From positions 1-64,000 of the IMG/VR virus record IMGVR_UViG_3300022602_001838: 64,000 bases of DNA; one strand, given 5' to 3'. The notes under the pieces are model-generated. The model had not been told where the DNA came from. It did no database searches and was given only the letters and a program-made list of their open reading frames with translations. Within the stretch, counting starts at the first letter, position 1. The number at the start of each line of letters is the position of its first letter. Shown piece after piece: positions 1 to 64,000 of this stretch. The DNA comes from a virus. The translations under genes and the position numbers were made by a program.

Positions 1-70
1 GCTGATAGTTCCTTTACAACTGTTAGAGCGGGTGGATGTTGGTAGCATCGCGACCTGCACTTTTATTTAT
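1..70 (-). promoter_or_regulatory. Late promoter plus structured leader (copy A) for a gene starting just left of the window
   Basis: Minus strand reads ATAAATAAAAGTGC-[hairpin]-GCTCTAACAGTTGTAAAGGAACTATCAGC. The first 14 and last 29 nt are identical to 25517-25585, which precedes the GIY-YIG gene. Confidence 0.75.
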
Positions 71-79
71 CAATTAAAA

Positions 80-1384
80 ATGGAATTTCCGAAAGAAAAG
101 CCTCCTAATTTGTGTTTAGCCGCTTGGACTCACACATATTTGAGTCCACAAACTGAACGCAGAATGTGTTGTGCGTCACGAGAACCTGCACAAAACTTTG
201 AACAGTATATTGATACTGGTAGTGGTACTGGTAAATACATCCCCATAACACTAGATGAACACTGGAACAGTGACCATATGCGTAGTGTACGCAGACGAAT
301 GATGGCCGGAGAAACACTGCCCGAGTGTGAAGTATGCAATGACAAACTATTGAATACCTCTGTTTACCGCAGTTATTTTGACCACTTGTTTGGGCATAAG
401 TATTCTCAAGTACTAGAAACTACTGATAATACTGGATATACAACCATGAAACCAGTCAGTTGGGATTACAGATTTAGTAATCTTTGCAACTTCAAGTGTC
501 GTATGTGTGGTGATATGTTGAGCAGTAGCTGGGAGTCAGAACAGCGCCAACACAACATGATCAATTGGCATAATCCAAAAAATAACTGGATGAAACCTGA
601 GGTCAGAAAGCAAATTGAGGAGTTCCAACAAAGTCAAATTGAACAAGAATTTGCACAGGCTGTGGAAGAACACAGGGTTGAAGAAGTGTACTGGGTAGGT
701 GGAGAGCCGCTAATGTATGAACAACACTGGCGTTACATGAAACGTATAATTGACTTAGGGGATGGACCAAATGTTTACGCACGCTATAATACTAATCTTA
801 GCCGTGTCAATTATCGCGGTGTTAATCTTTATAGGGACATTCTATCTGGGTTACGGGATTGGCAAATCTGTGCAAGCCTCGACGGAACAGGTGCGATTGG
901 AGAATACATTAGAACAGGCCTCAGATACGATAGCTGGCTTGAGAACTTCACTCAAGGAGTTTCGCATTCAACTAATCATAGACAGATGCGAATCGACTTC
1001 ACCCTTACCCTGCCAGGAATGTTTGAGATTGAACGCATTGAACGATTGTCCACAACCCTCGGTGTACAAGTTCTGGCGAAGGTAATTTTTAGTTTTAGCC
1101 CGGACATAGTTATGTCACCTTTAGCCCTACCCAGAGAACTACTTGATCCCTGGATAGATGAAACCATCACTGCCGGCGTCACCGGCCCGTTAAAGGATAT
1201 CTTAGTCCAGCTGAAATCTCGACCAACATTTGCAGAGCAATGGCCTGAAGAATATCAAAATGGGCTTGTAAAAGGCAAAGCTCGTGTGTTAAAATTAGAA
1301 AGTATTCGCACACAATCAATTACCATGCGTGAGATATTAAGTGAGCGACCAGAAATATTAGAATGGTGGGACAGCATTGAATAA
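80..1384 (+). CDS. Radical SAM protein with N-terminal SPASM/twitch-like Cys motif
   Basis: CxxxCxxC (NLCNFKCRMC), GGEP, YNTN and ASLDG motifs; N-terminal C...CC...CxxC. Start moved to the ATG at 80. Confidence 0.85.
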   Translation: MEFPKEKPPNLCLAAWTHTYLSPQTERRMCCASREPAQNFEQYIDTGSGTGKYIPITLDEHWNSDHMRSVRRRMMAGETLPECEVCNDKLLNTSVYRSYFDHLFGHKYSQVLETTDNTGYTTMKPVSWDYRFSNLCNFKCRMCGDMLSSSWESEQRQHNMINWHNPKNNWMKPEVRKQIEEFQQSQIEQEFAQAVEEHRVEEVYWVGGEPLMYEQHWRYMKRIIDLGDGPNVYARYNTNLSRVNYRGVNLYRDILSGLRDWQICASLDGTGAIGEYIRTGLRYDSWLENFTQGVSHSTNHRQMRIDFTLTLPGMFEIERIERLSTTLGVQVLAKVIFSFSPDIVMSPLALPRELLDPWIDETITAGVTGPLKDILVQLKSRPTFAEQWPEEYQNGLVKGKARVLKLESIRTQSITMREILSERPEILEWWDSIE

Positions 1385-2450
1385 AGTCGTAGTTACTCTA
1401 CAAAACCCCTTAGACAAGAAAGATACATTAGATTATACAATCGCAGTAGACGACACTGAGCTTGGTAATCTTTGGTATACAGCATTACAAGATATACTAA
1501 GACGCAATCTGTATCTTGAAAAGAACTTTTGCTTTTTGGGATTCCCCGACACACCCAGAGACTTGGATTATATCTGTCGTGAGCTAACGTTGGCACGTAA
1601 TCAGATCAATAGTTTCTTTGATCCCGACGACTATCACATCTACGAGATTTATTATCCTGATGTGCTACGCACGGGCTTGAACCCAAATCAAAGTGTAATG
1701 AACAAGCTACACAATCACTTTGAGCGACTACAAGGCACTGTATGGGAATTAAGTGACTATTACAAACGTGCCGACTATGAGACCAAGTATGCTATTAGAC
1801 AACTAAACAACTTGTGTCATGAGGCAGAGAGCTTGATGCTGAGTCAACGCAAGAAAGCAACACAGCCAGAGTGGGTTCGCCCCAGCCAGATCACAACATT
1901 TTTGAATGCACCACGTTATGACTTCCCGCAACAGCTTAAAAAGACTTTCACAGAAACTGCGTATGATCGCCGGCATGGACAGGTATTCCTTCATTGGACC
2001 CAAATTGGAAAAACGCTATATGAAGTATATAGAGATGAAGGCGGGGCCGATATGGACACAGCGACTTGTGAAGCTATCACGCATCTACGTTACTATTCGG
2101 GCGAGTTTGATATCGAGTGGGCGCAGAGTATCACGTATGGTGGACCTCATCCGTGGCATGACCAAGAACTCGACGGTTTTAAACTTTGGCTCGGACGAAG
2201 TGGAATTTCTACAGAAGATGCTGAATTCAATTTCGGCTATCACCCCGTCGCCCAAGTCCAATTACAAGAAAGTTTTGGCACTACTGACTTCCAAGAGATT
2301 ACCCAAACGCTCAGTCGATATCTCAATATCAGTCGAATTCAAGCCGCTGCCATCAGTGCAGACTATCTATATACCTACACTGATGCCGACTACCAGCAAC
2401 AACAAATCGAACATTTAAAGCCCGGATATGATTATAGTAGCAGGCGGTGA
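1377..2450 (+). CDS. Hypothetical protein
   Basis: 357-aa ORF overlapping both neighbours; LHNHFE and LNNLCHEAE motifs; no family recognised. Confidence 0.7.
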   Translation: MNKVVVTLQNPLDKKDTLDYTIAVDDTELGNLWYTALQDILRRNLYLEKNFCFLGFPDTPRDLDYICRELTLARNQINSFFDPDDYHIYEIYYPDVLRTGLNPNQSVMNKLHNHFERLQGTVWELSDYYKRADYETKYAIRQLNNLCHEAESLMLSQRKKATQPEWVRPSQITTFLNAPRYDFPQQLKKTFTETAYDRRHGQVFLHWTQIGKTLYEVYRDEGGADMDTATCEAITHLRYYSGEFDIEWAQSITYGGPHPWHDQELDGFKLWLGRSGISTEDAEFNFGYHPVAQVQLQESFGTTDFQEITQTLSRYLNISRIQAAAISADYLYTYTDADYQQQQIEHLKPGYDYSSRR

Positions 2451-3207
2451 TAGCTTTGTATGGGGCAGCGAACTGGCCAGCCCTGATAACACATTTACAG
2501 CACTACTAGGTGCAGACGAATGTGTTGCCTGGCCTGGATTTGGCAACGATGCTATTGCACGTACTACAATAGAACGATGTGAACACGGCATCGTAGATGG
2601 TGTAATTGTATCGTGGACCTTTCCTGGCAGATACGAATTTAGATTTGCCTACGATACAGAACAACGTAAGAGTCCTTGGTACAGTATCAATGCGTGGACT
2701 ATTAAACAGGATGTTAAAGAAATTGAACAAGAATTTGTTACCAAAGATAAAGCTATTTTGGATGCCCAGCTGGAATCCATTAGCCGAGCGAAGAAGACTG
2801 GTGTTGCGGATTTCGCACGGACATTTTTTGCGCACGTGGGTTCTACGGAATACTGGGAAGTGTATAGTAGTCTTAAAGAAATTGTTTACCTACAAAACTA
2901 TCTCAAAATAAAAAACATTCCCTATATGTTTACCTGTGCCGACAACAGTATAATCTACAATCATACAATTGAACACGCAGACAGTACAATCAGTAGTTTG
3001 GTACAGCAAATCGATCTTACTAAATGGTTTTGGTTTCCTGCAGGCACTGAGGCAAATGAAACTCAGGAGCAAAGAGGTTTTTACCAGTGGGCTATGGAAA
3101 ATAAATACCCTATAGGCACAACACATCCACTAGAAGCCGCACATCAAGATGCAGCAAAGCTGATGCAGGAGAAATTCAATGAACTGGTTAAAAAATCTAT
3201 ACAATAG
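2428..3207 (+). CDS. SGNH/GDSL-like hydrolase or acyltransferase
   Basis: N-terminal GDSF, G-x-N block, C-terminal THP..AH; paralogous to the ORFs at 3277, 12525 and 24805. Confidence 0.6.
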   Translation: MIIVAGGDSFVWGSELASPDNTFTALLGADECVAWPGFGNDAIARTTIERCEHGIVDGVIVSWTFPGRYEFRFAYDTEQRKSPWYSINAWTIKQDVKEIEQEFVTKDKAILDAQLESISRAKKTGVADFARTFFAHVGSTEYWEVYSSLKEIVYLQNYLKIKNIPYMFTCADNSIIYNHTIEHADSTISSLVQQIDLTKWFWFPAGTEANETQEQRGFYQWAMENKYPIGTTHPLEAAHQDAAKLMQEKFNELVKKSIQ

Positions 3208-3280
3208 AATAGCATTAGAAATACGCTATCGCAAAAAGCTCAAAGAGCTACGCAAACGAGATCCATTTATCTACAAATGA
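3179..3280 (+). CDS. 33-aa basic peptide MNWLKNLYNRIALEIRYRKKLKELRKRDPFIYK
   Basis: Read manually. Fills the gap between ORFs with an ATGA overlap onto 3277; the RDPFIY ending resembles small ORFs seen beside phage carbamoyltransferases. Confidence 0.65.
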   Translation: MNWLKNLYNRIALEIRYRKKLKELRKRDPFIYK

Positions 3281-3924
3281 AAGTACTGACAGTAGGTTGC
3301 AGTTTCACTTATGGTGAAGAACTAGCACATCCACAGGCAGATTCTTGGCCAGTTGTGTTGGCTAGAAAAAATTTTTGGGAACTGAATAACCAAGGCAAAT
3401 GTGGTGGCAGCAACGACAGAAGTACTCGTGTTGTATTTGAAGAAATAGATAAGGGCTACGATCTAATCATAGTTGCTTGGACAGTGCCAGACAGATTTGA
3501 AGTCCCAGCAAATGGTACAGTCTTGGACATAAACATCAACAGTGGTGAAAAGCGCAATATGTATTGGGCAACTGAGTACTATGCAAAACACTATGATAGA
3601 CTTTATAGCTATACAAAGTGGTTGAGAAATGTTATACTGTTGCAAAGTTATTTGAAAAGTCGTAATCAACGCTATCTATTTTGTAGCACATTTGGTATGT
3701 GGAGTGATCTAGGCATAGACACATATCAGGAATATAGTAAGAATCTAGATTGGTTAATCAAGCAAGTGGATAAAGAACACTACGTTGATTGGCCAGAATG
3801 GGGAATGACAGACTGGATGGGCAATTGCCCAAAAGGTCCCGGCGGACATCCTTTAGAAGCTGGACACACAAGTATTGCAGTAAGAATCAATGAACACATT
3901 AGGCATCTCGGCTGGCTTTCATGA
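3277..3924 (+). CDS. SGNH/GDSL-like hydrolase or acyltransferase
   Basis: GCSFTYG, GGSN and C-terminal GHPLEAGH. Confidence 0.6.
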   Translation: MKVLTVGCSFTYGEELAHPQADSWPVVLARKNFWELNNQGKCGGSNDRSTRVVFEEIDKGYDLIIVAWTVPDRFEVPANGTVLDININSGEKRNMYWATEYYAKHYDRLYSYTKWLRNVILLQSYLKSRNQRYLFCSTFGMWSDLGIDTYQEYSKNLDWLIKQVDKEHYVDWPEWGMTDWMGNCPKGPGGHPLEAGHTSIAVRINEHIRHLGWLS

Positions 3925-5368
3925 TGCGGCAGCAACAGTATTAGACCGTTATGGTAATATACTGTTTGCAGGCCACAGTGAACGCTACAGCAAACAAAAG
4001 AATGACGCAGAAATATCGTTTGATCTAATCGACGAGATTGATATGTCACGCATTAGCACCATTGCCTATTACGAACGTCCTTGGCTTAAACAACTACGTA
4101 GAGCCTACAGCGGAGAAGGAATCGAGTGGCACAAGTTAACTACAAGACAAATACTTGAACATCAACTTGGTAGAACCAGAATCAAGGGCAAGAAGATTAG
4201 AAATTATAGTCATCATCTAAGTCACGCAGCAGCTGGCTTTCAGACCAGTAAGTTTGATCGTGCCACAGTAGTTGTCATTGACGCTATCGGTGAATGGGAT
4301 ACTATCAGCATATGGGGCGCAGAGTATGTGAACAACCAAGCACGATACACTAAGCTATGGACACAAAAGTATCCACACAGTATTGGCTTGTTCTACAGTG
4401 CCATTACTGAAAAGATTGGACTCAAGCCCAATGAAGATGAATACATCACAATGGGTATGGCGGCGTATGGCAAAGATTTTGTCAGTATGGCCATGCGTAA
4501 CAGAATAGTAGGTCACGAATATGCAGTTACGTTCAAACAGAACCTACACCTTGGACTACACGATGAATACTTTAACATATTCCACGATGCTGACATGGCA
4601 GCAAGCGCACAGGCAGTAACAGAAGATTTGATACTAAATGTAATGACTCGTGCTAAAAAGTTCAAGTGGAGCACAAACTTAGTTTATATGGGAGGTGTAG
4701 CCCTTAACTGCACCGCTAACGCAAGAATAGGAAATTACTTCGATGATATATGGATTATGCCTTGTCCTGGCGATGCTGGCTCTAGTCTGGGGGCCGCTGC
4801 ACTTTCTTATGGCCATAGGATTAATTGGACAGATGCTTTTTTGGGTCACATTATTCCTGGTGCTTACCCTGTTAATGACGCCTTGGATCATTTACTGTCT
4901 GATCGCATTGTTGGTGTTGCGAGTGGTCGTGCAGAATTCGGACCGAGGGCGCTAGGCAACAGAAGTTTATTGGCAGACCCTAGACATAAAGATATAAAGG
5001 AACGTGTAAATGAAATTAAACAACGACAACAATTCAGACCCTTTGCGCCAATTATTCTGGAAGAGTTGGCTGATACTTACTTTGATATGCCTCGTGGTTG
5101 GGATACTAGTAGGTATATGCAGTCAGTCGCTCGTTGCAGGGTTCCTGACTTATTTCCTGCTATCGTTCACGTTGATTCAACTAGTCGTGTACAGACTGTG
5201 CCAAAAGATGGATCGGGAATTAGAGAACTGCTCGAAAAGTGGTATGTAATGACAGGCTGCCCAATGTTGCTCAACACCAGTCTGAATGTAAAAGGCGAGC
5301 CTATGGTCAATGATCGTGCTGACGCAGACAGATTTGAACGCCTGTATAAAGTAAAGGTGGTATCGTGA
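3890..5368 (+). CDS. Carbamoyltransferase (NodU/CmcH/TobZ family)
   Basis: HDAAA, HHLSHAA, GGVALNC, GDAG, EFGPRALGNRSLLADP, FRPFAP and LLNTSLN motifs. Confidence 0.93.
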   Translation: MNTLGISAGFHDAAATVLDRYGNILFAGHSERYSKQKNDAEISFDLIDEIDMSRISTIAYYERPWLKQLRRAYSGEGIEWHKLTTRQILEHQLGRTRIKGKKIRNYSHHLSHAAAGFQTSKFDRATVVVIDAIGEWDTISIWGAEYVNNQARYTKLWTQKYPHSIGLFYSAITEKIGLKPNEDEYITMGMAAYGKDFVSMAMRNRIVGHEYAVTFKQNLHLGLHDEYFNIFHDADMAASAQAVTEDLILNVMTRAKKFKWSTNLVYMGGVALNCTANARIGNYFDDIWIMPCPGDAGSSLGAAALSYGHRINWTDAFLGHIIPGAYPVNDALDHLLSDRIVGVASGRAEFGPRALGNRSLLADPRHKDIKERVNEIKQRQQFRPFAPIILEELADTYFDMPRGWDTSRYMQSVARCRVPDLFPAIVHVDSTSRVQTVPKDGSGIRELLEKWYVMTGCPMLLNTSLNVKGEPMVNDRADADRFERLYKVKVVS

Positions 5369-5976
5369 CAACACGTATTTTGATTATGGGCTTGCCGGGC
5401 TCGGGCAAGACAACATTCGCACAGGAACTAGTCAAGCGATTTATGTTGGAGCATACTGTACAATGGTACAACGCTGATACAGTACGTGCGTTGTACAATG
5501 ATTGGGATTTTAGCGATGCTGGGCGCAAACGACAAGTCGAACGTATGCGTGACCTTAGCGATAGCAGCGATGCAGAATTTGTTATCTGTGACTTTGTGTG
5601 CCCCACTGACGAACTGCGCAACATTTATGCAGCAGACATTGTAATCTGGATGGACACTATACGTGCTGGCAGATTTGAAGACACCAATCGTGCATTCATA
5701 CCTCCGACAAAGTATACTTACCGTGTGACTGATTGGACTGAGCACTGGATAGAGGCAATCTCAAAACAATTAGTTAAGGTTGGTGATAGTCACAAACGTA
5801 GTCTACTCAAAGCACTGAGCTGGCGCACACTGGGTACTTTAGATACCTTTGTGCTGAGTTGGATCATTACAGGCAGTGTAAACTTTGCAGCAGCAATTGG
5901 CGGCATTGAACTACTGACCAAGAGCATATTGTACTATGCTCACGAACGAGTTTGGACTCGAATTAAGATTCGTTAA
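5365..5976 (+). CDS. Adenylylsulfate kinase-like P-loop kinase fused to a DUF2061-like membrane domain
   Basis: GLPGSGKT, NADTVR, DFS..GR. C-terminal RSLLKALSWR...YYAHERVW is typical of DUF2061. Confidence 0.75.
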   Translation: MTTRILIMGLPGSGKTTFAQELVKRFMLEHTVQWYNADTVRALYNDWDFSDAGRKRQVERMRDLSDSSDAEFVICDFVCPTDELRNIYAADIVIWMDTIRAGRFEDTNRAFIPPTKYTYRVTDWTEHWIEAISKQLVKVGDSHKRSLLKALSWRTLGTLDTFVLSWIITGSVNFAAAIGGIELLTKSILYYAHERVWTRIKIR

Positions 5977-7129
5977 CTGCACTTCTGATATTGTCAAGCA
6001 ATTCATTCCAACAATAGTCCAAGAACTCGTTGCTATAGAATAGACTGTGATTGTGCTCTAAGACGGGCTGCATTTCTTGCAGAATATCATAGAGTTGCTG
6101 TTCACTCAGACTGCAAATTTTGCTCATAGTGTCTCCGATAGCCCCCATACGTAGTATAGGATCTTCTATATCATCGTAGCTCTCATCTATCCAAGGGCTA
6201 AATGTTTTGAAACCATACTCACGCAAATACTTTAGGTTATGTGCAGGTCCCGCAAGCACAAAGGGCATCTTACTCACAATCGGTTTAAAAATCTTTTCAG
6301 TCAAGTGATGCTTGCGCTCCCAATAGCAAGTCTCTGTGACCAAGAAGCAAAAACTTTCTTGTGTTTGCTCGATAGCCCCAAGTTGAAAGCTATTGTTTGG
6401 TATAAACTGTTCGTCAGTAAAATCTATGCGAAGTGGCAGAGGCGCCTGTGATATATTTTCAATGACCTCGTTCATTAGTTCTGTTGTTATCAAGCCTAAA
6501 TCTTTAGCACTGTTTAGATTCGCCACATAGTCCTGCTGATTCTCGGTACACACATCACTATAACTAACGTAGCCTTGATCGAGTATATCACGCTTTACAA
6601 GTTCACTTACAAGCAAACTGCGATACACTCTGCTAGAACTGGTAATTCTATTGAACGTGATGAATTTCTTTTTAATAATACGATCTTTGGGGTCAATCAA
6701 TCTGGCATCATATCTGTATCCGCGATACCAATCGTGTGCTGCAAAAGCATGATGGAAGTAGTAGACAGATTTCCAACGATACAGATGCAGGATTTTGTCC
6801 AGTGGATCACTCTCTTTCTCAGTGGTTACTAGAATGTGTGGACCCAATAGTTTCTTTATGCTATTGAATAGTGGATGATTAAATTCACCCAAGATTGGTT
6901 CTTGGTCGTAGAATAACAGCAGTGGACCATCTGCTAGATACTTTTTTGGTCTTGTGAAGTTCTCTGTATCATTGAGTTTTCGATTTAGTTCTTCTAGGTC
7001 ATCTGATACTGATTCTACATTTTCTGGTTGAGTGCTGCCGTAGGGCATTAGGTAAAATACTCTACGTTGTGTTACAATACTTTTTATTGCGTGAAAAATA
7101 TTTTCGTAATGTCTATGGATATCGTACAT
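5963..7129 (-). CDS. Glycosyltransferase-like hypothetical protein
   Basis: LVTET...LTEKIFKPI..PF...L..LREYGFKTF..IDESYD block, resembling the GT-B/GT10-like C-terminal region common in large phages. Confidence 0.55.
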   Translation of the reverse strand: MYDIHRHYENIFHAIKSIVTQRRVFYLMPYGSTQPENVESVSDDLEELNRKLNDTENFTRPKKYLADGPLLLFYDQEPILGEFNHPLFNSIKKLLGPHILVTTEKESDPLDKILHLYRWKSVYYFHHAFAAHDWYRGYRYDARLIDPKDRIIKKKFITFNRITSSSRVYRSLLVSELVKRDILDQGYVSYSDVCTENQQDYVANLNSAKDLGLITTELMNEVIENISQAPLPLRIDFTDEQFIPNNSFQLGAIEQTQESFCFLVTETCYWERKHHLTEKIFKPIVSKMPFVLAGPAHNLKYLREYGFKTFSPWIDESYDDIEDPILRMGAIGDTMSKICSLSEQQLYDILQEMQPVLEHNHSLFYSNEFLDYCWNELLDNIRSAVNES

Positions 7130-9593
7130 GTTTGATGTTTTTTATTTTGGTGCTAAACCAAATCTATTTGCGTTTGAAAAACAGGCTGTGAGCTTGGAAG
7201 ATGCTGCCTTAAAGGCAAAAACTAGTCACTACTGGTATATTTATGGCAGCAATGACTACACTGGATTTGATTTTGACTATACGCCAGTGCCCTGGGAACA
7301 GGATCACTTGCACGTTTGGCCCACACAATGGTCAGAGTTTGGTGGTGCATACCTGGTCTGTGTCAATAGTTTAGCAGAACGCAAGTACCATCATCACACA
7401 AAAATTATAACAGCAAAGCCAACTACAGAGCATTGGACAACACTGCACGATGTAACAGAGTTTGACTATAGCTGGCATCCTCATCCAATGGATCCTCCAT
7501 TCATCTATGTGTTTGGCAATCAATGGCACAGTCCAGAACGTATGCCCACAGTAGAATATCGTGTAGAGGGCGCAACTGAACGCAAGTATATGCACAACAT
7601 TCGTGCCACACTGGCAGCTACTAAAGATAACTGGGTAGTCAACGCAGATACACCTATCAAGTTTGATTTTACGTGGTGTCCTGATCCATTTGACCCACCC
7701 TTCATTTATGTATTTGGCAATCAATACTGGGAAGGACAGCGTAGTGCAACAGTGGAGTATCACGCACCAGGAGCAACAGGGCGTAAGTTTGTAGAAGACA
7801 TACAGGCAGAACTCTCAGACTTGGATATCTTTTTCATAGACAAGAACAATCCATTGGCAACATCACGTGTGACTGGCTTGCGAGATTTGGGTATTGATGT
7901 AAAGACCACACGCTATGCCAATACAATGATAGACACGATCAAACGATGTGCCGCAAAAAGTAAGACTGCTCTGTTCTGGGTCATTAGCAGTGAGAATGAA
8001 TATAGTGAGTTTGACTTCGACTGGCAACCTGAACCTTGGCAGCGTAGTATGACTCACGTGTTTGGTAGTAAGTGGAATAAATGGACTGATACATTCTTGA
8101 TTAACAAGAACGAGTTCTTGCGACATATCACGTGGGCAGAAAAACTTGAACAGTTCCCTAACTTGAACTTTGTAGAAAATCAATTAGTGTCTACATCAAA
8201 TGACAGCAGTGCTATGTACTATGTCGATCATGGCAACGGCGATGCACGATACGATTTTCCCGAGTTGCAGAAGAAGTTTCCAAACATTCGCACAACCAGA
8301 TTTGTAGACAACTATCTTGACACATTCAAGCGTATCATAGCAACTGCCACAACTGATTATGTTTGGATTCTGAGCAGTGTTTGTAACTACAGCAATTTTG
8401 ATTTCTCATGGCAACCAGGAGCTTGGGAACGTGAACAGATCCATTGCTTCTGCAACAACATGGGTCAGTGGATGGAAAAGCGAGGAGACACATTTTACAT
8501 ACCAGTGGAAGTATTCAAGTCTCAAATGTACGATCTTGAGTTGTTAGATTGGTTCAATGTTATCAGCTATAATGCAAGTCAAGATGTTAAACGTTGGAAT
8601 ATACCCGTAGTTGAATACGAATCAGACAATTTAATTGAGGAAATCAAGAACTATAACTTCACTACACCCTATGTATTGTTTGCCAACAGAGAGTTTGCTG
8701 GTGCGGCTGGAGAAAATGTTGTTGATTGCTTGTGGACAGAGAAAGACAGAACAGTTCGTCCCTATTCACAAAGCGGTGGCATAACTTTGGTGCCACGTGA
8801 TGTTAAGAAGTATCTAAAAACTCAGATGTATGATTATCCATATCTATACAAATATGATGAGGGCTTGCCATACAATTATTATGCAGACAATTCGTTAGAT
8901 GTTGTCTACATCAGCAACGGGGAACCAGATGCCGAACGTTGGTACAAGCATTTAGAGAAAGTCTTAGATCAGAAAAATGTAGTAGCAGACTTTCCCAGAT
9001 TCTCAAACAAACTTCATCGTGTGACCAATGTGAATGGTCGTGTTGCAGCTTATCAGGCAGCAGCAAGAGCAAGCACAACACATTGGTTCTTTGCAGTGTT
9101 TGCCAAACTTGAAGTTGATAAGGATTTTGACTTTAACTGGCAACCTGACTACTGGCAAGAGCCCAAGCACTATATCTTCAATGCTCGTAACCCAGTCAAT
9201 GGACTTGAATATGGACATATGGGCTTGATTGCTTATAACAAGCGACTGGTGCTTGAGAATAATAATCCGGGCATTGACTTTACACTGAGTCAACCACACG
9301 AGTCAGTTCCCAAGCTAAGTGGGATCGCACATTTTAATCAGGATGCGTGGACCACTTGGCGTACTGCATTCCGTGAAGTACTCAAGTTGCGTATGTTTAT
9401 GGACTCTAAACCCACAATTGAAACTGAGCATAGATTGAATGTGTGGTGTACAAAAGCCACTGGCAATCACAGTGATTACAGCATTTGGGGTGCAGCCAAT
9501 GCGTTGAAATACTATGACGAAGTGGGCGGAGATCCAGCGAAACTACAGTTGAGTTTTGACTGGGATTGGCTGAGAGCACGTTATGATAAATAA
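7128..9593 (+). CDS. Large repeat-containing glycosyltransferase-like protein
   Basis: Four FDF.W.P..W....H.F modules and two DPPFIYVFGNQ repeats; C-terminal NPVNGLEYG and WRTAFRE. Confidence 0.6.
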   Translation: MFDVFYFGAKPNLFAFEKQAVSLEDAALKAKTSHYWYIYGSNDYTGFDFDYTPVPWEQDHLHVWPTQWSEFGGAYLVCVNSLAERKYHHHTKIITAKPTTEHWTTLHDVTEFDYSWHPHPMDPPFIYVFGNQWHSPERMPTVEYRVEGATERKYMHNIRATLAATKDNWVVNADTPIKFDFTWCPDPFDPPFIYVFGNQYWEGQRSATVEYHAPGATGRKFVEDIQAELSDLDIFFIDKNNPLATSRVTGLRDLGIDVKTTRYANTMIDTIKRCAAKSKTALFWVISSENEYSEFDFDWQPEPWQRSMTHVFGSKWNKWTDTFLINKNEFLRHITWAEKLEQFPNLNFVENQLVSTSNDSSAMYYVDHGNGDARYDFPELQKKFPNIRTTRFVDNYLDTFKRIIATATTDYVWILSSVCNYSNFDFSWQPGAWEREQIHCFCNNMGQWMEKRGDTFYIPVEVFKSQMYDLELLDWFNVISYNASQDVKRWNIPVVEYESDNLIEEIKNYNFTTPYVLFANREFAGAAGENVVDCLWTEKDRTVRPYSQSGGITLVPRDVKKYLKTQMYDYPYLYKYDEGLPYNYYADNSLDVVYISNGEPDAERWYKHLEKVLDQKNVVADFPRFSNKLHRVTNVNGRVAAYQAAARASTTHWFFAVFAKLEVDKDFDFNWQPDYWQEPKHYIFNARNPVNGLEYGHMGLIAYNKRLVLENNNPGIDFTLSQPHESVPKLSGIAHFNQDAWTTWRTAFREVLKLRMFMDSKPTIETEHRLNVWCTKATGNHSDYSIWGAANALKYYDEVGGDPAKLQLSFDWDWLRARYDK
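9586..9592 (+). promoter_or_regulatory. T4-like late promoter ATAAATA
   Basis: GATAAATA lies 4 nt before the ATG at 9597. Confidence 0.6.
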
Positions 9594-9596
9594 TAG

Positions 9597-10475
9597 ATGC
9601 GCATCCAAGAGATTATCACTGAAACACTGAGCAGAGTTGCTTATCATTATACTAATGTTTCCTCTGCACTAAAGATTGTGAAGTCGGGCGTGTTTGAACT
9701 CAGTAGTAGTTTGGGTAGTATCGAACAACAATATGCACCAAAGGGACACAACTACTTTCTAAGCACGACTCGTACCAAGATGGGCAATTACCATCGCAGT
9801 CGTGCAAGCAGTTATGGCGTCATATTTGTTTTAGATGGTAATTGGTTCAACAATCACTATGTGTCTAGACCCATAGACTACTGGGAAAATCGTAATCCAC
9901 AGGCCAGTCATCACAGAGATAGCGAAGCCGAAGACAGAGTTTTCAGCAGAGAGCCAACAATACCAATTGGTGGGGTTGTTGCTATTCATGTTCTGGCAGA
10001 TCCAGCAGAAGCACGACCACACAACAACGCCATTGTGCGTGAGTTGCTGATTGCTGCAAAAACTCAGGGCATCAAAACATACTTGTATGCTGATTTTAAC
10101 CCTTGGGCTAACCTAGATACAAGAAAAACCATTGCACCAACACACTTGACAGGTCAGCGTGACCCAGCATGGTTCCGTCCAAAGCGTAAAGCTGGTTATA
10201 TGCAGCATTGGATTGAGTTGATGATGATTGACGACAAGTCCAAGCTAAGTCCAAAAGCTGACCAAATGCGTTATAGTTTGAACTATACCTATGATAAGCA
10301 ATCTGCCATAGATGCATTGAAAACAGATTTAAGCAATGCACGTAAACCAGAAAACGGTCAAGAGCGCGCCGCAGCAGTCAGAATTATTGGTTATATGCGC
10401 CAGCATCGACTAAACACAGTTGCTGACTTTGTTGAGCACATTGCCAACAAGTGGAAACAGACTCAGGCTGTATAA
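9597..10475 (+). CDS. Putative virion-packaged ADP-ribosyltransferase-fold protein
   Basis: MRIQEIITE leader and a late promoter; YHYT, LSTTR and EAE motifs occur in the H-S/T-ExE order of ART folds. Confidence 0.45.
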   Translation: MRIQEIITETLSRVAYHYTNVSSALKIVKSGVFELSSSLGSIEQQYAPKGHNYFLSTTRTKMGNYHRSRASSYGVIFVLDGNWFNNHYVSRPIDYWENRNPQASHHRDSEAEDRVFSREPTIPIGGVVAIHVLADPAEARPHNNAIVRELLIAAKTQGIKTYLYADFNPWANLDTRKTIAPTHLTGQRDPAWFRPKRKAGYMQHWIELMMIDDKSKLSPKADQMRYSLNYTYDKQSAIDALKTDLSNARKPENGQERAAAVRIIGYMRQHRLNTVADFVEHIANKWKQTQAV

Positions 10476-11563
10476 CACTGCTTCACAGTCTGAGCAATAT
10501 GCTCGACTTCTGCGTCAGTAAGCTCTGGATAGATTGGTAAACTCACACTCTCGTGCGTAAACTTGTATGCTTCCCATTGTGTGCCCATAACTGGATCAAG
10601 CAAGTGTCTGCCTGCAACTTCATCATATAGTGCCCGTTCGTAGTGAACTTTAGTGGGGATGTTATGATTGAGTAAAAAGCTACGAAGACTACTGCGATTT
10701 TGTGTTCTAAATGCAAACTTACTCCAAGCATGGACTGTGCCTTCTGTAATGGGCAACATATCAGCATAATCACCAAACGTAGAAATATAAAACTCAGCAA
10801 TCTCAGTTCTGCGCTTTTGCCAAGCATCAAAGTACTTGAGCTTGATTAACATTTGAGCACAATCAACTTCACTCATCTTGCTGTTGATGCCAGCAATCTC
10901 GTGTCCACTGTCTTTGCCATTATCTTTGAAGTCTCTGAGTACACCAGCAATGTAAGAATCATCGGTCAAAATCATACCACCTGAACCATAGTTATTCAGA
11001 TTCTTTGTGGGGTCAAAACTCAATACACTGATATCACCCATTTTACCTGACGGTATGCCTTTGTAACTGGCACCAAAACTCTGTGCGGCATCTTCGATGA
11101 TGAACATATTGCTATTAAAGAATTCAGTGTTTATTCTGAATCTATCATAGTCAACAGTATTGCCAAACAAGTTAACGTACATTACCGTGTCGATTGTGTC
11201 ACGGAACGGCTCATAAATTGATTCTAAATCAATCAAACCAGCTGTATTAACATCACAAACCGCAGTGTATTCCTCAATCATCTGTGTAGCATTAAGCGTA
11301 GCAACAAAACTCACAGCAGGAATCAATGTTCCCTTAATTTCACGATTTGGGTCACGACACTGTAAGGCAAACAATAAACCAATCGTTCCACTATTCACAG
11401 TGATTGCATAGTCTCTGTTGCAACGTTTGGCTACGGCTGCTTCAAACATTTTGGTATTGTCGCCATCCAATACTTGCCCGCTACGATACACATAATCTGT
11501 AGCATCGAGTATTTCATCATGTAGATTGTCGTACTGGCGTTTAACCCCAAAAAAGTCAATCAT
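10463..11563 (-). CDS. DegT/DnrJ/EryC1/StrS PLP-dependent sugar aminotransferase
   Basis: NSGT, IEDAAQSFG, SFDPTKNL..GSGG and SLPIYP motifs. Confidence 0.92.
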   Translation of the reverse strand: MIDFFGVKRQYDNLHDEILDATDYVYRSGQVLDGDNTKMFEAAVAKRCNRDYAITVNSGTIGLLFALQCRDPNREIKGTLIPAVSFVATLNATQMIEEYTAVCDVNTAGLIDLESIYEPFRDTIDTVMYVNLFGNTVDYDRFRINTEFFNSNMFIIEDAAQSFGASYKGIPSGKMGDISVLSFDPTKNLNNYGSGGMILTDDSYIAGVLRDFKDNGKDSGHEIAGINSKMSEVDCAQMLIKLKYFDAWQKRRTEIAEFYISTFGDYADMLPITEGTVHAWSKFAFRTQNRSSLRSFLLNHNIPTKVHYERALYDEVAGRHLLDPVMGTQWEAYKFTHESVSLPIYPELTDAEVEHIAQTVKQCYTA

Positions 11564-12528
11564 AATTTGGCTTTCCAATAATTGCTATTCTTGAACCATT
11601 TTATGTAATCAGCAAACCCCTGCTCTATGTCCATTTTTGGTGCATAATCAAAATCTTGTTGTGCTGCGCTGATATCTAATGCACCACGTGATGGGAATGA
11701 TAAATCTCTGTCGCATAACTCAACTGTGCCCTTGCCAATCATATCCACAATCATATGTGCTGCTTCTGATAGACTGCGACCATTTGAACGTGTGATGTTG
11801 TAAGTCTTGTTTGCAGCATTTGCGCTAAGAACAGCCTGTGTTATTCCCATTGCGGTATCGTCAACATGCGTGAAGTCAAGTCGTTCAGTGGCTCCATTGA
11901 CTTTAAGTGGTTCCCCTCTAAGAGCCGTGAGAATAAATTTACTGACCACACGATCCTCCACATCACATTCTCCGTAGACAGCAGATGGGCGTATAATAGT
12001 ATGATCAAAGCAACCACGCTTAGTATAATCTCGAACAAGGTCTTCTCCCATTAATTTCATTATGCCGTATTGGCCCTGTGGTTTACACACAGCGTCTTCT
12101 GTGACTCCATCAGTAAAGTCACCATAGACCATACTGCTGCTGATATAAACAAACTTTGGAATTCTAAATGCTCGTGTTAGTTCAAGCAGATTGACTAAAG
12201 CACTACCCATTACATCGCTGGCCCAGATTGGATTCTTACTTACTGCTTTTTGTCTTGGAAAACTGGCAAGATGTATAACTGCCGAACACCCACCGCTAAA
12301 GGTGCGAAAGAAATCTTCTATCTGTTTGTGTTCTCTAAGGTCAACATAGTGTATATTGGCCCGCATACGTTTCTTGCGTTCTTGAGTCAAATATTCAAGC
12401 TCGGCTTTGTATACAAATCCATAGTTGGTATTTGAATCAATAATAAAGCATTCGTGTCCGCGTTCTTCTAATTTGCGTACCACATTGTGCCCGATGAAGC
12501 CGGCACCGCCTGTTACAATGTATCTCAT
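11560..12528 (-). CDS. NAD-dependent nucleotide-sugar epimerase/dehydratase
   Basis: VTGGAGFIG, IHLAS, SSSMVYG, YGIMK (YxxxK) and DFTHVDD motifs. Confidence 0.92.
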   Translation of the reverse strand: MRYIVTGGAGFIGHNVVRKLEERGHECFIIDSNTNYGFVYKAELEYLTQERKKRMRANIHYVDLREHKQIEDFFRTFSGGCSAVIHLASFPRQKAVSKNPIWASDVMGSALVNLLELTRAFRIPKFVYISSSMVYGDFTDGVTEDAVCKPQGQYGIMKLMGEDLVRDYTKRGCFDHTIIRPSAVYGECDVEDRVVSKFILTALRGEPLKVNGATERLDFTHVDDTAMGITQAVLSANAANKTYNITRSNGRSLSEAAHMIVDMIGKGTVELCDRDLSFPSRGALDISAAQQDFDYAPKMDIEQGFADYIKWFKNSNYWKAKL

Positions 12529-13202
12529 TGTTCTACTTTCTCTATATGGGATAAACATTCGTTGGCAAATAATGTTTGAACTGGTTCTTTATCAACATGA
12601 AAGTAAGGTCTAACTTTCATGTTATTATGATACCATAAGTTTGTTAATAGTTGCTGATCTTTATAGTCTACAATGAAGTTTTCCATAAAATTTGAATTTA
12701 TAAATGCAGCATAGTCTTGTTGATATTCAAAACCGCCTAGGGTAAAACAAAATGGTATGTTTTTAATTTTCAACATTTGTAAACAGTAGCAGATGAAAAA
12801 ATAATTTTTAACTCTCTCAAAGTTTTCCGAAAATACTTCTAGTATGCACGAATCTAATTTTAACAGTAAAGCAGGATCAACCATATTTCTGTATTGATTA
12901 GTTGCGTATCTAGATTTGATGTAGTCTGCCAACCCTTCTGTGGATAGCTGATTGGGCAATGCATCAAGGTTTTTGTCTAACTCATATCTACCAGTGCTGG
13001 TAAAAGACAGTATGACAAAATCAGGATTCAGTCTGATGCCTTGTGTTAATTGTTCTGCAATAAGTGCGTTACTAGATCCACCGTAGGCCAAATTACATAC
13101 CTCATAGTTCGGCGAACTGTTTAAAATTTTTTCACTCCAGTGTAGTCCTGAGTAGTCTGGATCTGTTATGGAAAAACTGTCTCCGCATAATAGTATCTTC
13201 AT
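12525..13202 (-). CDS. SGNH/GDSL-like protein
   Basis: CGDSFS, NLAYGGSSN and C-terminal FH. Confidence 0.55.
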   Translation of the reverse strand: MKILLCGDSFSITDPDYSGLHWSEKILNSSPNYEVCNLAYGGSSNALIAEQLTQGIRLNPDFVILSFTSTGRYELDKNLDALPNQLSTEGLADYIKSRYATNQYRNMVDPALLLKLDSCILEVFSENFERVKNYFFICYCLQMLKIKNIPFCFTLGGFEYQQDYAAFINSNFMENFIVDYKDQQLLTNLWYHNNMKVRPYFHVDKEPVQTLFANECLSHIEKVEQ

Positions 13203-14245
13203 ACTGCCATTGGTGCCCGGATTGCGTCGTGACTGGTATAGTTTACCAGTTTGATATCTGACATTGTGAACTTGGTAATGTCAGTGATATCGGTATTAAG
13301 TTGTAGTTGCGGGGCAGGTAGTGGTTCACGTTTCAATTGTTCCTTAACTTGCTCTACATGGTTGAGGTATATGTGTGCGTCGCCGAGAACGTGAACAAAC
13401 TCACCAACCCCCAAATGGCACACTTGAGCTATAAGATGCGTCAGCAACGAATAACTCGCAACGTTAAAGGGTACCCCCAAAAACATGTCGCAACTACGCT
13501 GGTACATCTGGCAACTTAATTTTCTAGTTGGCAGACCTAATTCTTTTAAAATTTCTGCTGTCTTTTTCTGACCTTCAAATCTAGGATCTAAGAACATTTT
13601 ATGCACAGCATCAGTGTTACGATAATTCATATAAACACGATCAAGTTCTTGATCGGTCATATCACTGACATAGAACTGTGCAAAGCAATGGCAAGGGGGA
13701 AGAGCCATCATACTCAATTCCCCGGGATTCCATGCTGTCAAAATATGACGACGACTATCAGGATCGTTCTTGATGCCGTCAATTAATTCTCGAAGTTGAT
13801 CTGTTTCTTTGAAGTGTACACTGCCTTTGCGATTATACTGTGTACCAAAATCATCACGGAATGTTTCTGCTTTATGTACAACAGGAGTACGCCAGTGGCG
13901 CCATTGCACGCCATATACTCTGCCCAAGTCGCCCTCAAATCGGGCTTTGGGTCGCCAGTAGGGTGCTGTGGCATTGGCAGTCCAGATAGTTGTCTTGCTA
14001 GACTCGGCGCTACCATATAAAATCTCTCGCAGCCGCTTTTCATCTCCTGAACCTTCAAGCAGCCACAGCAACTCTGATACTACACTACGCCAGGCTAGCT
14101 TCTTAGTCGTAACCGCCGGAAAGGAGTCTGCAAGATTATATCTCTGTTGCATACCAAACAGACTAATAGTTCCAGTGCCCGTTCGATCTTGTTTAGTGGT
14201 TCCATTATCAAGAACCTGTTGTAGTGCGCCTAAATATTGATTCAT
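13199..14245 (-). CDS. thyA: Thymidylate synthase
   Basis: DRTGTGT, ELLW, YGVQWR, SRR, MALPPCH, YQRSCD.FLGVPFN and DAHIY motifs; two in-frame insertions. Confidence 0.96.
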   Translation of the reverse strand: MNQYLGALQQVLDNGTTKQDRTGTGTISLFGMQQRYNLADSFPAVTTKKLAWRSVVSELLWLLEGSGDEKRLREILYGSAESSKTTIWTANATAPYWRPKARFEGDLGRVYGVQWRHWRTPVVHKAETFRDDFGTQYNRKGSVHFKETDQLRELIDGIKNDPDSRRHILTAWNPGELSMMALPPCHCFAQFYVSDMTDQELDRVYMNYRNTDAVHKMFLDPRFEGQKKTAEILKELGLPTRKLSCQMYQRSCDMFLGVPFNVASYSLLTHLIAQVCHLGVGEFVHVLGDAHIYLNHVEQVKEQLKREPLPAPQLQLNTDITDITKFTMSDIKLVNYTSHDAIRAPMAV

Positions 14246-14714
14246 ATACAGTAAATGTGCAGTTGTCTTCGGGAGCAGCGCTGGCACTTACCATGCGATA
14301 CCCACTCAACATTGATTTTAAGTTAATCTTAGTATCTATTTTATACACACCCTTGAAGTGTGTCAAGTATATTCTGTCATACAAGTCAGCGCATTGTGCC
14401 AGAATCTCTGAACCGCCAACAACCCAAACAGTCTTGTTTGGATTTTCTTTTCCTATTTGTCGTACTTGTTCTTTGATATCGCCACTGATAACTCTGGCGT
14501 GCTCGATTGGTCTATTAGTAGCAACATACGCAGTCCTGCCTGGCAATGGCTTCGGCAGTTTGGGATCATCCCAACTACGACGACCCATAACAACGATGTG
14601 ACCATCTGTAAGATGCTTGAAGTTTTTCATGTCATTGGAATTATGGGGCCAAGGCAATGTGCCATTGAACCCAATGCCACCGAACTGATCGGCGGCGAAT
14701 AGGGCGTTTATCAT
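14208..14714 (-). CDS. folA: Dihydrofolate reductase
   Basis: IGFNGTLPW, D..NFK..T, VMGRRSW, PLPGR and VGG motifs; adjacent to thyA. Confidence 0.93.
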   Translation of the reverse strand: MINALFAADQFGGIGFNGTLPWPHNSNDMKNFKHLTDGHIVVMGRRSWDDPKLPKPLPGRTAYVATNRPIEHARVISGDIKEQVRQIGKENPNKTVWVVGGSEILAQCADLYDRIYLTHFKGVYKIDTKINLKSMLSGYRMVSASAAPEDNCTFTVYESIFRRTTTGS

Positions 14715-15064
14715 AGATTTTTTAATATGCTATTTGTAATAGGTTGAACAGTATTTGCAACGTTGTCTGCATCAATAAAGAAACTTGCGTCTTTAATTAC
14801 ATCATCGTTTGCATCTAATCGACTGTTAATCATATCTTCAAGTTCTTCTTCTGCATAGCCCTCAGCCAGCATATCACGAACATTGATTTCAACTACTGTA
14901 CCGTCGATTAGTTCTACTTCAATCTTTTGAATAACGGATATCGGAGCTTCAACAGTGTCTATCTCTGCCAATATCTGTTTCCATTTATCCCGCTCTGTCA
15001 CAAGCAGTTTAAGCCGTTTGCTTTTTCTTGGCTGTTTTGGCTTTTGTGGTTTTTGTTGTGCCAT
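14711..15064 (-). CDS. Hypothetical protein
   Basis: 117-aa ORF coupled to its neighbours. Confidence 0.65.
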   Translation of the reverse strand: MAQQKPQKPKQPRKSKRLKLLVTERDKWKQILAEIDTVEAPISVIQKIEVELIDGTVVEINVRDMLAEGYAEEELEDMINSRLDANDDVIKDASFFIDADNVANTVQPITNSILKNL

Positions 15065-15680
15065 CGGTCTGAACAGGATTCAATGTAGCAGCCTCGGCTT
15101 CGAGTCGTGCTGCTTCTGCCAACATTTGTTGGGCTTCAAGTTTCATCTTAGCGGCTTGTGCAACACGTTGTGCGGCAAGTTGATCGTCTGTTAGAACATC
15201 GCCAATGGCAGCATTAGATGTTTCTGCAACATTGCTGCGACTTGCTGGGTTCTGACCAACTTCACGTGCTTCACGCTTGCCAGTGAATCCGGCGTTCTTG
15301 TCCAAATCTGCCATCTTTTTGATAGCTTCTTCGCCCTGTTCCATTTGATTCAAAATGCTGTTCAATTCATCAAGACGTACATTGGATTTAGCATTTGGGG
15401 TAATGATAACTTGGTTAGTTGGAACTTTTTTCATCAGCCCCATTTTGTGAACTGTTTCAAGACAGTTGCGACCATCAGCCATTGTATGACGGAACAATGC
15501 ATCAGCCAAGTCTTTACTGTTTTGACCAATTGGGCTTTCAAGTACTTTCATAACATCGTCGTGAATCATACTTGGCAGCATATCGCTGTACAAGACCAAG
15601 CACATATGTTCGTCACCTGGAATTTGGCGATAGGCCAAAACAATCTTTTTGTCGTTGTGTTTACCAATATGTTTAAGCAT
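15009..15680 (-). CDS. Hypothetical protein
   Basis: GGAG Shine-Dalgarno before MLKHIGK; Ala/Lys-rich C-terminus. Confidence 0.7.
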   Translation of the reverse strand: MLKHIGKHNDKKIVLAYRQIPGDEHMCLVLYSDMLPSMIHDDVMKVLESPIGQNSKDLADALFRHTMADGRNCLETVHKMGLMKKVPTNQVIITPNAKSNVRLDELNSILNQMEQGEEAIKKMADLDKNAGFTGKREAREVGQNPASRSNVAETSNAAIGDVLTDDQLAAQRVAQAAKMKLEAQQMLAEAARLEAEAATLNPVQTDGTTKTTKAKTAKKKQTA

Positions 15681-15918
15681 TTTGTTCTCCTGCTGGTGCT
15701 GCTGGAGCTTGACGGGCGATAGCACCTTGTGCTTCTAAGAAAGCAAACAAACGGTCGTGTAAGCCACCGATTGCAGACATTTCTTCTGCAGGAACTGCTC
15801 CGCGCTGTGCGAATGCTTGAATAGTTTGTAGAGCCAAAACCAAATCGCTTAGTTGCAGAGTTGGTGCAGAGGGTTGCTCTACTGGGGCTTCTGTTGTTTG
15901 AGTTGTGTCATCAGACAT
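15673..15918 (-). CDS. Hypothetical protein
   Basis: 81 aa; GGAG Shine-Dalgarno; TTAAATA upstream. Confidence 0.65.
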   Translation of the reverse strand: MSDDTTQTTEAPVEQPSAPTLQLSDLVLALQTIQAFAQRGAVPAEEMSAIGGLHDRLFAFLEAQGAIARQAPAAPAGEQNA

Positions 15919-15980
15919 TTATTTTCTCCGTTCAAATAACTATAGATATTTAACACATAGTTACCGAACAGAAAAATTTT

Positions 15981-16268
15981 TTACCACTGAGGGGTTTTAT
16001 TTATAGTATCTAAAATTAGGCTAAAGTAGCTGGCTTCCCCGGGTTCTTCAAACGCTACGCATCGTGTAACACCAGTCTTACCCAAATCACTTTCTTTGTA
16101 GAAATCACCGTAGTAAAAGCGACCAGTCAGATGCTCATAAATCCAATCTGTGATGGTTTTTTCATTGACATAGGTATCAAACAGTACCTGGGTAAAATGC
16201 GGAGGGCAGTGCTCTACTCTCCGCAGTCCAAACACAGCCAATGGATTAGCTTCGTTGTGTTTCAGCAT
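15981..16268 (-). CDS. Hypothetical protein (small W...F.E..EA..F.L family)
   Basis: 95 aa; ends FEEPGEASYFSL. Confidence 0.65.
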   Translation of the reverse strand: MLKHNEANPLAVFGLRRVEHCPPHFTQVLFDTYVNEKTITDWIYEHLTGRFYYGDFYKESDLGKTGVTRCVAFEEPGEASYFSLILDTINKTPQW

Positions 16269-16573
16269 CAGATACCCAACTTGGCCTTGTCAATTTGACC
16301 AGTGATCACTGTGATGTTTTGATCCATGTGTGGATACTCGACAACGATTTTAGTTTCAAGCGACTTTTCTGCCTCGGGCATTTGACCTTCGATCAGGCTA
16401 AAGTCACGTACTGCAACTGCAATTTCTGCGGCACGATGCAAGTCACCCAAACGCAGTTCAAGTTCCAAAATACGCTCAATGGCAGCATCCAAGTCTGCTG
16501 GTGCATTGTGATACGTTGGCTTGATCATAACAGGGGTATCTGGATTTTCAGATGTTGTATCTACTTGAGACAT
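16268..16573 (-). CDS. Hypothetical protein
   Basis: 101-aa ORF in the operon. Confidence 0.6.
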   Translation of the reverse strand: MSQVDTTSENPDTPVMIKPTYHNAPADLDAAIERILELELRLGDLHRAAEIAVAVRDFSLIEGQMPEAEKSLETKIVVEYPHMDQNITVITGQIDKAKLGI

Positions 16574-16774
16574 TTAGTTTCCTTTAACAAGATTAGTAAA
16601 ATTCAAATGTTCTGCACACTTGACACAAATTGCATTGTACCGTGGGCCACCAGTTGTACTGATCACTGCATCGCAACTGTGACACAAGATAAAAGCCTGT
16701 GTTACAATGGCACCACGCGGTGTTTCGTAAATTGGCTCCAGAGTGTAGCCAATTATTTTGCGATTATTTTGCAT
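16574..16774 (-). CDS. Small zinc-finger protein
   Basis: CHSC...CVKC; start placed at MQNN (16774). Confidence 0.55.
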   Translation of the reverse strand: MQNNRKIIGYTLEPIYETPRGAIVTQAFILCHSCDAVISTTGGPRYNAICVKCAEHLNFTNLVKGN

Positions 16775-18020
16775 CTTCGTAGTGTGCCCAGATACCGAAC
16801 TCGGGTTCAGCGCTAGGGTTGCCTTTGATGATCCAAACAGTGTCGCAGTAGCTTTCAACTTCTTCTGGACGCCAGCCATAGAAACAGTAGTCAGTGAACA
16901 TAATCAGTTTCTTGGGTTCGATACCGTTTTCGATCAAGTATTCCCACACACAGTGAGGGTCAGTACCGCCACCGCCTAGTGGATCAAACTCAGTGATTTC
17001 AGCCATGTTTTCACTAGTGAACTCACCGATGCCACCAATCTCAGTATCCCAACCCACGACACGGATTTTGTATTCAGTATACGAATCCATAATGCCTTTG
17101 ATTTCACTGAAAAAGATTTTCAGTTCCTCGGGACCAATCGAACCTGATGTATCGATACCGATAAAGATATCAATAGTTTCACCTGGCTTAGTAGATGGCA
17201 AGATAGCATCCATGTGCCAAGACTTACGACCTGGACGAGCAAATGTGTAATCGTTTTTGATCACTGATTGAATTTGTTGTTCAAGCAATTCTTTCCAGCT
17301 GATTTGAGGTTCAGTCAAATCTTGAATCATACGCTTGACACCACCGGGCAAGTTACCTGCACCTGCTGCCTGGGCAGCCTGCAACACAGCATCCTTGACT
17401 TCATCACGAATGGCTTTCTTTTCTTCCTCGCTCAGTTTAGGACGACCTTTACCATCTTTGTTGCCGTCACCATCACTATCACTTTCGCCATCACCATCGC
17501 CATCCAAGTGTTCATCAAGGATCTGCTTGAGCATATCGTTAATGTCTTTTTCAGTAGCGTTTTGCATCAAGTGATCGTAGACTTCTTCCATACTCCAGCC
17601 CTTGTATTTTTGATCATACAAGCCCACTGGAATCTTTTCACCCAAACGCTGATCAACCAAGTCATTGTTCACGCAGTAGTCTGCGGCAATGTTACTGACT
17701 TTGGGATCACGATCAACACGGCGACCCATGTGATCATAGACAACGTGCAACACTTCGTGACCAAACAAGAACTCAATCTGCTTGATCGGCATCTTGTTGA
17801 TAAATTCTGAGTTGTAATAAAAATGGCGACCGTCAGTGGCAGCAGTACCACACCATTCGTCGGCGTTAACCAACTTCAAACGAGTAGCCAAGTTGCCGAA
17901 AAATGGCGCACGGAGTAACAGACCGATACGAGCAGTGACGAGTTTATCACGTGCGGCTGCATCGACTTGGGGGTTAGTTACTGTTGCGGCTTTTGTTTTT
18001 TCTGCGAGAGTGTTAGACAT
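16764..18020 (-). CDS. DUF2201-like metallopeptidase plus VWA domain protein
   Basis: TAATDG, HEVLH (HExxH), NIAADYCVN, MIDAS IDTSGS, GGGGTD and FTD motifs. Confidence 0.88.
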   Translation of the reverse strand: MSNTLAEKTKAATVTNPQVDAAARDKLVTARIGLLLRAPFFGNLATRLKLVNADEWCGTAATDGRHFYYNSEFINKMPIKQIEFLFGHEVLHVVYDHMGRRVDRDPKVSNIAADYCVNNDLVDQRLGEKIPVGLYDQKYKGWSMEEVYDHLMQNATEKDINDMLKQILDEHLDGDGDGESDSDGDGNKDGKGRPKLSEEEKKAIRDEVKDAVLQAAQAAGAGNLPGGVKRMIQDLTEPQISWKELLEQQIQSVIKNDYTFARPGRKSWHMDAILPSTKPGETIDIFIGIDTSGSIGPEELKIFFSEIKGIMDSYTEYKIRVVGWDTEIGGIGEFTSENMAEITEFDPLGGGGTDPHCVWEYLIENGIEPKKLIMFTDYCFYGWRPEEVESYCDTVWIIKGNPSAEPEFGIWAHYEDAK

Positions 18021-18041
18021 TTCTGCTCCTGTTGAGTCTCT

Positions 18042-18070
18042 ATTATAGCATAGAGTTGAAAATTTTGCAA
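18042..18070 (-). promoter_or_regulatory. sigma70-type promoter TTGCAA-17-TATAAT
   Basis: Near-consensus boxes with a 17-bp spacer, upstream of the AGGAG RBS of the gene starting at 18020. Confidence 0.65.
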
Positions 18071-18087
18071 ATTCGAAAATGTAATAC

Positions 18088-18381
18088 TCAAGTATTCATC
18101 CACTTGAGCGAAAAATATGTTAGTAGTTCATCTTTTAGATAGATGTAGTATTTACGATCATCTTTGTGCCAAGCCCATTTTGGGTTAAAACCATCCAACT
18201 TGTCCATAACTTCGTGATACTGTATTGCCCAGAAGGTATCACGATCAATACCCGGACCATAGTTTTCCCAACACCAGTTGCGAATCTGTATATACACAGC
18301 AATGTCACTAGTCCCAAGTCTAACACGGTGACTGAAAAAAGTGCTTAGTGCGTGTCTACCGTCAAGTTTTTCTAGTTGCAT
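18088..18381 (-). CDS. Hypothetical protein (small ...F.LKW family)
   Basis: RNWCWENYGP...YLKDELLTYFSLKW. Confidence 0.65.
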   Translation of the reverse strand: MQLEKLDGRHALSTFFSHRVRLGTSDIAVYIQIRNWCWENYGPGIDRDTFWAIQYHEVMDKLDGFNPKWAWHKDDRKYYIYLKDELLTYFSLKWMNT

Positions 18382-18384
18382 AGT

Positions 18385-18416
18385 AAAAAAGGGGACTTAC
18401 AGATTTCTCTAGCCCC
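18385..18416 (-). terminator. Intrinsic terminator after the MoxR ATPase
   Basis: GGGG...CCCC stem followed by TTTTTT on the minus strand. Confidence 0.55.
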
Positions 18417-18442
18417 AATGTTCAACCTAAGGAGATAACCGA

Positions 18443-19543
18443 TTACTTACCGCTTGCGGCGATAATGTACTTGCCGAAGCGTTTGTGGAACTCGTCAAAG
18501 TGAGCCATCTTACCTGGCACCATTGGCAAGCTGTAAGTTGTCAGAGCAACACGAGCACCCATAACAGTCAACTCTGTGGAGAAGTTGTTCATCATGAATG
18601 ATAAGAAGTTGTCTGCCTGTTTGTGGAAGTCAGCAATCTTGTCCTTGCCCAACTTTTTGTATTGCTCTTGCAATTCGTAGCACATACTGATAGTCAATGA
18701 GTACATAGCACTCACTTCTTTGACTTTCAACTCAGTGACTTTGCCTTGCAACACATCAGAGGGGTTAGGCATTTGACCTGCAACTTTGCGGTGAGCCATA
18801 AAGCTCAGAGCAAGACCTTCACCAATAGTACCTGACACCAAGTCACGCAACTCGTCATCACTCATACCGTCTTGTTTCAAGAACTGCGACACGAACGACC
18901 AGCTACGAGGAGTAGCAAACGCACGACTTGCACTTTTTGGATCAAAGTCAAACAAACTGTGTTTTGCGAAACCAATGTAACCAACAACGTCTTGGTGAAC
19001 TTGATTGTTCACAGCCCATTGGAACCAGCTGTCAAAGTCAGGACGAACTTCCAAGTGAACAAAACGATTAGCCAGTGGGCTAGCCATACGATATGTCACA
19101 CCTTTGTCAGACTCACGGTTACCAGCAGCAACCACAACCACGTTGTCGGGCAACTGATATTTGCCAACACGGCGGTCCAAGACTAGTTGATAAGCAGCAG
19201 CCTGCACAGCGGGAGCCGCAGAGTTCATTTCGTCCAAGAACAATACAACGATGGGATACTGAGCACAGGTTTCAGCATCTGGCAAATCGATTGGGGGAGC
19301 CCAGTCCATTTTGCCTGTGTCACGATTGAAGTATGGAATACCTTTAATGTCAGTTGGCTCCATTTGTGACAAACGGACGTCATAGCAGACGCCATCAAGT
19401 TCTTGTGTCAGACCCTTGATAACGTCAGACTTGCCGACGCCTGGAGGACCCCACAGAAAAACGGGGCGTTTCGTATTGAAACAGGCTTTGATACGATTAC
19501 GGGCTTCACTCGGGGTGACGGTGCGAGACTCAGTTACTGCCAT
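18443..19543 (-). CDS. MoxR-type AAA+ ATPase
   Basis: GPPGVGKS, LFLDEMN, AAGNR, NRF and TPRSW motifs; partner VWA gene nearby. Confidence 0.9.
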   Translation of the reverse strand: MAVTESRTVTPSEARNRIKACFNTKRPVFLWGPPGVGKSDVIKGLTQELDGVCYDVRLSQMEPTDIKGIPYFNRDTGKMDWAPPIDLPDAETCAQYPIVVLFLDEMNSAAPAVQAAAYQLVLDRRVGKYQLPDNVVVVAAGNRESDKGVTYRMASPLANRFVHLEVRPDFDSWFQWAVNNQVHQDVVGYIGFAKHSLFDFDPKSASRAFATPRSWSFVSQFLKQDGMSDDELRDLVSGTIGEGLALSFMAHRKVAGQMPNPSDVLQGKVTELKVKEVSAMYSLTISMCYELQEQYKKLGKDKIADFHKQADNFLSFMMNNFSTELTVMGARVALTTYSLPMVPGKMAHFDEFHKRFGKYIIAASGK

Positions 19544-19644
19544 TTAGATACTCCTTGTTGAATGACATTTTTAACATTGAAACTGTATTATACAGACTTT
19601 TTATGATCTGTCTGTAGTTTTTATGCAACAAACAGAAAATATTT

Positions 19645-19929
19645 TTATGCCGCCTCCAGCATATTAGCTGGAACGCGCCAAGTAAGATGACTCTTGCCAT
19701 TTTCTGACACGAGAATGAATTTGCGGTTGACTTTTTTCACAGTGCCCAAGACGATTTTGTTATCACGGGTACTAGTAAAACGAACTTGGCTACCGATGAC
19801 CAAGCTGCCTGTATTTTTATGAACCAGTTGACTGCGGGCAAATTTCAGCGCATTGTAGATGGAATCCAGATCAGTATTAGAAAACTGACCAGAAATGATC
19901 GCTGAGTTAACTTCTTGAAGTGTAGTCAT
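19645..19929 (-). CDS. Hypothetical protein with SH3/KOW-like C-terminus
   Basis: IGSQVRF...GTVKKVNRK...WRVP; AGGA RBS. Confidence 0.6.
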   Translation of the reverse strand: MTTLQEVNSAIISGQFSNTDLDSIYNALKFARSQLVHKNTGSLVIGSQVRFTSTRDNKIVLGTVKKVNRKFILVSENGKSHLTWRVPANMLEAA

Positions 19930-19993
19930 TTTGCTTCCTGTTTCGTTTAACAATATATGTATTATACAGCCGTTTTTCAAAATCACCAAACGC

Positions 19994-20026
19994 AAAAAGA
20001 AAAACCGTTGCATTTCTACAACGGCT
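19994..20026 (-). terminator. Intrinsic terminator after the DNA methyltransferase
   Basis: CCGTTG/CAACGG stem followed by TTTTTCTTTTT on the minus strand. Confidence 0.6.
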
Positions 20027-20048
20027 TAAAAATGAATACTTTTGTTTG

Positions 20049-21014
20049 TCAGTCTAGTAAATGGTCTATGTTGATGGGCTTCAACTTGTCAGTAGTTGAT
20101 ACAACTACTGGCTCAATGAATCGCTGATCCATCTTTTCAAACATTTTTGGATCTCGCTCAATCAGAATGGCCCTACGATTCAGTGCCTGACAGGCAAGCC
20201 CAGCTGACCCACTTCCAGCAAAAGTGTCCAGAATCAAATCACCATCATTGGACAAGAGTTCGATAAAGTAACGCAAAACTTCTTGTGGCTTTTCAGTTGG
20301 GTGAATTTTGTTCTTGCCAAGACCGCCGCTGTACGTGATGGTATTTGGAACTACACACTCGATAAGCCCATTGGACTGTTTTCTTGAATTGAACACTGTT
20401 TCGTATTCTTTTCTGGCACGTTCAAATACCTCAGTCAAGTTATCAGTTGACTTGCTGTCCTTGATTGCTTTGTACAAGATACTGCTGGCTTTGTCGGCTG
20501 AGGCATATCGCTCAACCATACTGTCAATCTTTGCGTTGGCGTGAAATGTACGCTTACCCCCGGGCTTGATACCAAACAACACATACTCACACCCGCTCAC
20601 AGGATTTACTTGACGATTGAATGGCACGGCAGCTGGCTTCTTCCAAGTCCACACACGCTTGGGTTCAAACCCAACTCGCTCCATTGACTTCCACAGATAA
20701 GATACATACTGGTCAGAGATAAAGACTGCAAACGCTCCGCCCTTACGAACTTTTTTGAACCACAGAGCAGACCAGCTGTCAATCTGCTTTAAGAAGTCAT
20801 TGTGTTCTACTGAATCCCAATCCTGCTCAAAACTTTCGCTGAATCTTTGATTGTGAATAGTAGTTTTATTCTCACCAGTTTCTTTGTCGATCCACACTGG
20901 CTTGGCGCCATCTTCACTGATATTATATGGTGGGTCAGTAAGCAACAGGTCAACGCTGTTGTCGGCAATCAACTGATCCTGTTCGAGCATATCGCCCTGT
21001 ATTCTGGTAATCAT
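20049..21014 (-). CDS. Orphan N6-adenine/N4-cytosine DNA methyltransferase (beta class)
   Basis: TDPPY precedes HPTEKP and DTFAGSGS. Confidence 0.9.
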   Translation of the reverse strand: MITRIQGDMLEQDQLIADNSVDLLLTDPPYNISEDGAKPVWIDKETGENKTTIHNQRFSESFEQDWDSVEHNDFLKQIDSWSALWFKKVRKGGAFAVFISDQYVSYLWKSMERVGFEPKRVWTWKKPAAVPFNRQVNPVSGCEYVLFGIKPGGKRTFHANAKIDSMVERYASADKASSILYKAIKDSKSTDNLTEVFERARKEYETVFNSRKQSNGLIECVVPNTITYSGGLGKNKIHPTEKPQEVLRYFIELLSNDGDLILDTFAGSGSAGLACQALNRRAILIERDPKMFEKMDQRFIEPVVVSTTDKLKPINIDHLLD

Positions 21015-21179
21015 TTATTCTCCGTAGTCTGCACTGTCTTCTTGTTCTTGCCTGAATGCCTCTGCTTGTTCAAGCGTATCAAATGGATCACTTTGGAAAG
21101 CACACTGACCCCAGGGTCCGTTGAAGTAAACATAATACTTGCGTTCTTGATCATCAAAACGAATTTTCAGTTCATCCAT
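21015..21179 (-). CDS. 54-aa hypothetical protein (MDELKIRFDDQERKYYVYFNGPWG...)
   Basis: Read manually; AGGAG RBS, promoter upstream, stop abuts the methyltransferase ATG. Confidence 0.65.
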   Translation of the reverse strand: MDELKIRFDDQERKYYVYFNGPWGQCAFQSDPFDTLEQAEAFRQEQEDSADYGE

Positions 21180-21201
21180 ACAATGCTCCTTTAAGTTCAG
21201 T

Positions 21202-21230
21202 ATTATACATTAGCACTGATTAAATGTAAA
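21202..21230 (-). promoter_or_regulatory. sigma70-type promoter TTTACA-17-TATAAT
   Basis: Near-consensus boxes with a 17-bp spacer. Confidence 0.6.
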
Positions 21231-21243
21231 GTAGAAAAAAGTA

Positions 21244-21615
21244 TTAATTATTTTCTTGCAGATTGTCCAAATACGTACCCAAGTTGCCAGCGTGTAGAGC
21301 CAGCATTATGGCATCTTGCTCACTGTGTACCCATAATTCTTTTAGGTCTTTGATGTAGTATGGCTGTGTTAACAGTCGCTCTAACTGTAACAACATTTTG
21401 GGGGTGATGGGTCTATCAAGACCTACAAGGTGTAAATCGAAGTCTGTTTTCTTTGCTAACCACATAGCGCCAACTTTGCTTAGGCGCATACTTGTGGGCT
21501 TGGTGGGATTAAAGAACCACTGATATCTGTCCCAGGTACTGGTCGGCGCATTTGGGATAGTGGCCCATTCTATGACCCATTGGTCTTGTGTCTTATGCTC
21601 TGTAGATTGTGTCAC
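21244..21615 (-). CDS. Hypothetical protein
   Basis: 123 aa; SMRLSKVG...LLQLERLLTQPYYI...SEQDAIMLAL. Confidence 0.65.
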   Translation of the reverse strand: MTQSTEHKTQDQWVIEWATIPNAPTSTWDRYQWFFNPTKPTSMRLSKVGAMWLAKKTDFDLHLVGLDRPITPKMLLQLERLLTQPYYIKDLKELWVHSEQDAIMLALHAGNLGTYLDNLQENN

Positions 21616-21883
21616 CTTGCTTCAACAAGACCACTGTAAATTTATCTGTCTTGAAAGTGTTGTTCATCTTTTTGCACAGATTGATAGCGTGTCCGCTATT
21701 GCTAAATGAAACCTTTTTGTATTTAGGTCCCGGATAGTGAACTAGGGTATGGAATGTTTTAAGATTAATAGGTTGGTTGTCGTAGAACACTGCCCATATG
21801 CCTTCGCTGGCTAGCACTTGATCGCTCTTATATGTAGTTTTGTTAACGTGTTCTAATAGAACCGTTGGCTTTGGTCTTGACAT
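21593..21883 (-). CDS. Hypothetical protein (MSRPKP...)
   Basis: AAGGA RBS and a perfect TATAAATA at 21904-21911. Confidence 0.7.
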   Translation of the reverse strand: MSRPKPTVLLEHVNKTTYKSDQVLASEGIWAVFYDNQPINLKTFHTLVHYPGPKYKKVSFSNSGHAINLCKKMNNTFKTDKFTVVLLKQGDTIYRA

Positions 21884-21928
21884 ACTCTTTCCTTGACTAT
21901 AGTTATTTATATTCAATAACTACGCACA

Positions 21929-22153
21929 TTATTTAAAACTGCCCCCATCCATCCCCATTTGGGCAACCTGCGCAACAGGTTCTGGTTGATCGCTGAGTTC
22001 TGCTATATGTGTTAATAAGGCAAAGATATCGTTGTGAAGATTTCTTGCCTCTTGTGCAGACAGTACCAACTGCTTGCTTTGTGTTTGATTCATAACACGC
22101 ACTTTGTCGTTAAACATACGCACGTGCAAACTTAGTTTATTGATTTCGATCAT
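21929..22153 (-). CDS. Hypothetical protein
   Basis: 74 aa; ends MDGGSFK. Confidence 0.6.
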   Translation of the reverse strand: MIEINKLSLHVRMFNDKVRVMNQTQSKQLVLSAQEARNLHNDIFALLTHIAELSDQPEPVAQVAQMGMDGGSFK

Positions 22154-22604
22154 CTACTTCTCGTTCAGCGGCTTCTTGCGTTGCAAAAGGTCCACAGTAT
22201 TCGTAACGATTCAACATAATGAGTTTTGGACAGTATTGCAAACTCCAATCATCATCAAGTTTTACTGCGTAGTATCCAGCGCCGAAATAGCTCTTGCTCA
22301 TACGAGTTTTGGTATAGATTGGCAAGTAACGTTGGACATCAAACAGTGCATTGAAGTGTTTACCGCCTGTGGGGAATCCATAGATGTTATCTTCAACTGT
22401 GACTTTCTTGCGTTCGGCTTTGGCAAATACAATGTTGTATTTGGAACTCAGCATTTTGATACTGGGAAAGTATTCCCGCTGATAGTCATGCACATAAGCA
22501 TATCCACCATCTTCATCAATTGCCTGAATTGTAGCGCATTGCTGTCCATCACGCTCGACAATCCAGAACTTATCTTTAACTATGGGTTTTGCGATGGTGT
22601 TCAT
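22137..22604 (-). CDS. Hypothetical protein
   Basis: 155 aa in an overlapping operon. Confidence 0.65.
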   Translation of the reverse strand: MNTIAKPIVKDKFWIVERDGQQCATIQAIDEDGGYAYVHDYQREYFPSIKMLSSKYNIVFAKAERKKVTVEDNIYGFPTGGKHFNALFDVQRYLPIYTKTRMSKSYFGAGYYAVKLDDDWSLQYCPKLIMLNRYEYCGPFATQEAAEREVDDRNQ

Positions 22605-22939
22605 TTTTGTAGTTGGCTCATTGTAATAATTTTGCCCAACTCTTTATCGAAGTCAGCATCCTCGTGAATCAGATACAGCTTGGGTATTGGGCCAGACTGG
22701 ATGCTGATGATATAGCCACCGTTGGCATGTGTGATGCGTATTGTAATATCACTGTTGATATAAACGTTGGGTTCTTGTGCGCCTATGCTATATAAACTAC
22801 TTGCGTTGCCTAGTGCTATGCCCGCACTTGCGTATTGTCCTGCTATTGCCGTCATTGCTTTGTTTTCCTCTTTGTCAAATAAGATGCGTCCACCAGATAA
22901 CCAGTTGGCCAGACGCAGGCGTGATTTTTTGAACATCAT
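22601..22939 (-). CDS. Hypothetical protein (paralog of 22936-23232)
   Basis: Shares A.GG.I...Y.I....D....G.I..M..L with the next ORF. Confidence 0.6.
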   Translation of the reverse strand: MMFKKSRLRLANWLSGGRILFDKEENKAMTAIAGQYASAGIALGNASSLYSIGAQEPNVYINSDITIRITHANGGYIISIQSGPIPKLYLIHEDADFDKELGKIITMSQLQK

Positions 22940-23232
22940 TGTTTCAATAACTCCATGGCAACAATTTGTCCAATGCGATGAGCAATGTCTTGTTCGGTGT
23001 CGGGGATCACATAAGTTTTGTTGTTGCTTTCGTCCCGGCGACGATCGTATGTACGCATCTGTACAATGGTTCCGCCCTCGGCCGGCATCACTATGAATCG
23101 CATACCGTCAATGTCTGCTTCTTCGCCGACTCGTACTTTACCTGATGCCACTGTTGTAGCGTAGATCTCGTTTTCACGTTTTGGATAGTCTTGGACCCAT
23201 GCCATAAAGCGGTATAGAGTGCGTCTAATCAT
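22936..23232 (-). CDS. Hypothetical protein (paralog of 22601-22939)
   Basis: ATGA coupling and the shared C-terminal motif. Confidence 0.6.
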   Translation of the reverse strand: MIRRTLYRFMAWVQDYPKRENEIYATTVASGKVRVGEEADIDGMRFIVMPAEGGTIVQMRTYDRRRDESNNKTYVIPDTEQDIAHRIGQIVAMELLKQ

Positions 23233-23585
23233 TTTTGTTCCTTGGTTTCTTCTTCTAGGGTGAGCGCCTTCATAATCTCAAGACGCTCGTATGCGTCTCT
23301 AAGGCCAGGATGTTGGTCCATTCTAGCCTTGAGTTCTAGTTCTTCAGCACGCCGTTGTTTGGCCCAATCTAGCAGACTTTCGGCCTCCTGGCTAAGTCCA
23401 ACACCAGCATAGCCCATATTCAATGTAACCCAACTAGCTCCATCGTAGACTTCCATATTTTGATTGCCGGTATTGTAGCGCACATTACCTACACCTTGAA
23501 GTCCACTGTAGCCATTTACGTAAGTGCTTGCCTGGCCACCTGTGATGTGTATATAACGCCCAATTGGGTTTATATCTCTAATCAT
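23229..23585 (-). CDS. Hypothetical protein
   Basis: Contains VRYNTGNQNMEVYDGASW. Confidence 0.65.
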   Translation of the reverse strand: MIRDINPIGRYIHITGGQASTYVNGYSGLQGVGNVRYNTGNQNMEVYDGASWVTLNMGYAGVGLSQEAESLLDWAKQRRAEELELKARMDQHPGLRDAYERLEIMKALTLEEETKEQK

Positions 23586-23788
23586 TCGCCATCGGACTCC
23601 GCAGCCGCCTGGCGCGCCACTTCCTCGTCAATCTTGGCCTGTAGCACTTGTGTTATAAGCTGATTGAGAGTGATGTCTTTTTCATGTGCCATCAGCATGA
23701 GTTGATACAGTTCTTCCTTAGGAAGATTGAGTTCAATCTCGCTGTAGCCGTCTAGTGATTCTTCAAAGTCTTCATGTTGTGTAGTCAT
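23582..23788 (-). CDS. Small ribbon-helix-helix/HicB-like DNA-binding protein
   Basis: ELNLPKEELYQLMLMAHEKDITLNQLI pattern. Confidence 0.55.
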   Translation of the reverse strand: MTTQHEDFEESLDGYSEIELNLPKEELYQLMLMAHEKDITLNQLITQVLQAKIDEEVARQAAAESDGE

Positions 23789-24783
23789 AGTTTAGTCTCC
23801 GGGTAAGGTGCTGCCAAGCAGTCAACATATTGTTGTGGGCTTTCGCTGATTTTCTTCAAGTCATACTTGCCGCAGAACTTCAAGAATTTAGAACCAATTT
23901 GTGGCACAGATTTGACCACGCTGCCTTCTGCAATGGTAGTGGCTATTTTGACTTTGACTTCATCTGGCTGAGCAGTGAGGTCAACGAGTGTGACATTGCG
24001 GTTGTAGTCATCCAATACTCGATGCTCAACCCCGTTGTGGTCAACCCACTTCTGCAACATAAGATTGTTCCAAGAATATCCTTTGCTATCCCTATCGGCA
24101 AAGGCTTCTTCCAGACCCGTCTTATTCTTAGTGCCCTTGGTTCTAACTCCAGGATATGCGGAGAAGACATTATCACTAGCATCTCCACGCATACATTTCT
24201 CAAAGAGTATCCACTTGGGCTCGGGAATTTTCTTGGGTTCTTTGGTTTTCTTATCAACGACTTGCTTGCCTTTTTTGTCAAAAATACCTTGCAGAGTGTG
24301 CAATTCTTCATTGACGCCATTGTACTGAACAACATTAGTGGCCAGTAACTGATGGAAGTCTGAATCTGTGCTGATGATAACGTGCTCGTCTTGTGGATGT
24401 GCCTGAATCCAACCAGCAATCAAATCATCTGCTTCTAAGTTTTCGTGTCGGAGCACTGTACAGTTTGTGCTTTCTTTGAGGAAAGTTTTAAGTGCATCAA
24501 ATGCTTCCCAAAACAAACGATCCTCTTCTTGTTCTTTTTCAGTCAATGATGCAGTTTTAACTGCACGATTCTTTTTGTATGGCTCATAGAAGTCCTTGCG
24601 CCAGCTACGACCTTCTAGGCAGATCACAACGTGGTCTGCTTTGTGATTACGAAACGCACTAGAAATGCTACTCAAGGTAACGTGGATAGCAAATCCAAGT
24701 TTGTCCCACATTTCTGCCTGACGATGTGCGCTGTGCCGAGCACGAAAGAATGTGTTTGCAGTATCAACAATTAGGTATTTCAT
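23785..24783 (-). CDS. rnh: T4-type RNase H / 5'-3' flap exonuclease
   Basis: IVDTAN, WRK.FY..YK.NR, EADDLIA, STDSDFHQL and GDASDNV motifs. Confidence 0.9.
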   Translation of the reverse strand: MKYLIVDTANTFFRARHSAHRQAEMWDKLGFAIHVTLSSISSAFRNHKADHVVICLEGRSWRKDFYEPYKKNRAVKTASLTEKEQEEDRLFWEAFDALKTFLKESTNCTVLRHENLEADDLIAGWIQAHPQDEHVIISTDSDFHQLLATNVVQYNGVNEELHTLQGIFDKKGKQVVDKKTKEPKKIPEPKWILFEKCMRGDASDNVFSAYPGVRTKGTKNKTGLEEAFADRDSKGYSWNNLMLQKWVDHNGVEHRVLDDYNRNVTLVDLTAQPDEVKVKIATTIAEGSVVKSVPQIGSKFLKFCGKYDLKKISESPQQYVDCLAAPYPETKL

Positions 24784-24790
24784 AGTTGAT

Positions 24791-24819
24791 ATTATACTAG
24801 CAGTTTATTTTTTAGTCAA
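24791..24819 (-). promoter_or_regulatory. sigma70-type promoter TTGACT-17-TATAAT
   Basis: The -10 box ends 7 nt before the rnh ATG. Confidence 0.65.
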
Positions 24820-25509
24820 GTAATATTGCACAATTTGGTCGTACAGATAATCGGCCCAAGCTGCGTGTGCGTCTGCCCCAAAATGATAACTATTTTGTTT
24901 TACAGTTTTAAAACCCTGTGCCAAACACCAATTGTAATACGTTAGTTCTCTGTTGTATGGATCAAGATAGCAGTTGTTCCAATCCAAGTGTTCTACATTG
25001 GCAAACGGTTCATAGCAGGTAAAGAAGTAGTGATTGATGCCATGCTTTTCCAAGAACTGGTGAAAGTTGTGTATGGCTCTGTGCTCTTTGTTTATGTGTG
25101 TTTGATAGTCTAAGTTTACTATCCATTTTCGGTAACGATCTTTGATTTCATCAGGCCAATCTTCACCAACTCCACCTGCATTGACCTGATAGTAGCTGTC
25201 CTTGTGGAACCATTCTTCACGCTCCCAAGTTGACCATCCAATCACAATCAAGTCTGGACGAACCTGATTTAATATAAAGTCTTCTGTGGTGCGAACTATG
25301 CGTGTGTTACTGGCGGCACTTTCGGCATCACAATGTAGCGTAGCACCTAGTCTGTCTGCTAGTCTTTGTCCCCAGCTTACAGCAAGATTGTCAGGATGTG
25401 GCGCACGACCATATGCCCACAACTTGGGATCATCTTGTGCAAAACAATAATCGTTTACTGCTTCGCCTGCGGCAGTATGACTATCACCGTTGACGTATAA
25501 AATTGTCAT
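24805..25509 (-). CDS. SGNH/GDSL-like protein
   Basis: NGDSH, AASN, IGWS...REEW and YHF..AH motifs; start placed at [10 protein letters not shown]. Confidence 0.6.
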
Positions 25510-25515
25510 AATTAG

Positions 25516-25585
25516 TATAAATAAAAGTGCCGATCGCGGATTCCCCAACCCCATCGGCTCTAACAGTTGTAAAGGAACTATCAGC
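25516..25585 (+). promoter_or_regulatory. Late promoter TATAAATA plus structured leader (copy B) of the homing endonuclease
   Basis: GCCGAT/ATCGGC stem, then an AGTT/AACT hairpin enclosing the AAGG(A) RBS; repeated at 1-70. Confidence 0.75.
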
Positions 25586-26122
25586 ATGAATATTTATTAT
25601 GTATATGCCTACATCAGAGAAGATGGCACCCCATACTATATTGGAAAAGGTACTGGAAAACGAGCGTGGGTTCATTGCAATAACGATGTTATCCACCCGC
25701 CCAAGGACACAATGAGAATTGTAATTCTTGAAAATAATCTAACAAATCTTGGGGCACTTGCCCTTGAGCGTAGAATGATTCGTTGGTATGGTAGAAAAGA
25801 TTTGGGCACTGGGATTCTACATAACAGGACTGATGGTGGCGAAGGTGGGCAAGGATATAAACCAAAACCATTTACCGAAGAACACAAGAAAAATATGAGC
25901 AAGGCATGGGAAAAGAGAAGATTGACTCCTATATCTGAAAAAACTCGTGCCAAATTAAGTGCTAAACGCAAAGGTAGGACCTCTCCAAATAAAGGGTTAT
26001 TAGTTGGCTACAATAAAGGTAAACGTTTAAAAACATTTAAATGTATACATTGCGAAGTTGAAACTACCAATGGAAATTTGCAACGATGGCACAATGATAA
26101 TTGCAAGAAGAAAAGTTCATAA
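25586..26122 (+). CDS. Free-standing GIY-YIG-like homing endonuclease with NUMOD3 and a C-terminal Zn ribbon
   Basis: YYVYAY...[41 protein letters not shown] repeats and CIHC...WHNDNC; on the opposite strand to its neighbours. Confidence 0.85.
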
Positions 26123-26315
26123 TTTCAATTGTATAAACGTTGCCATCTTGGGGTCATCGAATCTTACAATGGCTTTGATATCCCTTATAAGCAGGTCTAA
26201 CATCCCACCCTTCACCGCCTATGCGATTGTGTAGAACGAACTTTCGTGGGCCGACATACTTTTCTAATTGGTCAGCCATCCAGCGAAACCCACAATCAAA
26301 TTCAACTTCGACCAT
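26117..26315 (-). pseudogene. Frameshifted small ORF (or single-base assembly error)
   Basis: MVEVEFDCGFRW... stops at 26154. The family-like C-terminus [20 protein letters not shown] continues in another frame to the TGA at 26117 (199 nt = 3n+1). Confidence 0.5.
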
Positions 26316-26625
26316 TTTCTTTTACTAATGCCATAACTACTTGAAGACGCTCAAACACATCTGCTACCGCGGGATGATCGTGATATCTTGCTGCATCGTC
26401 CAAAAGAGCCTTTAATGCAGTATACCTAGCAAAGTCACTGATTAGAGGGAACAGATAAGTTTTACCATCGGTCTTGAGTATTGTAGTTTTCTCTGTCGGG
26501 GCAGCTACCTTAATGGTAACATGAGATCCTGCTGGCGGAGGAGTAGTAAACATAATAGTGCCCTCACCAGCGACATAGTTAATGCCAGGCACCTGTACTA
26601 CACCATTTACAAAAACGCTTAACAT
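26302..26625 (-). CDS. Hypothetical protein
   Basis: VFVNGVVQVPG.NY....I.F..PPP.G module, seen in phage structural repeat proteins. Confidence 0.55.
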   Translation of the reverse strand: MLSVFVNGVVQVPGINYVAGEGTIMFTTPPPAGSHVTIKVAAPTEKTTILKTDGKTYLFPLISDFARYTALKALLDDAARYHDHPAVADVFERLQVVMALVKENGRS

Positions 26626-26867
26626 TCTCTATATGCCGGGTTAGGAAATTCAAGTTCAAACACGAAGAACTTATTTCCATCTGTGTCTCTGAGAGTTTCT
26701 AATGTGCGATTCTGTTCCGCTTCACTCTGTGTCAAATAAAATCCTGACCCAATATACGCTGCACCAGCGGCAGCAGCGCCAGTGGTGCTAAAGTTCAGAT
26801 TTGTCTTTGTTGACATTCTGACTAACTGAAAGACCCGCATGGTCTTGGGTATTGGTAGAGACTCCAT
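26619..26867 (-). CDS. Hypothetical protein
   Basis: 82-aa ORF in the operon. Confidence 0.6.
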   Translation of the reverse strand: MESLPIPKTMRVFQLVRMSTKTNLNFSTTGAAAAGAAYIGSGFYLTQSEAEQNRTLETLRDTDGNKFFVFELEFPNPAYREC

Positions 26868-27235
26868 TAACTGGCCTCGCTACGTCCGTCACCTAGGTTC
26901 TTGCGATCAATGACTCGTGGACGAGCATCATATGGTTGATTAGACTCCCATTGCTCATAGTTTTCCATAGCAATGTTCTTGCAGATAGTTTGGAACCAAC
27001 GATCAATGATAACATCTTCTGCTTCGTTGGGCTTGCTTTGATAGCCAGCACGAACTAGATTAGTGATGAATTTCTCATTCCAATCTAATTCAAATGCGCC
27101 ATTACCCACATTGTCTGGATCAAGTTCAATGCTTATGATAGCAACATAGGGTTCACCCGCTTCTGTTGCGATTTCTTTTGCTGTCTTTACAGCTTCTGCT
27201 GGTTTCTTAGCAGGTGTTTTCTTTACTGTGGCCAT
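26867..27235 (-). CDS. Hypothetical protein
   Basis: EPYV...GAFELDWN..F...GY...IDRWF; TAATG-coupled to queE. Confidence 0.7.
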   Translation of the reverse strand: MATVKKTPAKKPAEAVKTAKEIATEAGEPYVAIISIELDPDNVGNGAFELDWNEKFITNLVRAGYQSKPNEAEDVIIDRWFQTICKNIAMENYEQWESNQPYDARPRVIDRKNLGDGRSEAS

Positions 27236-28083
27236 TAGGTTCCCCATTCATTTTTAAATAGCGGCACTTGCAATCGGTCGCTGTAACGCCAACCCTTACG
27301 CATTGCCATTTCTGCTACAGCACGATTGTTTAGACCATAGACTGATTCAACGCCGCCGCAGGGCATTAGATAAACGTGCCCTTTAAAGCCCTCTGCACGA
27401 TATTCAGCTACAGTATCTTCAATCTCTTGTAAGTCAGTGTCGTGTGCTATAACAAACTTTAGATACACTGTACCAACATCTTCGTATTCGCAAACGATTT
27501 TGGGTCGGATGGCTTCTTCGTGCTTCTCGCCACTAATACTTAGTTTTGGGCTGACACTGAAAGTAATTTCACGATCTGGTGATTGTGTAGCCCAGCCACG
27601 CAAAAAGTTGTAGAAACTTGCGCTGAGTTCCTGTGTGCCATTTGTTTCAAAGGTCAGTTCTTTTAGTTCTGCCATGAAAGGGTGTGTGAGTAAGTCTGGA
27701 TAACTGCGTTGCCATCCTAGAAGCGGCTCACCGCCTGTGATAACCAAGTGCGCATCCTGCCAAGCCCCTCCAGGCAATATATTCCTACAACGATCGGCAA
27801 TAGCATCAATTGTAAGCATAGGACTAAGGTCCTTAAAATCAGGGTGCCAACTAGCGTAACTGTCACATCCAGTTTCTGTGAGAGGAAGTTCTTCATATTT
27901 TGTGTATAAGTGTTTGACGGTTGCAATATCATCTGCTTCTGTACTTAGTTGACCCTTGGGCATACCAAAGCCGGCGCACTTGAAATTGCAGCCAAATGTT
28001 CTAAGAAACACGCTGGGTACGCCCATATAGCGCCCCTCGCCCTGAATACTATAAAACAATTCTGCGATTTTAATTTTGCTCAT
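27235..28083 (-). CDS. queE: 7-carboxy-7-deazaguanine synthase (radical SAM)
   Basis: ELFYSIQGEG..G.PSVFLRTFGCN..C...CDS, ITGGEP, ETNGT, SVSPK and RLQV motifs. Confidence 0.92.
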   Translation of the reverse strand: MSKIKIAELFYSIQGEGRYMGVPSVFLRTFGCNFKCAGFGMPKGQLSTEADDIATVKHLYTKYEELPLTETGCDSYASWHPDFKDLSPMLTIDAIADRCRNILPGGAWQDAHLVITGGEPLLGWQRSYPDLLTHPFMAELKELTFETNGTQELSASFYNFLRGWATQSPDREITFSVSPKLSISGEKHEEAIRPKIVCEYEDVGTVYLKFVIAHDTDLQEIEDTVAEYRAEGFKGHVYLMPCGGVESVYGLNNRAVAEMAMRKGWRYSDRLQVPLFKNEWGT

Positions 28084-28363
28084 AAATGTTTGACCACTTT
28101 GTTAGTTTATCTTTTTTCTGTAGTTTGGCCATTTCTAGCCCTTCTTGTGTGACAACCCCTTGTTCGACTAGAATATCAATCATGGCTAGTACATCACCTA
28201 GTTCCATTTGTAGATGTGTTCTGTGTGTGAGACCACTTTTGTAGTGTTTGTCATCAAATCCAAATCTGCGAACTTTGCTGACTTCTACAATGGCTTCTGC
28301 ACATTCTTCTTGTAGTATGTCTAGTGCTTCTTGAATTTGTTCTTGAGTTTTTCCGGGTGTCAT
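28070..28363 (-). CDS. MazG-like nucleotide pyrophosphohydrolase
   Basis: LQEECAE...SK..RFG...ELGDVLA. Confidence 0.75.
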   Translation of the reverse strand: MTPGKTQEQIQEALDILQEECAEAIVEVSKVRRFGFDDKHYKSGLTHRTHLQMELGDVLAMIDILVEQGVVTQEGLEMAKLQKKDKLTKWSNIYEQN

Positions 28364-28539
28364 ATTTGATTCCAATGTCTTAAAATACCTGCTACGATAA
28401 ACAAGTTTGTCACTACAGATATTAACACAATTGCGCTACGGATACAAGCAATTAGGTCTGCTTCTCGATCCGTACCGCCAGTTTTTTCACCAAGAGCTTT
28501 CGCCCAAAGTCTCCAGAGATTACGCAAACAAGTCCTCAT
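28360..28539 (-). CDS. Small membrane protein
   Basis: WRLWAKALGEK...EAD plus one hydrophobic helix; start uncertain. Confidence 0.55.
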   Translation of the reverse strand: MRTCLRNLWRLWAKALGEKTGGTDREADLIACIRSAIVLISVVTNLFIVAGILRHWNQI

Positions 28540-29065
28540 TCCATTCTCTGTGGCCTTCACGGAAAGCCATGTTGCTCTGTGTCTCACGCACTTCTACACG
28601 GTAGCACCAAAGTCTTTTTGCTTCTCCTGGGCCCCACATTTCAGGAATGTAAACGCCATTCACATACTTGTAGAGTTGATCACTCAGTGCTTCGCAGCCC
28701 AATGCTGGCAGCACAATGATCTTGGCCATTTTCTTTTCTTGTAGCAGTTTGAAAGTTTCAAGTTCTGGATCATCTTGAGCCACGATTAAGGTATGGTCGA
28801 ACTGATCTTCAAGAAACTTCTTCAAGTCTTTCAATCCGCCATAGTCTGCGGCCCAGTTGCGAACGTCTAGGTCATCTGTACCAAAGTAGAACTTCATACT
28901 GAATGAGTATCCATGGATTAGATTACAATGGCTATCTGCACGCCACTGTCTATATGCACAAGGAAATGCATCGTGATACTCTTTTGTGCTGGTGTATTTG
29001 TATTGAACTGGATGACGAAGATACTGTCTGTAATCTTTATCTACTGCGTTAAAATCGTCTGACAT
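28520..29065 (-). CDS. queD: 6-carboxy-5,6,7,8-tetrahydropterin synthase
   Basis: CNLIHGY, DYGGLK.LK...FDH, GCEAL and VEVRET motifs (T-fold). Confidence 0.88.
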   Translation of the reverse strand: MSDDFNAVDKDYRQYLRHPVQYKYTSTKEYHDAFPCAYRQWRADSHCNLIHGYSFSMKFYFGTDDLDVRNWAADYGGLKDLKKFLEDQFDHTLIVAQDDPELETFKLLQEKKMAKIIVLPALGCEALSDQLYKYVNGVYIPEMWGPGEAKRLWCYRVEVRETQSNMAFREGHREWNEDLFA

Positions 29066-29072
29066 GCTGTTT

Positions 29073-29137
29073 TCTCCTATGTTAATTTTAGCATAGGCTG
29101 GCAGAGTTTGTAAAGCGGGATGAAGCCAAGGCCGCTA
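29073..29137 (-). ncRNA. Candidate cis-regulatory RNA (preQ1-I-like H-type pseudoknot plus anti-RBS hairpin) upstream of queD
   Basis: AGCGG/CCGCU stem, loop CCUUGGCUUCAUC, tail UUACAAACUCU-GCCA able to pair with loop UGGC, then a CCUAUG/CAUAGG hairpin covering AGG of the AGGAGA RBS. Confidence 0.55.
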
Positions 29138-29974
29138 GATCAACTGACCGATCAGTGATTCTTTATTACCATACCAATGTGGAATTGGTTCTGGTTTGTC
29201 TTTCTCACGCATCCGTTTGATGTTCATAAACTCAGTAGAAACATTTAAGAATGGTATGAAGTAACTATATTTAACCCTGACCCCTACATTGTAGAATTGT
29301 ATTTTATTATATTGTTCATCTAGTGTGCAATCAAACTGGTTGACATAACTCAGTGCAATCTCGGGAGTATATAGAAAGAATCCAGCTGGGTGTTTTCCAT
29401 TACGATGTATGGTCAATGGGAAATCCACATAATCACAAAAGAACTGTTGTCGTTCGAGGTCCCAGTTTGGATCAGCAAGTCCGCTGATACACACCCCTCC
29501 CAATTGCTCTACATAGTCTGCCAAATACAAATAGATTGTGGTTGTATAGTCACGAGTGTATTTAGGCAATATACGCAAGTATGGTTTAATAACTTTTCTG
29601 AGCAATTCTTCTGGAGTAAACGTGAGTACTATGGGCCGGATACCACGCTTATTGCACCAGTAGTCTGCGTACCATTTTTCTGGATAATTCACATCACCCA
29701 AATCAACAATGATGGGCGTGAATGGAATATTTTGCTCGTAGAATGAATTGGCAACACGCTCACTGTCTATGCCGCCACTGAGCATAAGATACAGGGGTTT
29801 GTTCCCCCAGTCTGTGTAGATGCACTGTGCGTTGTAGGCTGCTGCCTCATCAAAGTTAGTGTACAACTTAGTTGCTTTTTGATGACTCTGAAACAACAAC
29901 TGTTCTTGTGGCATAGCAACACTGAACCAGTTGTTTCGGCCAGCATAACTCCAATCAACTGTGGTCTTGCTCAT
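29135..29974 (-). CDS. PP-loop (adenine nucleotide alpha-hydrolase) protein
   Basis: LMLSGGIDSE; paralog of 30290-31135. Confidence 0.65.
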   Translation of the reverse strand: MSKTTVDWSYAGRNNWFSVAMPQEQLLFQSHQKATKLYTNFDEAAAYNAQCIYTDWGNKPLYLMLSGGIDSERVANSFYEQNIPFTPIIVDLGDVNYPEKWYADYWCNKRGIRPIVLTFTPEELLRKVIKPYLRILPKYTRDYTTTIYLYLADYVEQLGGVCISGLADPNWDLERQQFFCDYVDFPLTIHRNGKHPAGFFLYTPEIALSYVNQFDCTLDEQYNKIQFYNVGVRVKYSYFIPFLNVSTEFMNIKRMREKDKPEPIPHWYGNKESLIGQLI

Positions 29975-30293
29975 ACCTATCCATAGTCTCTTGCATATTG
30001 TGTGTTACGATTTCATCGTAATACTTCAACAGAAACAAACTTGCCGTCGACGCATCTGTGCCAGAAAATCTGACCAAGTAATTACCAGTGCCGTCTTGCA
30101 TTTTGTGGCTGGGCTTGGCTTTACCAAAGCGAACGTGTTTGATCATACGTTTGCGACCATGATAGTCATATTCTTCTGTGGCCCAGGCTTCGCCACCTTG
30201 TAATAGAAACCACTGACACATTTCATCGGTTAGATCGTTGACTGCAAATTTGATTTCATAGCCAACTGTACATCCGGGAGGTAAACTAATCAT
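29955..30293 (-). CDS. Hypothetical protein
   Basis: 112 aa; contains DASTASLFLLKY. Confidence 0.65.
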   Translation of the reverse strand: MISLPPGCTVGYEIKFAVNDLTDEMCQWFLLQGGEAWATEEYDYHGRKRMIKHVRFGKAKPSHKMQDGTGNYLVRFSGTDASTASLFLLKYYDEIVTHNMQETMDRYEQDHS

Positions 30294-31135
30294 AATAATT
30301 TTCCAAGCAATTCTTGCGTGTCGCCCAATAAGGCACTATCAATGCTACCAAACAAGTCTCTGGGCTGTCTTAGTTTAGTCAATTGTCTAGCACTTTTTAA
30401 AAATGGTGCATTGATCATCTTGGGTCTGTACTCTGTATTATACAACTTTGCCTTGGCCTTTGTCATGTCCATACTAGTATCCCAGTTACCAATCACACTT
30501 GCCATAATTTCTGGACTCCAGTAAAAGAATGCCCAAGGATGTTGATTGGGACTCAGAATTTCGAAATAGGCGTCACACTCATTTAGTACAAAGCCACGAT
30601 AGTCTTTGGGTATGCCCTCTAGCCCACTGAATTGCTCATCAGGATGATATTCTACTTGCATACCCGCAATTATGTGACCATTTCTGCGCTCTACTTCATC
30701 AACTAAGAGTACAGGGGTAACCCCGATGTGCAATCTTGCTCTGGTAGTTTTAAGTGCATTGCGATACACTCCGTTGTCCATTATCTCATAGCCAAAATGC
30801 AAATGCAATGGCTCAATGTTTCTGTGCTTGCACCAACGAAACGCATAGTCAGTTTCTTCTGTAGCAATTTCACCCAGTGTCATTATAACTGGTACAAAAT
30901 CAATTTTGTTTCTGTACAGCACATTGGCTACGTGTTCACTGTCTGCGCCGCCGCTGAATGATAGATGCAGATTGTCATACTGTGCAGCAATTTCTTGTGC
31001 TGTTTGATCACATACTGCGTCAAAGTCCACTAGACCAGATGCTCGTTGTTTAAACTCAATTGTGAAATTTTCTTTGATGTGTCTGGGTATCTTGCCTTCC
31101 CACGACATATCTATCCAATTATTTTTTGATAGCAT
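30290..31135 (-). CDS. PP-loop (adenine nucleotide alpha-hydrolase) protein
   Basis: LSFSGGADSE; shares the HP..FF...PEI motif with 29135-29974. Confidence 0.65.
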   Translation of the reverse strand: MLSKNNWIDMSWEGKIPRHIKENFTIEFKQRASGLVDFDAVCDQTAQEIAAQYDNLHLSFSGGADSEHVANVLYRNKIDFVPVIMTLGEIATEETDYAFRWCKHRNIEPLHLHFGYEIMDNGVYRNALKTTRARLHIGVTPVLLVDEVERRNGHIIAGMQVEYHPDEQFSGLEGIPKDYRGFVLNECDAYFEILSPNQHPWAFFYWSPEIMASVIGNWDTSMDMTKAKAKLYNTEYRPKMINAPFLKSARQLTKLRQPRDLFGSIDSALLGDTQELLGKLL

Positions 31136-31898
31136 TTAAGTGATGCAGTTTTAAGTCTGATAGATTATTGACGGGAACGGCAACAATGTTTTCACACAAT
31201 TCTTTGTCCTGTGCCCAAGCCTCTTCCCAAACAGTTTCATTCAACACCCATTCTGCGTCTGAGATTCTGCTGTCACGATATTTGTATATGACAACATCTG
31301 TGCCCGTTGCTGTAGCAACTGCAACATTTACAAATAGTGCGCCCTGTTGCCACTCAATGGTTGTGTTGGGATAAATTGTAGTCCATACTGCATCCTGATC
31401 CTGTACAAACTGATGCGATCCACAGTCAAAGAACTCTGTACGTATTGTGGATACATCTGTGATGCCTATTTTGTCATAAACGCCCCTGTGTACTACGGGG
31501 ATATGTTCTATGTCCAAGAATACATCTATGAATATTTCTGGACTAGTCTTTAGGCTGTCAACACGACATTCTACTAATTGCATAAAAGACAAGTCTATGG
31601 GATAATCAAACTCAATCTGTTCGCTGAATAACATATTGCCCACTGTGTAGACGGGCTTTGTTTCTAACTGATAACTGTTGTCTAGTCCCGTGCCCATGGA
31701 GTCAAAGCGTAGACCGTGGTAAGGACATACCATTACATCACTGCACACCTTTTTCGCTAATAAACTATTTTGATGGGGACAAACATTGGACAACAACGAT
31801 ATGTGATCATTGTTTTTTGTCAGTGCCCAATGTTTGTTGAGTTGTAGTAATGGTCTAATTTGATTGTCAGATAAATTTTGGACTAATCCTAAGAACAT
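31119..31898 (-). CDS. Rieske [2Fe-2S] oxygenase-like protein
   Basis: CPH...CPYHG Rieske ligands and a D..HIP.VH mononuclear iron motif; ATAAATA 4 nt upstream. Confidence 0.85.
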   Translation of the reverse strand: MFLGLVQNLSDNQIRPLLQLNKHWALTKNNDHISLLSNVCPHQNSLLAKKVCSDVMVCPYHGLRFDSMGTGLDNSYQLETKPVYTVGNMLFSEQIEFDYPIDLSFMQLVECRVDSLKTSPEIFIDVFLDIEHIPVVHRGVYDKIGITDVSTIRTEFFDCGSHQFVQDQDAVWTTIYPNTTIEWQQGALFVNVAVATATGTDVVIYKYRDSRISDAEWVLNETVWEEAWAQDKELCENIVAVPVNNLSDLKLHHLNAIKK

Positions 31899-31905
31899 AC
31901 AGTAT

Positions 31906-32367
31906 TTATTTGCCAGCCATTCTACTGTTCAAGTATTCTTCGTGCTGTATCCATTTGCCACGAGTCAGAAATCCCCATTCACGTTTTTGTGGACCTGGCA
32001 TAAAAACGGTCCAACATTCTACGCTAGGATCAAGCTCAATACGATGAAAGCTGCCAGCGCTACATATACGAAAATGGCCGGGTCCACACCACCGAGCCAT
32101 CTCGCCAATTTTCTTTCCTGCTGCATCAAACTGCGGAGTCCATTCATAATAACCACCCTTCAAAATAACAGTAGCATAGCTCCAAGGATGATCGTGAACA
32201 TCATCTGGATCACTCTTTAGAAACTTGTGCAAGAACACATTGAAGGGAAACTTTTTGCGATCTTTCAGAAACAAGTAGTAGCGCTCGAGATAAGGTTCAT
32301 TGTCAATCCTGTCCATTACAATACGTTTGCGGCCCAAGCTGTCGAGCCAATTGAGAAACCAAGTCAT
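31906..32367 (-). CDS. Cupin-fold hypothetical protein
   Basis: HDHPW..T.IL.GGY.E...FHRIEL...REWGF. Confidence 0.7.
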   Translation of the reverse strand: MTWFLNWLDSLGRKRIVMDRIDNEPYLERYYLFLKDRKKFPFNVFLHKFLKSDPDDVHDHPWSYATVILKGGYYEWTPQFDAAGKKIGEMARWCGPGHFRICSAGSFHRIELDPSVECWTVFMPGPQKREWGFLTRGKWIQHEEYLNSRMAGK

Positions 32368-32384
32368 TGTATCTCCTATACATG

Positions 32385-32675
32385 TCAGTTGATTTGTGTT
32401 GCCACGTTCCGGTCTAGGCAGAGAATGATGTGCGGAGTCTTGACCGTGATTGGTTCATCTCCGGGCGGAAACATTATGTATCCATTGGGATCATTGGTCT
32501 TAGTTCCATCCAGACGTATGCCACCTTGAGCATGTAGTCGTCGTGCTTGACCGCGACTCTGCGCCAATCCTGTTTGTACCAGAATGCCAGGCAAATCAAT
32601 AGCATCTACCCACTTATCCAGTGGCACATAACGCCACTGTGTCAATACGTCCAATAACGAAACGTCACTTGTCAT
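32385..32675 (-). CDS. Stand-alone S4 RNA-binding domain (TyrRS C-terminal-like)
   Basis: LV.TGLAQSRGQARRL..QGGIRLDG matches the S4 consensus. Confidence 0.7.
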   Translation of the reverse strand: MTSDVSLLDVLTQWRYVPLDKWVDAIDLPGILVQTGLAQSRGQARRLHAQGGIRLDGTKTNDPNGYIMFPPGDEPITVKTPHIILCLDRNVATQIN

Positions 32676-33853
32676 TGTATCTCCTTGATGTAAAAACTTG
32701 TGTCCAATAATTGTAGCATATAGCTCTTGTTTGTTGATGTGTTTCGGTAAACTGCCGCTGCCTGTGCTGTTGTGTGCCCTGCTGCCATGTCTGAGAAAGC
32801 AGTGGGTTGATACACTGTGTGGTCGCTGACTCGATACAATCTAGTGCCCACACTATTGCCTGGCATCAGGATCATTGGTGTGTTGTCTACAGTGACCAAA
32901 TAACTATAATAGTCGTTGCCCAATGTGTCCAGAGTAGCGTAGTACAAATAAGTATTACCAGCAGTGTTGACCCAAATATCACGACCATTTCCCGAGTTGT
33001 GCATAGTGATTAAGTCTTTGATACCATCACCAGTTACGTCTACTGCGATTGAGTCGATTGTGGCATCTTCACCGGGCTGTGCTGTGATTCCTACTGCGCT
33101 TTGAAATACCATTGCGCTGTCGTATACGTTGATATTGTCTGGGATACCTGTTGCGTAGTTGTTGGACAAGAAGATATCCACGTCACCGTTTGTTTGATGC
33201 ATTACTGCACAGGAACTGAAATAGTTGTTACCGTGCAACACTGTGTTGTCTAGTACAAAAGTTCTGTTGCCCTGATTATAGTAGATGCCACCACTAGCTC
33301 CACTATCAGCCACAATCATATCAAGTTTACCATCGCCATTCACATCGTCAATGCAAGCACCGTGTGATTCTGTTTGCTCTGTGAATGTTTGTCGTGTGAA
33401 TTGTGCATTACTGCCTGTACCCCAGAACATCACACTGTTTGCTGGGACTTCTGCGCTGCCGTCACGAAAGCCCGGCAACCAAATATCATTCTTACCATCG
33501 TTGTCAAAATCAGCAATGAATACGTGCTGACTGCCCAAGTAAGTGTTGCTGCCCAATAAGCTCAAGGTGCTGTCTGTGAGTGTGCCATCTGCGTTTTGAG
33601 TAAAGACCCAAAGATGTGCCACAGCACTGTCATATTTCCAACCACCGACTACAACATCTTCTAGACCATCGCCATTCAGATCGCCCACTGCTGTGTTATA
33701 CACTGTGTCTACGTTGGTGCTCTGTACTGCTAGAACTAAAGTATTACTCAGTGTATGCGATGAGTTGCTTGTGGGTTCACTAGACCCACCGGGACCACCG
33801 CCACAAGCAGTTAGAACTAAAGACAACAGAATTGGGGCAATGAATTTGTTCAT
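32672..33853 (-). CDS. Lipoprotein with FG-GAP/VCBS repeats
   Basis: Signal peptide with lipobox LTAC-GGG; repeats GDLNGDGLEDVV, ADFDNDGKNDI, DDVNGDGKLDM, VDVTGDGIKDL. Confidence 0.85.
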   Translation of the reverse strand: MNKFIAPILLSLVLTACGGGPGGSSEPTSNSSHTLSNTLVLAVQSTNVDTVYNTAVGDLNGDGLEDVVVGGWKYDSAVAHLWVFTQNADGTLTDSTLSLLGSNTYLGSQHVFIADFDNDGKNDIWLPGFRDGSAEVPANSVMFWGTGSNAQFTRQTFTEQTESHGACIDDVNGDGKLDMIVADSGASGGIYYNQGNRTFVLDNTVLHGNNYFSSCAVMHQTNGDVDIFLSNNYATGIPDNINVYDSAMVFQSAVGITAQPGEDATIDSIAVDVTGDGIKDLITMHNSGNGRDIWVNTAGNTYLYYATLDTLGNDYYSYLVTVDNTPMILMPGNSVGTRLYRVSDHTVYQPTAFSDMAAGHTTAQAAAVYRNTSTNKSYMLQLLDTSFYIKEIQ

Positions 33854-33859
33854 AGCCCT

Positions 33860-33888
33860 ATTATACAATCAATTTGATTTTATGTCAA
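33860..33888 (-). promoter_or_regulatory. Consensus sigma70 promoter TTGACA-17-TATAAT
   Basis: Perfect -35 and -10 boxes; the -10 box ends 6 nt before the lipoprotein ATG. Confidence 0.8.
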
Positions 33889-33889
33889 A

Positions 33890-34591
33890 TCAGCGTGGGG
33901 CAAAGTCCTGTTGCAGTTTGATGTTGTCAAAGAATTCTTTCTTGGTGCCTAAGTCTTCTTTGAACGCACCACGAAGAACGGTTGTTTGTGTAAGGGACGA
34001 GTGCGCCATAATACCACGGTTTTCACAGCAACCGTGTGTGGCTTGGATATAAACTCCAACATCAGTCGAACCCGTTGCCAACATAATCTCCCGAGCAATG
34101 TCCAAGCAGAGTTCTTCTTGTAGTGTACCTCTTCTGGCACACCATTGTGCGATGCGACTATATTTTGATAGGCCGATAAGTTTAGGCCCAGCAATGATTC
34201 CAATATAAGCCACGCCTGTAACAGGTTGATGATGATGGCTACACATACTCTTGAGTTCGCTGCGAACGACAAGCATACCCTCATATCGTCCCTCAGTATC
34301 ATTTGGGAAAGCTGTAGCGCTCGGACTTGGCTCATATCGCCCAGCCATAATTTCATTGAAGTACATTTTGGCGAGTCGTCGGGCTGTGTCTTTTGAGTTT
34401 GGGTCATTTTGTCTGTCAATCAACAATGTGTCAAGCACTTGCTCGAAAGCCTGTGTGGCTTCGTCAATCAAGACCGCTTTTTGTTCCTCGTCTACATAAT
34501 CGCTGATATTGTCTCCAGCCCAAAACCGTTTGCCGTTAGAACGCATTTGATTGCGAATTACTTGTGATAAGTTTTTACTTGTATCTGTCAT
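33890..34591 (-). CDS. folE: GTP cyclohydrolase I
   Basis: TARRLAKMY, SMCSHH, GLSKYSR, QE and HGC...RG motifs; start placed at MTDTS. Confidence 0.95.
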   Translation of the reverse strand: MTDTSKNLSQVIRNQMRSNGKRFWAGDNISDYVDEEQKAVLIDEATQAFEQVLDTLLIDRQNDPNSKDTARRLAKMYFNEIMAGRYEPSPSATAFPNDTEGRYEGMLVVRSELKSMCSHHHQPVTGVAYIGIIAGPKLIGLSKYSRIAQWCARRGTLQEELCLDIAREIMLATGSTDVGVYIQATHGCCENRGIMAHSSLTQTTVLRGAFKEDLGTKKEFFDNIKLQQDFAPR

Positions 34592-34599
34592 ATTGTTAC

Positions 34600-35532
34600 T
34601 TAGGATTGCTTTATGTCCTGCGGCAAAATTCCACTGTTGTAGTATTTGGCAAAGCATAAACGATTTGTGTCTACACTACCACGATTGTAATGATCATAGT
34701 TGTGATTATGGTCGATACCAAAAATCACAGTCTTGCTGGGCACAAGATTCATTTGTTTGCACCAGTCAAGTTGTAACTCTCGGTAAGTGTTGTAAATGTC
34801 ATCTGCGCCCCAAGTATTCATAAACTCTAGACCAATGGCAGCACCCAAACGATTTACATACTGTGTCTTATGATACACTAATAAGCTGTCATCGTCATCC
34901 TCTCTGGTAAAACGAATGCCAATACGAATCAAGTTGACGGGAAATGTCTTGCTCAGACTAAATGTAATGTCAGTGATTGCAGGATGATCAAAGTCAAACT
35001 CTAATCCACCCACGATGCCAAAAAATGCAGCATCGATCAGGATGGGCACACCCTTAGCATAACAATCATCCAAGAATTCTTTAGTGAACATCTTGTGAAT
35101 ATCACCAGTGTCTGCAAACGGCAAACTTGTTACCACTGCATCACCTGCCTGAATGGGTTCATCGTCAATGAATGCCCAATTAGGGAAGTAGTTACGCCAC
35201 GCTACTCTGTGGTACATATACTCGCCACGGAAACAACGGAATCGTTTTGTCGCATTCTTTAGATAGAACTTGTCAAAACTCTCTGTCGTACCGTTGCTAT
35301 AGGCCATAATGGGAAATGCATCTAGACCCTTGATGGTATTGTTGATGCTGCCCCCAATCCAAGAACGATACTTGTCGTAATATCGTGGGATAACGCTTTC
35401 ATCGTGCATACAATCATCAAACATCACACGAGTTGTAAAGAATTGCAGTGCTGCCTCACGTTTTGTATCAATAACGCATTGTGCAGCCGCAAACGGCCAA
35501 CCTTTGAGATTAGCTTGTAGCGGCAGTGTCAT
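34600..35532 (-). CDS. PLP-dependent transferase-like protein
   Basis: NGTTESF, ILIDAAF and FSLSKTF...RIG (fold-type I Lys motif). Confidence 0.65.
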   Translation of the reverse strand: MTLPLQANLKGWPFAAAQCVIDTKREAALQFFTTRVMFDDCMHDESVIPRYYDKYRSWIGGSINNTIKGLDAFPIMAYSNGTTESFDKFYLKNATKRFRCFRGEYMYHRVAWRNYFPNWAFIDDEPIQAGDAVVTSLPFADTGDIHKMFTKEFLDDCYAKGVPILIDAAFFGIVGGLEFDFDHPAITDITFSLSKTFPVNLIRIGIRFTREDDDDSLLVYHKTQYVNRLGAAIGLEFMNTWGADDIYNTYRELQLDWCKQMNLVPSKTVIFGIDHNHNYDHYNRGSVDTNRLCFAKYYNSGILPQDIKQS

Positions 35533-35533
35533 A

Positions 35534-35917
35534 TTATTCCTCAATTTTTTTGATAATCGGATCACAGTCAATAATCATTTCTGTATCACCCTGTGTCCAG
35601 CCATGTTCTTCCAAGTCAAGCCAGCTATTGCCTTCGTCAAAGAATTCTTCTAGCCATTCCTGTGTTTCTTCATCACATTCATCTGTATCGTGCTCTTCCC
35701 AACACCCGTCAAATGTTTCAACTAGTTCAACTTCATAATCACAGTTGTATAGGTCAGTACCTTCTGTGATATCTGGCGGAGTGTCGTCTTCGGTCTCGCA
35801 AGTAAATTTTCCACCACGCCAACCAGTTTCAATGATGATTGTGTTGTCGTCTTTGTGATAATAAGAGCGTTCAATCAACGACTTTTTCATTGAAGGTGTA
35901 ATTGTCCAAGTTGCCAT
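35534..35917 (-). CDS. Acidic hypothetical protein
   Basis: GAGGAG RBS before MATWTIT. Confidence 0.7.
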   Translation of the reverse strand: MATWTITPSMKKSLIERSYYHKDDNTIIIETGWRGGKFTCETEDDTPPDITEGTDLYNCDYEVELVETFDGCWEEHDTDECDEETQEWLEEFFDEGNSWLDLEEHGWTQGDTEMIIDCDPIIKKIEE

Positions 35918-35918
35918 A

Positions 35919-36857
35919 TTAATTCTCCTCGTATTTAAATTCAACACTATCTGGGTCCACAGAAGCACCGCGCCAAGATTTGATTTTTAGAACTTCATCG
36001 CCCCAGTTAGACTTCCAGTATTCACCGGTCCACTCTGCGTTACGCAAATAGCTACTACGACCAGCTGTCATAACTTCATACATACCTGTACGCACTGGGT
36101 TAATTTTCTTTGGGAACCAATCAGTTGTTGGATATGTAATACTATCTACATTGGTATAGCTCTCAATGCTGTCTGGCTGATAGATATAGCCACCCGAGAA
36201 ACCTGACTTCAACGCATAGAGAGTCATATCATAACCCTTACCATTGGTGTTCATATCCATATTGTCTAGTTCTTCACCGTCATATTGTGCGCCAGACATA
36301 ATCTCATTTCCATCAACATCGCAGAAAGTGATATTAAGTTTTTCGAGTTCAAACGGGGCTTTGAGTTCAATCTCTGTTTCAAAAAACGTGCCCTTTTCAC
36401 TGCTGACCCCATAGAACACTACTTTGTCTTTGGTGACGTGTTGATGAATGAATGCTTCATCACCGCCGTCTGTGGTAATATCATCTTCGCTGATATCACT
36501 CATATCTTTACGATAGACTATGTTTCCCTCTTCGTCCTCGATTTCAATGGTACCACCATTCATATCGACTCCGTTAACGTGTATTAGATTATCACACTCG
36601 TACCACTGATCTGGCGGAAAAGGCCACATTTCTTCGGGAATATTGTTTTCTTCTGCATACGAATCGTTATAACAAAACTCAGCAAAATCAAGACGGCGAT
36701 TTTTAAAGTAGTCATAGATTTTGCGATCTACGGTACCCATAGCATAATCACCACCATAGCCCCATACTCGCATGGTATATGTACGTGGAGTAAACTTCAA
36801 AAGTTCAATGAGTTTTTGATGTTCTGCGTTTTCTGTTTCGGGAGTTTGGTCAGACAT
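35919..36857 (-). CDS. Acidic hypothetical protein
   Basis: WGYGG, SEKGTFF; C-terminal TDWFP....PVRTG.YEV module. Confidence 0.7.
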   Translation of the reverse strand: MSDQTPETENAEHQKLIELLKFTPRTYTMRVWGYGGDYAMGTVDRKIYDYFKNRRLDFAEFCYNDSYAEENNIPEEMWPFPPDQWYECDNLIHVNGVDMNGGTIEIEDEEGNIVYRKDMSDISEDDITTDGGDEAFIHQHVTKDKVVFYGVSSEKGTFFETEIELKAPFELEKLNITFCDVDGNEIMSGAQYDGEELDNMDMNTNGKGYDMTLYALKSGFSGGYIYQPDSIESYTNVDSITYPTTDWFPKKINPVRTGMYEVMTAGRSSYLRNAEWTGEYWKSNWGDEVLKIKSWRGASVDPDSVEFKYEEN

Positions 36858-36883
36858 AATCATCCTTTGTGAATAGTGTTGTA

Positions 36884-36912
36884 ATTTTACTTTGAAGTGG
36901 CACTGCTGTCAA
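36884..36912 (-). promoter_or_regulatory. sigma70-type promoter TTGACA-17-TAAAAT
   Basis: Near-consensus boxes with a 17-bp spacer. Confidence 0.65.
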
Positions 36913-36929
36913 ATAAGTCCTAACCGAAC

Positions 36930-37109
36930 TCATAGTCCTTTAAGGGTTTTTATCATAACATATTGGTCAAACAGGTTGGTCAACTCTGACTCTTCTCCCA
37001 AATACCAACGACTGGCTGCTTCTAAACTCAGTGCAGCCAGTTGATCCTCGGTGAGATTTGGGTATTGCTCACGGGCCAAAGTTAACCAAATTTGTTTCTT
37101 ATCATCCAT
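36930..37109 (-). CDS. 59-aa hypothetical protein (MDDKKQIWLTLAREQYP...)
   Basis: Read manually; overlaps the stop of the glycosyltransferase. Confidence 0.55.
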   Translation of the reverse strand: MDDKKQIWLTLAREQYPNLTEDQLAALSLEAASRWYLGEESELTNLFDQYVMIKTLKGL

Positions 37110-38172
37110 GCAGATTGTCCAATAATGCCTGTGCTGAGAAAAAGTTATTGGTCAATGTTTGTGCTTGCTGATATACGTGACCAACAATGTCTTCTTGATT
37201 ACGCATCATATAGCGAATACGCTCAACCAACTCTGCTCGATGTGCAATATAACTATCCCAATCCTGAGTCCATTCACTTGGATATTTGAATTCTGTATCG
37301 TACATTTCTGTATATGACAGACGATCTGGAACTAACGGGATACTACCCAACAACGCACCTTCGTAGCAGCCAATACCCAATGTTTCTTGTAAACTGCAAC
37401 TAAACACAATCTTGCTTTCGGCAAGTAAACGATGATACGCATCTTTGGTAAGTTGGTGATCCTGACAAACAACAAACTCGTATTCGGGCATTTGCTGTGC
37501 CAAGTCACGGAAGATTTCCACTTGCTTCTCGGGAGCAATACGATGTGGGAATAAAATCAAATTGCGCTTGATAAAGTGCTTGTATGGGTACAGCGTCATT
37601 GGCATATACTCCATTGGCCACCCTGTACGCACGATCTTCCTAGTGGGCATGTAATCTTGCCGTGAGTCTCTGGTTTCACCAAACAGATTTGTTAAAAACA
37701 TTTGGATGTGAAACTGTGTGGCAAAGTAGTTGTGGTCGATTGCGTGGAAGAATGACTTTTCAGCGTGTCTAACCCAAGGAGCATCGCCAATTAACCTACC
37801 AAGAAAGTCTGCTGGGTCATAACTACCAGCATGCCATAGTGCGTGAATCTTAACTGGAATGTTAAGAAGCTCACTCATATATTTTAAGTTGATAATTCCA
37901 GGGTGCCAAGCATCAGTAAAGATAAAATGATCGCCGGCATTGATTGTGCCTGCGCAAAACAAACGACCAAGTTGCTCAACTTGGGCAGACTTATAAACAT
38001 TAGTTCCGCCAAAGTTAAGGAATGCTCCTGGGGTTGTGGCTGCTGGGATGTCTGTGGGGCCTTCAATAACTGTAACATCTTGTCCTCTACCTAAAAGTAA
38101 TTTTGGGATGTGGGTCTTCCATTGACCTGTGTAGCGTGTTTCTACGGGTTCGATATCTACAATGTAAATCAT
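37102..38172 (-). CDS. GT-B glycosyltransferase
   Basis: ILFPHRIAPEKQ and SLQETLGIGCYEG...G.IPLVPDRLSY.E (E-x7-E motif). Confidence 0.8.
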   Translation of the reverse strand: MIYIVDIEPVETRYTGQWKTHIPKLLLGRGQDVTVIEGPTDIPAATTPGAFLNFGGTNVYKSAQVEQLGRLFCAGTINAGDHFIFTDAWHPGIINLKYMSELLNIPVKIHALWHAGSYDPADFLGRLIGDAPWVRHAEKSFFHAIDHNYFATQFHIQMFLTNLFGETRDSRQDYMPTRKIVRTGWPMEYMPMTLYPYKHFIKRNLILFPHRIAPEKQVEIFRDLAQQMPEYEFVVCQDHQLTKDAYHRLLAESKIVFSCSLQETLGIGCYEGALLGSIPLVPDRLSYTEMYDTEFKYPSEWTQDWDSYIAHRAELVERIRYMMRNQEDIVGHVYQQAQTLTNNFFSAQALLDNLHG

Positions 38173-38255
38173 TATTTTTTACCCTGAGTTGTGATTAGAT
38201 TATACACTAAGTCTGCGAACATTGCATTACTCTTTTCACCCGTATACTAACAGTT

Positions 38256-38624
38256 TCATTTTTTCAAGTATGGCTCAAGATCAGGTGGAGTCCAGCCTAC
38301 TGGCTTGAGCACTTTGCCATCTTCACGCTTACGCACTTTGCCAGTTTCTTTGTCGATCTTGGCAAAGTTTGTACGCATTACTTCTTTCCACGCACCTTCA
38401 GCATCAAAGCCTGCGCTGTGAATAGCACCGACGGTAACAACTAGAATATCAATTAAGGCATCTAGTTGTTCTTTACGATTCTGAGCTTCTACGGCTTCGG
38501 TTAATTCTTTGTATTCTTCTTCGATGAGATTGAGATACAGCCCGTATTGATCTACGTTCATATTGTCTGTGCTTTGGTCACAGGCCCGCATAAATTTTTC
38601 TTGGTCTCTAAATGGATTTGTCAT
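38256..38624 (-). CDS. MazG/PRA-PH-like all-alpha NTP pyrophosphatase
   Basis: LIEEEYKEL...LDALID...EVMRTNFAK...REDGKVLKP. Confidence 0.82.
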   Translation of the reverse strand: MTNPFRDQEKFMRACDQSTDNMNVDQYGLYLNLIEEEYKELTEAVEAQNRKEQLDALIDILVVTVGAIHSAGFDAEGAWKEVMRTNFAKIDKETGKVRKREDGKVLKPVGWTPPDLEPYLKK

Positions 38625-39199
38625 GAGTATAACTTCTGTAGGTCTAAAATGATTTCTTGTTCTGCACGTTTAACTAACTGCCACCAACGTTGATGTATTT
38701 GTGCAGCCTGTTCGTAGTAGTCTCTTAGTTCGAACCACTGAACAATCTTTCTGTACAATTCAACATCTAGTTGGGGTTTAAACAAATCTGCACTATCAAC
38801 GATCAACATATTGCTGTTGTTCAGCGAATGAATGCGATTGTTGTATTCCACAGTTTTTTCTTTAAATGTATGCACCAACGTAGTATTTAGGTTTGTGTTA
38901 AACTTTACATAATGTTTAAAAGCTAAATCTGGATCAGTTACCAATGCACAGTATTTTACATCAGACCGTAACTCACGTAAATGACTGAAAGCAATAAGCT
39001 GATCCAGTTCCATTCTCCACCGCCATTCGTAGTTGAGCCAGTTTTGCCAATTACGATCATCAGTGTAGACAAACTTGTTTATGAAAGCAAAGTTATCGGG
39101 TGCAAGGTCTCTGAAATATGAAAACTCAGGATCTAGCAACAGTAACCATCTAAGATGATTACCGCCACTACCTATGCACCCAATGACTTCACGTTTCAT
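38621..39199 (-). CDS. Hypothetical protein (possible sulfotransferase-like fold)
   Basis: GSGGNHLRWLL N-terminal loop. Confidence 0.5.
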   Translation of the reverse strand: MKREVIGCIGSGGNHLRWLLLLDPEFSYFRDLAPDNFAFINKFVYTDDRNWQNWLNYEWRWRMELDQLIAFSHLRELRSDVKYCALVTDPDLAFKHYVKFNTNLNTTLVHTFKEKTVEYNNRIHSLNNSNMLIVDSADLFKPQLDVELYRKIVQWFELRDYYEQAAQIHQRWWQLVKRAEQEIILDLQKLYS

Positions 39200-39468
39200 T
39201 AGTAAGAACGAACTTTCCAATTGGTGTTCGTGTCACGTGGGCGGAACTCACGCTTCTCTTTGGGATATGGACTCCAGTTGTCCTTTGGATGCTTACCGTT
39301 TTTAACACGTTGCATCTCACCCCACGGGGTCTTCTCGTTGTACAAATGACTTTCATCATATACATAGCCCTGCTTTTTGCAGAATACCAAGTATTCTTCG
39401 AGGTCATCGAAAATGTTGCGTACATCTTTAGACATACGGAAATATTTTTGTAAATGTTCATTAGCCAT
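39199..39468 (-). CDS. Hypothetical protein
   Basis: AAGGA RBS; FDDLE.Y..FC...GY.YDE..LY. Confidence 0.7.
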   Translation of the reverse strand: MANEHLQKYFRMSKDVRNIFDDLEEYLVFCKKQGYVYDESHLYNEKTPWGEMQRVKNGKHPKDNWSPYPKEKREFRPRDTNTNWKVRSY

Positions 39469-39479
39469 AGTTTTTCCTT

Positions 39480-39920
39480 TTAAACGCTAATAAGTTGTGG
39501 TTTTGAAACTTCGTACTTGATTAACGCACCGTTCTCTCCGTCTTCACTGACTTCGATCCATACGGCACGATTGGGATATCGTTCTGCGATTTTTAAGTAT
39601 AAGTCATCGCTCATCATTTCGCAAGACTTGTAGTCCAGTTTAAGAACACTGTCTCGGTAGAGATTTTCCAACCAGCGCTTAAACTGGATGAATTCAATAT
39701 CTCGGTCATTGTGGAGTACATCGATCCAGACACGAAAATGAAAAATATGACGATGAGGTGTACCGAGAAAACTAACATCGTACTCGTCACCAGTTGCCAA
39801 AGTAGGATCAGTCGCTGCTGCGGGGTAGCAGTGAATACCCTCTTTCTGAAATGTAATCCAAATTTTTCTGTCTGCACGTTGTTTGATTCTTTCAATTGTG
39901 TCTCGTTCATCTTGTGTCAT
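39480..39920 (-). CDS. dpdL: QueD paralog, DpdL-like (putative CDG decarboxylase giving 7-deazaguanine)
   Basis: T-fold-like protein with LGTPHRHIF (LxxxHRHxF), DRDIEF, SCEM and VSEDGENG; lies in the operon downstream of the TGT-like gene. Confidence 0.7.
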   Translation of the reverse strand: MTQDERDTIERIKQRADRKIWITFQKEGIHCYPAAATDPTLATGDEYDVSFLGTPHRHIFHFRVWIDVLHNDRDIEFIQFKRWLENLYRDSVLKLDYKSCEMMSDDLYLKIAERYPNRAVWIEVSEDGENGALIKYEVSKPQLISV

Positions 39921-40450
39921 AGTGGGGTATCTCCTGTATAGTCTTTCCAGTCTGTGTAAACATCACGAGTCATTAGCTCGTTCAGTGGATGGCACCAAAC
40001 GCCGGGGTTGCTGTGACCCCAAGTAGTGTCGTCGATCTTTAGTGTAGCGTTGTAGTTGAACTGCTGAATATAGGGCAGTTTAACGCTGATCATGGGGATA
40101 AAGTTGAAATGCTCATTCCAACCAAATTCAAGTACTTCGGGAGCGTACTCTACTCCAAAGTCTAATGTAACCCACAAGCCAGCTTTGAGCAAGTCTGTGA
40201 TAAACTTATCCCACGCAGACCAATCTTCGTTTGTTTTGGGTGTGAAGCACTGACTTGTGCCAAGATATACGTGATTAACGTCTGCTGACATTGCAGAGTT
40301 AAATCTGTAGATACGTATTTGTTCTCGAACTTCTTCTAATGTTTTAATACCCACAACAAACAAGGTTAGTTTACCCTTCATTGTGGTATTCTCTACTTCG
40401 GTGCCAACAAAGTAATCTACTTGTTGACGACCGTCTGTATCAATTGCCAT
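39917..40450 (-). CDS. Hypothetical protein in the dpdA-dpdL operon
   Basis: FVGTEVE.T...TLFVVG...KIDD......NPGVW; start placed at MAIDTDG. Confidence 0.7.
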   Translation of the reverse strand: MAIDTDGRQQVDYFVGTEVENTTMKGKLTLFVVGIKTLEEVREQIRIYRFNSAMSADVNHVYLGTSQCFTPKTNEDWSAWDKFITDLLKAGLWVTLDFGVEYAPEVLEFGWNEHFNFIPMISVKLPYIQQFNYNATLKIDDTTWGHSNPGVWCHPLNELMTRDVYTDWKDYTGDTPL

Positions 40451-41348
40451 CTTGTGACCAATAAATGTAACCTCGGCTATAGTTTTGAGGTCTGTTGTAG
40501 CCATCGGCAAACGCCTGTTGCCATTCTGTGTCTCTATTATAGCCCTTAGTCCAAAACTTGTCAATGTTTAACTCGCCCTTTTGGATAAGTCTGACTGCGT
40601 GATACATACTTTCTTGGAACCATTTTGTTCTGGGACTTGGAAATACCACTGTACAGGCCTTCCAAAGCAAGTTTGCAAAGTCTGTAGTTACTGATTTTTG
40701 TACGCCAAAGATAACAAGTGCTTCGTTGCGTAGAATGGGCTGTGTGAATACTTCATCTCCGTCGCCCAAATCAATCACAACATCATAATCGCCCACGGGC
40801 TTGTCTTGTAGTCTATTGCCCCATAGGTCACGATTGCTGCGTCCCACAACTTCGATTTCAAAGTTTAAATTGCGATGTACTAAATCTGTATATGCAACCC
40901 AAGCCAAGAAGCCACTGCCAATAATCAGCAATCTAGCTCCTACACGATCCCGACTAAGCAATGCTGCAATGTCTTGTCTGACAATGTTAAGTCCACAGGC
41001 CACTGGTTCAATGATGTATTTAGGATCAGCTTCGGGTACTGTGACATATTCATTGGCTCTGACATTGTAGTAATCTGCATAAGCAGGCTCGCCTCGTGTA
41101 GCGACAATGTTACCCACTTGTGTGCGCCCAATATTCTTGCCTACTTTGGTAACGATGCCCAGACCCTCGTGTCCCTGCATTTCTAAGGGCAACGGACCAA
41201 ACTCGCCCATCATCATGGCAATGTCACTGCGACATACACCAGTCATCACAGCACGAACTTCAATCTCGTCGTCTGTGGGTTCTGGCTTATCCCATTGAGT
41301 TTCGACAAAGTTACCTTTGCCATCAGTTGATAATAATCTTACTTGCAT
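40440..41348 (-). CDS. MDR-family (Zn alcohol/sugar) dehydrogenase-like protein
   Basis: GVCRSD, GHEGLG, IEPVACG and IIGSGF motifs; lacks the structural-Zn Cys4 lobe. Confidence 0.8.
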   Translation of the reverse strand: MQVRLLSTDGKGNFVETQWDKPEPTDDEIEVRAVMTGVCRSDIAMMMGEFGPLPLEMQGHEGLGIVTKVGKNIGRTQVGNIVATRGEPAYADYYNVRANEYVTVPEADPKYIIEPVACGLNIVRQDIAALLSRDRVGARLLIIGSGFLAWVAYTDLVHRNLNFEIEVVGRSNRDLWGNRLQDKPVGDYDVVIDLGDGDEVFTQPILRNEALVIFGVQKSVTTDFANLLWKACTVVFPSPRTKWFQESMYHAVRLIQKGELNIDKFWTKGYNRDTEWQQAFADGYNRPQNYSRGYIYWSQDGN

Positions 41349-42202
41349 AGTTCGTCTATTTTAGCATGAATCCATAAGTCTTGTTGCAATTGTGTTTGCC
41401 AAAACTCTGCGTTGTCTCTGTTGTTGATTGCATCTATGACCATAGCCTTGTATGCACTCTCGGGGCACAAGCCAAGTTCAAATTCTTGTTTGTCAAATCT
41501 TATACTGCGGTCATCAGCAGTATCATCTTTCCAATCCGCATATAAGATCCAACGATCATCGAAATACACCGTTGCATGGTCATCAACATCATATGTGCCA
41601 TCGGGATCAACGTTGCCATATTCAGAACCAGTTAGTTTGTCCAATGTCCAAAACTGTCCCATGCTACTGTCTGTGACAGGTGTAGTCATCCAATTTGGAT
41701 TCAATGCAATGTACAAACTCAGTAGGTGTGGCATTAAGTCTCTGCTGACTCCGCCATAGGCCAATGATTTAGTAGTGAACCAACTACCTGGATTTGGCAC
41801 ACGGTCTTTATTGACCCAAGTGATTTCTATCTGGGCAGCATTAGCAGCGGCCTTTTGCAAGTCTGCAATGTTGTCACGCCACATATTGTTCTTGCTCATC
41901 ATAAAGCGTGTGCTGGGATAATCCTGAACAAGTTGTTGCCACGCTTCTGCTGTAGCAACTCCGGGCTTCTCAATGATAATGATATCACAGGCTGGAGCAA
42001 TCTTACGAGCAATCTTGATATGCGTAAAGTTGGGAGTGCAGATATGTGCAACATCAAACGCACTATTCTCTCGAATAGCGTCATCTACTGTAGCGTAATC
42101 TGCTGTGCCATTTGTATCTACGGTGACAATATCATTGACTAAATCAGTATGCACACTCTTATAGAGGTTGCCAAACCCCATGCCTACAATCAATACTTTC
42201 AT
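41339..42202 (-). CDS. Gfo/Idh/MocA-family oxidoreductase
   Basis: IVGMGFG, ICTPNFTH, EKP and GGVSRDLMPHLLS motifs. Confidence 0.85.
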   Translation of the reverse strand: MKVLIVGMGFGNLYKSVHTDLVNDIVTVDTNGTADYATVDDAIRENSAFDVAHICTPNFTHIKIARKIAPACDIIIIEKPGVATAEAWQQLVQDYPSTRFMMSKNNMWRDNIADLQKAAANAAQIEITWVNKDRVPNPGSWFTTKSLAYGGVSRDLMPHLLSLYIALNPNWMTTPVTDSSMGQFWTLDKLTGSEYGNVDPDGTYDVDDHATVYFDDRWILYADWKDDTADDRSIRFDKQEFELGLCPESAYKAMVIDAINNRDNAEFWQTQLQQDLWIHAKIDELCK

Positions 42203-43737
42203 ACTTCCTCTGGATTATCGTTAATGTCTTCTGGATTGAATTCGTTTTCGTCTAGTTCGACTTCTTCTGAGTCGAACAGAGCATTAAACATAGTTGTAGC
42301 ATTACGAGCCTTCTTGCCAGTGTATCCACGAGTGCCAGCAATCTCAAGCCAATAGTTTGCATATTGTTCAATAAGATCCAAGCTGGCCTCTTTAGTGGGG
42401 GCAGCAAAGATTCGTTCAACAACTTCATCAAACTTGTCCTGAGTCGGCGCACTGTAGCGCATCATCTTTGGATATTCGCCTGCATCGTATCTGCGATTGG
42501 CTTCTTGCACTGCTGTGATGTGCATCCAGCAGTTATGTGCCTTCAACAAGATATAACTGAATCCATCCCAGCTACTCTTACCCTCCTTGCCAATCTTGTT
42601 CAGATCGCCTGGCTTGTAATAGCAAACATCTCGAATCTGCATCAGGTCACTGACTGGGCTGTCTTCAAATACTTTGTAGAATCCATCTTGCACAACTGCA
42701 TCACTGAGTTTGCGTGTGTCTGTTGAATACTTCTTATCGTCAGCAAACTTGTACATACGATAGCTCCAACGTCCATTATTTGGAAAACTACGTTCGTGAT
42801 AGACTTGTCCATTTGCTGCTGCCAAGAACGGACTTGCACAGTCAAAACTGATTTGAAAGTTTGGATTTGCATACTTACGAACTGCACGTTGAACTGCTGT
42901 GAGCAACACAGCCCATTCTAGTTTGCTTGTGCCCAAGAAGTGCATCCAATCGTGTACACCTTCTTGTAACAGGCCATCATACTTCAATGTAATCAGTCTG
43001 CGCAAAATCAAATGAATGTCACACATATTTTGTCCACCCATTGCCCAACCATTAAAGTGATTGTCTGGATACTTCGTTGGATCACAGTAGTGCTTCATGG
43101 TCTCGTACCATTCATCTGCGTCTGTGTGATTTGCACCCTGTAATACATTCAAGAACTTAGTACCACCATTCTTAACGCCCTTGCGATTGTTAATAAAGTA
43201 CTCATTGTTGAACTTAGTTGCATCAACTGCTTCTTGGTGGCTAGTAATTTGTGTGGCCTTCATACCAGCTGGCTCTCTGACGATCCAAGTTGGGATATCC
43301 AGAATCATTGCATAGTCTGTCAACGTGTCTAGCCAATTCAACACATCACGGCGTTTCTTGTCTGCTTTGGGACAGCCACTACCAGCACGCCAGTCGCCTT
43401 CCCATTTACCTTTACCGATCTGAAATCCGCCTGAGTCACCCAACATAAAAGTGCCCTTTTCACGATTTCTGACCATGTCTTCGCTCTTAACAACTTTATT
43501 AAGATCCAGGCTGGCGTGACCAGCACTGTACAGACTCCATTTATATGGAAAGAATCCATCCTGACTATTCCACCAGTTAAGATTCTCTACAGTGGTCATA
43601 CCCTTGGGCAATCTGCCACGGCTTTCTTCGTACTTGTCGAATCGCTCTTGTCCAATAGCTGTGCTAAAGTGTCCGCCAATGGCTGGCAAGAACAGTGCAT
43701 AATCGCTTTGCTTACTGGTTAAATCATCACGTGCCAT
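42199..43737 (-). CDS. dpdA: Divergent tRNA-guanine transglycosylase-like 7-deazaguanine insertase (DpdA, probably DpdA3-type)
   Basis: GDSGGFQ, ILDIP, VLQG, GWAMGG, HFLG and SFDCASP occur in TGT barrel order; folE/queD/queE are in the same window. Confidence 0.8.
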   Translation of the reverse strand: MARDDLTSKQSDYALFLPAIGGHFSTAIGQERFDKYEESRGRLPKGMTTVENLNWWNSQDGFFPYKWSLYSAGHASLDLNKVVKSEDMVRNREKGTFMLGDSGGFQIGKGKWEGDWRAGSGCPKADKKRRDVLNWLDTLTDYAMILDIPTWIVREPAGMKATQITSHQEAVDATKFNNEYFINNRKGVKNGGTKFLNVLQGANHTDADEWYETMKHYCDPTKYPDNHFNGWAMGGQNMCDIHLILRRLITLKYDGLLQEGVHDWMHFLGTSKLEWAVLLTAVQRAVRKYANPNFQISFDCASPFLAAANGQVYHERSFPNNGRWSYRMYKFADDKKYSTDTRKLSDAVVQDGFYKVFEDSPVSDLMQIRDVCYYKPGDLNKIGKEGKSSWDGFSYILLKAHNCWMHITAVQEANRRYDAGEYPKMMRYSAPTQDKFDEVVERIFAAPTKEASLDLIEQYANYWLEIAGTRGYTGKKARNATTMFNALFDSEEVELDENEFNPEDINDNPEEV

Positions 43738-44350
43738 AAAATTTTACTTGTTCTATTAATTTGTAATCGTCAGCAAAATGCTGTTTTAATCTGTCAACGT
43801 ATTTAGGATTGTTATCCAGAATTGTTTGAAAAATCTGTTTGAATCGTTTGCGATCTGGACTATTTTCGCTTACGTGCTGATAATCATAGTTTTCATATTT
43901 GTTATGTCCAAGATGCTCAAATACAAACTTGCTAAAATTACTACGATACTCTGTGTTGCACATCATAAATGTGCAGTTGTCTGTGTCTAGACCTTCAATG
44001 AATTTAATCTGATGTTCGGTGTGATCGTCAAATGTTATTCTATCAAATATCAATTGCTCTGTCTCATAAAATGGGACTTGCATTGTTGGATGATATAGTG
44101 TCAAGTACTCAGCAATGCCACTAAGCCAACGGTCAATGGGGTCACGCAGAACAACCAATGCTGGTTTGTCTAGTTTGTCTGTGTGATAATTATAAAACTC
44201 CCAACCCCAGTCTAGTAAATTGGGTTTAGTCCAAGAACTGGCATTTTTGGGAATGTGAACGTACATTAGGGCATACTCTGGGTGAGTCATACACTCCCCA
44301 AAGATATGACCTTTATGCTGCCATTCAGCAATACTACGTTCTATGATCAC
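43727..44350 (-). CDS. Sulfotransferase family 2 protein
   Basis: VHIPKNASS (5'-PSB), LRDPIDRWLS (3'-PB) and C-terminal F.DDY.L. Confidence 0.75.
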   Translation of the reverse strand: MIIERSIAEWQHKGHIFGECMTHPEYALMYVHIPKNASSWTKPNLLDWGWEFYNYHTDKLDKPALVVLRDPIDRWLSGIAEYLTLYHPTMQVPFYETEQLIFDRITFDDHTEHQIKFIEGLDTDNCTFMMCNTEYRSNFSKFVFEHLGHNKYENYDYQHVSENSPDRKRFKQIFQTILDNNPKYVDRLKQHFADDYKLIEQVKFYGT

Positions 44351-45084
44351 TTGGTCAGTGCTGGCAAGATGTAGTTGTATTCAATTAGACCACTGTCAAC
44401 AGTAATCATACTAGCACCATCATCGCTCATACGATAAGTCTTATCTCCCGGCAATGCTAGAATTGAGAGTACTGTTGCTACTGGCCAGTGCCATTGTGTC
44501 TTGGTGAAGTTGCCGCTTACGCCACTGGCAAAAACAAAGTTACCAGCGTGTGAGTTTGGATCACCGAAGAAGAATTTCAGATCGCCATTTTCTGTCTTTG
44601 CAGTAAACGATGTTTCTTCACTGTTTGCTGCTGCCTGAAAACGCAGACGCTGAATGTTTTGCACTGTTGGTGCAAACTCAACATTCCATTTAGCGCCACG
44701 GAACTTGACAGATTTCAATTTGTCATTGATAATGCCTTCTGCCATATAACGATAATCGTTTTTGAAGTCGCCTGCTGCGTTTTCGAAATGAAGTCCGCTG
44801 GGCACAGTATCGCCATTTGTGTCAGTTTGTGTGTTGACTGTGATTTTTGCGTTCTCACGATACTCGTCAATGCCCAGAATTGTTTTCAGTTTGCTGAGAT
44901 TGGGCATACCGAAAGTACCAATAAAGTCTGGGTGTGCTGATTTGAATTTGGCTTCAAGAATAACACTGCGGTCTTCGCTGATGCTGTTGATAAGTGTTTC
45001 GTTTTGTGTGCCAGTGATTTTGATAAGATCAATGTTGTTCAAGCCATGTGTATGTTGAACAATGTCTTTTAGATAGTCTTGCAT
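44347..45084 (-). CDS. Probable DNA polymerase sliding clamp (gp45/PCNA-like)
   Basis: 245 aa with a two-domain beta/alpha pattern (FG..NL..L..IL; ends Y.YILP); AGGAG RBS; near polB. Fold is inferred. Confidence 0.55.
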   Translation of the reverse strand: MQDYLKDIVQHTHGLNNIDLIKITGTQNETLINSISEDRSVILEAKFKSAHPDFIGTFGMPNLSKLKTILGIDEYRENAKITVNTQTDTNGDTVPSGLHFENAAGDFKNDYRYMAEGIINDKLKSVKFRGAKWNVEFAPTVQNIQRLRFQAAANSEETSFTAKTENGDLKFFFGDPNSHAGNFVFASGVSGNFTKTQWHWPVATVLSILALPGDKTYRMSDDGASMITVDSGLIEYNYILPALTK

Positions 45085-45129
45085 AATATACTCCTAGTGT
45101 GTTGATTGTAACTTTTTTATTTAGGTTTT

Positions 45130-46065
45130 TCAAGGCATTCTGCGCTTTATTTCACCCATTACCTGATGTGCTTTGACCGTAGTCAGTGTACCTGGTCGTT
45201 TGACTTCTATCCAGCTGATGTTTGGTTCTTCTGTAATAGTCTGAACAACTTCAAATCCAATACCCTCGCAAGTCGGCACCAAGATACTCTTGGGGATAAA
45301 GGTCTGTGCAAAGTTTTCTGCCATACCAGCACCTGCAGGAGTATCACCATCGTTGTAACTGAACAAGAATACTCCGCCTGTACGTAGTAAGTTCTTAACG
45401 CTTTTCAGAACCTGTGTGATTGTATCCAAACTCACATAGTTGAAGTGTCCCCAACTGAATATAAATCCAAACTGTTCCTGGGGCAAGGGTGCAAAGTCGT
45501 ATTCTTTATTTAGGTATTTGCGCAGGCGTTGTTGATATTCTGGAGGGAACTTGCTGTTAGCACTATCCAGAAAACCCTGATACTTGTCCATAATGTACAA
45601 GGGATCGGCAGCAACTAAGTACTGCGTCCACTCACCGTCACGACAACCAATCTCTAGTGCAGGGTATTGCCAACTTGTATAGAGTTGAATACGCTGACGA
45701 ACCATATCTTCTACTTCGGGTCTTAGATGAATACGACGGTGATTTCTAACGTGGTCAATTCCTCCGTCGTGTTCTTCTAGTTCGTAGTTGTCTACAAACA
45801 ATTTGTGACTTACTTGATCGATTCTGCCCTGTATGTCAGCAATCTTGTATTTAAAGTCATCATAGGGCGCAACTACTTGATCCAACAAGGTTGAATAATA
45901 TTGAACCAAGCCCTCGATATAATCCAAGTTGTCTTGCTCAATCACTGGCACTTGCAGTTTTACATTCTCAATATGATTGCGTAATCTTGCTATGGATTCT
46001 TCAATCTCTTGTGTGTTAAAACTATCTAGCAGTGATTTCTTTAGTGTGACTAGATCGTAGAGCAT
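45130..46065 (-). CDS. Class I SAM-dependent methyltransferase with N-terminal coiled coil
   Basis: LEIGCRDG and LLRTGGVFLF motifs. Confidence 0.75.
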   Translation of the reverse strand: MLYDLVTLKKSLLDSFNTQEIEESIARLRNHIENVKLQVPVIEQDNLDYIEGLVQYYSTLLDQVVAPYDDFKYKIADIQGRIDQVSHKLFVDNYELEEHDGGIDHVRNHRRIHLRPEVEDMVRQRIQLYTSWQYPALEIGCRDGEWTQYLVAADPLYIMDKYQGFLDSANSKFPPEYQQRLRKYLNKEYDFAPLPQEQFGFIFSWGHFNYVSLDTITQVLKSVKNLLRTGGVFLFSYNDGDTPAGAGMAENFAQTFIPKSILVPTCEGIGFEVVQTITEEPNISWIEVKRPGTLTTVKAHQVMGEIKRRMP

Positions 46066-46066
46066 A

Positions 46067-48727
46067 TCAGTCCCAGCTGAATAGATTGTCGAATGTTGAT
46101 TTAGTATCAGTGTGAGCAAGAATATCCCACTCTAGTACGCCCAACAAGTTTTCTACTTTCTGGTCAACAATGGTTGATTGCATAGTCTCTTGGTCGAATG
46201 GCAACTGTTTGAACCAATCGGGAATATTTGCCTGATCGATTGGATAGCCCACTGATGTATAGTCCAAAGGATTATCTTTGAGTTTACATACAATTGTTTT
46301 CATACCGTCAACAATCTTCATTGAATAATTGTCAGCATACATTCTGCGTAGAGTATTCCAATTCATAGCAGCACGAACGTGTCCAGGCATATTTGCTTTG
46401 CCCAGTCGTTGTTCATCTGCTGTGTATTTTGTCAGATTGTTCACACGCTTGGGTGTGCCCTTCTCCCACGCTGGCAGATCGTTGAAGTCTAGTTTGAATT
46501 TACGAATCTTTTCATAGATGTGTTCTTTATCGCTGCCAGTCAATACATCCAACAAGATTGCGCTCAAGAAATCCTGAACTAGTTTTGGCGTATCTGATCG
46601 TTTCAAGTCCAAGCCCATAGCCTTGACTTTGCCTGGCTTGCCATCAACATCTAGTCGTTTGCCCTCAAGATCAAAAATCAGTACAGCATACCGCTTCTTC
46701 TTGATGAACAAGCCCTTTTCAGCAATCAGTTCACGACCACCCTTGATGATAGCACCCATTTCACGTGGACAATGACAAGCACGTTCCATGAACGGTGGAA
46801 AACTTTCATTCACGCTGTCTGCGATTGTGTCATAGAGTGCGATACAAACGTCCTTGTTCCATTCCATCTTGCCAGCACGAATATCTTTTTCAAAGATTGG
46901 GTATGCACTGAAATAAACTGAGTCAGTATCACCATAGATGATTGATTTGCCCACGTGATCGTATTCACCAGTCAGACATTCATTAACGTGTGCATCCATA
47001 TGACGAGCAATGCTACGACCAGTAAGAGTAGTTGATTGACCAATGCGTTTGTCAAAGAATCTACAGCCAGCGTTCAAAATCGCACCGTACAAACTGTTCA
47101 AGTTAATCTTCTTAACAAGCTGACGTTTGTCCCAGTACGCCTTGTCCGCATCTGTCTCGGCTTCTTTCTTCTTGGCCTGCATTTCTTTACGTTCTGCATA
47201 CCAACGTTTCAACAAGCCGGGAATGATACCTTCAACGTCATATCTAAAGATAGTACCGTTTGCACTCAGAGTCCAGGGCTGATTGCTGTCAAAGATTAGA
47301 TGCCAGACTTCTGCTGCTGTGTGCGTAGTACTGCCACCCTCTTCCCAATCAATTGTGATTTCTGTGCCCTGTTCCATATTCATCACAGCGTTATACTCAA
47401 GACAGGCAAACAAACCTTCCCACGAGTCAGCGAAACTACTGCCAGCAGCCTGTTTCTGCGACAAGTGATGATCGGTCATTGTTTGTCTGAATTGCCCAAC
47501 GATGGTTTCGGGTCCCATGTTGAGTGCTCGAATAGTCGAGGGATAGAGTGAGTTAATGTCGATTGCCCCGATGTAGTCGTGCATACCTCTTTTGGGCGTA
47601 GCAACATAGGCACCTGCGGCTTGCGTTGATTCAGAGTCGTCATACTTCTTTCTATTTGGAACGATCATACCACGTCCGTGAGCCTCGTTGATGATGGCCT
47701 GCTCTGTAACTGCGACTGCACCCATAGTAGTCGCCAACAACACGGTATTATCGTGAGCAATTTCGTTGGCCAGGTCGATGAAACGTAGTTTCTTGTCTAG
47801 CTTTGCCAACAACATGGTATCTTGTCTGTTATAGTCGATGAACTTGTAGAAGTCAGTGTTGTACAACTGATCCAATGTGCCTTCGTAGGCAACTTTACGT
47901 TCATCAAGTTCGTATTCGCCAATGGCGTCCAAACTATAACTGTGTCGTTCTTCGTAGGTATACTTGCGATAGAGTTGCATATAGTCCATATGCACACGAC
48001 CAATTAAATCGTATGTAATGTTCTTTGCACCAAATCGCTCAAACTCACGCTGTTTGGGAAACTGATTCCACAAACACATTCTGCGTGTATCATCTTTGCT
48101 AAGAATGCGAATGATACGCCCAACAGTATAGGGTACGTCGAAGCCTTCGCTGTTCCAGCCACTCATAATATCTGCGTCTTCGATCAGGTCAAGGAATGTA
48201 TTGAGCATATCCTCTTCTCTGTCAAACAGATAGCAGTTTTCAAATCTGTTGCAGATTTCTTCTGCCGATTCCCAGCTATAACTCTTTGGAGGCAAGGCCA
48301 ATGTTACCATCTTGTCGCACCAATCAAGGTACACTGAGATAGCAGTTATAGCGTTAAATGGGTCTTCTGGGGGAGCATAGCCTTTCTCAGGGTGGAAATC
48401 CACCTCAATGTCGAAAAATGCTGTTTGTAGTTTAGGTGAATCGATTCCAAGATAGTTATTTGAGAGGCATCTAAACACGGGGTTAAAGTCACTCTCCCAC
48501 AATCTCTTGTTATCTTGAATCTTGAGTTCTTTGTGAAACTCTTTGCTATTGCGAGTGCTGAATCTACTGACAGGAGTCCCATAAATTGTGGTAAATTTAC
48601 CTTTGGGATCGTCATAATAGAATGTATATTCAGCTGGGTATTCTCGGTATTCTCTGACGCCGTTCACTCGTTCTACGATGTGAATACGGTCTTTTTGCCT
48701 GTCGTACAGGGCATCAACGTAACTCAT
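46067..48727 (-). CDS. Family B DNA polymerase
   Basis: Exonuclease motifs FFDIEV, GWNSEGFD, YNRQD; polymerase motifs DINSLYPS, KINLNSLYG, YGDTDS, KKKRY. Confidence 0.97.
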   Translation of the reverse strand: MSYVDALYDRQKDRIHIVERVNGVREYREYPAEYTFYYDDPKGKFTTIYGTPVSRFSTRNSKEFHKELKIQDNKRLWESDFNPVFRCLSNNYLGIDSPKLQTAFFDIEVDFHPEKGYAPPEDPFNAITAISVYLDWCDKMVTLALPPKSYSWESAEEICNRFENCYLFDREEDMLNTFLDLIEDADIMSGWNSEGFDVPYTVGRIIRILSKDDTRRMCLWNQFPKQREFERFGAKNITYDLIGRVHMDYMQLYRKYTYEERHSYSLDAIGEYELDERKVAYEGTLDQLYNTDFYKFIDYNRQDTMLLAKLDKKLRFIDLANEIAHDNTVLLATTMGAVAVTEQAIINEAHGRGMIVPNRKKYDDSESTQAAGAYVATPKRGMHDYIGAIDINSLYPSTIRALNMGPETIVGQFRQTMTDHHLSQKQAAGSSFADSWEGLFACLEYNAVMNMEQGTEITIDWEEGGSTTHTAAEVWHLIFDSNQPWTLSANGTIFRYDVEGIIPGLLKRWYAERKEMQAKKKEAETDADKAYWDKRQLVKKINLNSLYGAILNAGCRFFDKRIGQSTTLTGRSIARHMDAHVNECLTGEYDHVGKSIIYGDTDSVYFSAYPIFEKDIRAGKMEWNKDVCIALYDTIADSVNESFPPFMERACHCPREMGAIIKGGRELIAEKGLFIKKKRYAVLIFDLEGKRLDVDGKPGKVKAMGLDLKRSDTPKLVQDFLSAILLDVLTGSDKEHIYEKIRKFKLDFNDLPAWEKGTPKRVNNLTKYTADEQRLGKANMPGHVRAAMNWNTLRRMYADNYSMKIVDGMKTIVCKLKDNPLDYTSVGYPIDQANIPDWFKQLPFDQETMQSTIVDQKVENLLGVLEWDILAHTDTKSTFDNLFSWD

Positions 48728-48802
48728 AATCTCTCCGTATGTGATTTAAAGCTCACACTCACTCTACATGCCAGTTTATAGTCAGGCGACGACTTAAAAT
48801 AT

Positions 48803-49093
48803 TTATGCAACAATCATTCGCACCAGGCCAATAGTGTCGATTGAAGTCAAGAGGATATAGTTGGCCAACATCCCAAAACTCTTGCGAGTCCACGCAGCCC
48901 AAGCATACATAGCACAGCCACTGATCCATATAGGATATAGGGCAAAAAGAGGAGGGTTAGGTACTGTGCAAGCCATAGTGAGGCTGCAACCAATACTAGT
49001 AGCCCAAGCAAGTAGCTCAATGCAAAACCTAAATGGATGTGTTTTGTAGTCATCTTTGATCCACAGGAAAATGTTGGCCAATATATCGTTCAT
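48803..49093 (-). CDS. Small three-helix membrane protein
   Basis: Three hydrophobic segments. Confidence 0.65.
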   Translation of the reverse strand: MNDILANIFLWIKDDYKTHPFRFCIELLAWATSIGCSLTMACTVPNPPLFALYPIWISGCAMYAWAAWTRKSFGMLANYILLTSIDTIGLVRMIVA

Positions 49094-49158
49094 AATAAAT
49101 TTACAATCAGTGGTTTATAAAGTAATATATTGTTTCGTCTGATTGTAAAGTGCGTGAG

Positions 49159-49425
49159 TCACAGTGTTTTCCCAACAGTTTCTAGAATAGTGTTGAGTTC
49201 ATCGTGATCACGATTGGTCTCACCCAACTTGGCTTTATGTGCAATTTTCAGTGCCTTTTTCAGCGTTGCTGGTTTGATTTCCAATTCTTCTGCTACTGCT
49301 TTGACAGTATCATTCAGACCTGCGTTGAGGTCTTCGATTTCTTGCAACACACTCATACCTTCATTGATGAGTTGTGTCAATTTGATTTTGGCTTCGCCAT
49401 TGAATGTGCGGTCGTAATCGCTCAT
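49159..49425 (-). CDS. DsbA/GapR-like dsDNA-binding protein
   Basis: Coiled coil followed by EELEIKP..LKKALKIAHK; AGGAG RBS. Confidence 0.6.
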   Translation of the reverse strand: MSDYDRTFNGEAKIKLTQLINEGMSVLQEIEDLNAGLNDTVKAVAEELEIKPATLKKALKIAHKAKLGETNRDHDELNTILETVGKTL

Positions 49426-49487
49426 AAGTTCTCCTAAGTGATAATCTATTGTATAAGTTTATGCGTTGATTTTCAAGTTAAACGGTG

Positions 49488-50618
49488 TTATCCCTTGAAT
49501 TGTTCCAGCAGAATAGTGATGGCTTCTCTGACACCGGGGTCGTGCATATAGTACTGCTTTAGGTCTTTGTCCAAATAAGCTGGTCGCTTCATTGGATCTC
49601 CTGCGATACTTTCTGACTTGCGTTTGTTTTCAAAGTAGTCCATATTCTTATCCAAATCATAGATATATGATTTTGGTTCTTGTTTGTGTCGCTTGGGGTC
49701 AGCACACAATCTATCTAAATTACTATAACTCCAAGATTGGAAGTAGTCTGTGTTATAGAATGTGTCTGCGTTGTATTGTACCAGTGTACTCTGTGCAATG
49801 GATTTTCTGCCCTTGCTGTCTCTGGTATCAAAGAATGGTCTCAGCATACTGAATTCCCATTTCAAATTGTAGTAATGCCACCACCACCAATCTGATATGG
49901 TGTTGATACCTTCAATACCGACTTCTTCAATGTTTGCGCTGACTTTATCTGTGTACCAATCGGCAAAACTCTGACTGGCGCCTTTGTTAACTATGCCCTG
50001 TGCAATCAATCTTCGATTGTTGCGCCAAGGCAGTAAGTGCTGTTTATCTGCTAACAGATACTCATACATGGGCATACTGGGTCCAAACAAACAATCTCCT
50101 GGGTCACCGTGCGCAACAATGTGCGATTTGACGAACTCATCAGTGACATTTAGTGTAGCAGTTTCACGGCATTCTATTTTGCCTTCTATGAATTCTTGAT
50201 AGAAATGTGGGTTTTCTTCTACACTTTTTGCCGAATGATAGATAACAATCTGTTCTAGGTCGTTAGTGTTCTTTATCAAGGCACTGAGCACACAAGTGCT
50301 ATCAATGCCCCCACTCCACATCACAGCTATTCTACGATCTTGTGCAAGCAACTCTGTTGCTCTGCGATCCAACAAGTCGCTTAACTTGTCCTGAACATAA
50401 TACAATTCGGGAGCAGCAAATACGGGATTGCTAGTTGCTGACCAAGGATTAGTAAATGTGCCCTGTCTGGCTCTAAGATCGTGTAGCCCCAATACATAGA
50501 AAGCAATCTCTGCCCAATGTTGACCTTTTCCAGCAACACGCATCTGACGTATTGGCAAACATACCATAGCACTTGACTTTAATCCGGCTAAATGGTAATC
50601 TACGTAACGTGGGTTCAT
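49488..50618 (-). CDS. PP-loop / asparagine-synthetase-C-like protein
   Basis: VMWSGGIDST, HGDPGDCLFG and WW...NLKW motifs. Confidence 0.7.
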   Translation of the reverse strand: MNPRYVDYHLAGLKSSAMVCLPIRQMRVAGKGQHWAEIAFYVLGLHDLRARQGTFTNPWSATSNPVFAAPELYYVQDKLSDLLDRRATELLAQDRRIAVMWSGGIDSTCVLSALIKNTNDLEQIVIYHSAKSVEENPHFYQEFIEGKIECRETATLNVTDEFVKSHIVAHGDPGDCLFGPSMPMYEYLLADKQHLLPWRNNRRLIAQGIVNKGASQSFADWYTDKVSANIEEVGIEGINTISDWWWWHYYNLKWEFSMLRPFFDTRDSKGRKSIAQSTLVQYNADTFYNTDYFQSWSYSNLDRLCADPKRHKQEPKSYIYDLDKNMDYFENKRKSESIAGDPMKRPAYLDKDLKQYYMHDPGVREAITILLEQFKG

Positions 50619-50653
50619 TGTTGAATTCTACAGGAATTTTAGAGGAAAATAAA

Positions 50654-50744
50654 TGCTCACTTTACCCAGAGAATGGCGTTTATCTGGGATTCGGCAGCAG
50701 CCGCCGACACCTTCGTAACTAAGTACGGTCCTAAGGTAGGTGTT
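50654..50744 (-). ncRNA. Candidate structured RNA (three stems plus possible pseudoknot)
   Basis: ACACCU/AGGUGU enclosing CCUUAGG and CGUA/UACG; CGGC/GCCG with loop GGCUGCU; CCCAGA/UCUGGG; 3' AGCA complementary to loop UGCU; CTAAATA just upstream. Confidence 0.55.
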
Positions 50745-51282
50745 AAGAATATTTAGCGCGGAATGTAGCGTATAGGCTATATCTACTGGAATCTTTGACT
50801 GGATTAAGCATACCGTGTGGTAATCGTCTGTTGCAAATAGTTATGTAACCTGAATTTGGTACGAAAGCACAAGTATGTCTGCCTTTAGTAGTATACCAAG
50901 TAGTGCCAATATATGGGTCTAGACTTTGAATATAGACCTGAAAATGTGCATATACAACATTATCATCTTCGTGGAATGGAATCATATAACCAGGATCGTC
51001 ACGCCAGACTCTGACCTGATTGCATTGTATGTTTTGATTGTCTAGTAGTTCAATGATACCAGACATATCAACTGAGGTCAATTCTTCTAAGATGCCATCA
51101 TTGACCCAAGTCAATTCTTGTCTTAAATTACTTGCTGTACTTTGTACAAATGCTTCTTGGTCTAGCCCAAGCACAGTTTGTTTGATGTATTCAAAATCAG
51201 CAGAGTCAAAAAATTGACCAACACTCCATAGCCCATCGTCCAAAGGTACTACGTCTGATAGATTTAACTTGAGTTTTTTCAT
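50743..51282 (-). CDS. 2OG-Fe(II) oxygenase-like protein
   Basis: HED (HxD)...PHG...RYSLY. Confidence 0.7.
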   Translation of the reverse strand: MKKLKLNLSDVVPLDDGLWSVGQFFDSADFEYIKQTVLGLDQEAFVQSTASNLRQELTWVNDGILEELTSVDMSGIIELLDNQNIQCNQVRVWRDDPGYMIPFHEDDNVVYAHFQVYIQSLDPYIGTTWYTTKGRHTCAFVPNSGYITICNRRLPHGMLNPVKDSSRYSLYATFRAKYS

Positions 51283-52241
51283 TAGAATAAGTCTGGGTTT
51301 TGGTCAGCAAAGTCACGCATCAACACACCCGCTTGTGCGTTGGCTTCGTTCTCGATCTCACTGCCAGTATCACCGTCGCCTGGTTGAATTCTGTCTTCTT
51401 CACGTTGTTTGTGATGTGTGAGTTCGTGACCCAATGTTCGCAGCATATCCATGATATGACGATCTCGGTATGCTACTTGTACGGTATTTGTATTTGGATC
51501 AAATAGACCAAATGTTGGATGTTCTGTAGAACCAATCTCTGCTACAAGTTTAATCTTTGGTAGTCGTTTAATACCCAAAGATTTAACGCAGTGTTTGACA
51601 AAGTTGTTGCCAACTCGATGTAGGTCTGGCTCGGCAGATTCTTTTAAGTGTTCTTTTTGGAATGTGTCAGCAAAGGCCTTACACATTTTTTCAATATCTG
51701 GATTGTTTGTGAAGCGAATATCAAAGTCGTTGTGCTCAACTTCTTGATGTTCTGGATCACGGTATCCGCAATAGACCACTTTAACAGGAGTAGTTTCAAT
51801 CAGTTCGTTGCAGCTAATGCCCTGTCTGTCTGGCATATCATCTACACAAGGACTCAGTGTAGTAACAATCACAGCATCTTCGGGTATCTCGCCATACATA
51901 CTCTTGAACTTGTCTAGTGCTCTGCGTTCAGCATGTGCCCACTTACCTTCAAAATGGCTAGTGGCGCAGACCTTTTTACCGTCGCCGATTACCGCAGCAG
52001 CAACAAGTCCACTACCACTGTCTTTGCGTTTGTTTTTGATGATCAGATCGCAGAGTTCTACTAGAACATCATCATAATCAGTTTCTTGTGATTCTGCTAG
52101 ATCAAATGCTTTGAGATTCTTTTGTATCTGTCCTGGACGAACATCCTTGGTCAGACTCATACTATAACGAGGGTCTTTAGCTTGTGATTTCGTAGCAATC
52201 ACGCCAGTACCACCAGCCTCAAACAACTCGTAGATATTCAT
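51282..52241 (-). CDS. Modular putative head protein: deaminase domain plus zincin-like domain
   Basis: MNIYELFE leader; HAE...TTLSPC...C (CDA/RibD-like); LRTLGHELTH...E.EAN (HExxH). Confidence 0.7.
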   Translation of the reverse strand: MNIYELFEAGGTGVIATKSQAKDPRYSMSLTKDVRPGQIQKNLKAFDLAESQETDYDDVLVELCDLIIKNKRKDSGSGLVAAAVIGDGKKVCATSHFEGKWAHAERRALDKFKSMYGEIPEDAVIVTTLSPCVDDMPDRQGISCNELIETTPVKVVYCGYRDPEHQEVEHNDFDIRFTNNPDIEKMCKAFADTFQKEHLKESAEPDLHRVGNNFVKHCVKSLGIKRLPKIKLVAEIGSTEHPTFGLFDPNTNTVQVAYRDRHIMDMLRTLGHELTHHKQREEDRIQPGDGDTGSEIENEANAQAGVLMRDFADQNPDLF

Positions 52242-52681
52242 TTCAAGACGCTTCTTAACATCCAGCTGTGTTTGCGATGTGCGTCCATACGCTCTGCTAA
52301 GAAGTTGCTGAATCCGTGTTCACCTTCTGCCTCAGCAACATCATAGACCATCTTTAACAAGATGCACATTTTGTCGCTGTCTTCTAGCAACATAGTGACC
52401 ATAGCACCATCTGGGATGACTTCGGTTTGGTCTTCAATACGAGTAAGAACACTCAACTTGCTCAAACTACCTGGAGCGTAGCAGTCTAAGGCGCGCAACT
52501 TTTCAGCAAAGTCATCTATGATGCCATAGACTTCTTCGTAGATGTTTTTAAATAGTTCGTGGAACTGTTGAAAGTGAACACCTTCGACATTCCAGTGAAA
52601 CTCGTGTGCCTTAAGATAGAAAGCAAACTCGCTGGCGAATGCGATTCTGGCTGCTTGCTGTAGTTGTGATAGTTCTTCCAT
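52238..52681 (-). CDS. dps: Dps DNA-protection ferritin-like protein
   Basis: HWNVEG..F...HELF..IY......D.FAE..R...HRKH.WML; TATAAATA 4 nt upstream. Confidence 0.93.
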   Translation of the reverse strand: MEELSQLQQAARIAFASEFAFYLKAHEFHWNVEGVHFQQFHELFKNIYEEVYGIIDDFAEKLRALDCYAPGSLSKLSVLTRIEDQTEVIPDGAMVTMLLEDSDKMCILLKMVYDVAEAEGEHGFSNFLAERMDAHRKHSWMLRSVLK

Positions 52682-52688
52682 ACTGTAT

Positions 52689-55600
52689 TTATATAATGTC
52701 GTATCCAGCTCGTTTCATAGCATAAAGACGACTTTCCATGATTTCATCTTCGTCAAATGGTAACTCTGTTTGCAACTCTTCTGGATCGTGCAACAACTCT
52801 TGTGTATGTCCCGGAGTTACCTTCATTGGGGCATTAGCTGGATTTTTCAATCCTCTGAGCTGACTTATCAAAGCATCTTTTTGGATTGTTAGTCTGGCTT
52901 TTTGACTTGAATCATCCCCGTAACTTCCAGGTATTTTATCCAACTGTTTTTGAATCAATTTGATCTGTTGCTGTAACTGTGTGATTGAGTCGTGATCATT
53001 GCTCTTAGCTGGAGCTGCTACTGGTGCTGGGGTAGGATGAACTTGTTGTTTTAGTTCATCTTTAGCAACTGGTTTGTCCAACTCTTTTCTAATCACTTCA
53101 CGCTCTTTGCTGTCTTGGTCTTTTTTCTGTTGAACTGGCACATCTGCGGCACGGACTTTGCTTGGCAAAGTTTGTGTTTTGACTTGATCAACTCGTTGAC
53201 TCAATCTGCGTAACAAATCTTGTTGCTGTTTGTTAACAGTTTCAACACCCTGTAACTCTCGTTCAGTACTGTCTAGTTCTGAGCTTAATGGATCTAGTTG
53301 ACGCAAAATTTTGTTGACCTGTGCGTAGTTGTCTCTGGTCTGTTTAGCAACCCCGCTCAAATATCCAAACACTGCGTCTGTATCGCTTTGTGCTTCTGGG
53401 TTAGTACGGCGAGCAACTCTGATTAGTTCTTTACCAGCTGGGCTAGAGATAGCTTCGTTGGTCTTTTGCTTTTGTGGTTGTTGACGTTGTTGTTTGCGTT
53501 TTTCTTGTTGAGCAACACGTTTGACCATGTCTTGATACTCATCACCATAATCAGCTTCTTGGTCTTTTTTCTTGCTTTCACCCAAGCTGCCCATACCACT
53601 ACCACCCACTGGGCTAGTTGTGTCTGTGACTGGAGCAATGCCGCCTCCGCCAAAGCCGCCACCGTATTGATCCTCACGAGTGTAGTTTCCAATTGGCTGC
53701 AGGATAAAATCCTCTGCACTTAACTTTTGTCTTGTTGGATCAGCTTCTGCTTTATGAACATATGTGTCGATGACTCGTTTAGCCATGATGTGATTAACTG
53801 CCTTAGCAACTATGATTTTTTTATTACTACGGTGTGGATTATAAATCACATTGACTTTTTGATCTGAGTGGAATATTCTAGACTCATCCACTTCGCCTCC
53901 TGGACTTGCACTACCCACTTGTTGTCCATCAGAGTTCATAATAAATATGGCCTCATTGCGAGCATTGGCAAGTTCTTGAGCCGCTTGAATAGCATCGCCT
54001 CCTCCCCAAAATTGACCAAGCATTGTGCCTTGCGCATCTGTTAGATTGAATGAATCGTCGTCGGTGTCATCGTTGTATTCATTTTCCTGTGGTCTTGCAC
54101 CGCCTACACGACCTGCATCGTCATTTACAAACACATGGATGTTGCGTTGATTTGCATATTGCTGTGCGGCATCTAGTGCATCTTCTTCTGAACCATTTAT
54201 GATATCAATAAGACCACCTTCGCTGTTTGTTAAACTATATTGACCCTGCGCAAGTCTTTGTTCTTGGTCTGCTGTGCGCTGACTTGTAAACTTGGCTGCA
54301 TCGGCTTTTGGAGCTGCCTTAGTGCCTGGTAATGGAAGTGGTTTACTTGTATCACCACGCAGTGCTTTAACAGCATCAACAAATCCTGGATCTGTTTGTT
54401 TAATGGTCTGCATATAGCCAATACCAACAGCATTCTTATCACGGTTCTCGTTATACATACCAAATGCACTACCACGTTCAGTACCATGAGCGCTGAATTT
54501 ATCAGCAAACTGTTCCAAGGTACTTCGTTTTGTTGGGAACATTTCGAGGCGTAAGAAGTTTTCTGGTGCTGCCGAAGCAATATTTTCTTTTGTTGCTGTA
54601 GCAAATCCACTATCTGCTAACAATCGTTCGCGGGCACTTGGATCTGGTACAACTTTGACAGTTATTCTACCAGTCCCGTAGTTAGATTTTGCCCAATATT
54701 TGGCAGCTTCTATTGCTTGTTCTGGTGTGCTACCACGAGTCGTAACAACATCAACAAAACGAACTGGAATACCACGAGCCGCAATAGAACGAATATCAGT
54801 TAATGCCAATTTATCAGAGTTTGAAACTTCAGGAGCTTTCATCATCTTGACCAACTTACCAACATATTCATCACGATAGGCAGTTGGATCACTTGCGATA
54901 ATCATGGCACGAACAAAACGGCCCACTGTGTTGGCAATATCTGCTGCCTTGCTCAAATAGTCACCACCTGCGTGTCTGAATGAAACATACTTGCCGTTAA
55001 AGTTGACTGTGGCAAAGTGATCGTCGCTGATGCGTTTGACCATCTCTTTCATTTCTTTTTCTGCGTCTTTGAATGTGGTAGAACCAACAGTTGGCAAACT
55101 ACCGTTGCCCTTTAGATTATTGATAACACTGCGAGCATAGCTGTTGTTTTCACGACCAAACTGTTTCAACACATAGTTGTCACCAATGAATGTTGCCAAC
55201 TTTAGCACATCAAGTTTGTCCGGAATACTGACATTGATGTGTAGGCCAGTAGAGTTGTTGGTATAGAAGTTTAACTGTTGTGCTTTCTGATACCATGTGC
55301 GTAGTGCTGTCATTGCAGCATCTGCCTTCAGTGGGGGACTAACAACCTCTGCTGCATAATCGCCCTGATTTGGGCGCAAGCTACCGTCTGGTTCAATATA
55401 CCAACGGTCAAGTTTCTTTGTTGCTTGGTGATACCCTCGGAAGATTTCCATGTTGTCACCAAACACATCTTTAAGATTTGCCTTCAAAAACTCAGCGCCG
55501 TCCATGTAATCGCCACTGTGGCTACTGCGTCTGCGTGGTGCTAAACTTGCTGGTTCAGCGGCCCCGGGAGTAACATAGTACCAAAGTTTTTCTTTTAGAG

Positions 55601-56693
55601 TGTCTGTGTTGTTATTAACGCGACCTTTGAATGCCCACTTGGTCTTTAACAAGTCTTTGAGATTGTCTGTGCCCATTGTTTCTGTGCAAAAATCAGCAAA
55701 GTGTTGTTTAAATTTATTAAGAAGTTCTGGAGTTTGCTCTTGTCTATAACTCCAGCCTGGAATATATTCACTGTAAAATTCATCTCTGCGACCATCTTCG
55801 GCGTTAGCAACTTGACTGCAACGACCGTCCACTGGACCAGTAGTAACACGATAGCAATGAAGCATTGCATCTTTGATTTGTGTGATTACTTCGGGGGTCA
55901 ACGCACTTTTTGCAACACGGCCACTGAAATCAATATCAGTATAATCTTTGAGAACTCTGATGACAAAATCACGAGCGTTGACATCCACGGGATTACCCTC
56001 TGCGTCTCTGCCATATCTGCGTTCAGCGTCACCGTTCATAAAATAAGCCGTCATATTTTTGAACTCACGGTCTTTTAACAGTTTTTTTAATTTTTCTAAG
56101 ATTGGGCTGCCTCTTTCGTCATTTGCTATAAGGTCCCTGACTTTTGTTTCTGCCCAATTTCTATAGTGCGCCCAAACGCTTTTGTACCCACCAGATGCAA
56201 CCTGAACGCTGCTTTTATACTTGAACAAGTCATCAAAGACTTTTTGAAATTTATCGCTACCATGTGCGGTACGCAGAATACCATCTATCAAATCGTTTGT
56301 GGTCTTGCCCTCAATCCATGTAATACTGTTTGGATCATAGCCCGCTGGCACTTCTTGTGGGCCCTCTTTCCATGCTTTTACAGTTCGTACTGGAATCAGT
56401 GTTTCAAACTCAAAACCAACCAACACACCTTTTTCAGCACCCTGACTAATAGCCTGAGCAAACGCTGAGGGGTTCATGGCTACTTCGTCAATATTGTCTT
56501 CTGTGACAGCCTCTTCTTCCATACTGCCGATTGGACTAACATCATTGTCTGTGCCCCAAGTAGCACTGACGCCATTGCCATCAGCCAATGCACCATCGAT
56601 GCCGTTATTCTCTTGAACACCCATCATTAGACCATTAAAGTCTTCGGCTAGTGTGTTCTTCTTGGTGCCTTCAAATAATGTGTATAAGTTCAT
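52689..56693 (-). CDS. Large modular putative head protein containing an amidoligase (COOH-NH2 ligase) domain
   Basis: MNLYTLFE leader; GFEFE, EPDGSL, EVVSPPL, STGLHINVS and FR motifs; tandem ~55-aa repeats; coiled coil. Confidence 0.7.
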   Translation of the reverse strand: MNLYTLFEGTKKNTLAEDFNGLMMGVQENNGIDGALADGNGVSATWGTDNDVSPIGSMEEEAVTEDNIDEVAMNPSAFAQAISQGAEKGVLVGFEFETLIPVRTVKAWKEGPQEVPAGYDPNSITWIEGKTTNDLIDGILRTAHGSDKFQKVFDDLFKYKSSVQVASGGYKSVWAHYRNWAETKVRDLIANDERGSPILEKLKKLLKDREFKNMTAYFMNGDAERRYGRDAEGNPVDVNARDFVIRVLKDYTDIDFSGRVAKSALTPEVITQIKDAMLHCYRVTTGPVDGRCSQVANAEDGRRDEFYSEYIPGWSYRQEQTPELLNKFKQHFADFCTETMGTDNLKDLLKTKWAFKGRVNNNTDTLKEKLWYYVTPGAAEPASLAPRRRSSHSGDYMDGAEFLKANLKDVFGDNMEIFRGYHQATKKLDRWYIEPDGSLRPNQGDYAAEVVSPPLKADAAMTALRTWYQKAQQLNFYTNNSTGLHINVSIPDKLDVLKLATFIGDNYVLKQFGRENNSYARSVINNLKGNGSLPTVGSTTFKDAEKEMKEMVKRISDDHFATVNFNGKYVSFRHAGGDYLSKAADIANTVGRFVRAMIIASDPTAYRDEYVGKLVKMMKAPEVSNSDKLALTDIRSIAARGIPVRFVDVVTTRGSTPEQAIEAAKYWAKSNYGTGRITVKVVPDPSARERLLADSGFATATKENIASAAPENFLRLEMFPTKRSTLEQFADKFSAHGTERGSAFGMYNENRDKNAVGIGYMQTIKQTDPGFVDAVKALRGDTSKPLPLPGTKAAPKADAAKFTSQRTADQEQRLAQGQYSLTNSEGGLIDIINGSEEDALDAAQQYANQRNIHVFVNDDAGRVGGARPQENEYNDDTDDDSFNLTDAQGTMLGQFWGGGDAIQAAQELANARNEAIFIMNSDGQQVGSASPGGEVDESRIFHSDQKVNVIYNPHRSNKKIIVAKAVNHIMAKRVIDTYVHKAEADPTRQKLSAEDFILQPIGNYTREDQYGGGFGGGGIAPVTDTTSPVGGSGMGSLGESKKKDQEADYGDEYQDMVKRVAQQEKRKQQRQQPQKQKTNEAISSPAGKELIRVARRTNPEAQSDTDAVFGYLSGVAKQTRDNYAQVNKILRQLDPLSSELDSTERELQGVETVNKQQQDLLRRLSQRVDQVKTQTLPSKVRAADVPVQQKKDQDSKEREVIRKELDKPVAKDELKQQVHPTPAPVAAPAKSNDHDSITQLQQQIKLIQKQLDKIPGSYGDDSSQKARLTIQKDALISQLRGLKNPANAPMKVTPGHTQELLHDPEELQTELPFDEDEIMESRLYAMKRAGYDII

Positions 56694-57778
56694 TTCGTTT
56701 GTCCTGGAACAGGGTTCTGCTGTGCAGTATTTGTGCTTTGTTGTGGTTGTTGACCCGCTGGCTGATTGGTACCAGTTTGTTGCTGTGCCTGTTGAACTTT
56801 AAGTTCTTTTTGCTTGTCTACTGTATCTGCTTTGGTAATCAACTGTTTCATTTGTGCAGCAGTCTGTGGGTTTTGCAAGGCCTTGCTTGTAGCAACTGCC
56901 AATGGTTCCATTTGCTTTAACTCTTGTGCATTTAAATCAGTGTTTGGCTTGTCATCAAGTTTAGTCATAGTATCACTGAACTTGACTTTATTTAATGGCT
57001 GCGCTGCACCCTGTTGATTTAATGCTGTAGATAACTGATTGGTATTCTTTTGAATCTGTTGCTGATCCATTTTCTGTTGTTGAGCTTTTGGATCGGGATT
57101 TTGATTTGTACTACCTTGTGGGGCTTGACTAGCAGCACCATAGCCACCAGTGCCACCATACTCGTTCAAGTCTTCTTTATCTTGCCACCAGTATTTTTGA
57201 CCTGCCTGCGTAGCTTTGGTTGGACGAGCTTTTGCTTTTGGACCACGATAGCCACGTTCCCATGCTGCTGCACCTGCTGCTGCTGATTTGCCCTGTTTAA
57301 CAAAGTGAGCAATCACTGCCTGCTTGCTGTCTAGTTCTTCTGCTATGAGTTGATTTATAAATGACTCGTTGATTTCGACTGGCATCATCTTACAAACTTC
57401 TTTTTTGGTCTCTATCTTAGCACTGGGCACACGTTGTTTCAACATCATCAAGTCTTGTTCTGCTTGTCCAAGATTGTTATATTTTGACGCTGGCTTATCA
57501 TTTACATAAAGAACAAACTCGTCTGCACTTTCTTTAAACTCTTGGAACTCACGCATTAATTGATGTGCGTTGGTACGAGGATTCTCTACTAGTGCTTTTT
57601 CTAGGTCTTTGATAATGCTTTCTTCTGCACTGCCACCAACCATTTTGTTCTTGGCCTGGCTTGCTTTGTCAGTGCCTTTCCAGTATCCAGGAAACTTTGG
57701 ACCCGTTGGCTTCTTAGTATCGCTTTTCATACTTTCGTCAATGCGGGCTAACTTGCCCAACAGGTCTCGCATACTCAT
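56690..57778 (-). CDS. Modular hypothetical protein (putative head protein)
   Basis: MRDLLGKLARIDES leader; segments bounded by xES/xE motifs; Gln-rich tail. Confidence 0.6.
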   Translation of the reverse strand: MSMRDLLGKLARIDESMKSDTKKPTGPKFPGYWKGTDKASQAKNKMVGGSAEESIIKDLEKALVENPRTNAHQLMREFQEFKESADEFVLYVNDKPASKYNNLGQAEQDLMMLKQRVPSAKIETKKEVCKMMPVEINESFINQLIAEELDSKQAVIAHFVKQGKSAAAGAAAWERGYRGPKAKARPTKATQAGQKYWWQDKEDLNEYGGTGGYGAASQAPQGSTNQNPDPKAQQQKMDQQQIQKNTNQLSTALNQQGAAQPLNKVKFSDTMTKLDDKPNTDLNAQELKQMEPLAVATSKALQNPQTAAQMKQLITKADTVDKQKELKVQQAQQQTGTNQPAGQQPQQSTNTAQQNPVPGQTK

Positions 57779-58965
57779 CTTTTAATCATCCCTGATTTCT
57801 TTGGCTTTTTGGCTTTGAATGGACTGTTCTTTTGGCTATAGTTACCACCAAACAATGTACCAACATTGCTGCCTTTACCAACGCTCATAGATGTAGCAAT
57901 ACCACCAGCACCGCCACCTGCACTGGCAAACTCCATCAATTTGCTTTCAAACATCTCAGCATAGTCTGGGCTTTCCTTCATACCAGGATAGCGCTGTTTG
58001 CCGGGCTGTCCTTCGTTGCCATCATCACGAATTGGATGTGCTTCGTCACTGTAGTTGCCTCTTGGCATTTTTTGCGCCACACTTTGCTTTTGTAGATAAG
58101 CATAGTTGGTTACCAGGTCGCCTGGAAAGTCTTCGTTATACGTAAATAACATACGAGCACGACGGTCACCTAGTTCATCACGAGCAATAGTATATGCCGC
58201 TCCTAATACTTCTTCAGCAGAACCTGACGAAACTAAATTGGGATTTTCATTAAAGACTTGTTGTGCCAACTGTTCTGCATAATTAGAGCCTTCCGCCACA
58301 CCTTGATCGCCTTTGATAGAAAAAGGTTTCATTCCCATTTTCTGTCTAAGCACATTGATTTCTTGTATGGTTCTGAACTCACCATCTTGACATTTCAAAC
58401 GCATAGGTTCATTCTCGTCCCACGATGTGAATTTTCCGCGTTTGTTTATTGCCGGGGTAGCACTAGCACGGCCATCCAATCCTTCCGTCATGCCTTGTTC
58501 AAACATACCAGATTGGCCACGATGCATTTCTTTTTCGCTGATCAAATACTGCATAACGCTGGTCAACATACCTTTGGCAGCGCCCATCTTTTCTGCTACC
58601 CATTCAGGAATATCATCATCGGCACTGATATTTTTGTTTAAGTACACTGCCACGCGGTGTATGGTGTGTAGGCTGTTTTTAAATGTAGAACCATCATGCT
58701 CGGGTTCGCCGATGAATTCTTCGCCCACGCCTTGCTCACCAAGCCCATGTACTCTCAACGACTTCTCGTAATGAGATTCTTCATCGTTTGCTGGCTCATC
58801 GTCAAAATCATCAAAATCCCCATCAAATTCTTCTTCATCGTGATTGCCGTGCAAATCGTTGTAATAATCTTCATCACTGTCATAGTTATGAGGATTGATT
58901 TCATTGACGGTCTTGATAGATTCTGTCATCAATTTATTAATGTTAAAAAGATCGTTGGTTTTCAT
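57775..58965 (-). CDS. Modular hypothetical protein with QG(V/M)xE linkers (putative head protein)
   Basis: QGVGEE, QGMTEG, QGVAEG; ATAAATA at 58987-58993. Confidence 0.65.
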   Translation of the reverse strand: MKTNDLFNINKLMTESIKTVNEINPHNYDSDEDYYNDLHGNHDEEEFDGDFDDFDDEPANDEESHYEKSLRVHGLGEQGVGEEFIGEPEHDGSTFKNSLHTIHRVAVYLNKNISADDDIPEWVAEKMGAAKGMLTSVMQYLISEKEMHRGQSGMFEQGMTEGLDGRASATPAINKRGKFTSWDENEPMRLKCQDGEFRTIQEINVLRQKMGMKPFSIKGDQGVAEGSNYAEQLAQQVFNENPNLVSSGSAEEVLGAAYTIARDELGDRRARMLFTYNEDFPGDLVTNYAYLQKQSVAQKMPRGNYSDEAHPIRDDGNEGQPGKQRYPGMKESPDYAEMFESKLMEFASAGGGAGGIATSMSVGKGSNVGTLFGGNYSQKNSPFKAKKPKKSGMIKR

Positions 58966-60113
58966 ATTATTTTATCCGTGTTAGCGTATTTATGCGAAAA
59001 ACAATCCGCCGCCTCTGACATTGACTTCCCCGTTTATAGTCATATTTTGTGTGTAAAATACTGGGTCAGAGTTACATTCACGCACATACAATCTGTGCGC
59101 CCCTGGTTCAATATTAATTTCGATGTGTTCTCTAATGAATACATCGTATGCAGCCCAAGTCCAACTGCGTTCTGTGAGCATTTCATCATCAACATAGATG
59201 CGGTAGCTGGGCTGGCCTTCGCTACGACTGCAATAAACATCCACAGTTAAACTTACTGCTGCCATTATTTTGCCTTCTTCATACCAGCAATCAAGGCAAG
59301 CTCTTGATCAATACTTTGGACCACGCTTTCTGTCAGACCTTGCTTATGAATGAATCCACGACTATTTTGTGGAACATTTGTGGTGCAAAACTTGCCGCAT
59401 ACTTTGCCAGTTTTGTCAGTAGCGTGATGAGTCCACTCTAGATCATTTTTTGGTTTAATAACATTCAACCCTTGCGATTTTGCGTCATCTGTCCAAGATT
59501 TCAAATCTCGGTGCAACACTCTGCCTTCTGCCACACCTTGCTTGATGCTTTTAAGAATAGATTTAGCCTGGGTGCTAGAATCATATGAGCCAATTTGAGT
59601 GTTGACTCTTCCCATTGCTTGGAGAATTTTTCCATCGGCAGCATAATGAGTGACCTTGCCACCTTTTACTCTGAACAATATGCCGCGAAAACTATAAATG
59701 CCATCCGGTTTGCTTACTGACTTATCAATAATTAAATTTACATTATCGTTATCTAACACCCCGTACTGGATTTTGCCTTCCGCCACACCTTGCTCCCAAA
59801 CTTTAGAACCAGCACCTTTATTCTTGTCCCAGAAATGTGAGCCGGCATCTGTTTGGTGTTGACTACGATTGATTCTAAAGCCTTTTGCTTTGAGCATATC
59901 ATACACTGTTTGAGCGATGCCTTGCCCTCTGTATTCAGGTGTTACAGACATATCCTGTGCTTCAAGATCATGGCCAAGCATATCAAATGTAAAGCCTGCC
60001 ACTTGTTTTCCGCCCAATGTAACATCAACATAAAGTTCTTCACCTGCTGTTTCTATGTTGAATTTCATCTTGGGTTTGACGAATTTGTCCAATAAGCCTT
60101 CCGCCAAGCCGCC
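58289..60113 (-). repeat. Dispersed 17-bp repeat CAAGGTGTGGCGGAAGG (encodes QGVAEG)
   Basis: Identical copies at 58289-58305 and 59776-59792; one mismatch at 59524-59540; degenerate copies at 58481-58497, 58718-58734, 59326-59342 and 60097-60113. Confidence 0.85.
58990..59265 (-). CDS. Hypothetical beta-rich protein
   Basis: PSYRIYVDDEMLTER; resembles the N-terminus of 60743-61219. Confidence 0.65.
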   Translation of the reverse strand: MAAVSLTVDVYCSRSEGQPSYRIYVDDEMLTERSWTWAAYDVFIREHIEINIEPGAHRLYVRECNSDPVFYTQNMTINGEVNVRGGGLFFA

Positions 60114-60716
60114 GCCCAAATACTTGTCTAGTATTTGTCTTGCCACTGCTGGATTGCGAGGATACAGGTCTGCGATAATGGCATTCTTTTGTGCATCATC
60201 TGCTTGTGGCCACATTGTGCGTATTTGTGTAGCACTGGTTACTCCACTGGGGCCTGCATCAAACTGTACAGTTGGCAAGTAGACCATGTAACCATGTTGA
60301 CTCATTGGAGCAAGATTGCCCTTGTGATATGGTTGTAGATAACTGGGAGTACCGTCTTTTTTGACACCACCTGCCCCTGGTGGTTCATTGCGATCTTTTT
60401 CGCTACGTGCAAAGATCAACACAGTATTATCAGGATCGTATTGACCAGTAACTTCTTTTGCTACAAAAGGGCTTTTTACCAGTTGGAAGTTCTTGGGGTT
60501 CACACCAGCGATCTGAGCAAGTTTTTGCTTTTCGGCAAATGGAAAAGGACGATCTTTACGGTCGTCCGTTGCTACATAAACGATGTGTGCTCCTGGGAAT
60601 GCTTGCTCTGCTGCTCGGTACAAGCTCAAGTGTCCGGGGTGAAATGGGTGAAAACCCCCTGGGATTAAGACCAGGGTTTGTTTTTGCTGTGCTTCAAAAA
60701 GATCAAGAATGAACAT
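59265..60716 (-). CDS. Modular protein: HxGH nucleotidyltransferase, GNAT acetyltransferase and two small modules
   Basis: MFILDLFE leader; PGGFHPFHPGH, SATQIR; V.PEYRGQGIA; modules separated by GLAEG, QGVAEG and QGLTES; ATAAATA at 60734-60740. Confidence 0.75.
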   Translation of the reverse strand: MFILDLFEAQQKQTLVLIPGGFHPFHPGHLSLYRAAEQAFPGAHIVYVATDDRKDRPFPFAEKQKLAQIAGVNPKNFQLVKSPFVAKEVTGQYDPDNTVLIFARSEKDRNEPPGAGGVKKDGTPSYLQPYHKGNLAPMSQHGYMVYLPTVQFDAGPSGVTSATQIRTMWPQADDAQKNAIIADLYPRNPAVARQILDKYLGGGLAEGLLDKFVKPKMKFNIETAGEELYVDVTLGGKQVAGFTFDMLGHDLEAQDMSVTPEYRGQGIAQTVYDMLKAKGFRINRSQHQTDAGSHFWDKNKGAGSKVWEQGVAEGKIQYGVLDNDNVNLIIDKSVSKPDGIYSFRGILFRVKGGKVTHYAADGKILQAMGRVNTQIGSYDSSTQAKSILKSIKQGVAEGRVLHRDLKSWTDDAKSQGLNVIKPKNDLEWTHHATDKTGKVCGKFCTTNVPQNSRGFIHKQGLTESVVQSIDQELALIAGMKKAK

Positions 60717-60742
60717 ATTATACGCCTATAGCGTATTTATGC

Positions 60743-61219
60743 TCACATTGTTTCTAGAAGCCAGATGTAGAAGGGGTTGGTCCAAGTCAAAGACCAAGCA
60801 CCGTTCCAGCCCATATTCACACATTTGTTGATGGTCTGAGTAGTTTCGCCTTTGTAAACCACTGGCATCTTGGTTGTATAAACCCCGTGATCGTAAGGAA
60901 TCATACCTAGATCAATCTCATCAATCTCAACGCTGACAACATTCAACAGCATATCTGCTACGATTGTATAGTTGTCGGGATCAGTGTCATTGTCTTTTTT
61001 AGTGTCTGAGGGTTCTTTGTTCAACAACTCAACTTTGAGTGTGGCATTGTCAGTGGTGTACTCTACATCAAACTCGTGATATTCGACTACCCCTGTTTCT
61101 GCCTGTACGCTACCCTCAGACAACACAGCTTCATTGAAGCTGATACGATACTGGGGACGTTTGTCCCAGTACGTACCACTCAGACCCAGTTTGATGTGAA
61201 TCTTTTCTAGGTCTGCCAT
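60743..61219 (-). CDS. Hypothetical beta-rich protein
   Basis: MGWNG.W.L....PFYIWLLE C-terminus. Confidence 0.65.
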   Translation of the reverse strand: MADLEKIHIKLGLSGTYWDKRPQYRISFNEAVLSEGSVQAETGVVEYHEFDVEYTTDNATLKVELLNKEPSDTKKDNDTDPDNYTIVADMLLNVVSVEIDEIDLGMIPYDHGVYTTKMPVVYKGETTQTINKCVNMGWNGAWSLTWTNPFYIWLLETM

Positions 61220-61221
61220 GT

Positions 61222-62127
61222 TTATGCCTTTTGTGGACCTGCAACTGGTTGACCAGCTTTGGCCATACCGATAGCGTCAAGCAGAGCCTGAGGAGCCCCT
61301 TGTGGCACACCGTGATCTTCGCCGTGATACTGATTCTTGGCCTGACCAACAATGTCCAACTTGCTAAGATCGCCTTGGAACTCATAGTGTCCAATGTGAT
61401 TCAACAAGACCTTGCTGTGTGCCCAAATCTCGCCACCCAGCTTTTGCCAACGACGGCAGAACAACCAGTCTTCTGACAAGTAGTGACCACGCTCATCGAT
61501 CTCACAATCAAAGATCGAGTACATCATTGGCTCGTATTGTTTGCCTAGGCCTACATCGTCAACATATTTTGTATCTGGATGTGCAGCAATCAACTTCTCA
61601 TAGACCTGACGCTTGAACAACAAGAAGCCTGTACCAGCTGTGTCAACTGTAAAGATATCGCCCTGAATCTTAGTTTCTGGTTTCAAGTTAATAACATAGT
61701 TGACTGGCAACGCTTTCTTGGGATACAGACCAGCAATGACTTCTTTGTCGCAGGCCAACATTTTCAAGATAGCATCTGGTTCAAAGCGAATGTCAGCATC
61801 AATAAACATAAAGTGAGTTGCTGTTTGATTGGTCATCATTTTGGCCATCAAGTTGTTACGACCACGAGTGATCAACGACTCGTTAACCATTGTATCTAGT
61901 GACCAGTTTAACCCAGCTTGTTGTGCCAACAAGATGAAACGCAACAGACTTGTGACTGTTGGTTCGCTCATCATACCACCATAACATGGGATACCGATGT
62001 GCAAATGAACTTGTCTAAAGTCGAAGGGAACGCCCTGCGGTTGTGCCTGAGCTTGCTGTGCTTGTTTAGCTGCCGCTGCCTTGATTAGGTTAACGGCGTC
62101 ACTTTGAGATTTTTTCTTGTCTGTCAT
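61222..62127 (-). CDS. GT-A glycosyltransferase-like protein
   Basis: IPCYGG, NESLITRGRN, FIDADI (DxD), GTGF, SEDW.FC and HIG motifs. Confidence 0.75.
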   Translation of the reverse strand: MTDKKKSQSDAVNLIKAAAAKQAQQAQAQPQGVPFDFRQVHLHIGIPCYGGMMSEPTVTSLLRFILLAQQAGLNWSLDTMVNESLITRGRNNLMAKMMTNQTATHFMFIDADIRFEPDAILKMLACDKEVIAGLYPKKALPVNYVINLKPETKIQGDIFTVDTAGTGFLLFKRQVYEKLIAAHPDTKYVDDVGLGKQYEPMMYSIFDCEIDERGHYLSEDWLFCRRWQKLGGEIWAHSKVLLNHIGHYEFQGDLSKLDIVGQAKNQYHGEDHGVPQGAPQALLDAIGMAKAGQPVAGPQKA

Positions 62128-62143
62128 TTTTTACTTTCTTGAG

Positions 62144-62311
62144 TTATGCTTTTTGAACTTCTACGATTACGTTGGCACCGGCCAATTCCTGTGCTACCAC
62201 TTCTAAATTAGTCAGTGTGTCGTCATTGATGATTTGTGTAACGTCTTCTTCACTGTCTTTAATCAAAGTACTGAATGTAAGAACTACTGTTTCTTGGTTA
62301 ATTTTGGCCAT
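62144..62311 (-). CDS. 55-aa hypothetical protein (MAKINQETVVLTFS...)
   Basis: Read manually; AAGGAG RBS and ATAAATA at 62338-62344. Confidence 0.7.
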   Translation of the reverse strand: MAKINQETVVLTFSTLIKDSEEDVTQIINDDTLTNLEVVAQELAGANVIVEVQKA

Positions 62312-62340
62312 ATGCCACTCCTTGAATAATATGCTAGTAT

Positions 62341-63081
62341 TTATTGGAGGTGATCTATGGGGTGAATTTTTCCTACGATGCCAGGACTAATCAATGATAA
62401 AATAGTTGCAATACTGTCATCGTTTGCGTAGATGTATGCTCCCCAAAGGGCTGGATACTTTTTCTTTAGATGTGTCAGTACACCTCCTGGGATTTTAACA
62501 TCATCTCGGGCGGTTAACTGTGCCAGAATACTTCGTTTGGTTTCTAATGGGTAATTTCCGTCTCGCAACACAATCTTGTATTTGTATTCCGTTTTGTTCA
62601 GAAACACCACATTGTTGCGCAACGCATCTTCTGTGCCAGGTTTGGGTATGTTGATACTATACAAGTTGTCGTAAGAACTGATAGCTTCACTTATGATCTT
62701 TAGATCATATTCTGTTTCAGCATATACTTGTAGCATATTGCCCTCAGTTCTAAACTTGACTATGTGTTTGTGTGTTTTAATCACAGTGCGAACACGGTCA
62801 ATCAAAAACTCATCAACATCATCCCAGTTAATATAAGGGTTGTAGGTATAATTATTACTAGATTGATAGAAACCGCGATAGCCCATGCCTGCGTTGCCAC
62901 TATTAGCAGCAAGTCTATGCTTTATAACATAGGCAACGATATCCTCACAAAACTTGTCAGTGGCTAGATTTACCTTTTTTATATCATACACCAACCGCCA
63001 CAAGTAGCGGTTGAAGTATTGTTTTTTGGTAGTCTCTAGCTTGATATTGTGATTTAGATTAACCCAATACGATGAATCCAT
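62341..63081 (-). CDS. Hypothetical protein
   Basis: Long ORF; start placed at MDSSYW, overlapping the end of the clp gene. Confidence 0.65.
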   Translation of the reverse strand: MDSSYWVNLNHNIKLETTKKQYFNRYLWRLVYDIKKVNLATDKFCEDIVAYVIKHRLAANSGNAGMGYRGFYQSSNNYTYNPYINWDDVDEFLIDRVRTVIKTHKHIVKFRTEGNMLQVYAETEYDLKIISEAISSYDNLYSINIPKPGTEDALRNNVVFLNKTEYKYKIVLRDGNYPLETKRSILAQLTARDDVKIPGGVLTHLKKKYPALWGAYIYANDDSIATILSLISPGIVGKIHPIDHLQ

Positions 63082-64000
63082 TTTCATCCACTTGAGGTTG
63101 ATGGGTAGTAATCGTACTGAATTCAAACTTGTCATCGTTGAAATCAATTTCGACTGTGTTGTTTGGAGCGATGCCTTCGAACAAGATTTTCTTGCTCAAT
63201 GGAACTTTGATTAGTTCGTTGATCTTACGACCCAACGGACGAGCACCCATCTTGCTGTCATAACCAACTGTGGCCAGATGATCAACTGCTGCTTCGCTCA
63301 AACGAACTCTTATACCCTTTTCAGATAACAAGTCGTTGAGTTCGTTGATAAACTTGGCAACGATTTTCTTGACACTGAATGTATCCAACTTGTTGAACTT
63401 GCAGATAGCATCAATACGATTGCGGAACTCTGGCTTAAAGTAGTCTTTGACTGCTTTGTCATCTTCGCCACTGCGCTCAAGATCACGACCAAAGCCGATT
63501 GCATTACGCTCATTAGCGGCAGCACCCAAGTTACTAGTCATAATAATGATAGCATTACGAGCATCTGCTTTTTTACCACTGCTGCTTGTGACTGTACCTT
63601 CATCCATCAGACTCAGCAACACATTGCTAACGTCTGGGTGAGCTTTTTCGATCTCGTCAAACAAGATGATACTATTTGGATTCTTTTCCAAATCACTGAT
63701 CAACAGGCCACCACCCAAGTTGCCGTCATCATAGCCAACATAGCCAGGGGGCGCACCAATCAGTTTGGCTGCTGTGTGTTTCTCTTGATATTCGCTCATA
63801 TCATAGCGAACAAGTTTCATACCCAAGTTGTCAGCAAGCAATTTAGCCAGTTCTGTTTTACCAGTACCTGTTGGACCCAAGAACAAGAAACTTCCAATGG
63901 GCTTGTTCACAGATTTCAACCCAGCACGACTGACATAAATCTTTTCAAGCACATTCTCAACGACCTGATCTTGACCATAGAGCTTAGTGCGAATGTTTGA
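63059..64000 (-). CDS. clpA: ClpA/ClpB-type AAA+ chaperone, second ATPase domain (5' end outside the window)
   Basis: GPTGTGKT, DMSEYQEKH, LIGAPPGYVG, FDEIEKAH, MTSN, PEFRNRID and GARPL motifs. Confidence 0.9.
   Translation of the reverse strand, partial: SNIRTKLYGQDQVVENVLEKIYVSRAGLKSVNKPIGSFLFLGPTGTGKTELAKLLADNLGMKLVRYDMSEYQEKHTAAKLIGAPPGYVGYDDGNLGGGLLISDLEKNPNSIILFDEIEKAHPDVSNVLLSLMDEGTVTSSSGKKADARNAIIIMTSNLGAAANERNAIGFGRDLERSGEDDKAVKDYFKPEFRNRIDAICKFNKLDTFSVKKIVAKFINELNDLLSEKGIRVRLSEAAVDHLATVGYDSKMGARPLGRKINELIKVPLSKKILFEGIAPNNTVEIDFNDDKFEFSTITTHQPQVDENGFIVLG

Follow-up and report, generated by a model that had tools for sequence, protein, structure and literature searches.

Module shuffling at a short in-frame DNA joint, a putative prohead protease site, in cassette-built genes of a T4-like freshwater phage

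A 17-nucleotide sequence, CAAGGTGTGGCGGAAGG (minus strand; read as Q-G-V-A-E-G), occurs identically at 58289-58305 and 59776-59792, in two different genes of the window, by which we mean the whole 64,000-nt stretch of viral DNA that was analysed. Does such a repeat serve the protein, the DNA or both? The original prediction had taken it to be both, a protease site in virion polyproteins and a recombination site through which small effector cassettes are shuffled.

Two genes built from modules and joints

Besides its two exact copies, the 17-mer recurs with one mismatch at 59524-59540 and with three at 58481-58497; these four matches at up to three mismatches compare with 0.07 expected from shuffles, four being reached in 0/100 of them. 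At up to five mismatches the whole 81.5-kb contig yielded 23 hits, eight of which are in frame within genes A and B (60097 GGLAEG, 59776, 59524, 59326 QGLTES, 58718 QGVGEE, 58481 QGMTEG, 58289 and 58070 QSVAQK), and the remaining 15 lie scattered over the contig, where a chance calculation gives about 16. The copies originally listed, two identical, one with a single mismatch and four degenerate, were all found at their places, and the decayed QSVAQK is a fifth degenerate copy absent from that list. The constant reading frame claimed for the repeat was likewise borne out: in related DNA the 17-mer is read as QGVAEG within a long open frame in 173 of 174 copies. The standard joint comprises about 20 nt, (A)G-CAAGGTGTGGCGGAAGG-C, reading Q-G-V-A-E/G (the slash marks the joint position), and the features of gene A and its upstream region are as follows.

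59265-60716, minus: gene A, 483-aa cassette polyprotein (leader, NTase, GNAT, 84-aa module, 66-aa module, 20-aa tail)
60734-60741, minus: CATAAATA, T4-late-promoter-like box, 17 nt upstream of gene A
60693-60716, minus: leader MFILDLFE/A, residues 1-8, ending in L-x-E
60099-60716, minus: module A1 (NTase, 206 aa), adenylyl/cytidylyltransferase, NadD/NMNAT-like fold (Pfam, TIGR00125, AF2, Foldseek)
60096-60113, minus: joint 1, GGLAE/G, diverged, having TGGCGGAAGG in common with the consensus
59778-60098, minus: module A2 (107 aa), GNAT acetyltransferase-like (sub-threshold Pfam and AF2)
59775-59792, minus: joint 2, QGVAE/G, exact 17-mer
59526-59777, minus: module A3, 84 aa, no function assigned
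59523-59540, minus: joint 3, QGVAE/G, single silent mismatch (GCA for GCG)
59328-59525, minus: module A4, 66 aa, no function assigned
59325-59342, minus: joint 4, QGLTE/S, four mismatches
59268-59327, minus: conserved C-terminal tail, 20 aa

Gene B has the same plan, and the gene A promoter-like box sits inside GCATAAATACGCTA, which is common to the region upstream of gene B.

57775-58965, minus: gene B, 396-aa cassette polyprotein with leader MKTNDLFNINKLMTE/S (..LMTE/S) and four modules of 82, 79, 64 and 171 aa
58987-58994, minus: identical CATAAATA box, 21 nt upstream of gene B
58717-58734, minus: joint B1, QGVGE/E, four mismatches, at the start of L022 homology
58480-58497, minus: joint B2, QGMTE/G, three mismatches (GTG to ATG, GCG to ACG, GGT to GGC)
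58291-58482, minus: module B3, 64 aa
58288-58305, minus: joint B3, QGVAE/G, exact 17-mer
58070-58086, minus: decayed joint QSVAQK inside module B4, four mismatches, Glu lost

The repeat does lie at borders of unrelated modules, and these have the sizes previously stated. For A1 the name nucleotidyltransferase stands: Pfam PF01467 matches residues 18-99, TIGR00125 also matches, the best Foldseek matches are NadD (E 4e-5) and the AF2 model has pLDDT >90 across about residues 10-204. The name GNAT for A2 did not hold at Pfam cut-offs, its hits falling below both (PF13508, 21.7 bits against 27; PF00583, 19.4 against 20.7); AF2 gives residues 215-300 as a folded domain. Joints 1 and 2 lie in low-pLDDT linkers (residues 205-214 and 301-325) separating two confidently folded domains, and metagenome contigs branch at the second. 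The tail is a predicted helix (pLDDT 82-92).

Module exchange in relatives and lake populations

The expectation that relatives would gain or lose modules at the repeat is borne out by homology breakpoints and permutations, which show reordering there as well. Homology to L004 stops at query position 689, the joint being at 688, and homology to L010 spans 697-1028, from joint to joint; L022 matches at 2065-2326 and L023 at 2302-2516, resuming at 1256, so that at joint B2 homology to L022 stops and homology to L023 begins. Both A4 and B3 are found in L023 at 98% nucleotide identity, A4 there lying downstream of a gene-B-type module, and B3 is 63/64 identical within the gene-A-type proteins P0001 and P0003. 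Likewise, A2 is 106/107 identical in P0001 at a different position in the chain, A3 is 82-83/84 identical in P0008, P0030 and P0031, all with other heads, and A4 is 64-65/66 identical in P0001, P0003, P0030 and P0031. P0001, P0003 and P0009 have an NTase identical to that of the window (206/206) with different cassette orders, the gene A tail is 20/20 identical in P0003 and P0009 although the cassettes differ, and in L005, L006 and L008 the NTase protein ends at the joint position. Indeed, A3, A4, B3 and GNAT turn up again, at ≥97% identity, after different heads, in many orders and in either gene. The chains of relatives also include RelA/SpoT-like and HExxH modules; polymerase identity to the nearest isolates is only 43-52%.

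A module network built from 165 ORFs resolved 598 modules into 426 clusters. Among the 33 clusters with at least three members, at least two different right neighbours were seen in 25 and at least two different left neighbours in 27. In four lake metagenomes, of the 24 contig loose ends listed, 20 are no more than 5 nt from a joint, with many at 58285-58309 around joint B3, and one metagenome contig has A4 joined to GNAT within the joint, matching P0001; population variants at the repeat, which had also been foreseen, thus appear as branching of these contigs. The window's GNAT/A3 junction had no second instance among the sequences examined, and some arrangements could be assembly chimeras. 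That modules are shuffled at the joint is almost certain.

The joint as peptide and as DNA

T4 gp21 cleaves after L/I-X-E (PMC9026906, in its available text), and a protease of this type was found in three of five large relatives (polymerase 69-80% identical), where PF03420 and PF07068 were both hit, with no hit to either in G002 (99% complete) or G005; the window's own contig, 23% complete, holds no head genes. The N-terminus of the relatives' capsid protein carries four [LI]-x-E sites (LLE/G, LLE/G, ILE/N and LAE/N), all upstream of the part aligning to T4 gp23 residues 74-138. P3 of the joint is mostly Val, where the T4 motif has L/I. The phiKZ motif, S/A-X-E, was also considered and is the poorer match. 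A [VLIM]-x-E occurs 5-18 residues past the last conserved helix of the NTase in 90 of 91 aligned rows (P0030 and P0031, both without an NTase, being among the 91), against 16.7% of random windows; it is kept where the DNA has diverged, with P2 free to be A, S, L, D, N, T, E, Q, K or H.

Similar leaders had been noted on the late genes, and all were located, including the LFE, IITE, LMTE and IDE/S types. Those beyond genes A and B are listed here.

52689-56693, minus: 1334-aa protein, leader MNLYTLFE/G, amidoligase-like region
56690-57778, minus: 362-aa Q-rich protein, leader ..LARIDE/S
51282-52241, minus: 319-aa protein, leader MNIYELFE/A
9597-10475, plus: leader MRIQEIITE/T

Judged from sequence, these leaders resemble the capsid-targeting sequence (CTS) of T4 (PMC8442874, in part). 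A leader regex picks out 44 of the 111 site-bearing ORFs and 144 of the 1456 remaining ones; it is unmatched in the other 67 of the 111, and distant NTase-led chains begin directly with the enzyme. The three leader-bearing neighbour genes are probably cassette-built cargo genes as well. In other phages A3-A4 cassettes are flanked by a C-terminal tail like that of the 1334-aa protein (by eye), the N-terminus of which is weakly similar (21/42, in P0030 only) to the flank of A3-A4 cassettes, and the module after the LFE/A leader of the 319-aa protein also directly follows an NTase joint, VQE/D, in P0062. These motifs make it reasonably probable that the QGVAEG joint is a prohead protease site. 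By analogy with T4, packaging and injection of the chains is an evenly balanced proposition, and calling the modules 'effectors' is a guess, because a fold could be recognised in only two of them (the NadD/NMNAT-like adenylyltransferase and GNAT).

The joint might instead be a recombination handle only, a 'recer'-type DNA signal translated into a harmless flexible linker within uncut multidomain 'polyvalent' proteins, packaged or not. The conservation of the DNA exceeds the needs of the peptide, and since the fixed Q-G before and G after go beyond what a short Glu-specific motif requires, the peptide could be a by-product of a DNA signal. There are precedents in the 15-bp recer repeats (PMC3467074, in part) and in polyvalent phage proteins of 2-15 domains (PMC5512222, in part), and a clear leader is missing from many chains. 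However, [VLIM]-x-E persists at the NTase end in drifted DNA, at the frequency given above and with P2 free, modules are also found as stand-alone leader-bearing proteins with an end or a start at the joint position, and the decayed QSVAQK shows that drift does happen once a joint is lost. We regard a handle without cleavage as unlikely.

The DNA itself is far from freely spelled. Codon usage predicts the exact spelling in 0.26-0.50% of QGVAE peptides, whereas about 70% of sites chosen without regard to spelling carry it, a comparison in which the sites are related by descent, so that the binomial test of spelling against codon usage overstates their independence. The exact spelling was present at 5/7 sites in 50 contigs picked by DNA polymerase and at 9/11 sites in five large related genomes, and GGTGTGGCGGAAGG was present in 40 of 53 xGVAEG contexts with x not Q, sites that lie beyond selection by the 17-mer search. 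In overall codon usage, GCG accounts for 7-9% of Ala codons and GTG for 20-22% of Val codons. The exact 17-mer stands in 165 distinct IMG/VR contexts, the flanks of which form 148 clusters upstream and 156 downstream, and information just beyond the block drops to about 0.1 bit. Synonymous positions are thus conserved well beyond codon bias, as had been claimed, and a DNA-level constraint on the joint is very probably real.

Could this identity reflect no more than recent common descent and gene conversion, the joint being a protease site only that spread together with its modules? Some variants do resemble single-base derivatives of a common ancestor (ATG ACG in place of GTG GCG at 58481; K or E for Q before GVAEG), and the moving modules are 91-98% identical at the nucleotide level. 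Against this, the exact block has unrelated flanks on either side in its 165 contexts and spans phages with polymerases only 69-80% identical, L023 has a 68.6%-identical module next to a 98%-identical one with the joints intact, and at codons as rare as GCG and GTG a neutral block would be expected to drift. We consider common descent an improbable explanation.

Cassette exchange driven by a dedicated enzyme that recognises the sequence of the joint (about 20 nt), for instance a homing-type nuclease or an unknown recombinase, would suit the sharp limits of the block, its size of 17-20 nt, which is that of a nuclease or recombinase site, and the very fast turnover of modules. Such an enzyme is very unlikely, as a search of the five related genomes (262-374 kb) for tyrosine and serine recombinases (Phage_integrase, Resolvase) yielded neither a hit nor a candidate gene, and the joint has neither an inverted repeat nor a conserved flank. 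The integron-like mechanism originally put forward also fails: the five relatives gave no integrase or resolvase hit, and across the 165 contexts the flanks hold no inverted repeat or conserved sequence able to form an attC-like site. What survives of that proposal is the probable recombination site and the cassette shuffling, with the silent sites, breakpoints and branching in their favour.

An RNA or translation signal, in which an internal Shine-Dalgarno-like AGGTG and the rare GCG slow ribosomes between domains and aid folding, draws on the presence of AAGGTG and the rarest Ala codon within the block and on a chance look-alike at 62308 that is a real ribosome-binding site; it is highly improbable, given that all five codons are fixed, common ones too, that there is no start codon at ribosome-binding distance downstream, and that a pause would leave the homology breakpoints unexplained. 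Finally, although the data are all metagenomic, contigs break at joints and the GNAT/A3 junction lacks a second witness, it is scarcely credible that the permutations are chimeric assemblies at a short repeat, because the Logan contigs rest on 31-letter words, longer than the conserved block (≤20 nt), A3/A4 is seen separately in P0030, P0031, X10 record 5 and the window, A4/GNAT is seen in P0001 and an X2 contig, some clusters lie on many contigs (P0017 on 39) and the copies are in frame in 173/174 cases.

A proposed cargo system and its closest known counterparts

We propose that genes A and B encode cassette-built cargo proteins of a T4-like freshwater phage of about 350 kb, in which autonomous modules of 60-200 aa are strung in frame by the standard joint. 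The identity of the joint DNA would offer a crossover point to the phage's own short-homology recombination, within a genome, between adjacent genes and from one co-infecting relative to another; each exchange would keep the frame and leave modules whole, and drifted joints (GGLAEG, QGMTEG, QSVAQK) would be lost from exchange. A working recombination handle is fairly probable; 17-20 nt is short for homologous recombination, and the breakpoints could partly reflect the survival of in-frame recombinants only. In the protein, V/L-x-E/G would be the putative site of a T4 gp21-type prohead protease: a CTS-like leader may carry the chain into the prohead core, where cutting would release separate small proteins, among them the NadD/NMNAT-like adenylyltransferase and GNAT, which may stay inside the capsid and reach the host together with the DNA, like T4 IPI-III and Alt. 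The account as a whole, of shuffled cargo chains that are cut and delivered, seems to us modestly probable. Such a system would unite T4 internal-protein delivery with 'recer'-type in-frame shuffling, and we found no published description of it.

Integron cassettes also have a standard short junction, a shared pool, one orientation and a fixed platform, but they are promoterless genes, whereas the phage cassettes are protein modules read in frame, without an integrase or a structured attC-like site. The PeSL cassettes of T4-type phages are larger intergenic promoter-terminator units that move whole genes rather than in-frame modules. The glycine-rich motifs of the gp38 adhesin and other T-even tail-fibre motifs are conserved in frame between exchanged hypervariable segments (PMC3157838, in part); those motifs belong to a single folded domain, and the segments they separate are versions of each other, unlike the unrelated autonomous modules here. 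In phiKZ and SPN3US, many head-internal proteins, among them inner-body and ejection proteins, are cut after Glu, at redundant sites, by a gp21-related protease; the motif is S/A-X-E, and the available part of PMC9026906 describes neither modules arranged as cassettes nor a joint fixed in its DNA. Polyvalent proteins (Iyer et al. 2017), known from phages and conjugative elements, similarly combine many unrelated enzymatic domains in one polypeptide, are thought to travel with the DNA and have been proposed to be processed into units; the accessible portion of PMC5512222 credits this to an embedded MPTase domain (PF18818, not found in the five relatives) and mentions no standard linker or DNA-fixed joint.

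Another counterpart is the 'recer' of albumin-binding surface-protein genes in Gram-positive cocci, where multiple direct repeats of about 15 bp at module borders, inside an intronless gene, are proposed to promote in-frame domain shuffling (PMC3467074, in part). That system is bacterial and confined to few genes, its sequences are unrelated to the phage joint, it has no protease-site reading, and it lacks the population-wide library of hundreds of modules. With T4 IPI, IPII, IPIII and Alt, the chains share a T4-type lineage with a gp21-like protease in relatives, short N-terminal leaders ending in hydrophobic-x-Glu, and diverse, non-homologous cargo after a common leader, and T4 reviews regard the CTS as a possible means of loading varied proteins (PMC9026906 and PMC3012670, each in part). 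No sequence homology of the chains to the T4 internal proteins was found; the latter are single proteins with one cut, whereas the phage chains here have several modules with internal sites, and the DNA of those sites is fixed.

Two cassette genes and the joint between their modules

Genes A and B each encode a chain of unrelated modules separated by the joint, a DNA block of about 20 nt around a 17-mer that encodes Q-G-V-A-E|G. The features concerned are as follows.

59265-60716: gene A, 483 aa, modules A1 to A4 of 206, 107, 84 and 66 residues and a tail of 20 residues
57775-58965: gene B, 396 aa, modules B1 to B4 of 82, 79, 64 and 171 residues
60097, 59776, 59524, 59326, 58718, 58481, 58289 and 58070, minus strand: in-frame copies GGLAEG, QGVAEG, QGVAEG, QGLTES, QGVGEE, QGMTEG, QGVAEG and QSVAQK, respectively
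58070-58086, minus strand: decayed joint QSVAQK (CAAAGTGTGGCGCAAAA), inside module B4

The exact 17-mer lies on the minus strand at 58289 and 59776, with one mismatch at 59524 and three at 58481; these four matches at up to three mismatches compare with 0.07 expected in the window. When five mismatches are allowed, the whole contig holds 23 matches, eight of them in frame within genes A and B and the other 15 scattered at about chance level. The copy within B4, which the original prediction had missed, has lost its Glu, and B4 therefore looks like two former modules that have fused. The sequence downstream of QSVAQK matches a module start that follows a GVAEG in the related genome G003 (locus L156). 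At 62308-62324 (minus strand), a look-alike of the 17-mer with four mismatches forms the ribosome-binding site and start codon of a 55-aa ORF, showing that the joint contains a Shine-Dalgarno-like core.

A1 is a cytidylyl/adenylyltransferase (NTase; PF01467, TIGR00125) that is nearest to the NadD/NMNAT adenylyltransferases (Foldseek, E 4e-5, TM 0.5-0.6 depending on the target), and a PDB sequence search with it came back empty. A2 is GNAT-like, with scores below Pfam cut-offs. In an AlphaFold model of gene A (91 sequences) residues 10-204 and 215-300 form two confident domains, and joints 1 and 2 fall within the low-confidence linkers 205-214 and 301-325. The remaining modules had no recognisable family in Pfam, PHROG, NCBIfam or the ESM Atlas: NCBIfam searches of nine pieces gave generic adenylyltransferase matches for A1 only, and modules B2-B3 met only viral hypothetical clusters in the ESM Atlas, at 0.86, which is a lead. 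Two ORFs of 91 and 158 aa, situated between and beside the two genes, showed no detectable relationship (E 0.052).

The window covers the first 64 kb of an IMG/VR contig of 81.5 kb (23% complete according to CheckV; GC content 42.6%), and it encodes the following polymerase.

46067-48727: T4-type family-B DNA polymerase (phrog_262, E 3e-197)

This polymerase is 69-80% identical in five large virus records of 262-374 kb (G001-G005), three of which are 97-100% complete, and relatives are found in more than 598 polymerase-bearing IMG/VR contigs, while a protein search yielded 2886 homologues of gene A; the clade is abundant. The nearest cultured phages by polymerase are Sinorhizobium phage Phosso (52%), Agrobacterium phage Atu_ph07 (48%) and the Rak2-like coliphages (43%). 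Among 50,697 phage records a near-identity search found no match to the region and tblastn none to gene B, and gene A gave three weak partial tblastn matches only. The public runs that hold the region are freshwater and lake metagenomes, runs X10-X24 carrying small shares of the sampled words, so that the habitat is given no finer than 'freshwater/lake'; the sole RNA run with the region has a share of 0.05. Other genes of the window include a 763-aa ClpA/ClpB-like AAA+ ATPase (63059-64000, minus strand, continuing to 65350; Walker and sensor motifs by eye), a Nol-like carbamoyltransferase (3890-5368, plus strand; phrog_1601, E 4e-92) and a weak QueC-like match (49488-50618, minus strand; phrog_1550, E 8e-4), and the latter two may serve nucleotide or DNA modification.

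Modules are swapped at a joint that is fixed as DNA

Matches of genes A and B in IMG/VR (tblastn) span single modules (residues 1-206, 204-313 and 79-237), and when the region was compared by blastn with all fetched loci the homology blocks stopped at joints. Homology to locus L004 ends at query position 689, where joint 1 begins at 688; a block in L010 covers 697-1028, that is joint 1 to joint 2, at 94% identity; L022 shares 2065-2326 (joint B1 to B2, 91%) and L023 shares 2302-2516 (B2 to B3, 98%). L023 matches again (98%) from 1256 onward, a point 5 nt short of joint 3, and a neighbouring module of the same gene is only 68.6% identical. The NTase protein of L005, L006 and L008 ends at the joint position.

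Whole chains are permuted as well. Among 42 of the 2886 relatives, proteins P0001, P0003 and P0009 have an NTase identical to that of the window over 206/206 residues, and their chains differ: the window reads NT/GNAT/A3/A4/tail, P0009 NT/X/Y/tail, P0003 NT/B3/A4/X/Y/tail and P0001 NT/X/B3/A4/GNAT/other tail. These three were compared with the window as proteins; a metagenome scan with P0003 gave module-limited matches, near-identical records not being among them. In P0030 and P0031, A3 (82-83/84) and A4 (65/66) follow a head of quite another kind, and parts of these two proteins resemble a large neighbour of the cassette genes.

52689-56693, minus strand: leader-bearing protein of 1334 aa with an amidoligase-like region (PF12224) and long Q-rich stretches

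The C-terminal tail of P0030 and P0031 resembles that of this protein by eye, and the N-terminus of P0030 matches its N-terminus weakly (21/42). The shared modules and this likeness together argue that modules move among gene A, gene B and the big neighbouring gene, the 1334-aa product of which itself has no QGVAEG site. Across all loci, 165 site-bearing ORFs gave 598 modules in 426 clusters. Of the clusters, 33 contain three or more members; two or more different right neighbours are seen in 25 of these 33, and two or more different left neighbours in 27.

Exchange is also seen within single samples. For Logan contigs from four lake metagenomes, 24 loose ends are listed at which a contig continues into sequence unlike the region; 20 of them fall no more than 5 nt from a joint, and one run holds several different continuations at the same joint. 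Since these contigs are built from 31-letter words, which exceed the conserved block in length, the breaks reflect real branching. In one contig of run X2, A4 is connected to GNAT within the joint (50 letters on the short side), which is the arrangement of P0001. The skip joints 58305>59774/5 and 59346>59774/5 were rejected as excision products, their sides of 20-22 letters being the repeat itself. Block ends, permuted chains and contig branching thus confirm the proposal that modules are exchanged at the repeat.

The joint is fixed as DNA, beyond the peptide that it encodes. At least 119 IMG/VR stretches contain the exact 17-mer. Among the matches listed, 173 of 174 copies belong to long open frames and read as QGVAEG; the median open length at the 17-mer is 563 codons in that frame versus 28 and 17 in the other two. 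Phage codon usage predicts the spelling CAA GGT GTG GCG GAA for 0.26% of QGVAE peptides, and codon usage of the polyprotein ORFs for 0.50%; GCG is the rarest Ala codon (7-9%). Three samples of sites were drawn independently of spelling, namely polymerase-picked contigs, the five large genomes and xGVAEG sites. The exact spelling was found at 5 of 7 sites in 50 polymerase-picked contigs and at 9 of 11 sites in the five large genomes (fully degenerate pattern), where one site each must be discounted because these genomes were reached via the 17-mer, leaving 4 of 6. At xGVAEG sites where x is not Q, which the 17-mer search could not pick, GGTGTGGCGGAAGG stands in 40 of 53 contexts. A binomial test of the spelling treats as independent sites that are not. 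The exact block lies in 165 distinct 107-nt contexts (among the matches listed), whose flanks form 148 clusters upstream and 156 downstream. Positions within the block carry 2 bits of information, the two bases before it 1.1 and 0.7 bits and the base after it 1.2 bits, and most positions farther out about 0.1-0.3 bits. Joint variants resemble single-base derivatives of one ancestor, such as ATG ACG for GTG GCG at 58481 and K or E for Q. The original prediction of a repeat shared by two genes, biased in frame and conserved at silent positions, therefore holds on each count: exact, one-mismatch and degenerate copies lie in frame in both genes, nearly all copies elsewhere are coding in the QGVAEG frame, and the spelling is far above codon-usage expectation in all three samples.

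The same prediction called the system integron-like, and as a mechanism this is unsupported. No tyrosine-recombinase integrase (PF00589) was found in any of the five related genomes by a search that was positive in 14 of 14 known genomes, nor was a serine recombinase found in those five, and across 165 aligned contexts the joint has neither conserved flanks nor symmetry. With no recombinase found and no such flanks, general phage recombination is the simplest mechanism. It would act on the 10-20 nt of identity at joints, with conserved heads and tails as outer anchors, and mutated joints would drop out of exchange, so that the active copies would stay identical. A joint-specific nuclease is also possible.

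Candidate cleavage sites, leaders and head genes

From sequence comparison we infer that the joint would be cut and the modules injected. Peptidase_S77 (PF03420) scored above its cut-off in G001, G003 and G004; among the five large relatives, these three have both a T4 gp21-type protease and a gp23-type capsid protein. Head genes are absent from the window's own contig, a 23% fragment. A profile search gave no Peptidase_S77 or Gp23 match in G002 or G005, where the head genes may have diverged, stretches may be masked or the filter may have missed them. G002 lacks the match despite a rated completeness of 99% and a polymerase identity of 71%. The head module of G003 runs portal, small protein MIINELYE.., acidic protein MNKYEQLIEFIINEDE.., protease, scaffold and capsid protein. 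Residues 1-42 of the capsid protein hold the sites LLE/G, LLE/G, ILE/N and LAE/N, immediately before the part that can be aligned to residues 74-138 of T4 gp23. In T4, 65 residues are removed from the capsid protein and cuts fall after L/I-X-E (PMC9026906).

In an NTase-anchored alignment, [VLIM]-x-E lies 5-18 residues past the last conserved helix in 90 of 91 rows (two of the 91 lack the NTase), compared with 16.7% of random windows. The P2 residue at the NTase end can be A, S, L, D, N, T, E, Q, K or H. That [VLIM]-x-E is kept where the DNA no longer resembles the 17-mer is the pattern that would be expected under selection for a T4-type site. A phiKZ-type S/A-X-E reading was rejected in favour of the T4-type hydrophobic-x-E. 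Counting against a protease site are the mostly Val P3, a fixed Q-G and trailing G beyond the needs of a short Glu-specific motif, the missing protease and capsid matches in G002 and G005, and the many chains that do not fit the leader pattern described next.

The T4-type reading also draws on leaders of about 10 residues that end in a hydrophobic-x-E type site: MFILDLFE/A, MNLYTLFE/G, MNIYELFE/A, ..LMTE/S and ..RIDE/S. Leaders like the T4 capsid-targeting sequence (PMC8442874) begin five neighbouring genes (51282-60716) and one at 9597, the resemblance being one of sequence pattern only. A leader expression matched 44 of 111 site-bearing ORFs versus 144 of 1456 others; it was written after some ten leaders had been seen, these are within the test set, and the controls include non-coding open frames. 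Most chains fail it, and distant NTase-led chains begin with the enzyme itself. Five such leaderless chains (P0037, P0041, P0044, P0052, P0077) share a C-terminal end, ..DYIEEKWS.KYKSSINC..GFSQKAHCAGRKK, which may be a targeting or propeptide element.

51282-52241, minus strand: 319-aa gene with leader MNIYELFE/A; P0062 and others carry its first module (GVIATKSQAKDPRYSMSLT..) directly after the NTase joint

The module that follows leader LFE/A in this gene follows the NTase joint VQE/D in P0062, which argues that leader end and joint are interchangeable. A T4-late-promoter-like box, GCATAAATACGCTA, precedes both cassette genes. Matches to TATAAATA number four in the window versus 2.6 expected, which is not significant, and the CATAAATA box before both genes is thus only a weak hint of their late expression.

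60734-60741, 58987-58994 and (outside the window) 73665-73672, minus strand: GCATAAATAC box, lying 7-21 nt ahead of three genes that include both cassette genes

This box may be a variant late promoter; TATAAATA, TTAAATAA or AATAAATA occupies comparable positions at the head genes of G003.

Overall reading and comparison with known systems

Taken together, the roughly 20-nt joint could be at once a protease cut site that releases modules in the capsid and a recombination handle. Through this handle a whole population of giant lake phages would have hundreds of small injected proteins in common as a library, and would recombine them in frame, inside one gene or across genes, at strain-level speed. 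In function such a system would resemble an integron whose cassettes are protein modules, either without an integrase or with a joint-specific enzyme yet to be described; we offer this combined reading tentatively, as rather less probable than its failure. If both halves were true, the virus would vary what is injected ahead of its genome, when host defences act, and the variation would come from shuffling ready-made modules and not from evolving new genes. The joint would be a concrete case of selection or self-propagation on silent sites keeping a recombination handle, the T4 rule of one leader and one cargo would extend to multi-cargo chains, and hundreds of small proteins would become candidate early-acting factors. 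More speculatively, the NadD/NMNAT-like module could bear on NAD-depleting defences. The joint also provides a ready-made rule by which several proteins could be loaded into T4-type capsids.

The delivery model comes from the T4 internal proteins and Alt. Pfam, PHROG and NCBIfam searches gave no match of the IPI, IPII, IPIII or Alt kind. Our search, with subscription journals and supplements outside it, found no paper, in the text available, on one dual-role joint or a DNA-fixed linker in phage cargo genes. An integron would have an attC-like imperfect inverted repeat, whereas conservation at the joint spans about 20 nt between unrelated flanks. For multidomain cargo the model is the polyvalent proteins (PMC5512222), and their 2-15 unrelated domains are matched by the 4-5 modules of gene A, the four of gene B and up to nine sites per ORF in relatives. 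Their embedded MPTase-PolyVal peptidase (PF18818) was found in none of the five related genomes (0/5), and it was rejected as a general explanation. HExxH is absent from the 1334-aa protein, and HExxH modules do occur in the chains of two relatives (L025, L158). Among the cargo modules of L010, L025 and L158 are a RelA/SpoT-type HD-like region (by eye), HExxH metallopeptidase-like modules and amidoligase-like regions. For shuffling, the models are the recer repeats (PMC3467074), PeSLs (PMC2839356) and the glycine-rich motifs of gp38 (PMC3157838). A PeSL is an intergenic early promoter with a stem-loop terminator, whereas the joint is coding and in frame in 173/174 copies. Like the recer repeats, the joint is a short direct DNA repeat at module borders within a gene, conserved as DNA, with exchange taking place at the repeats.
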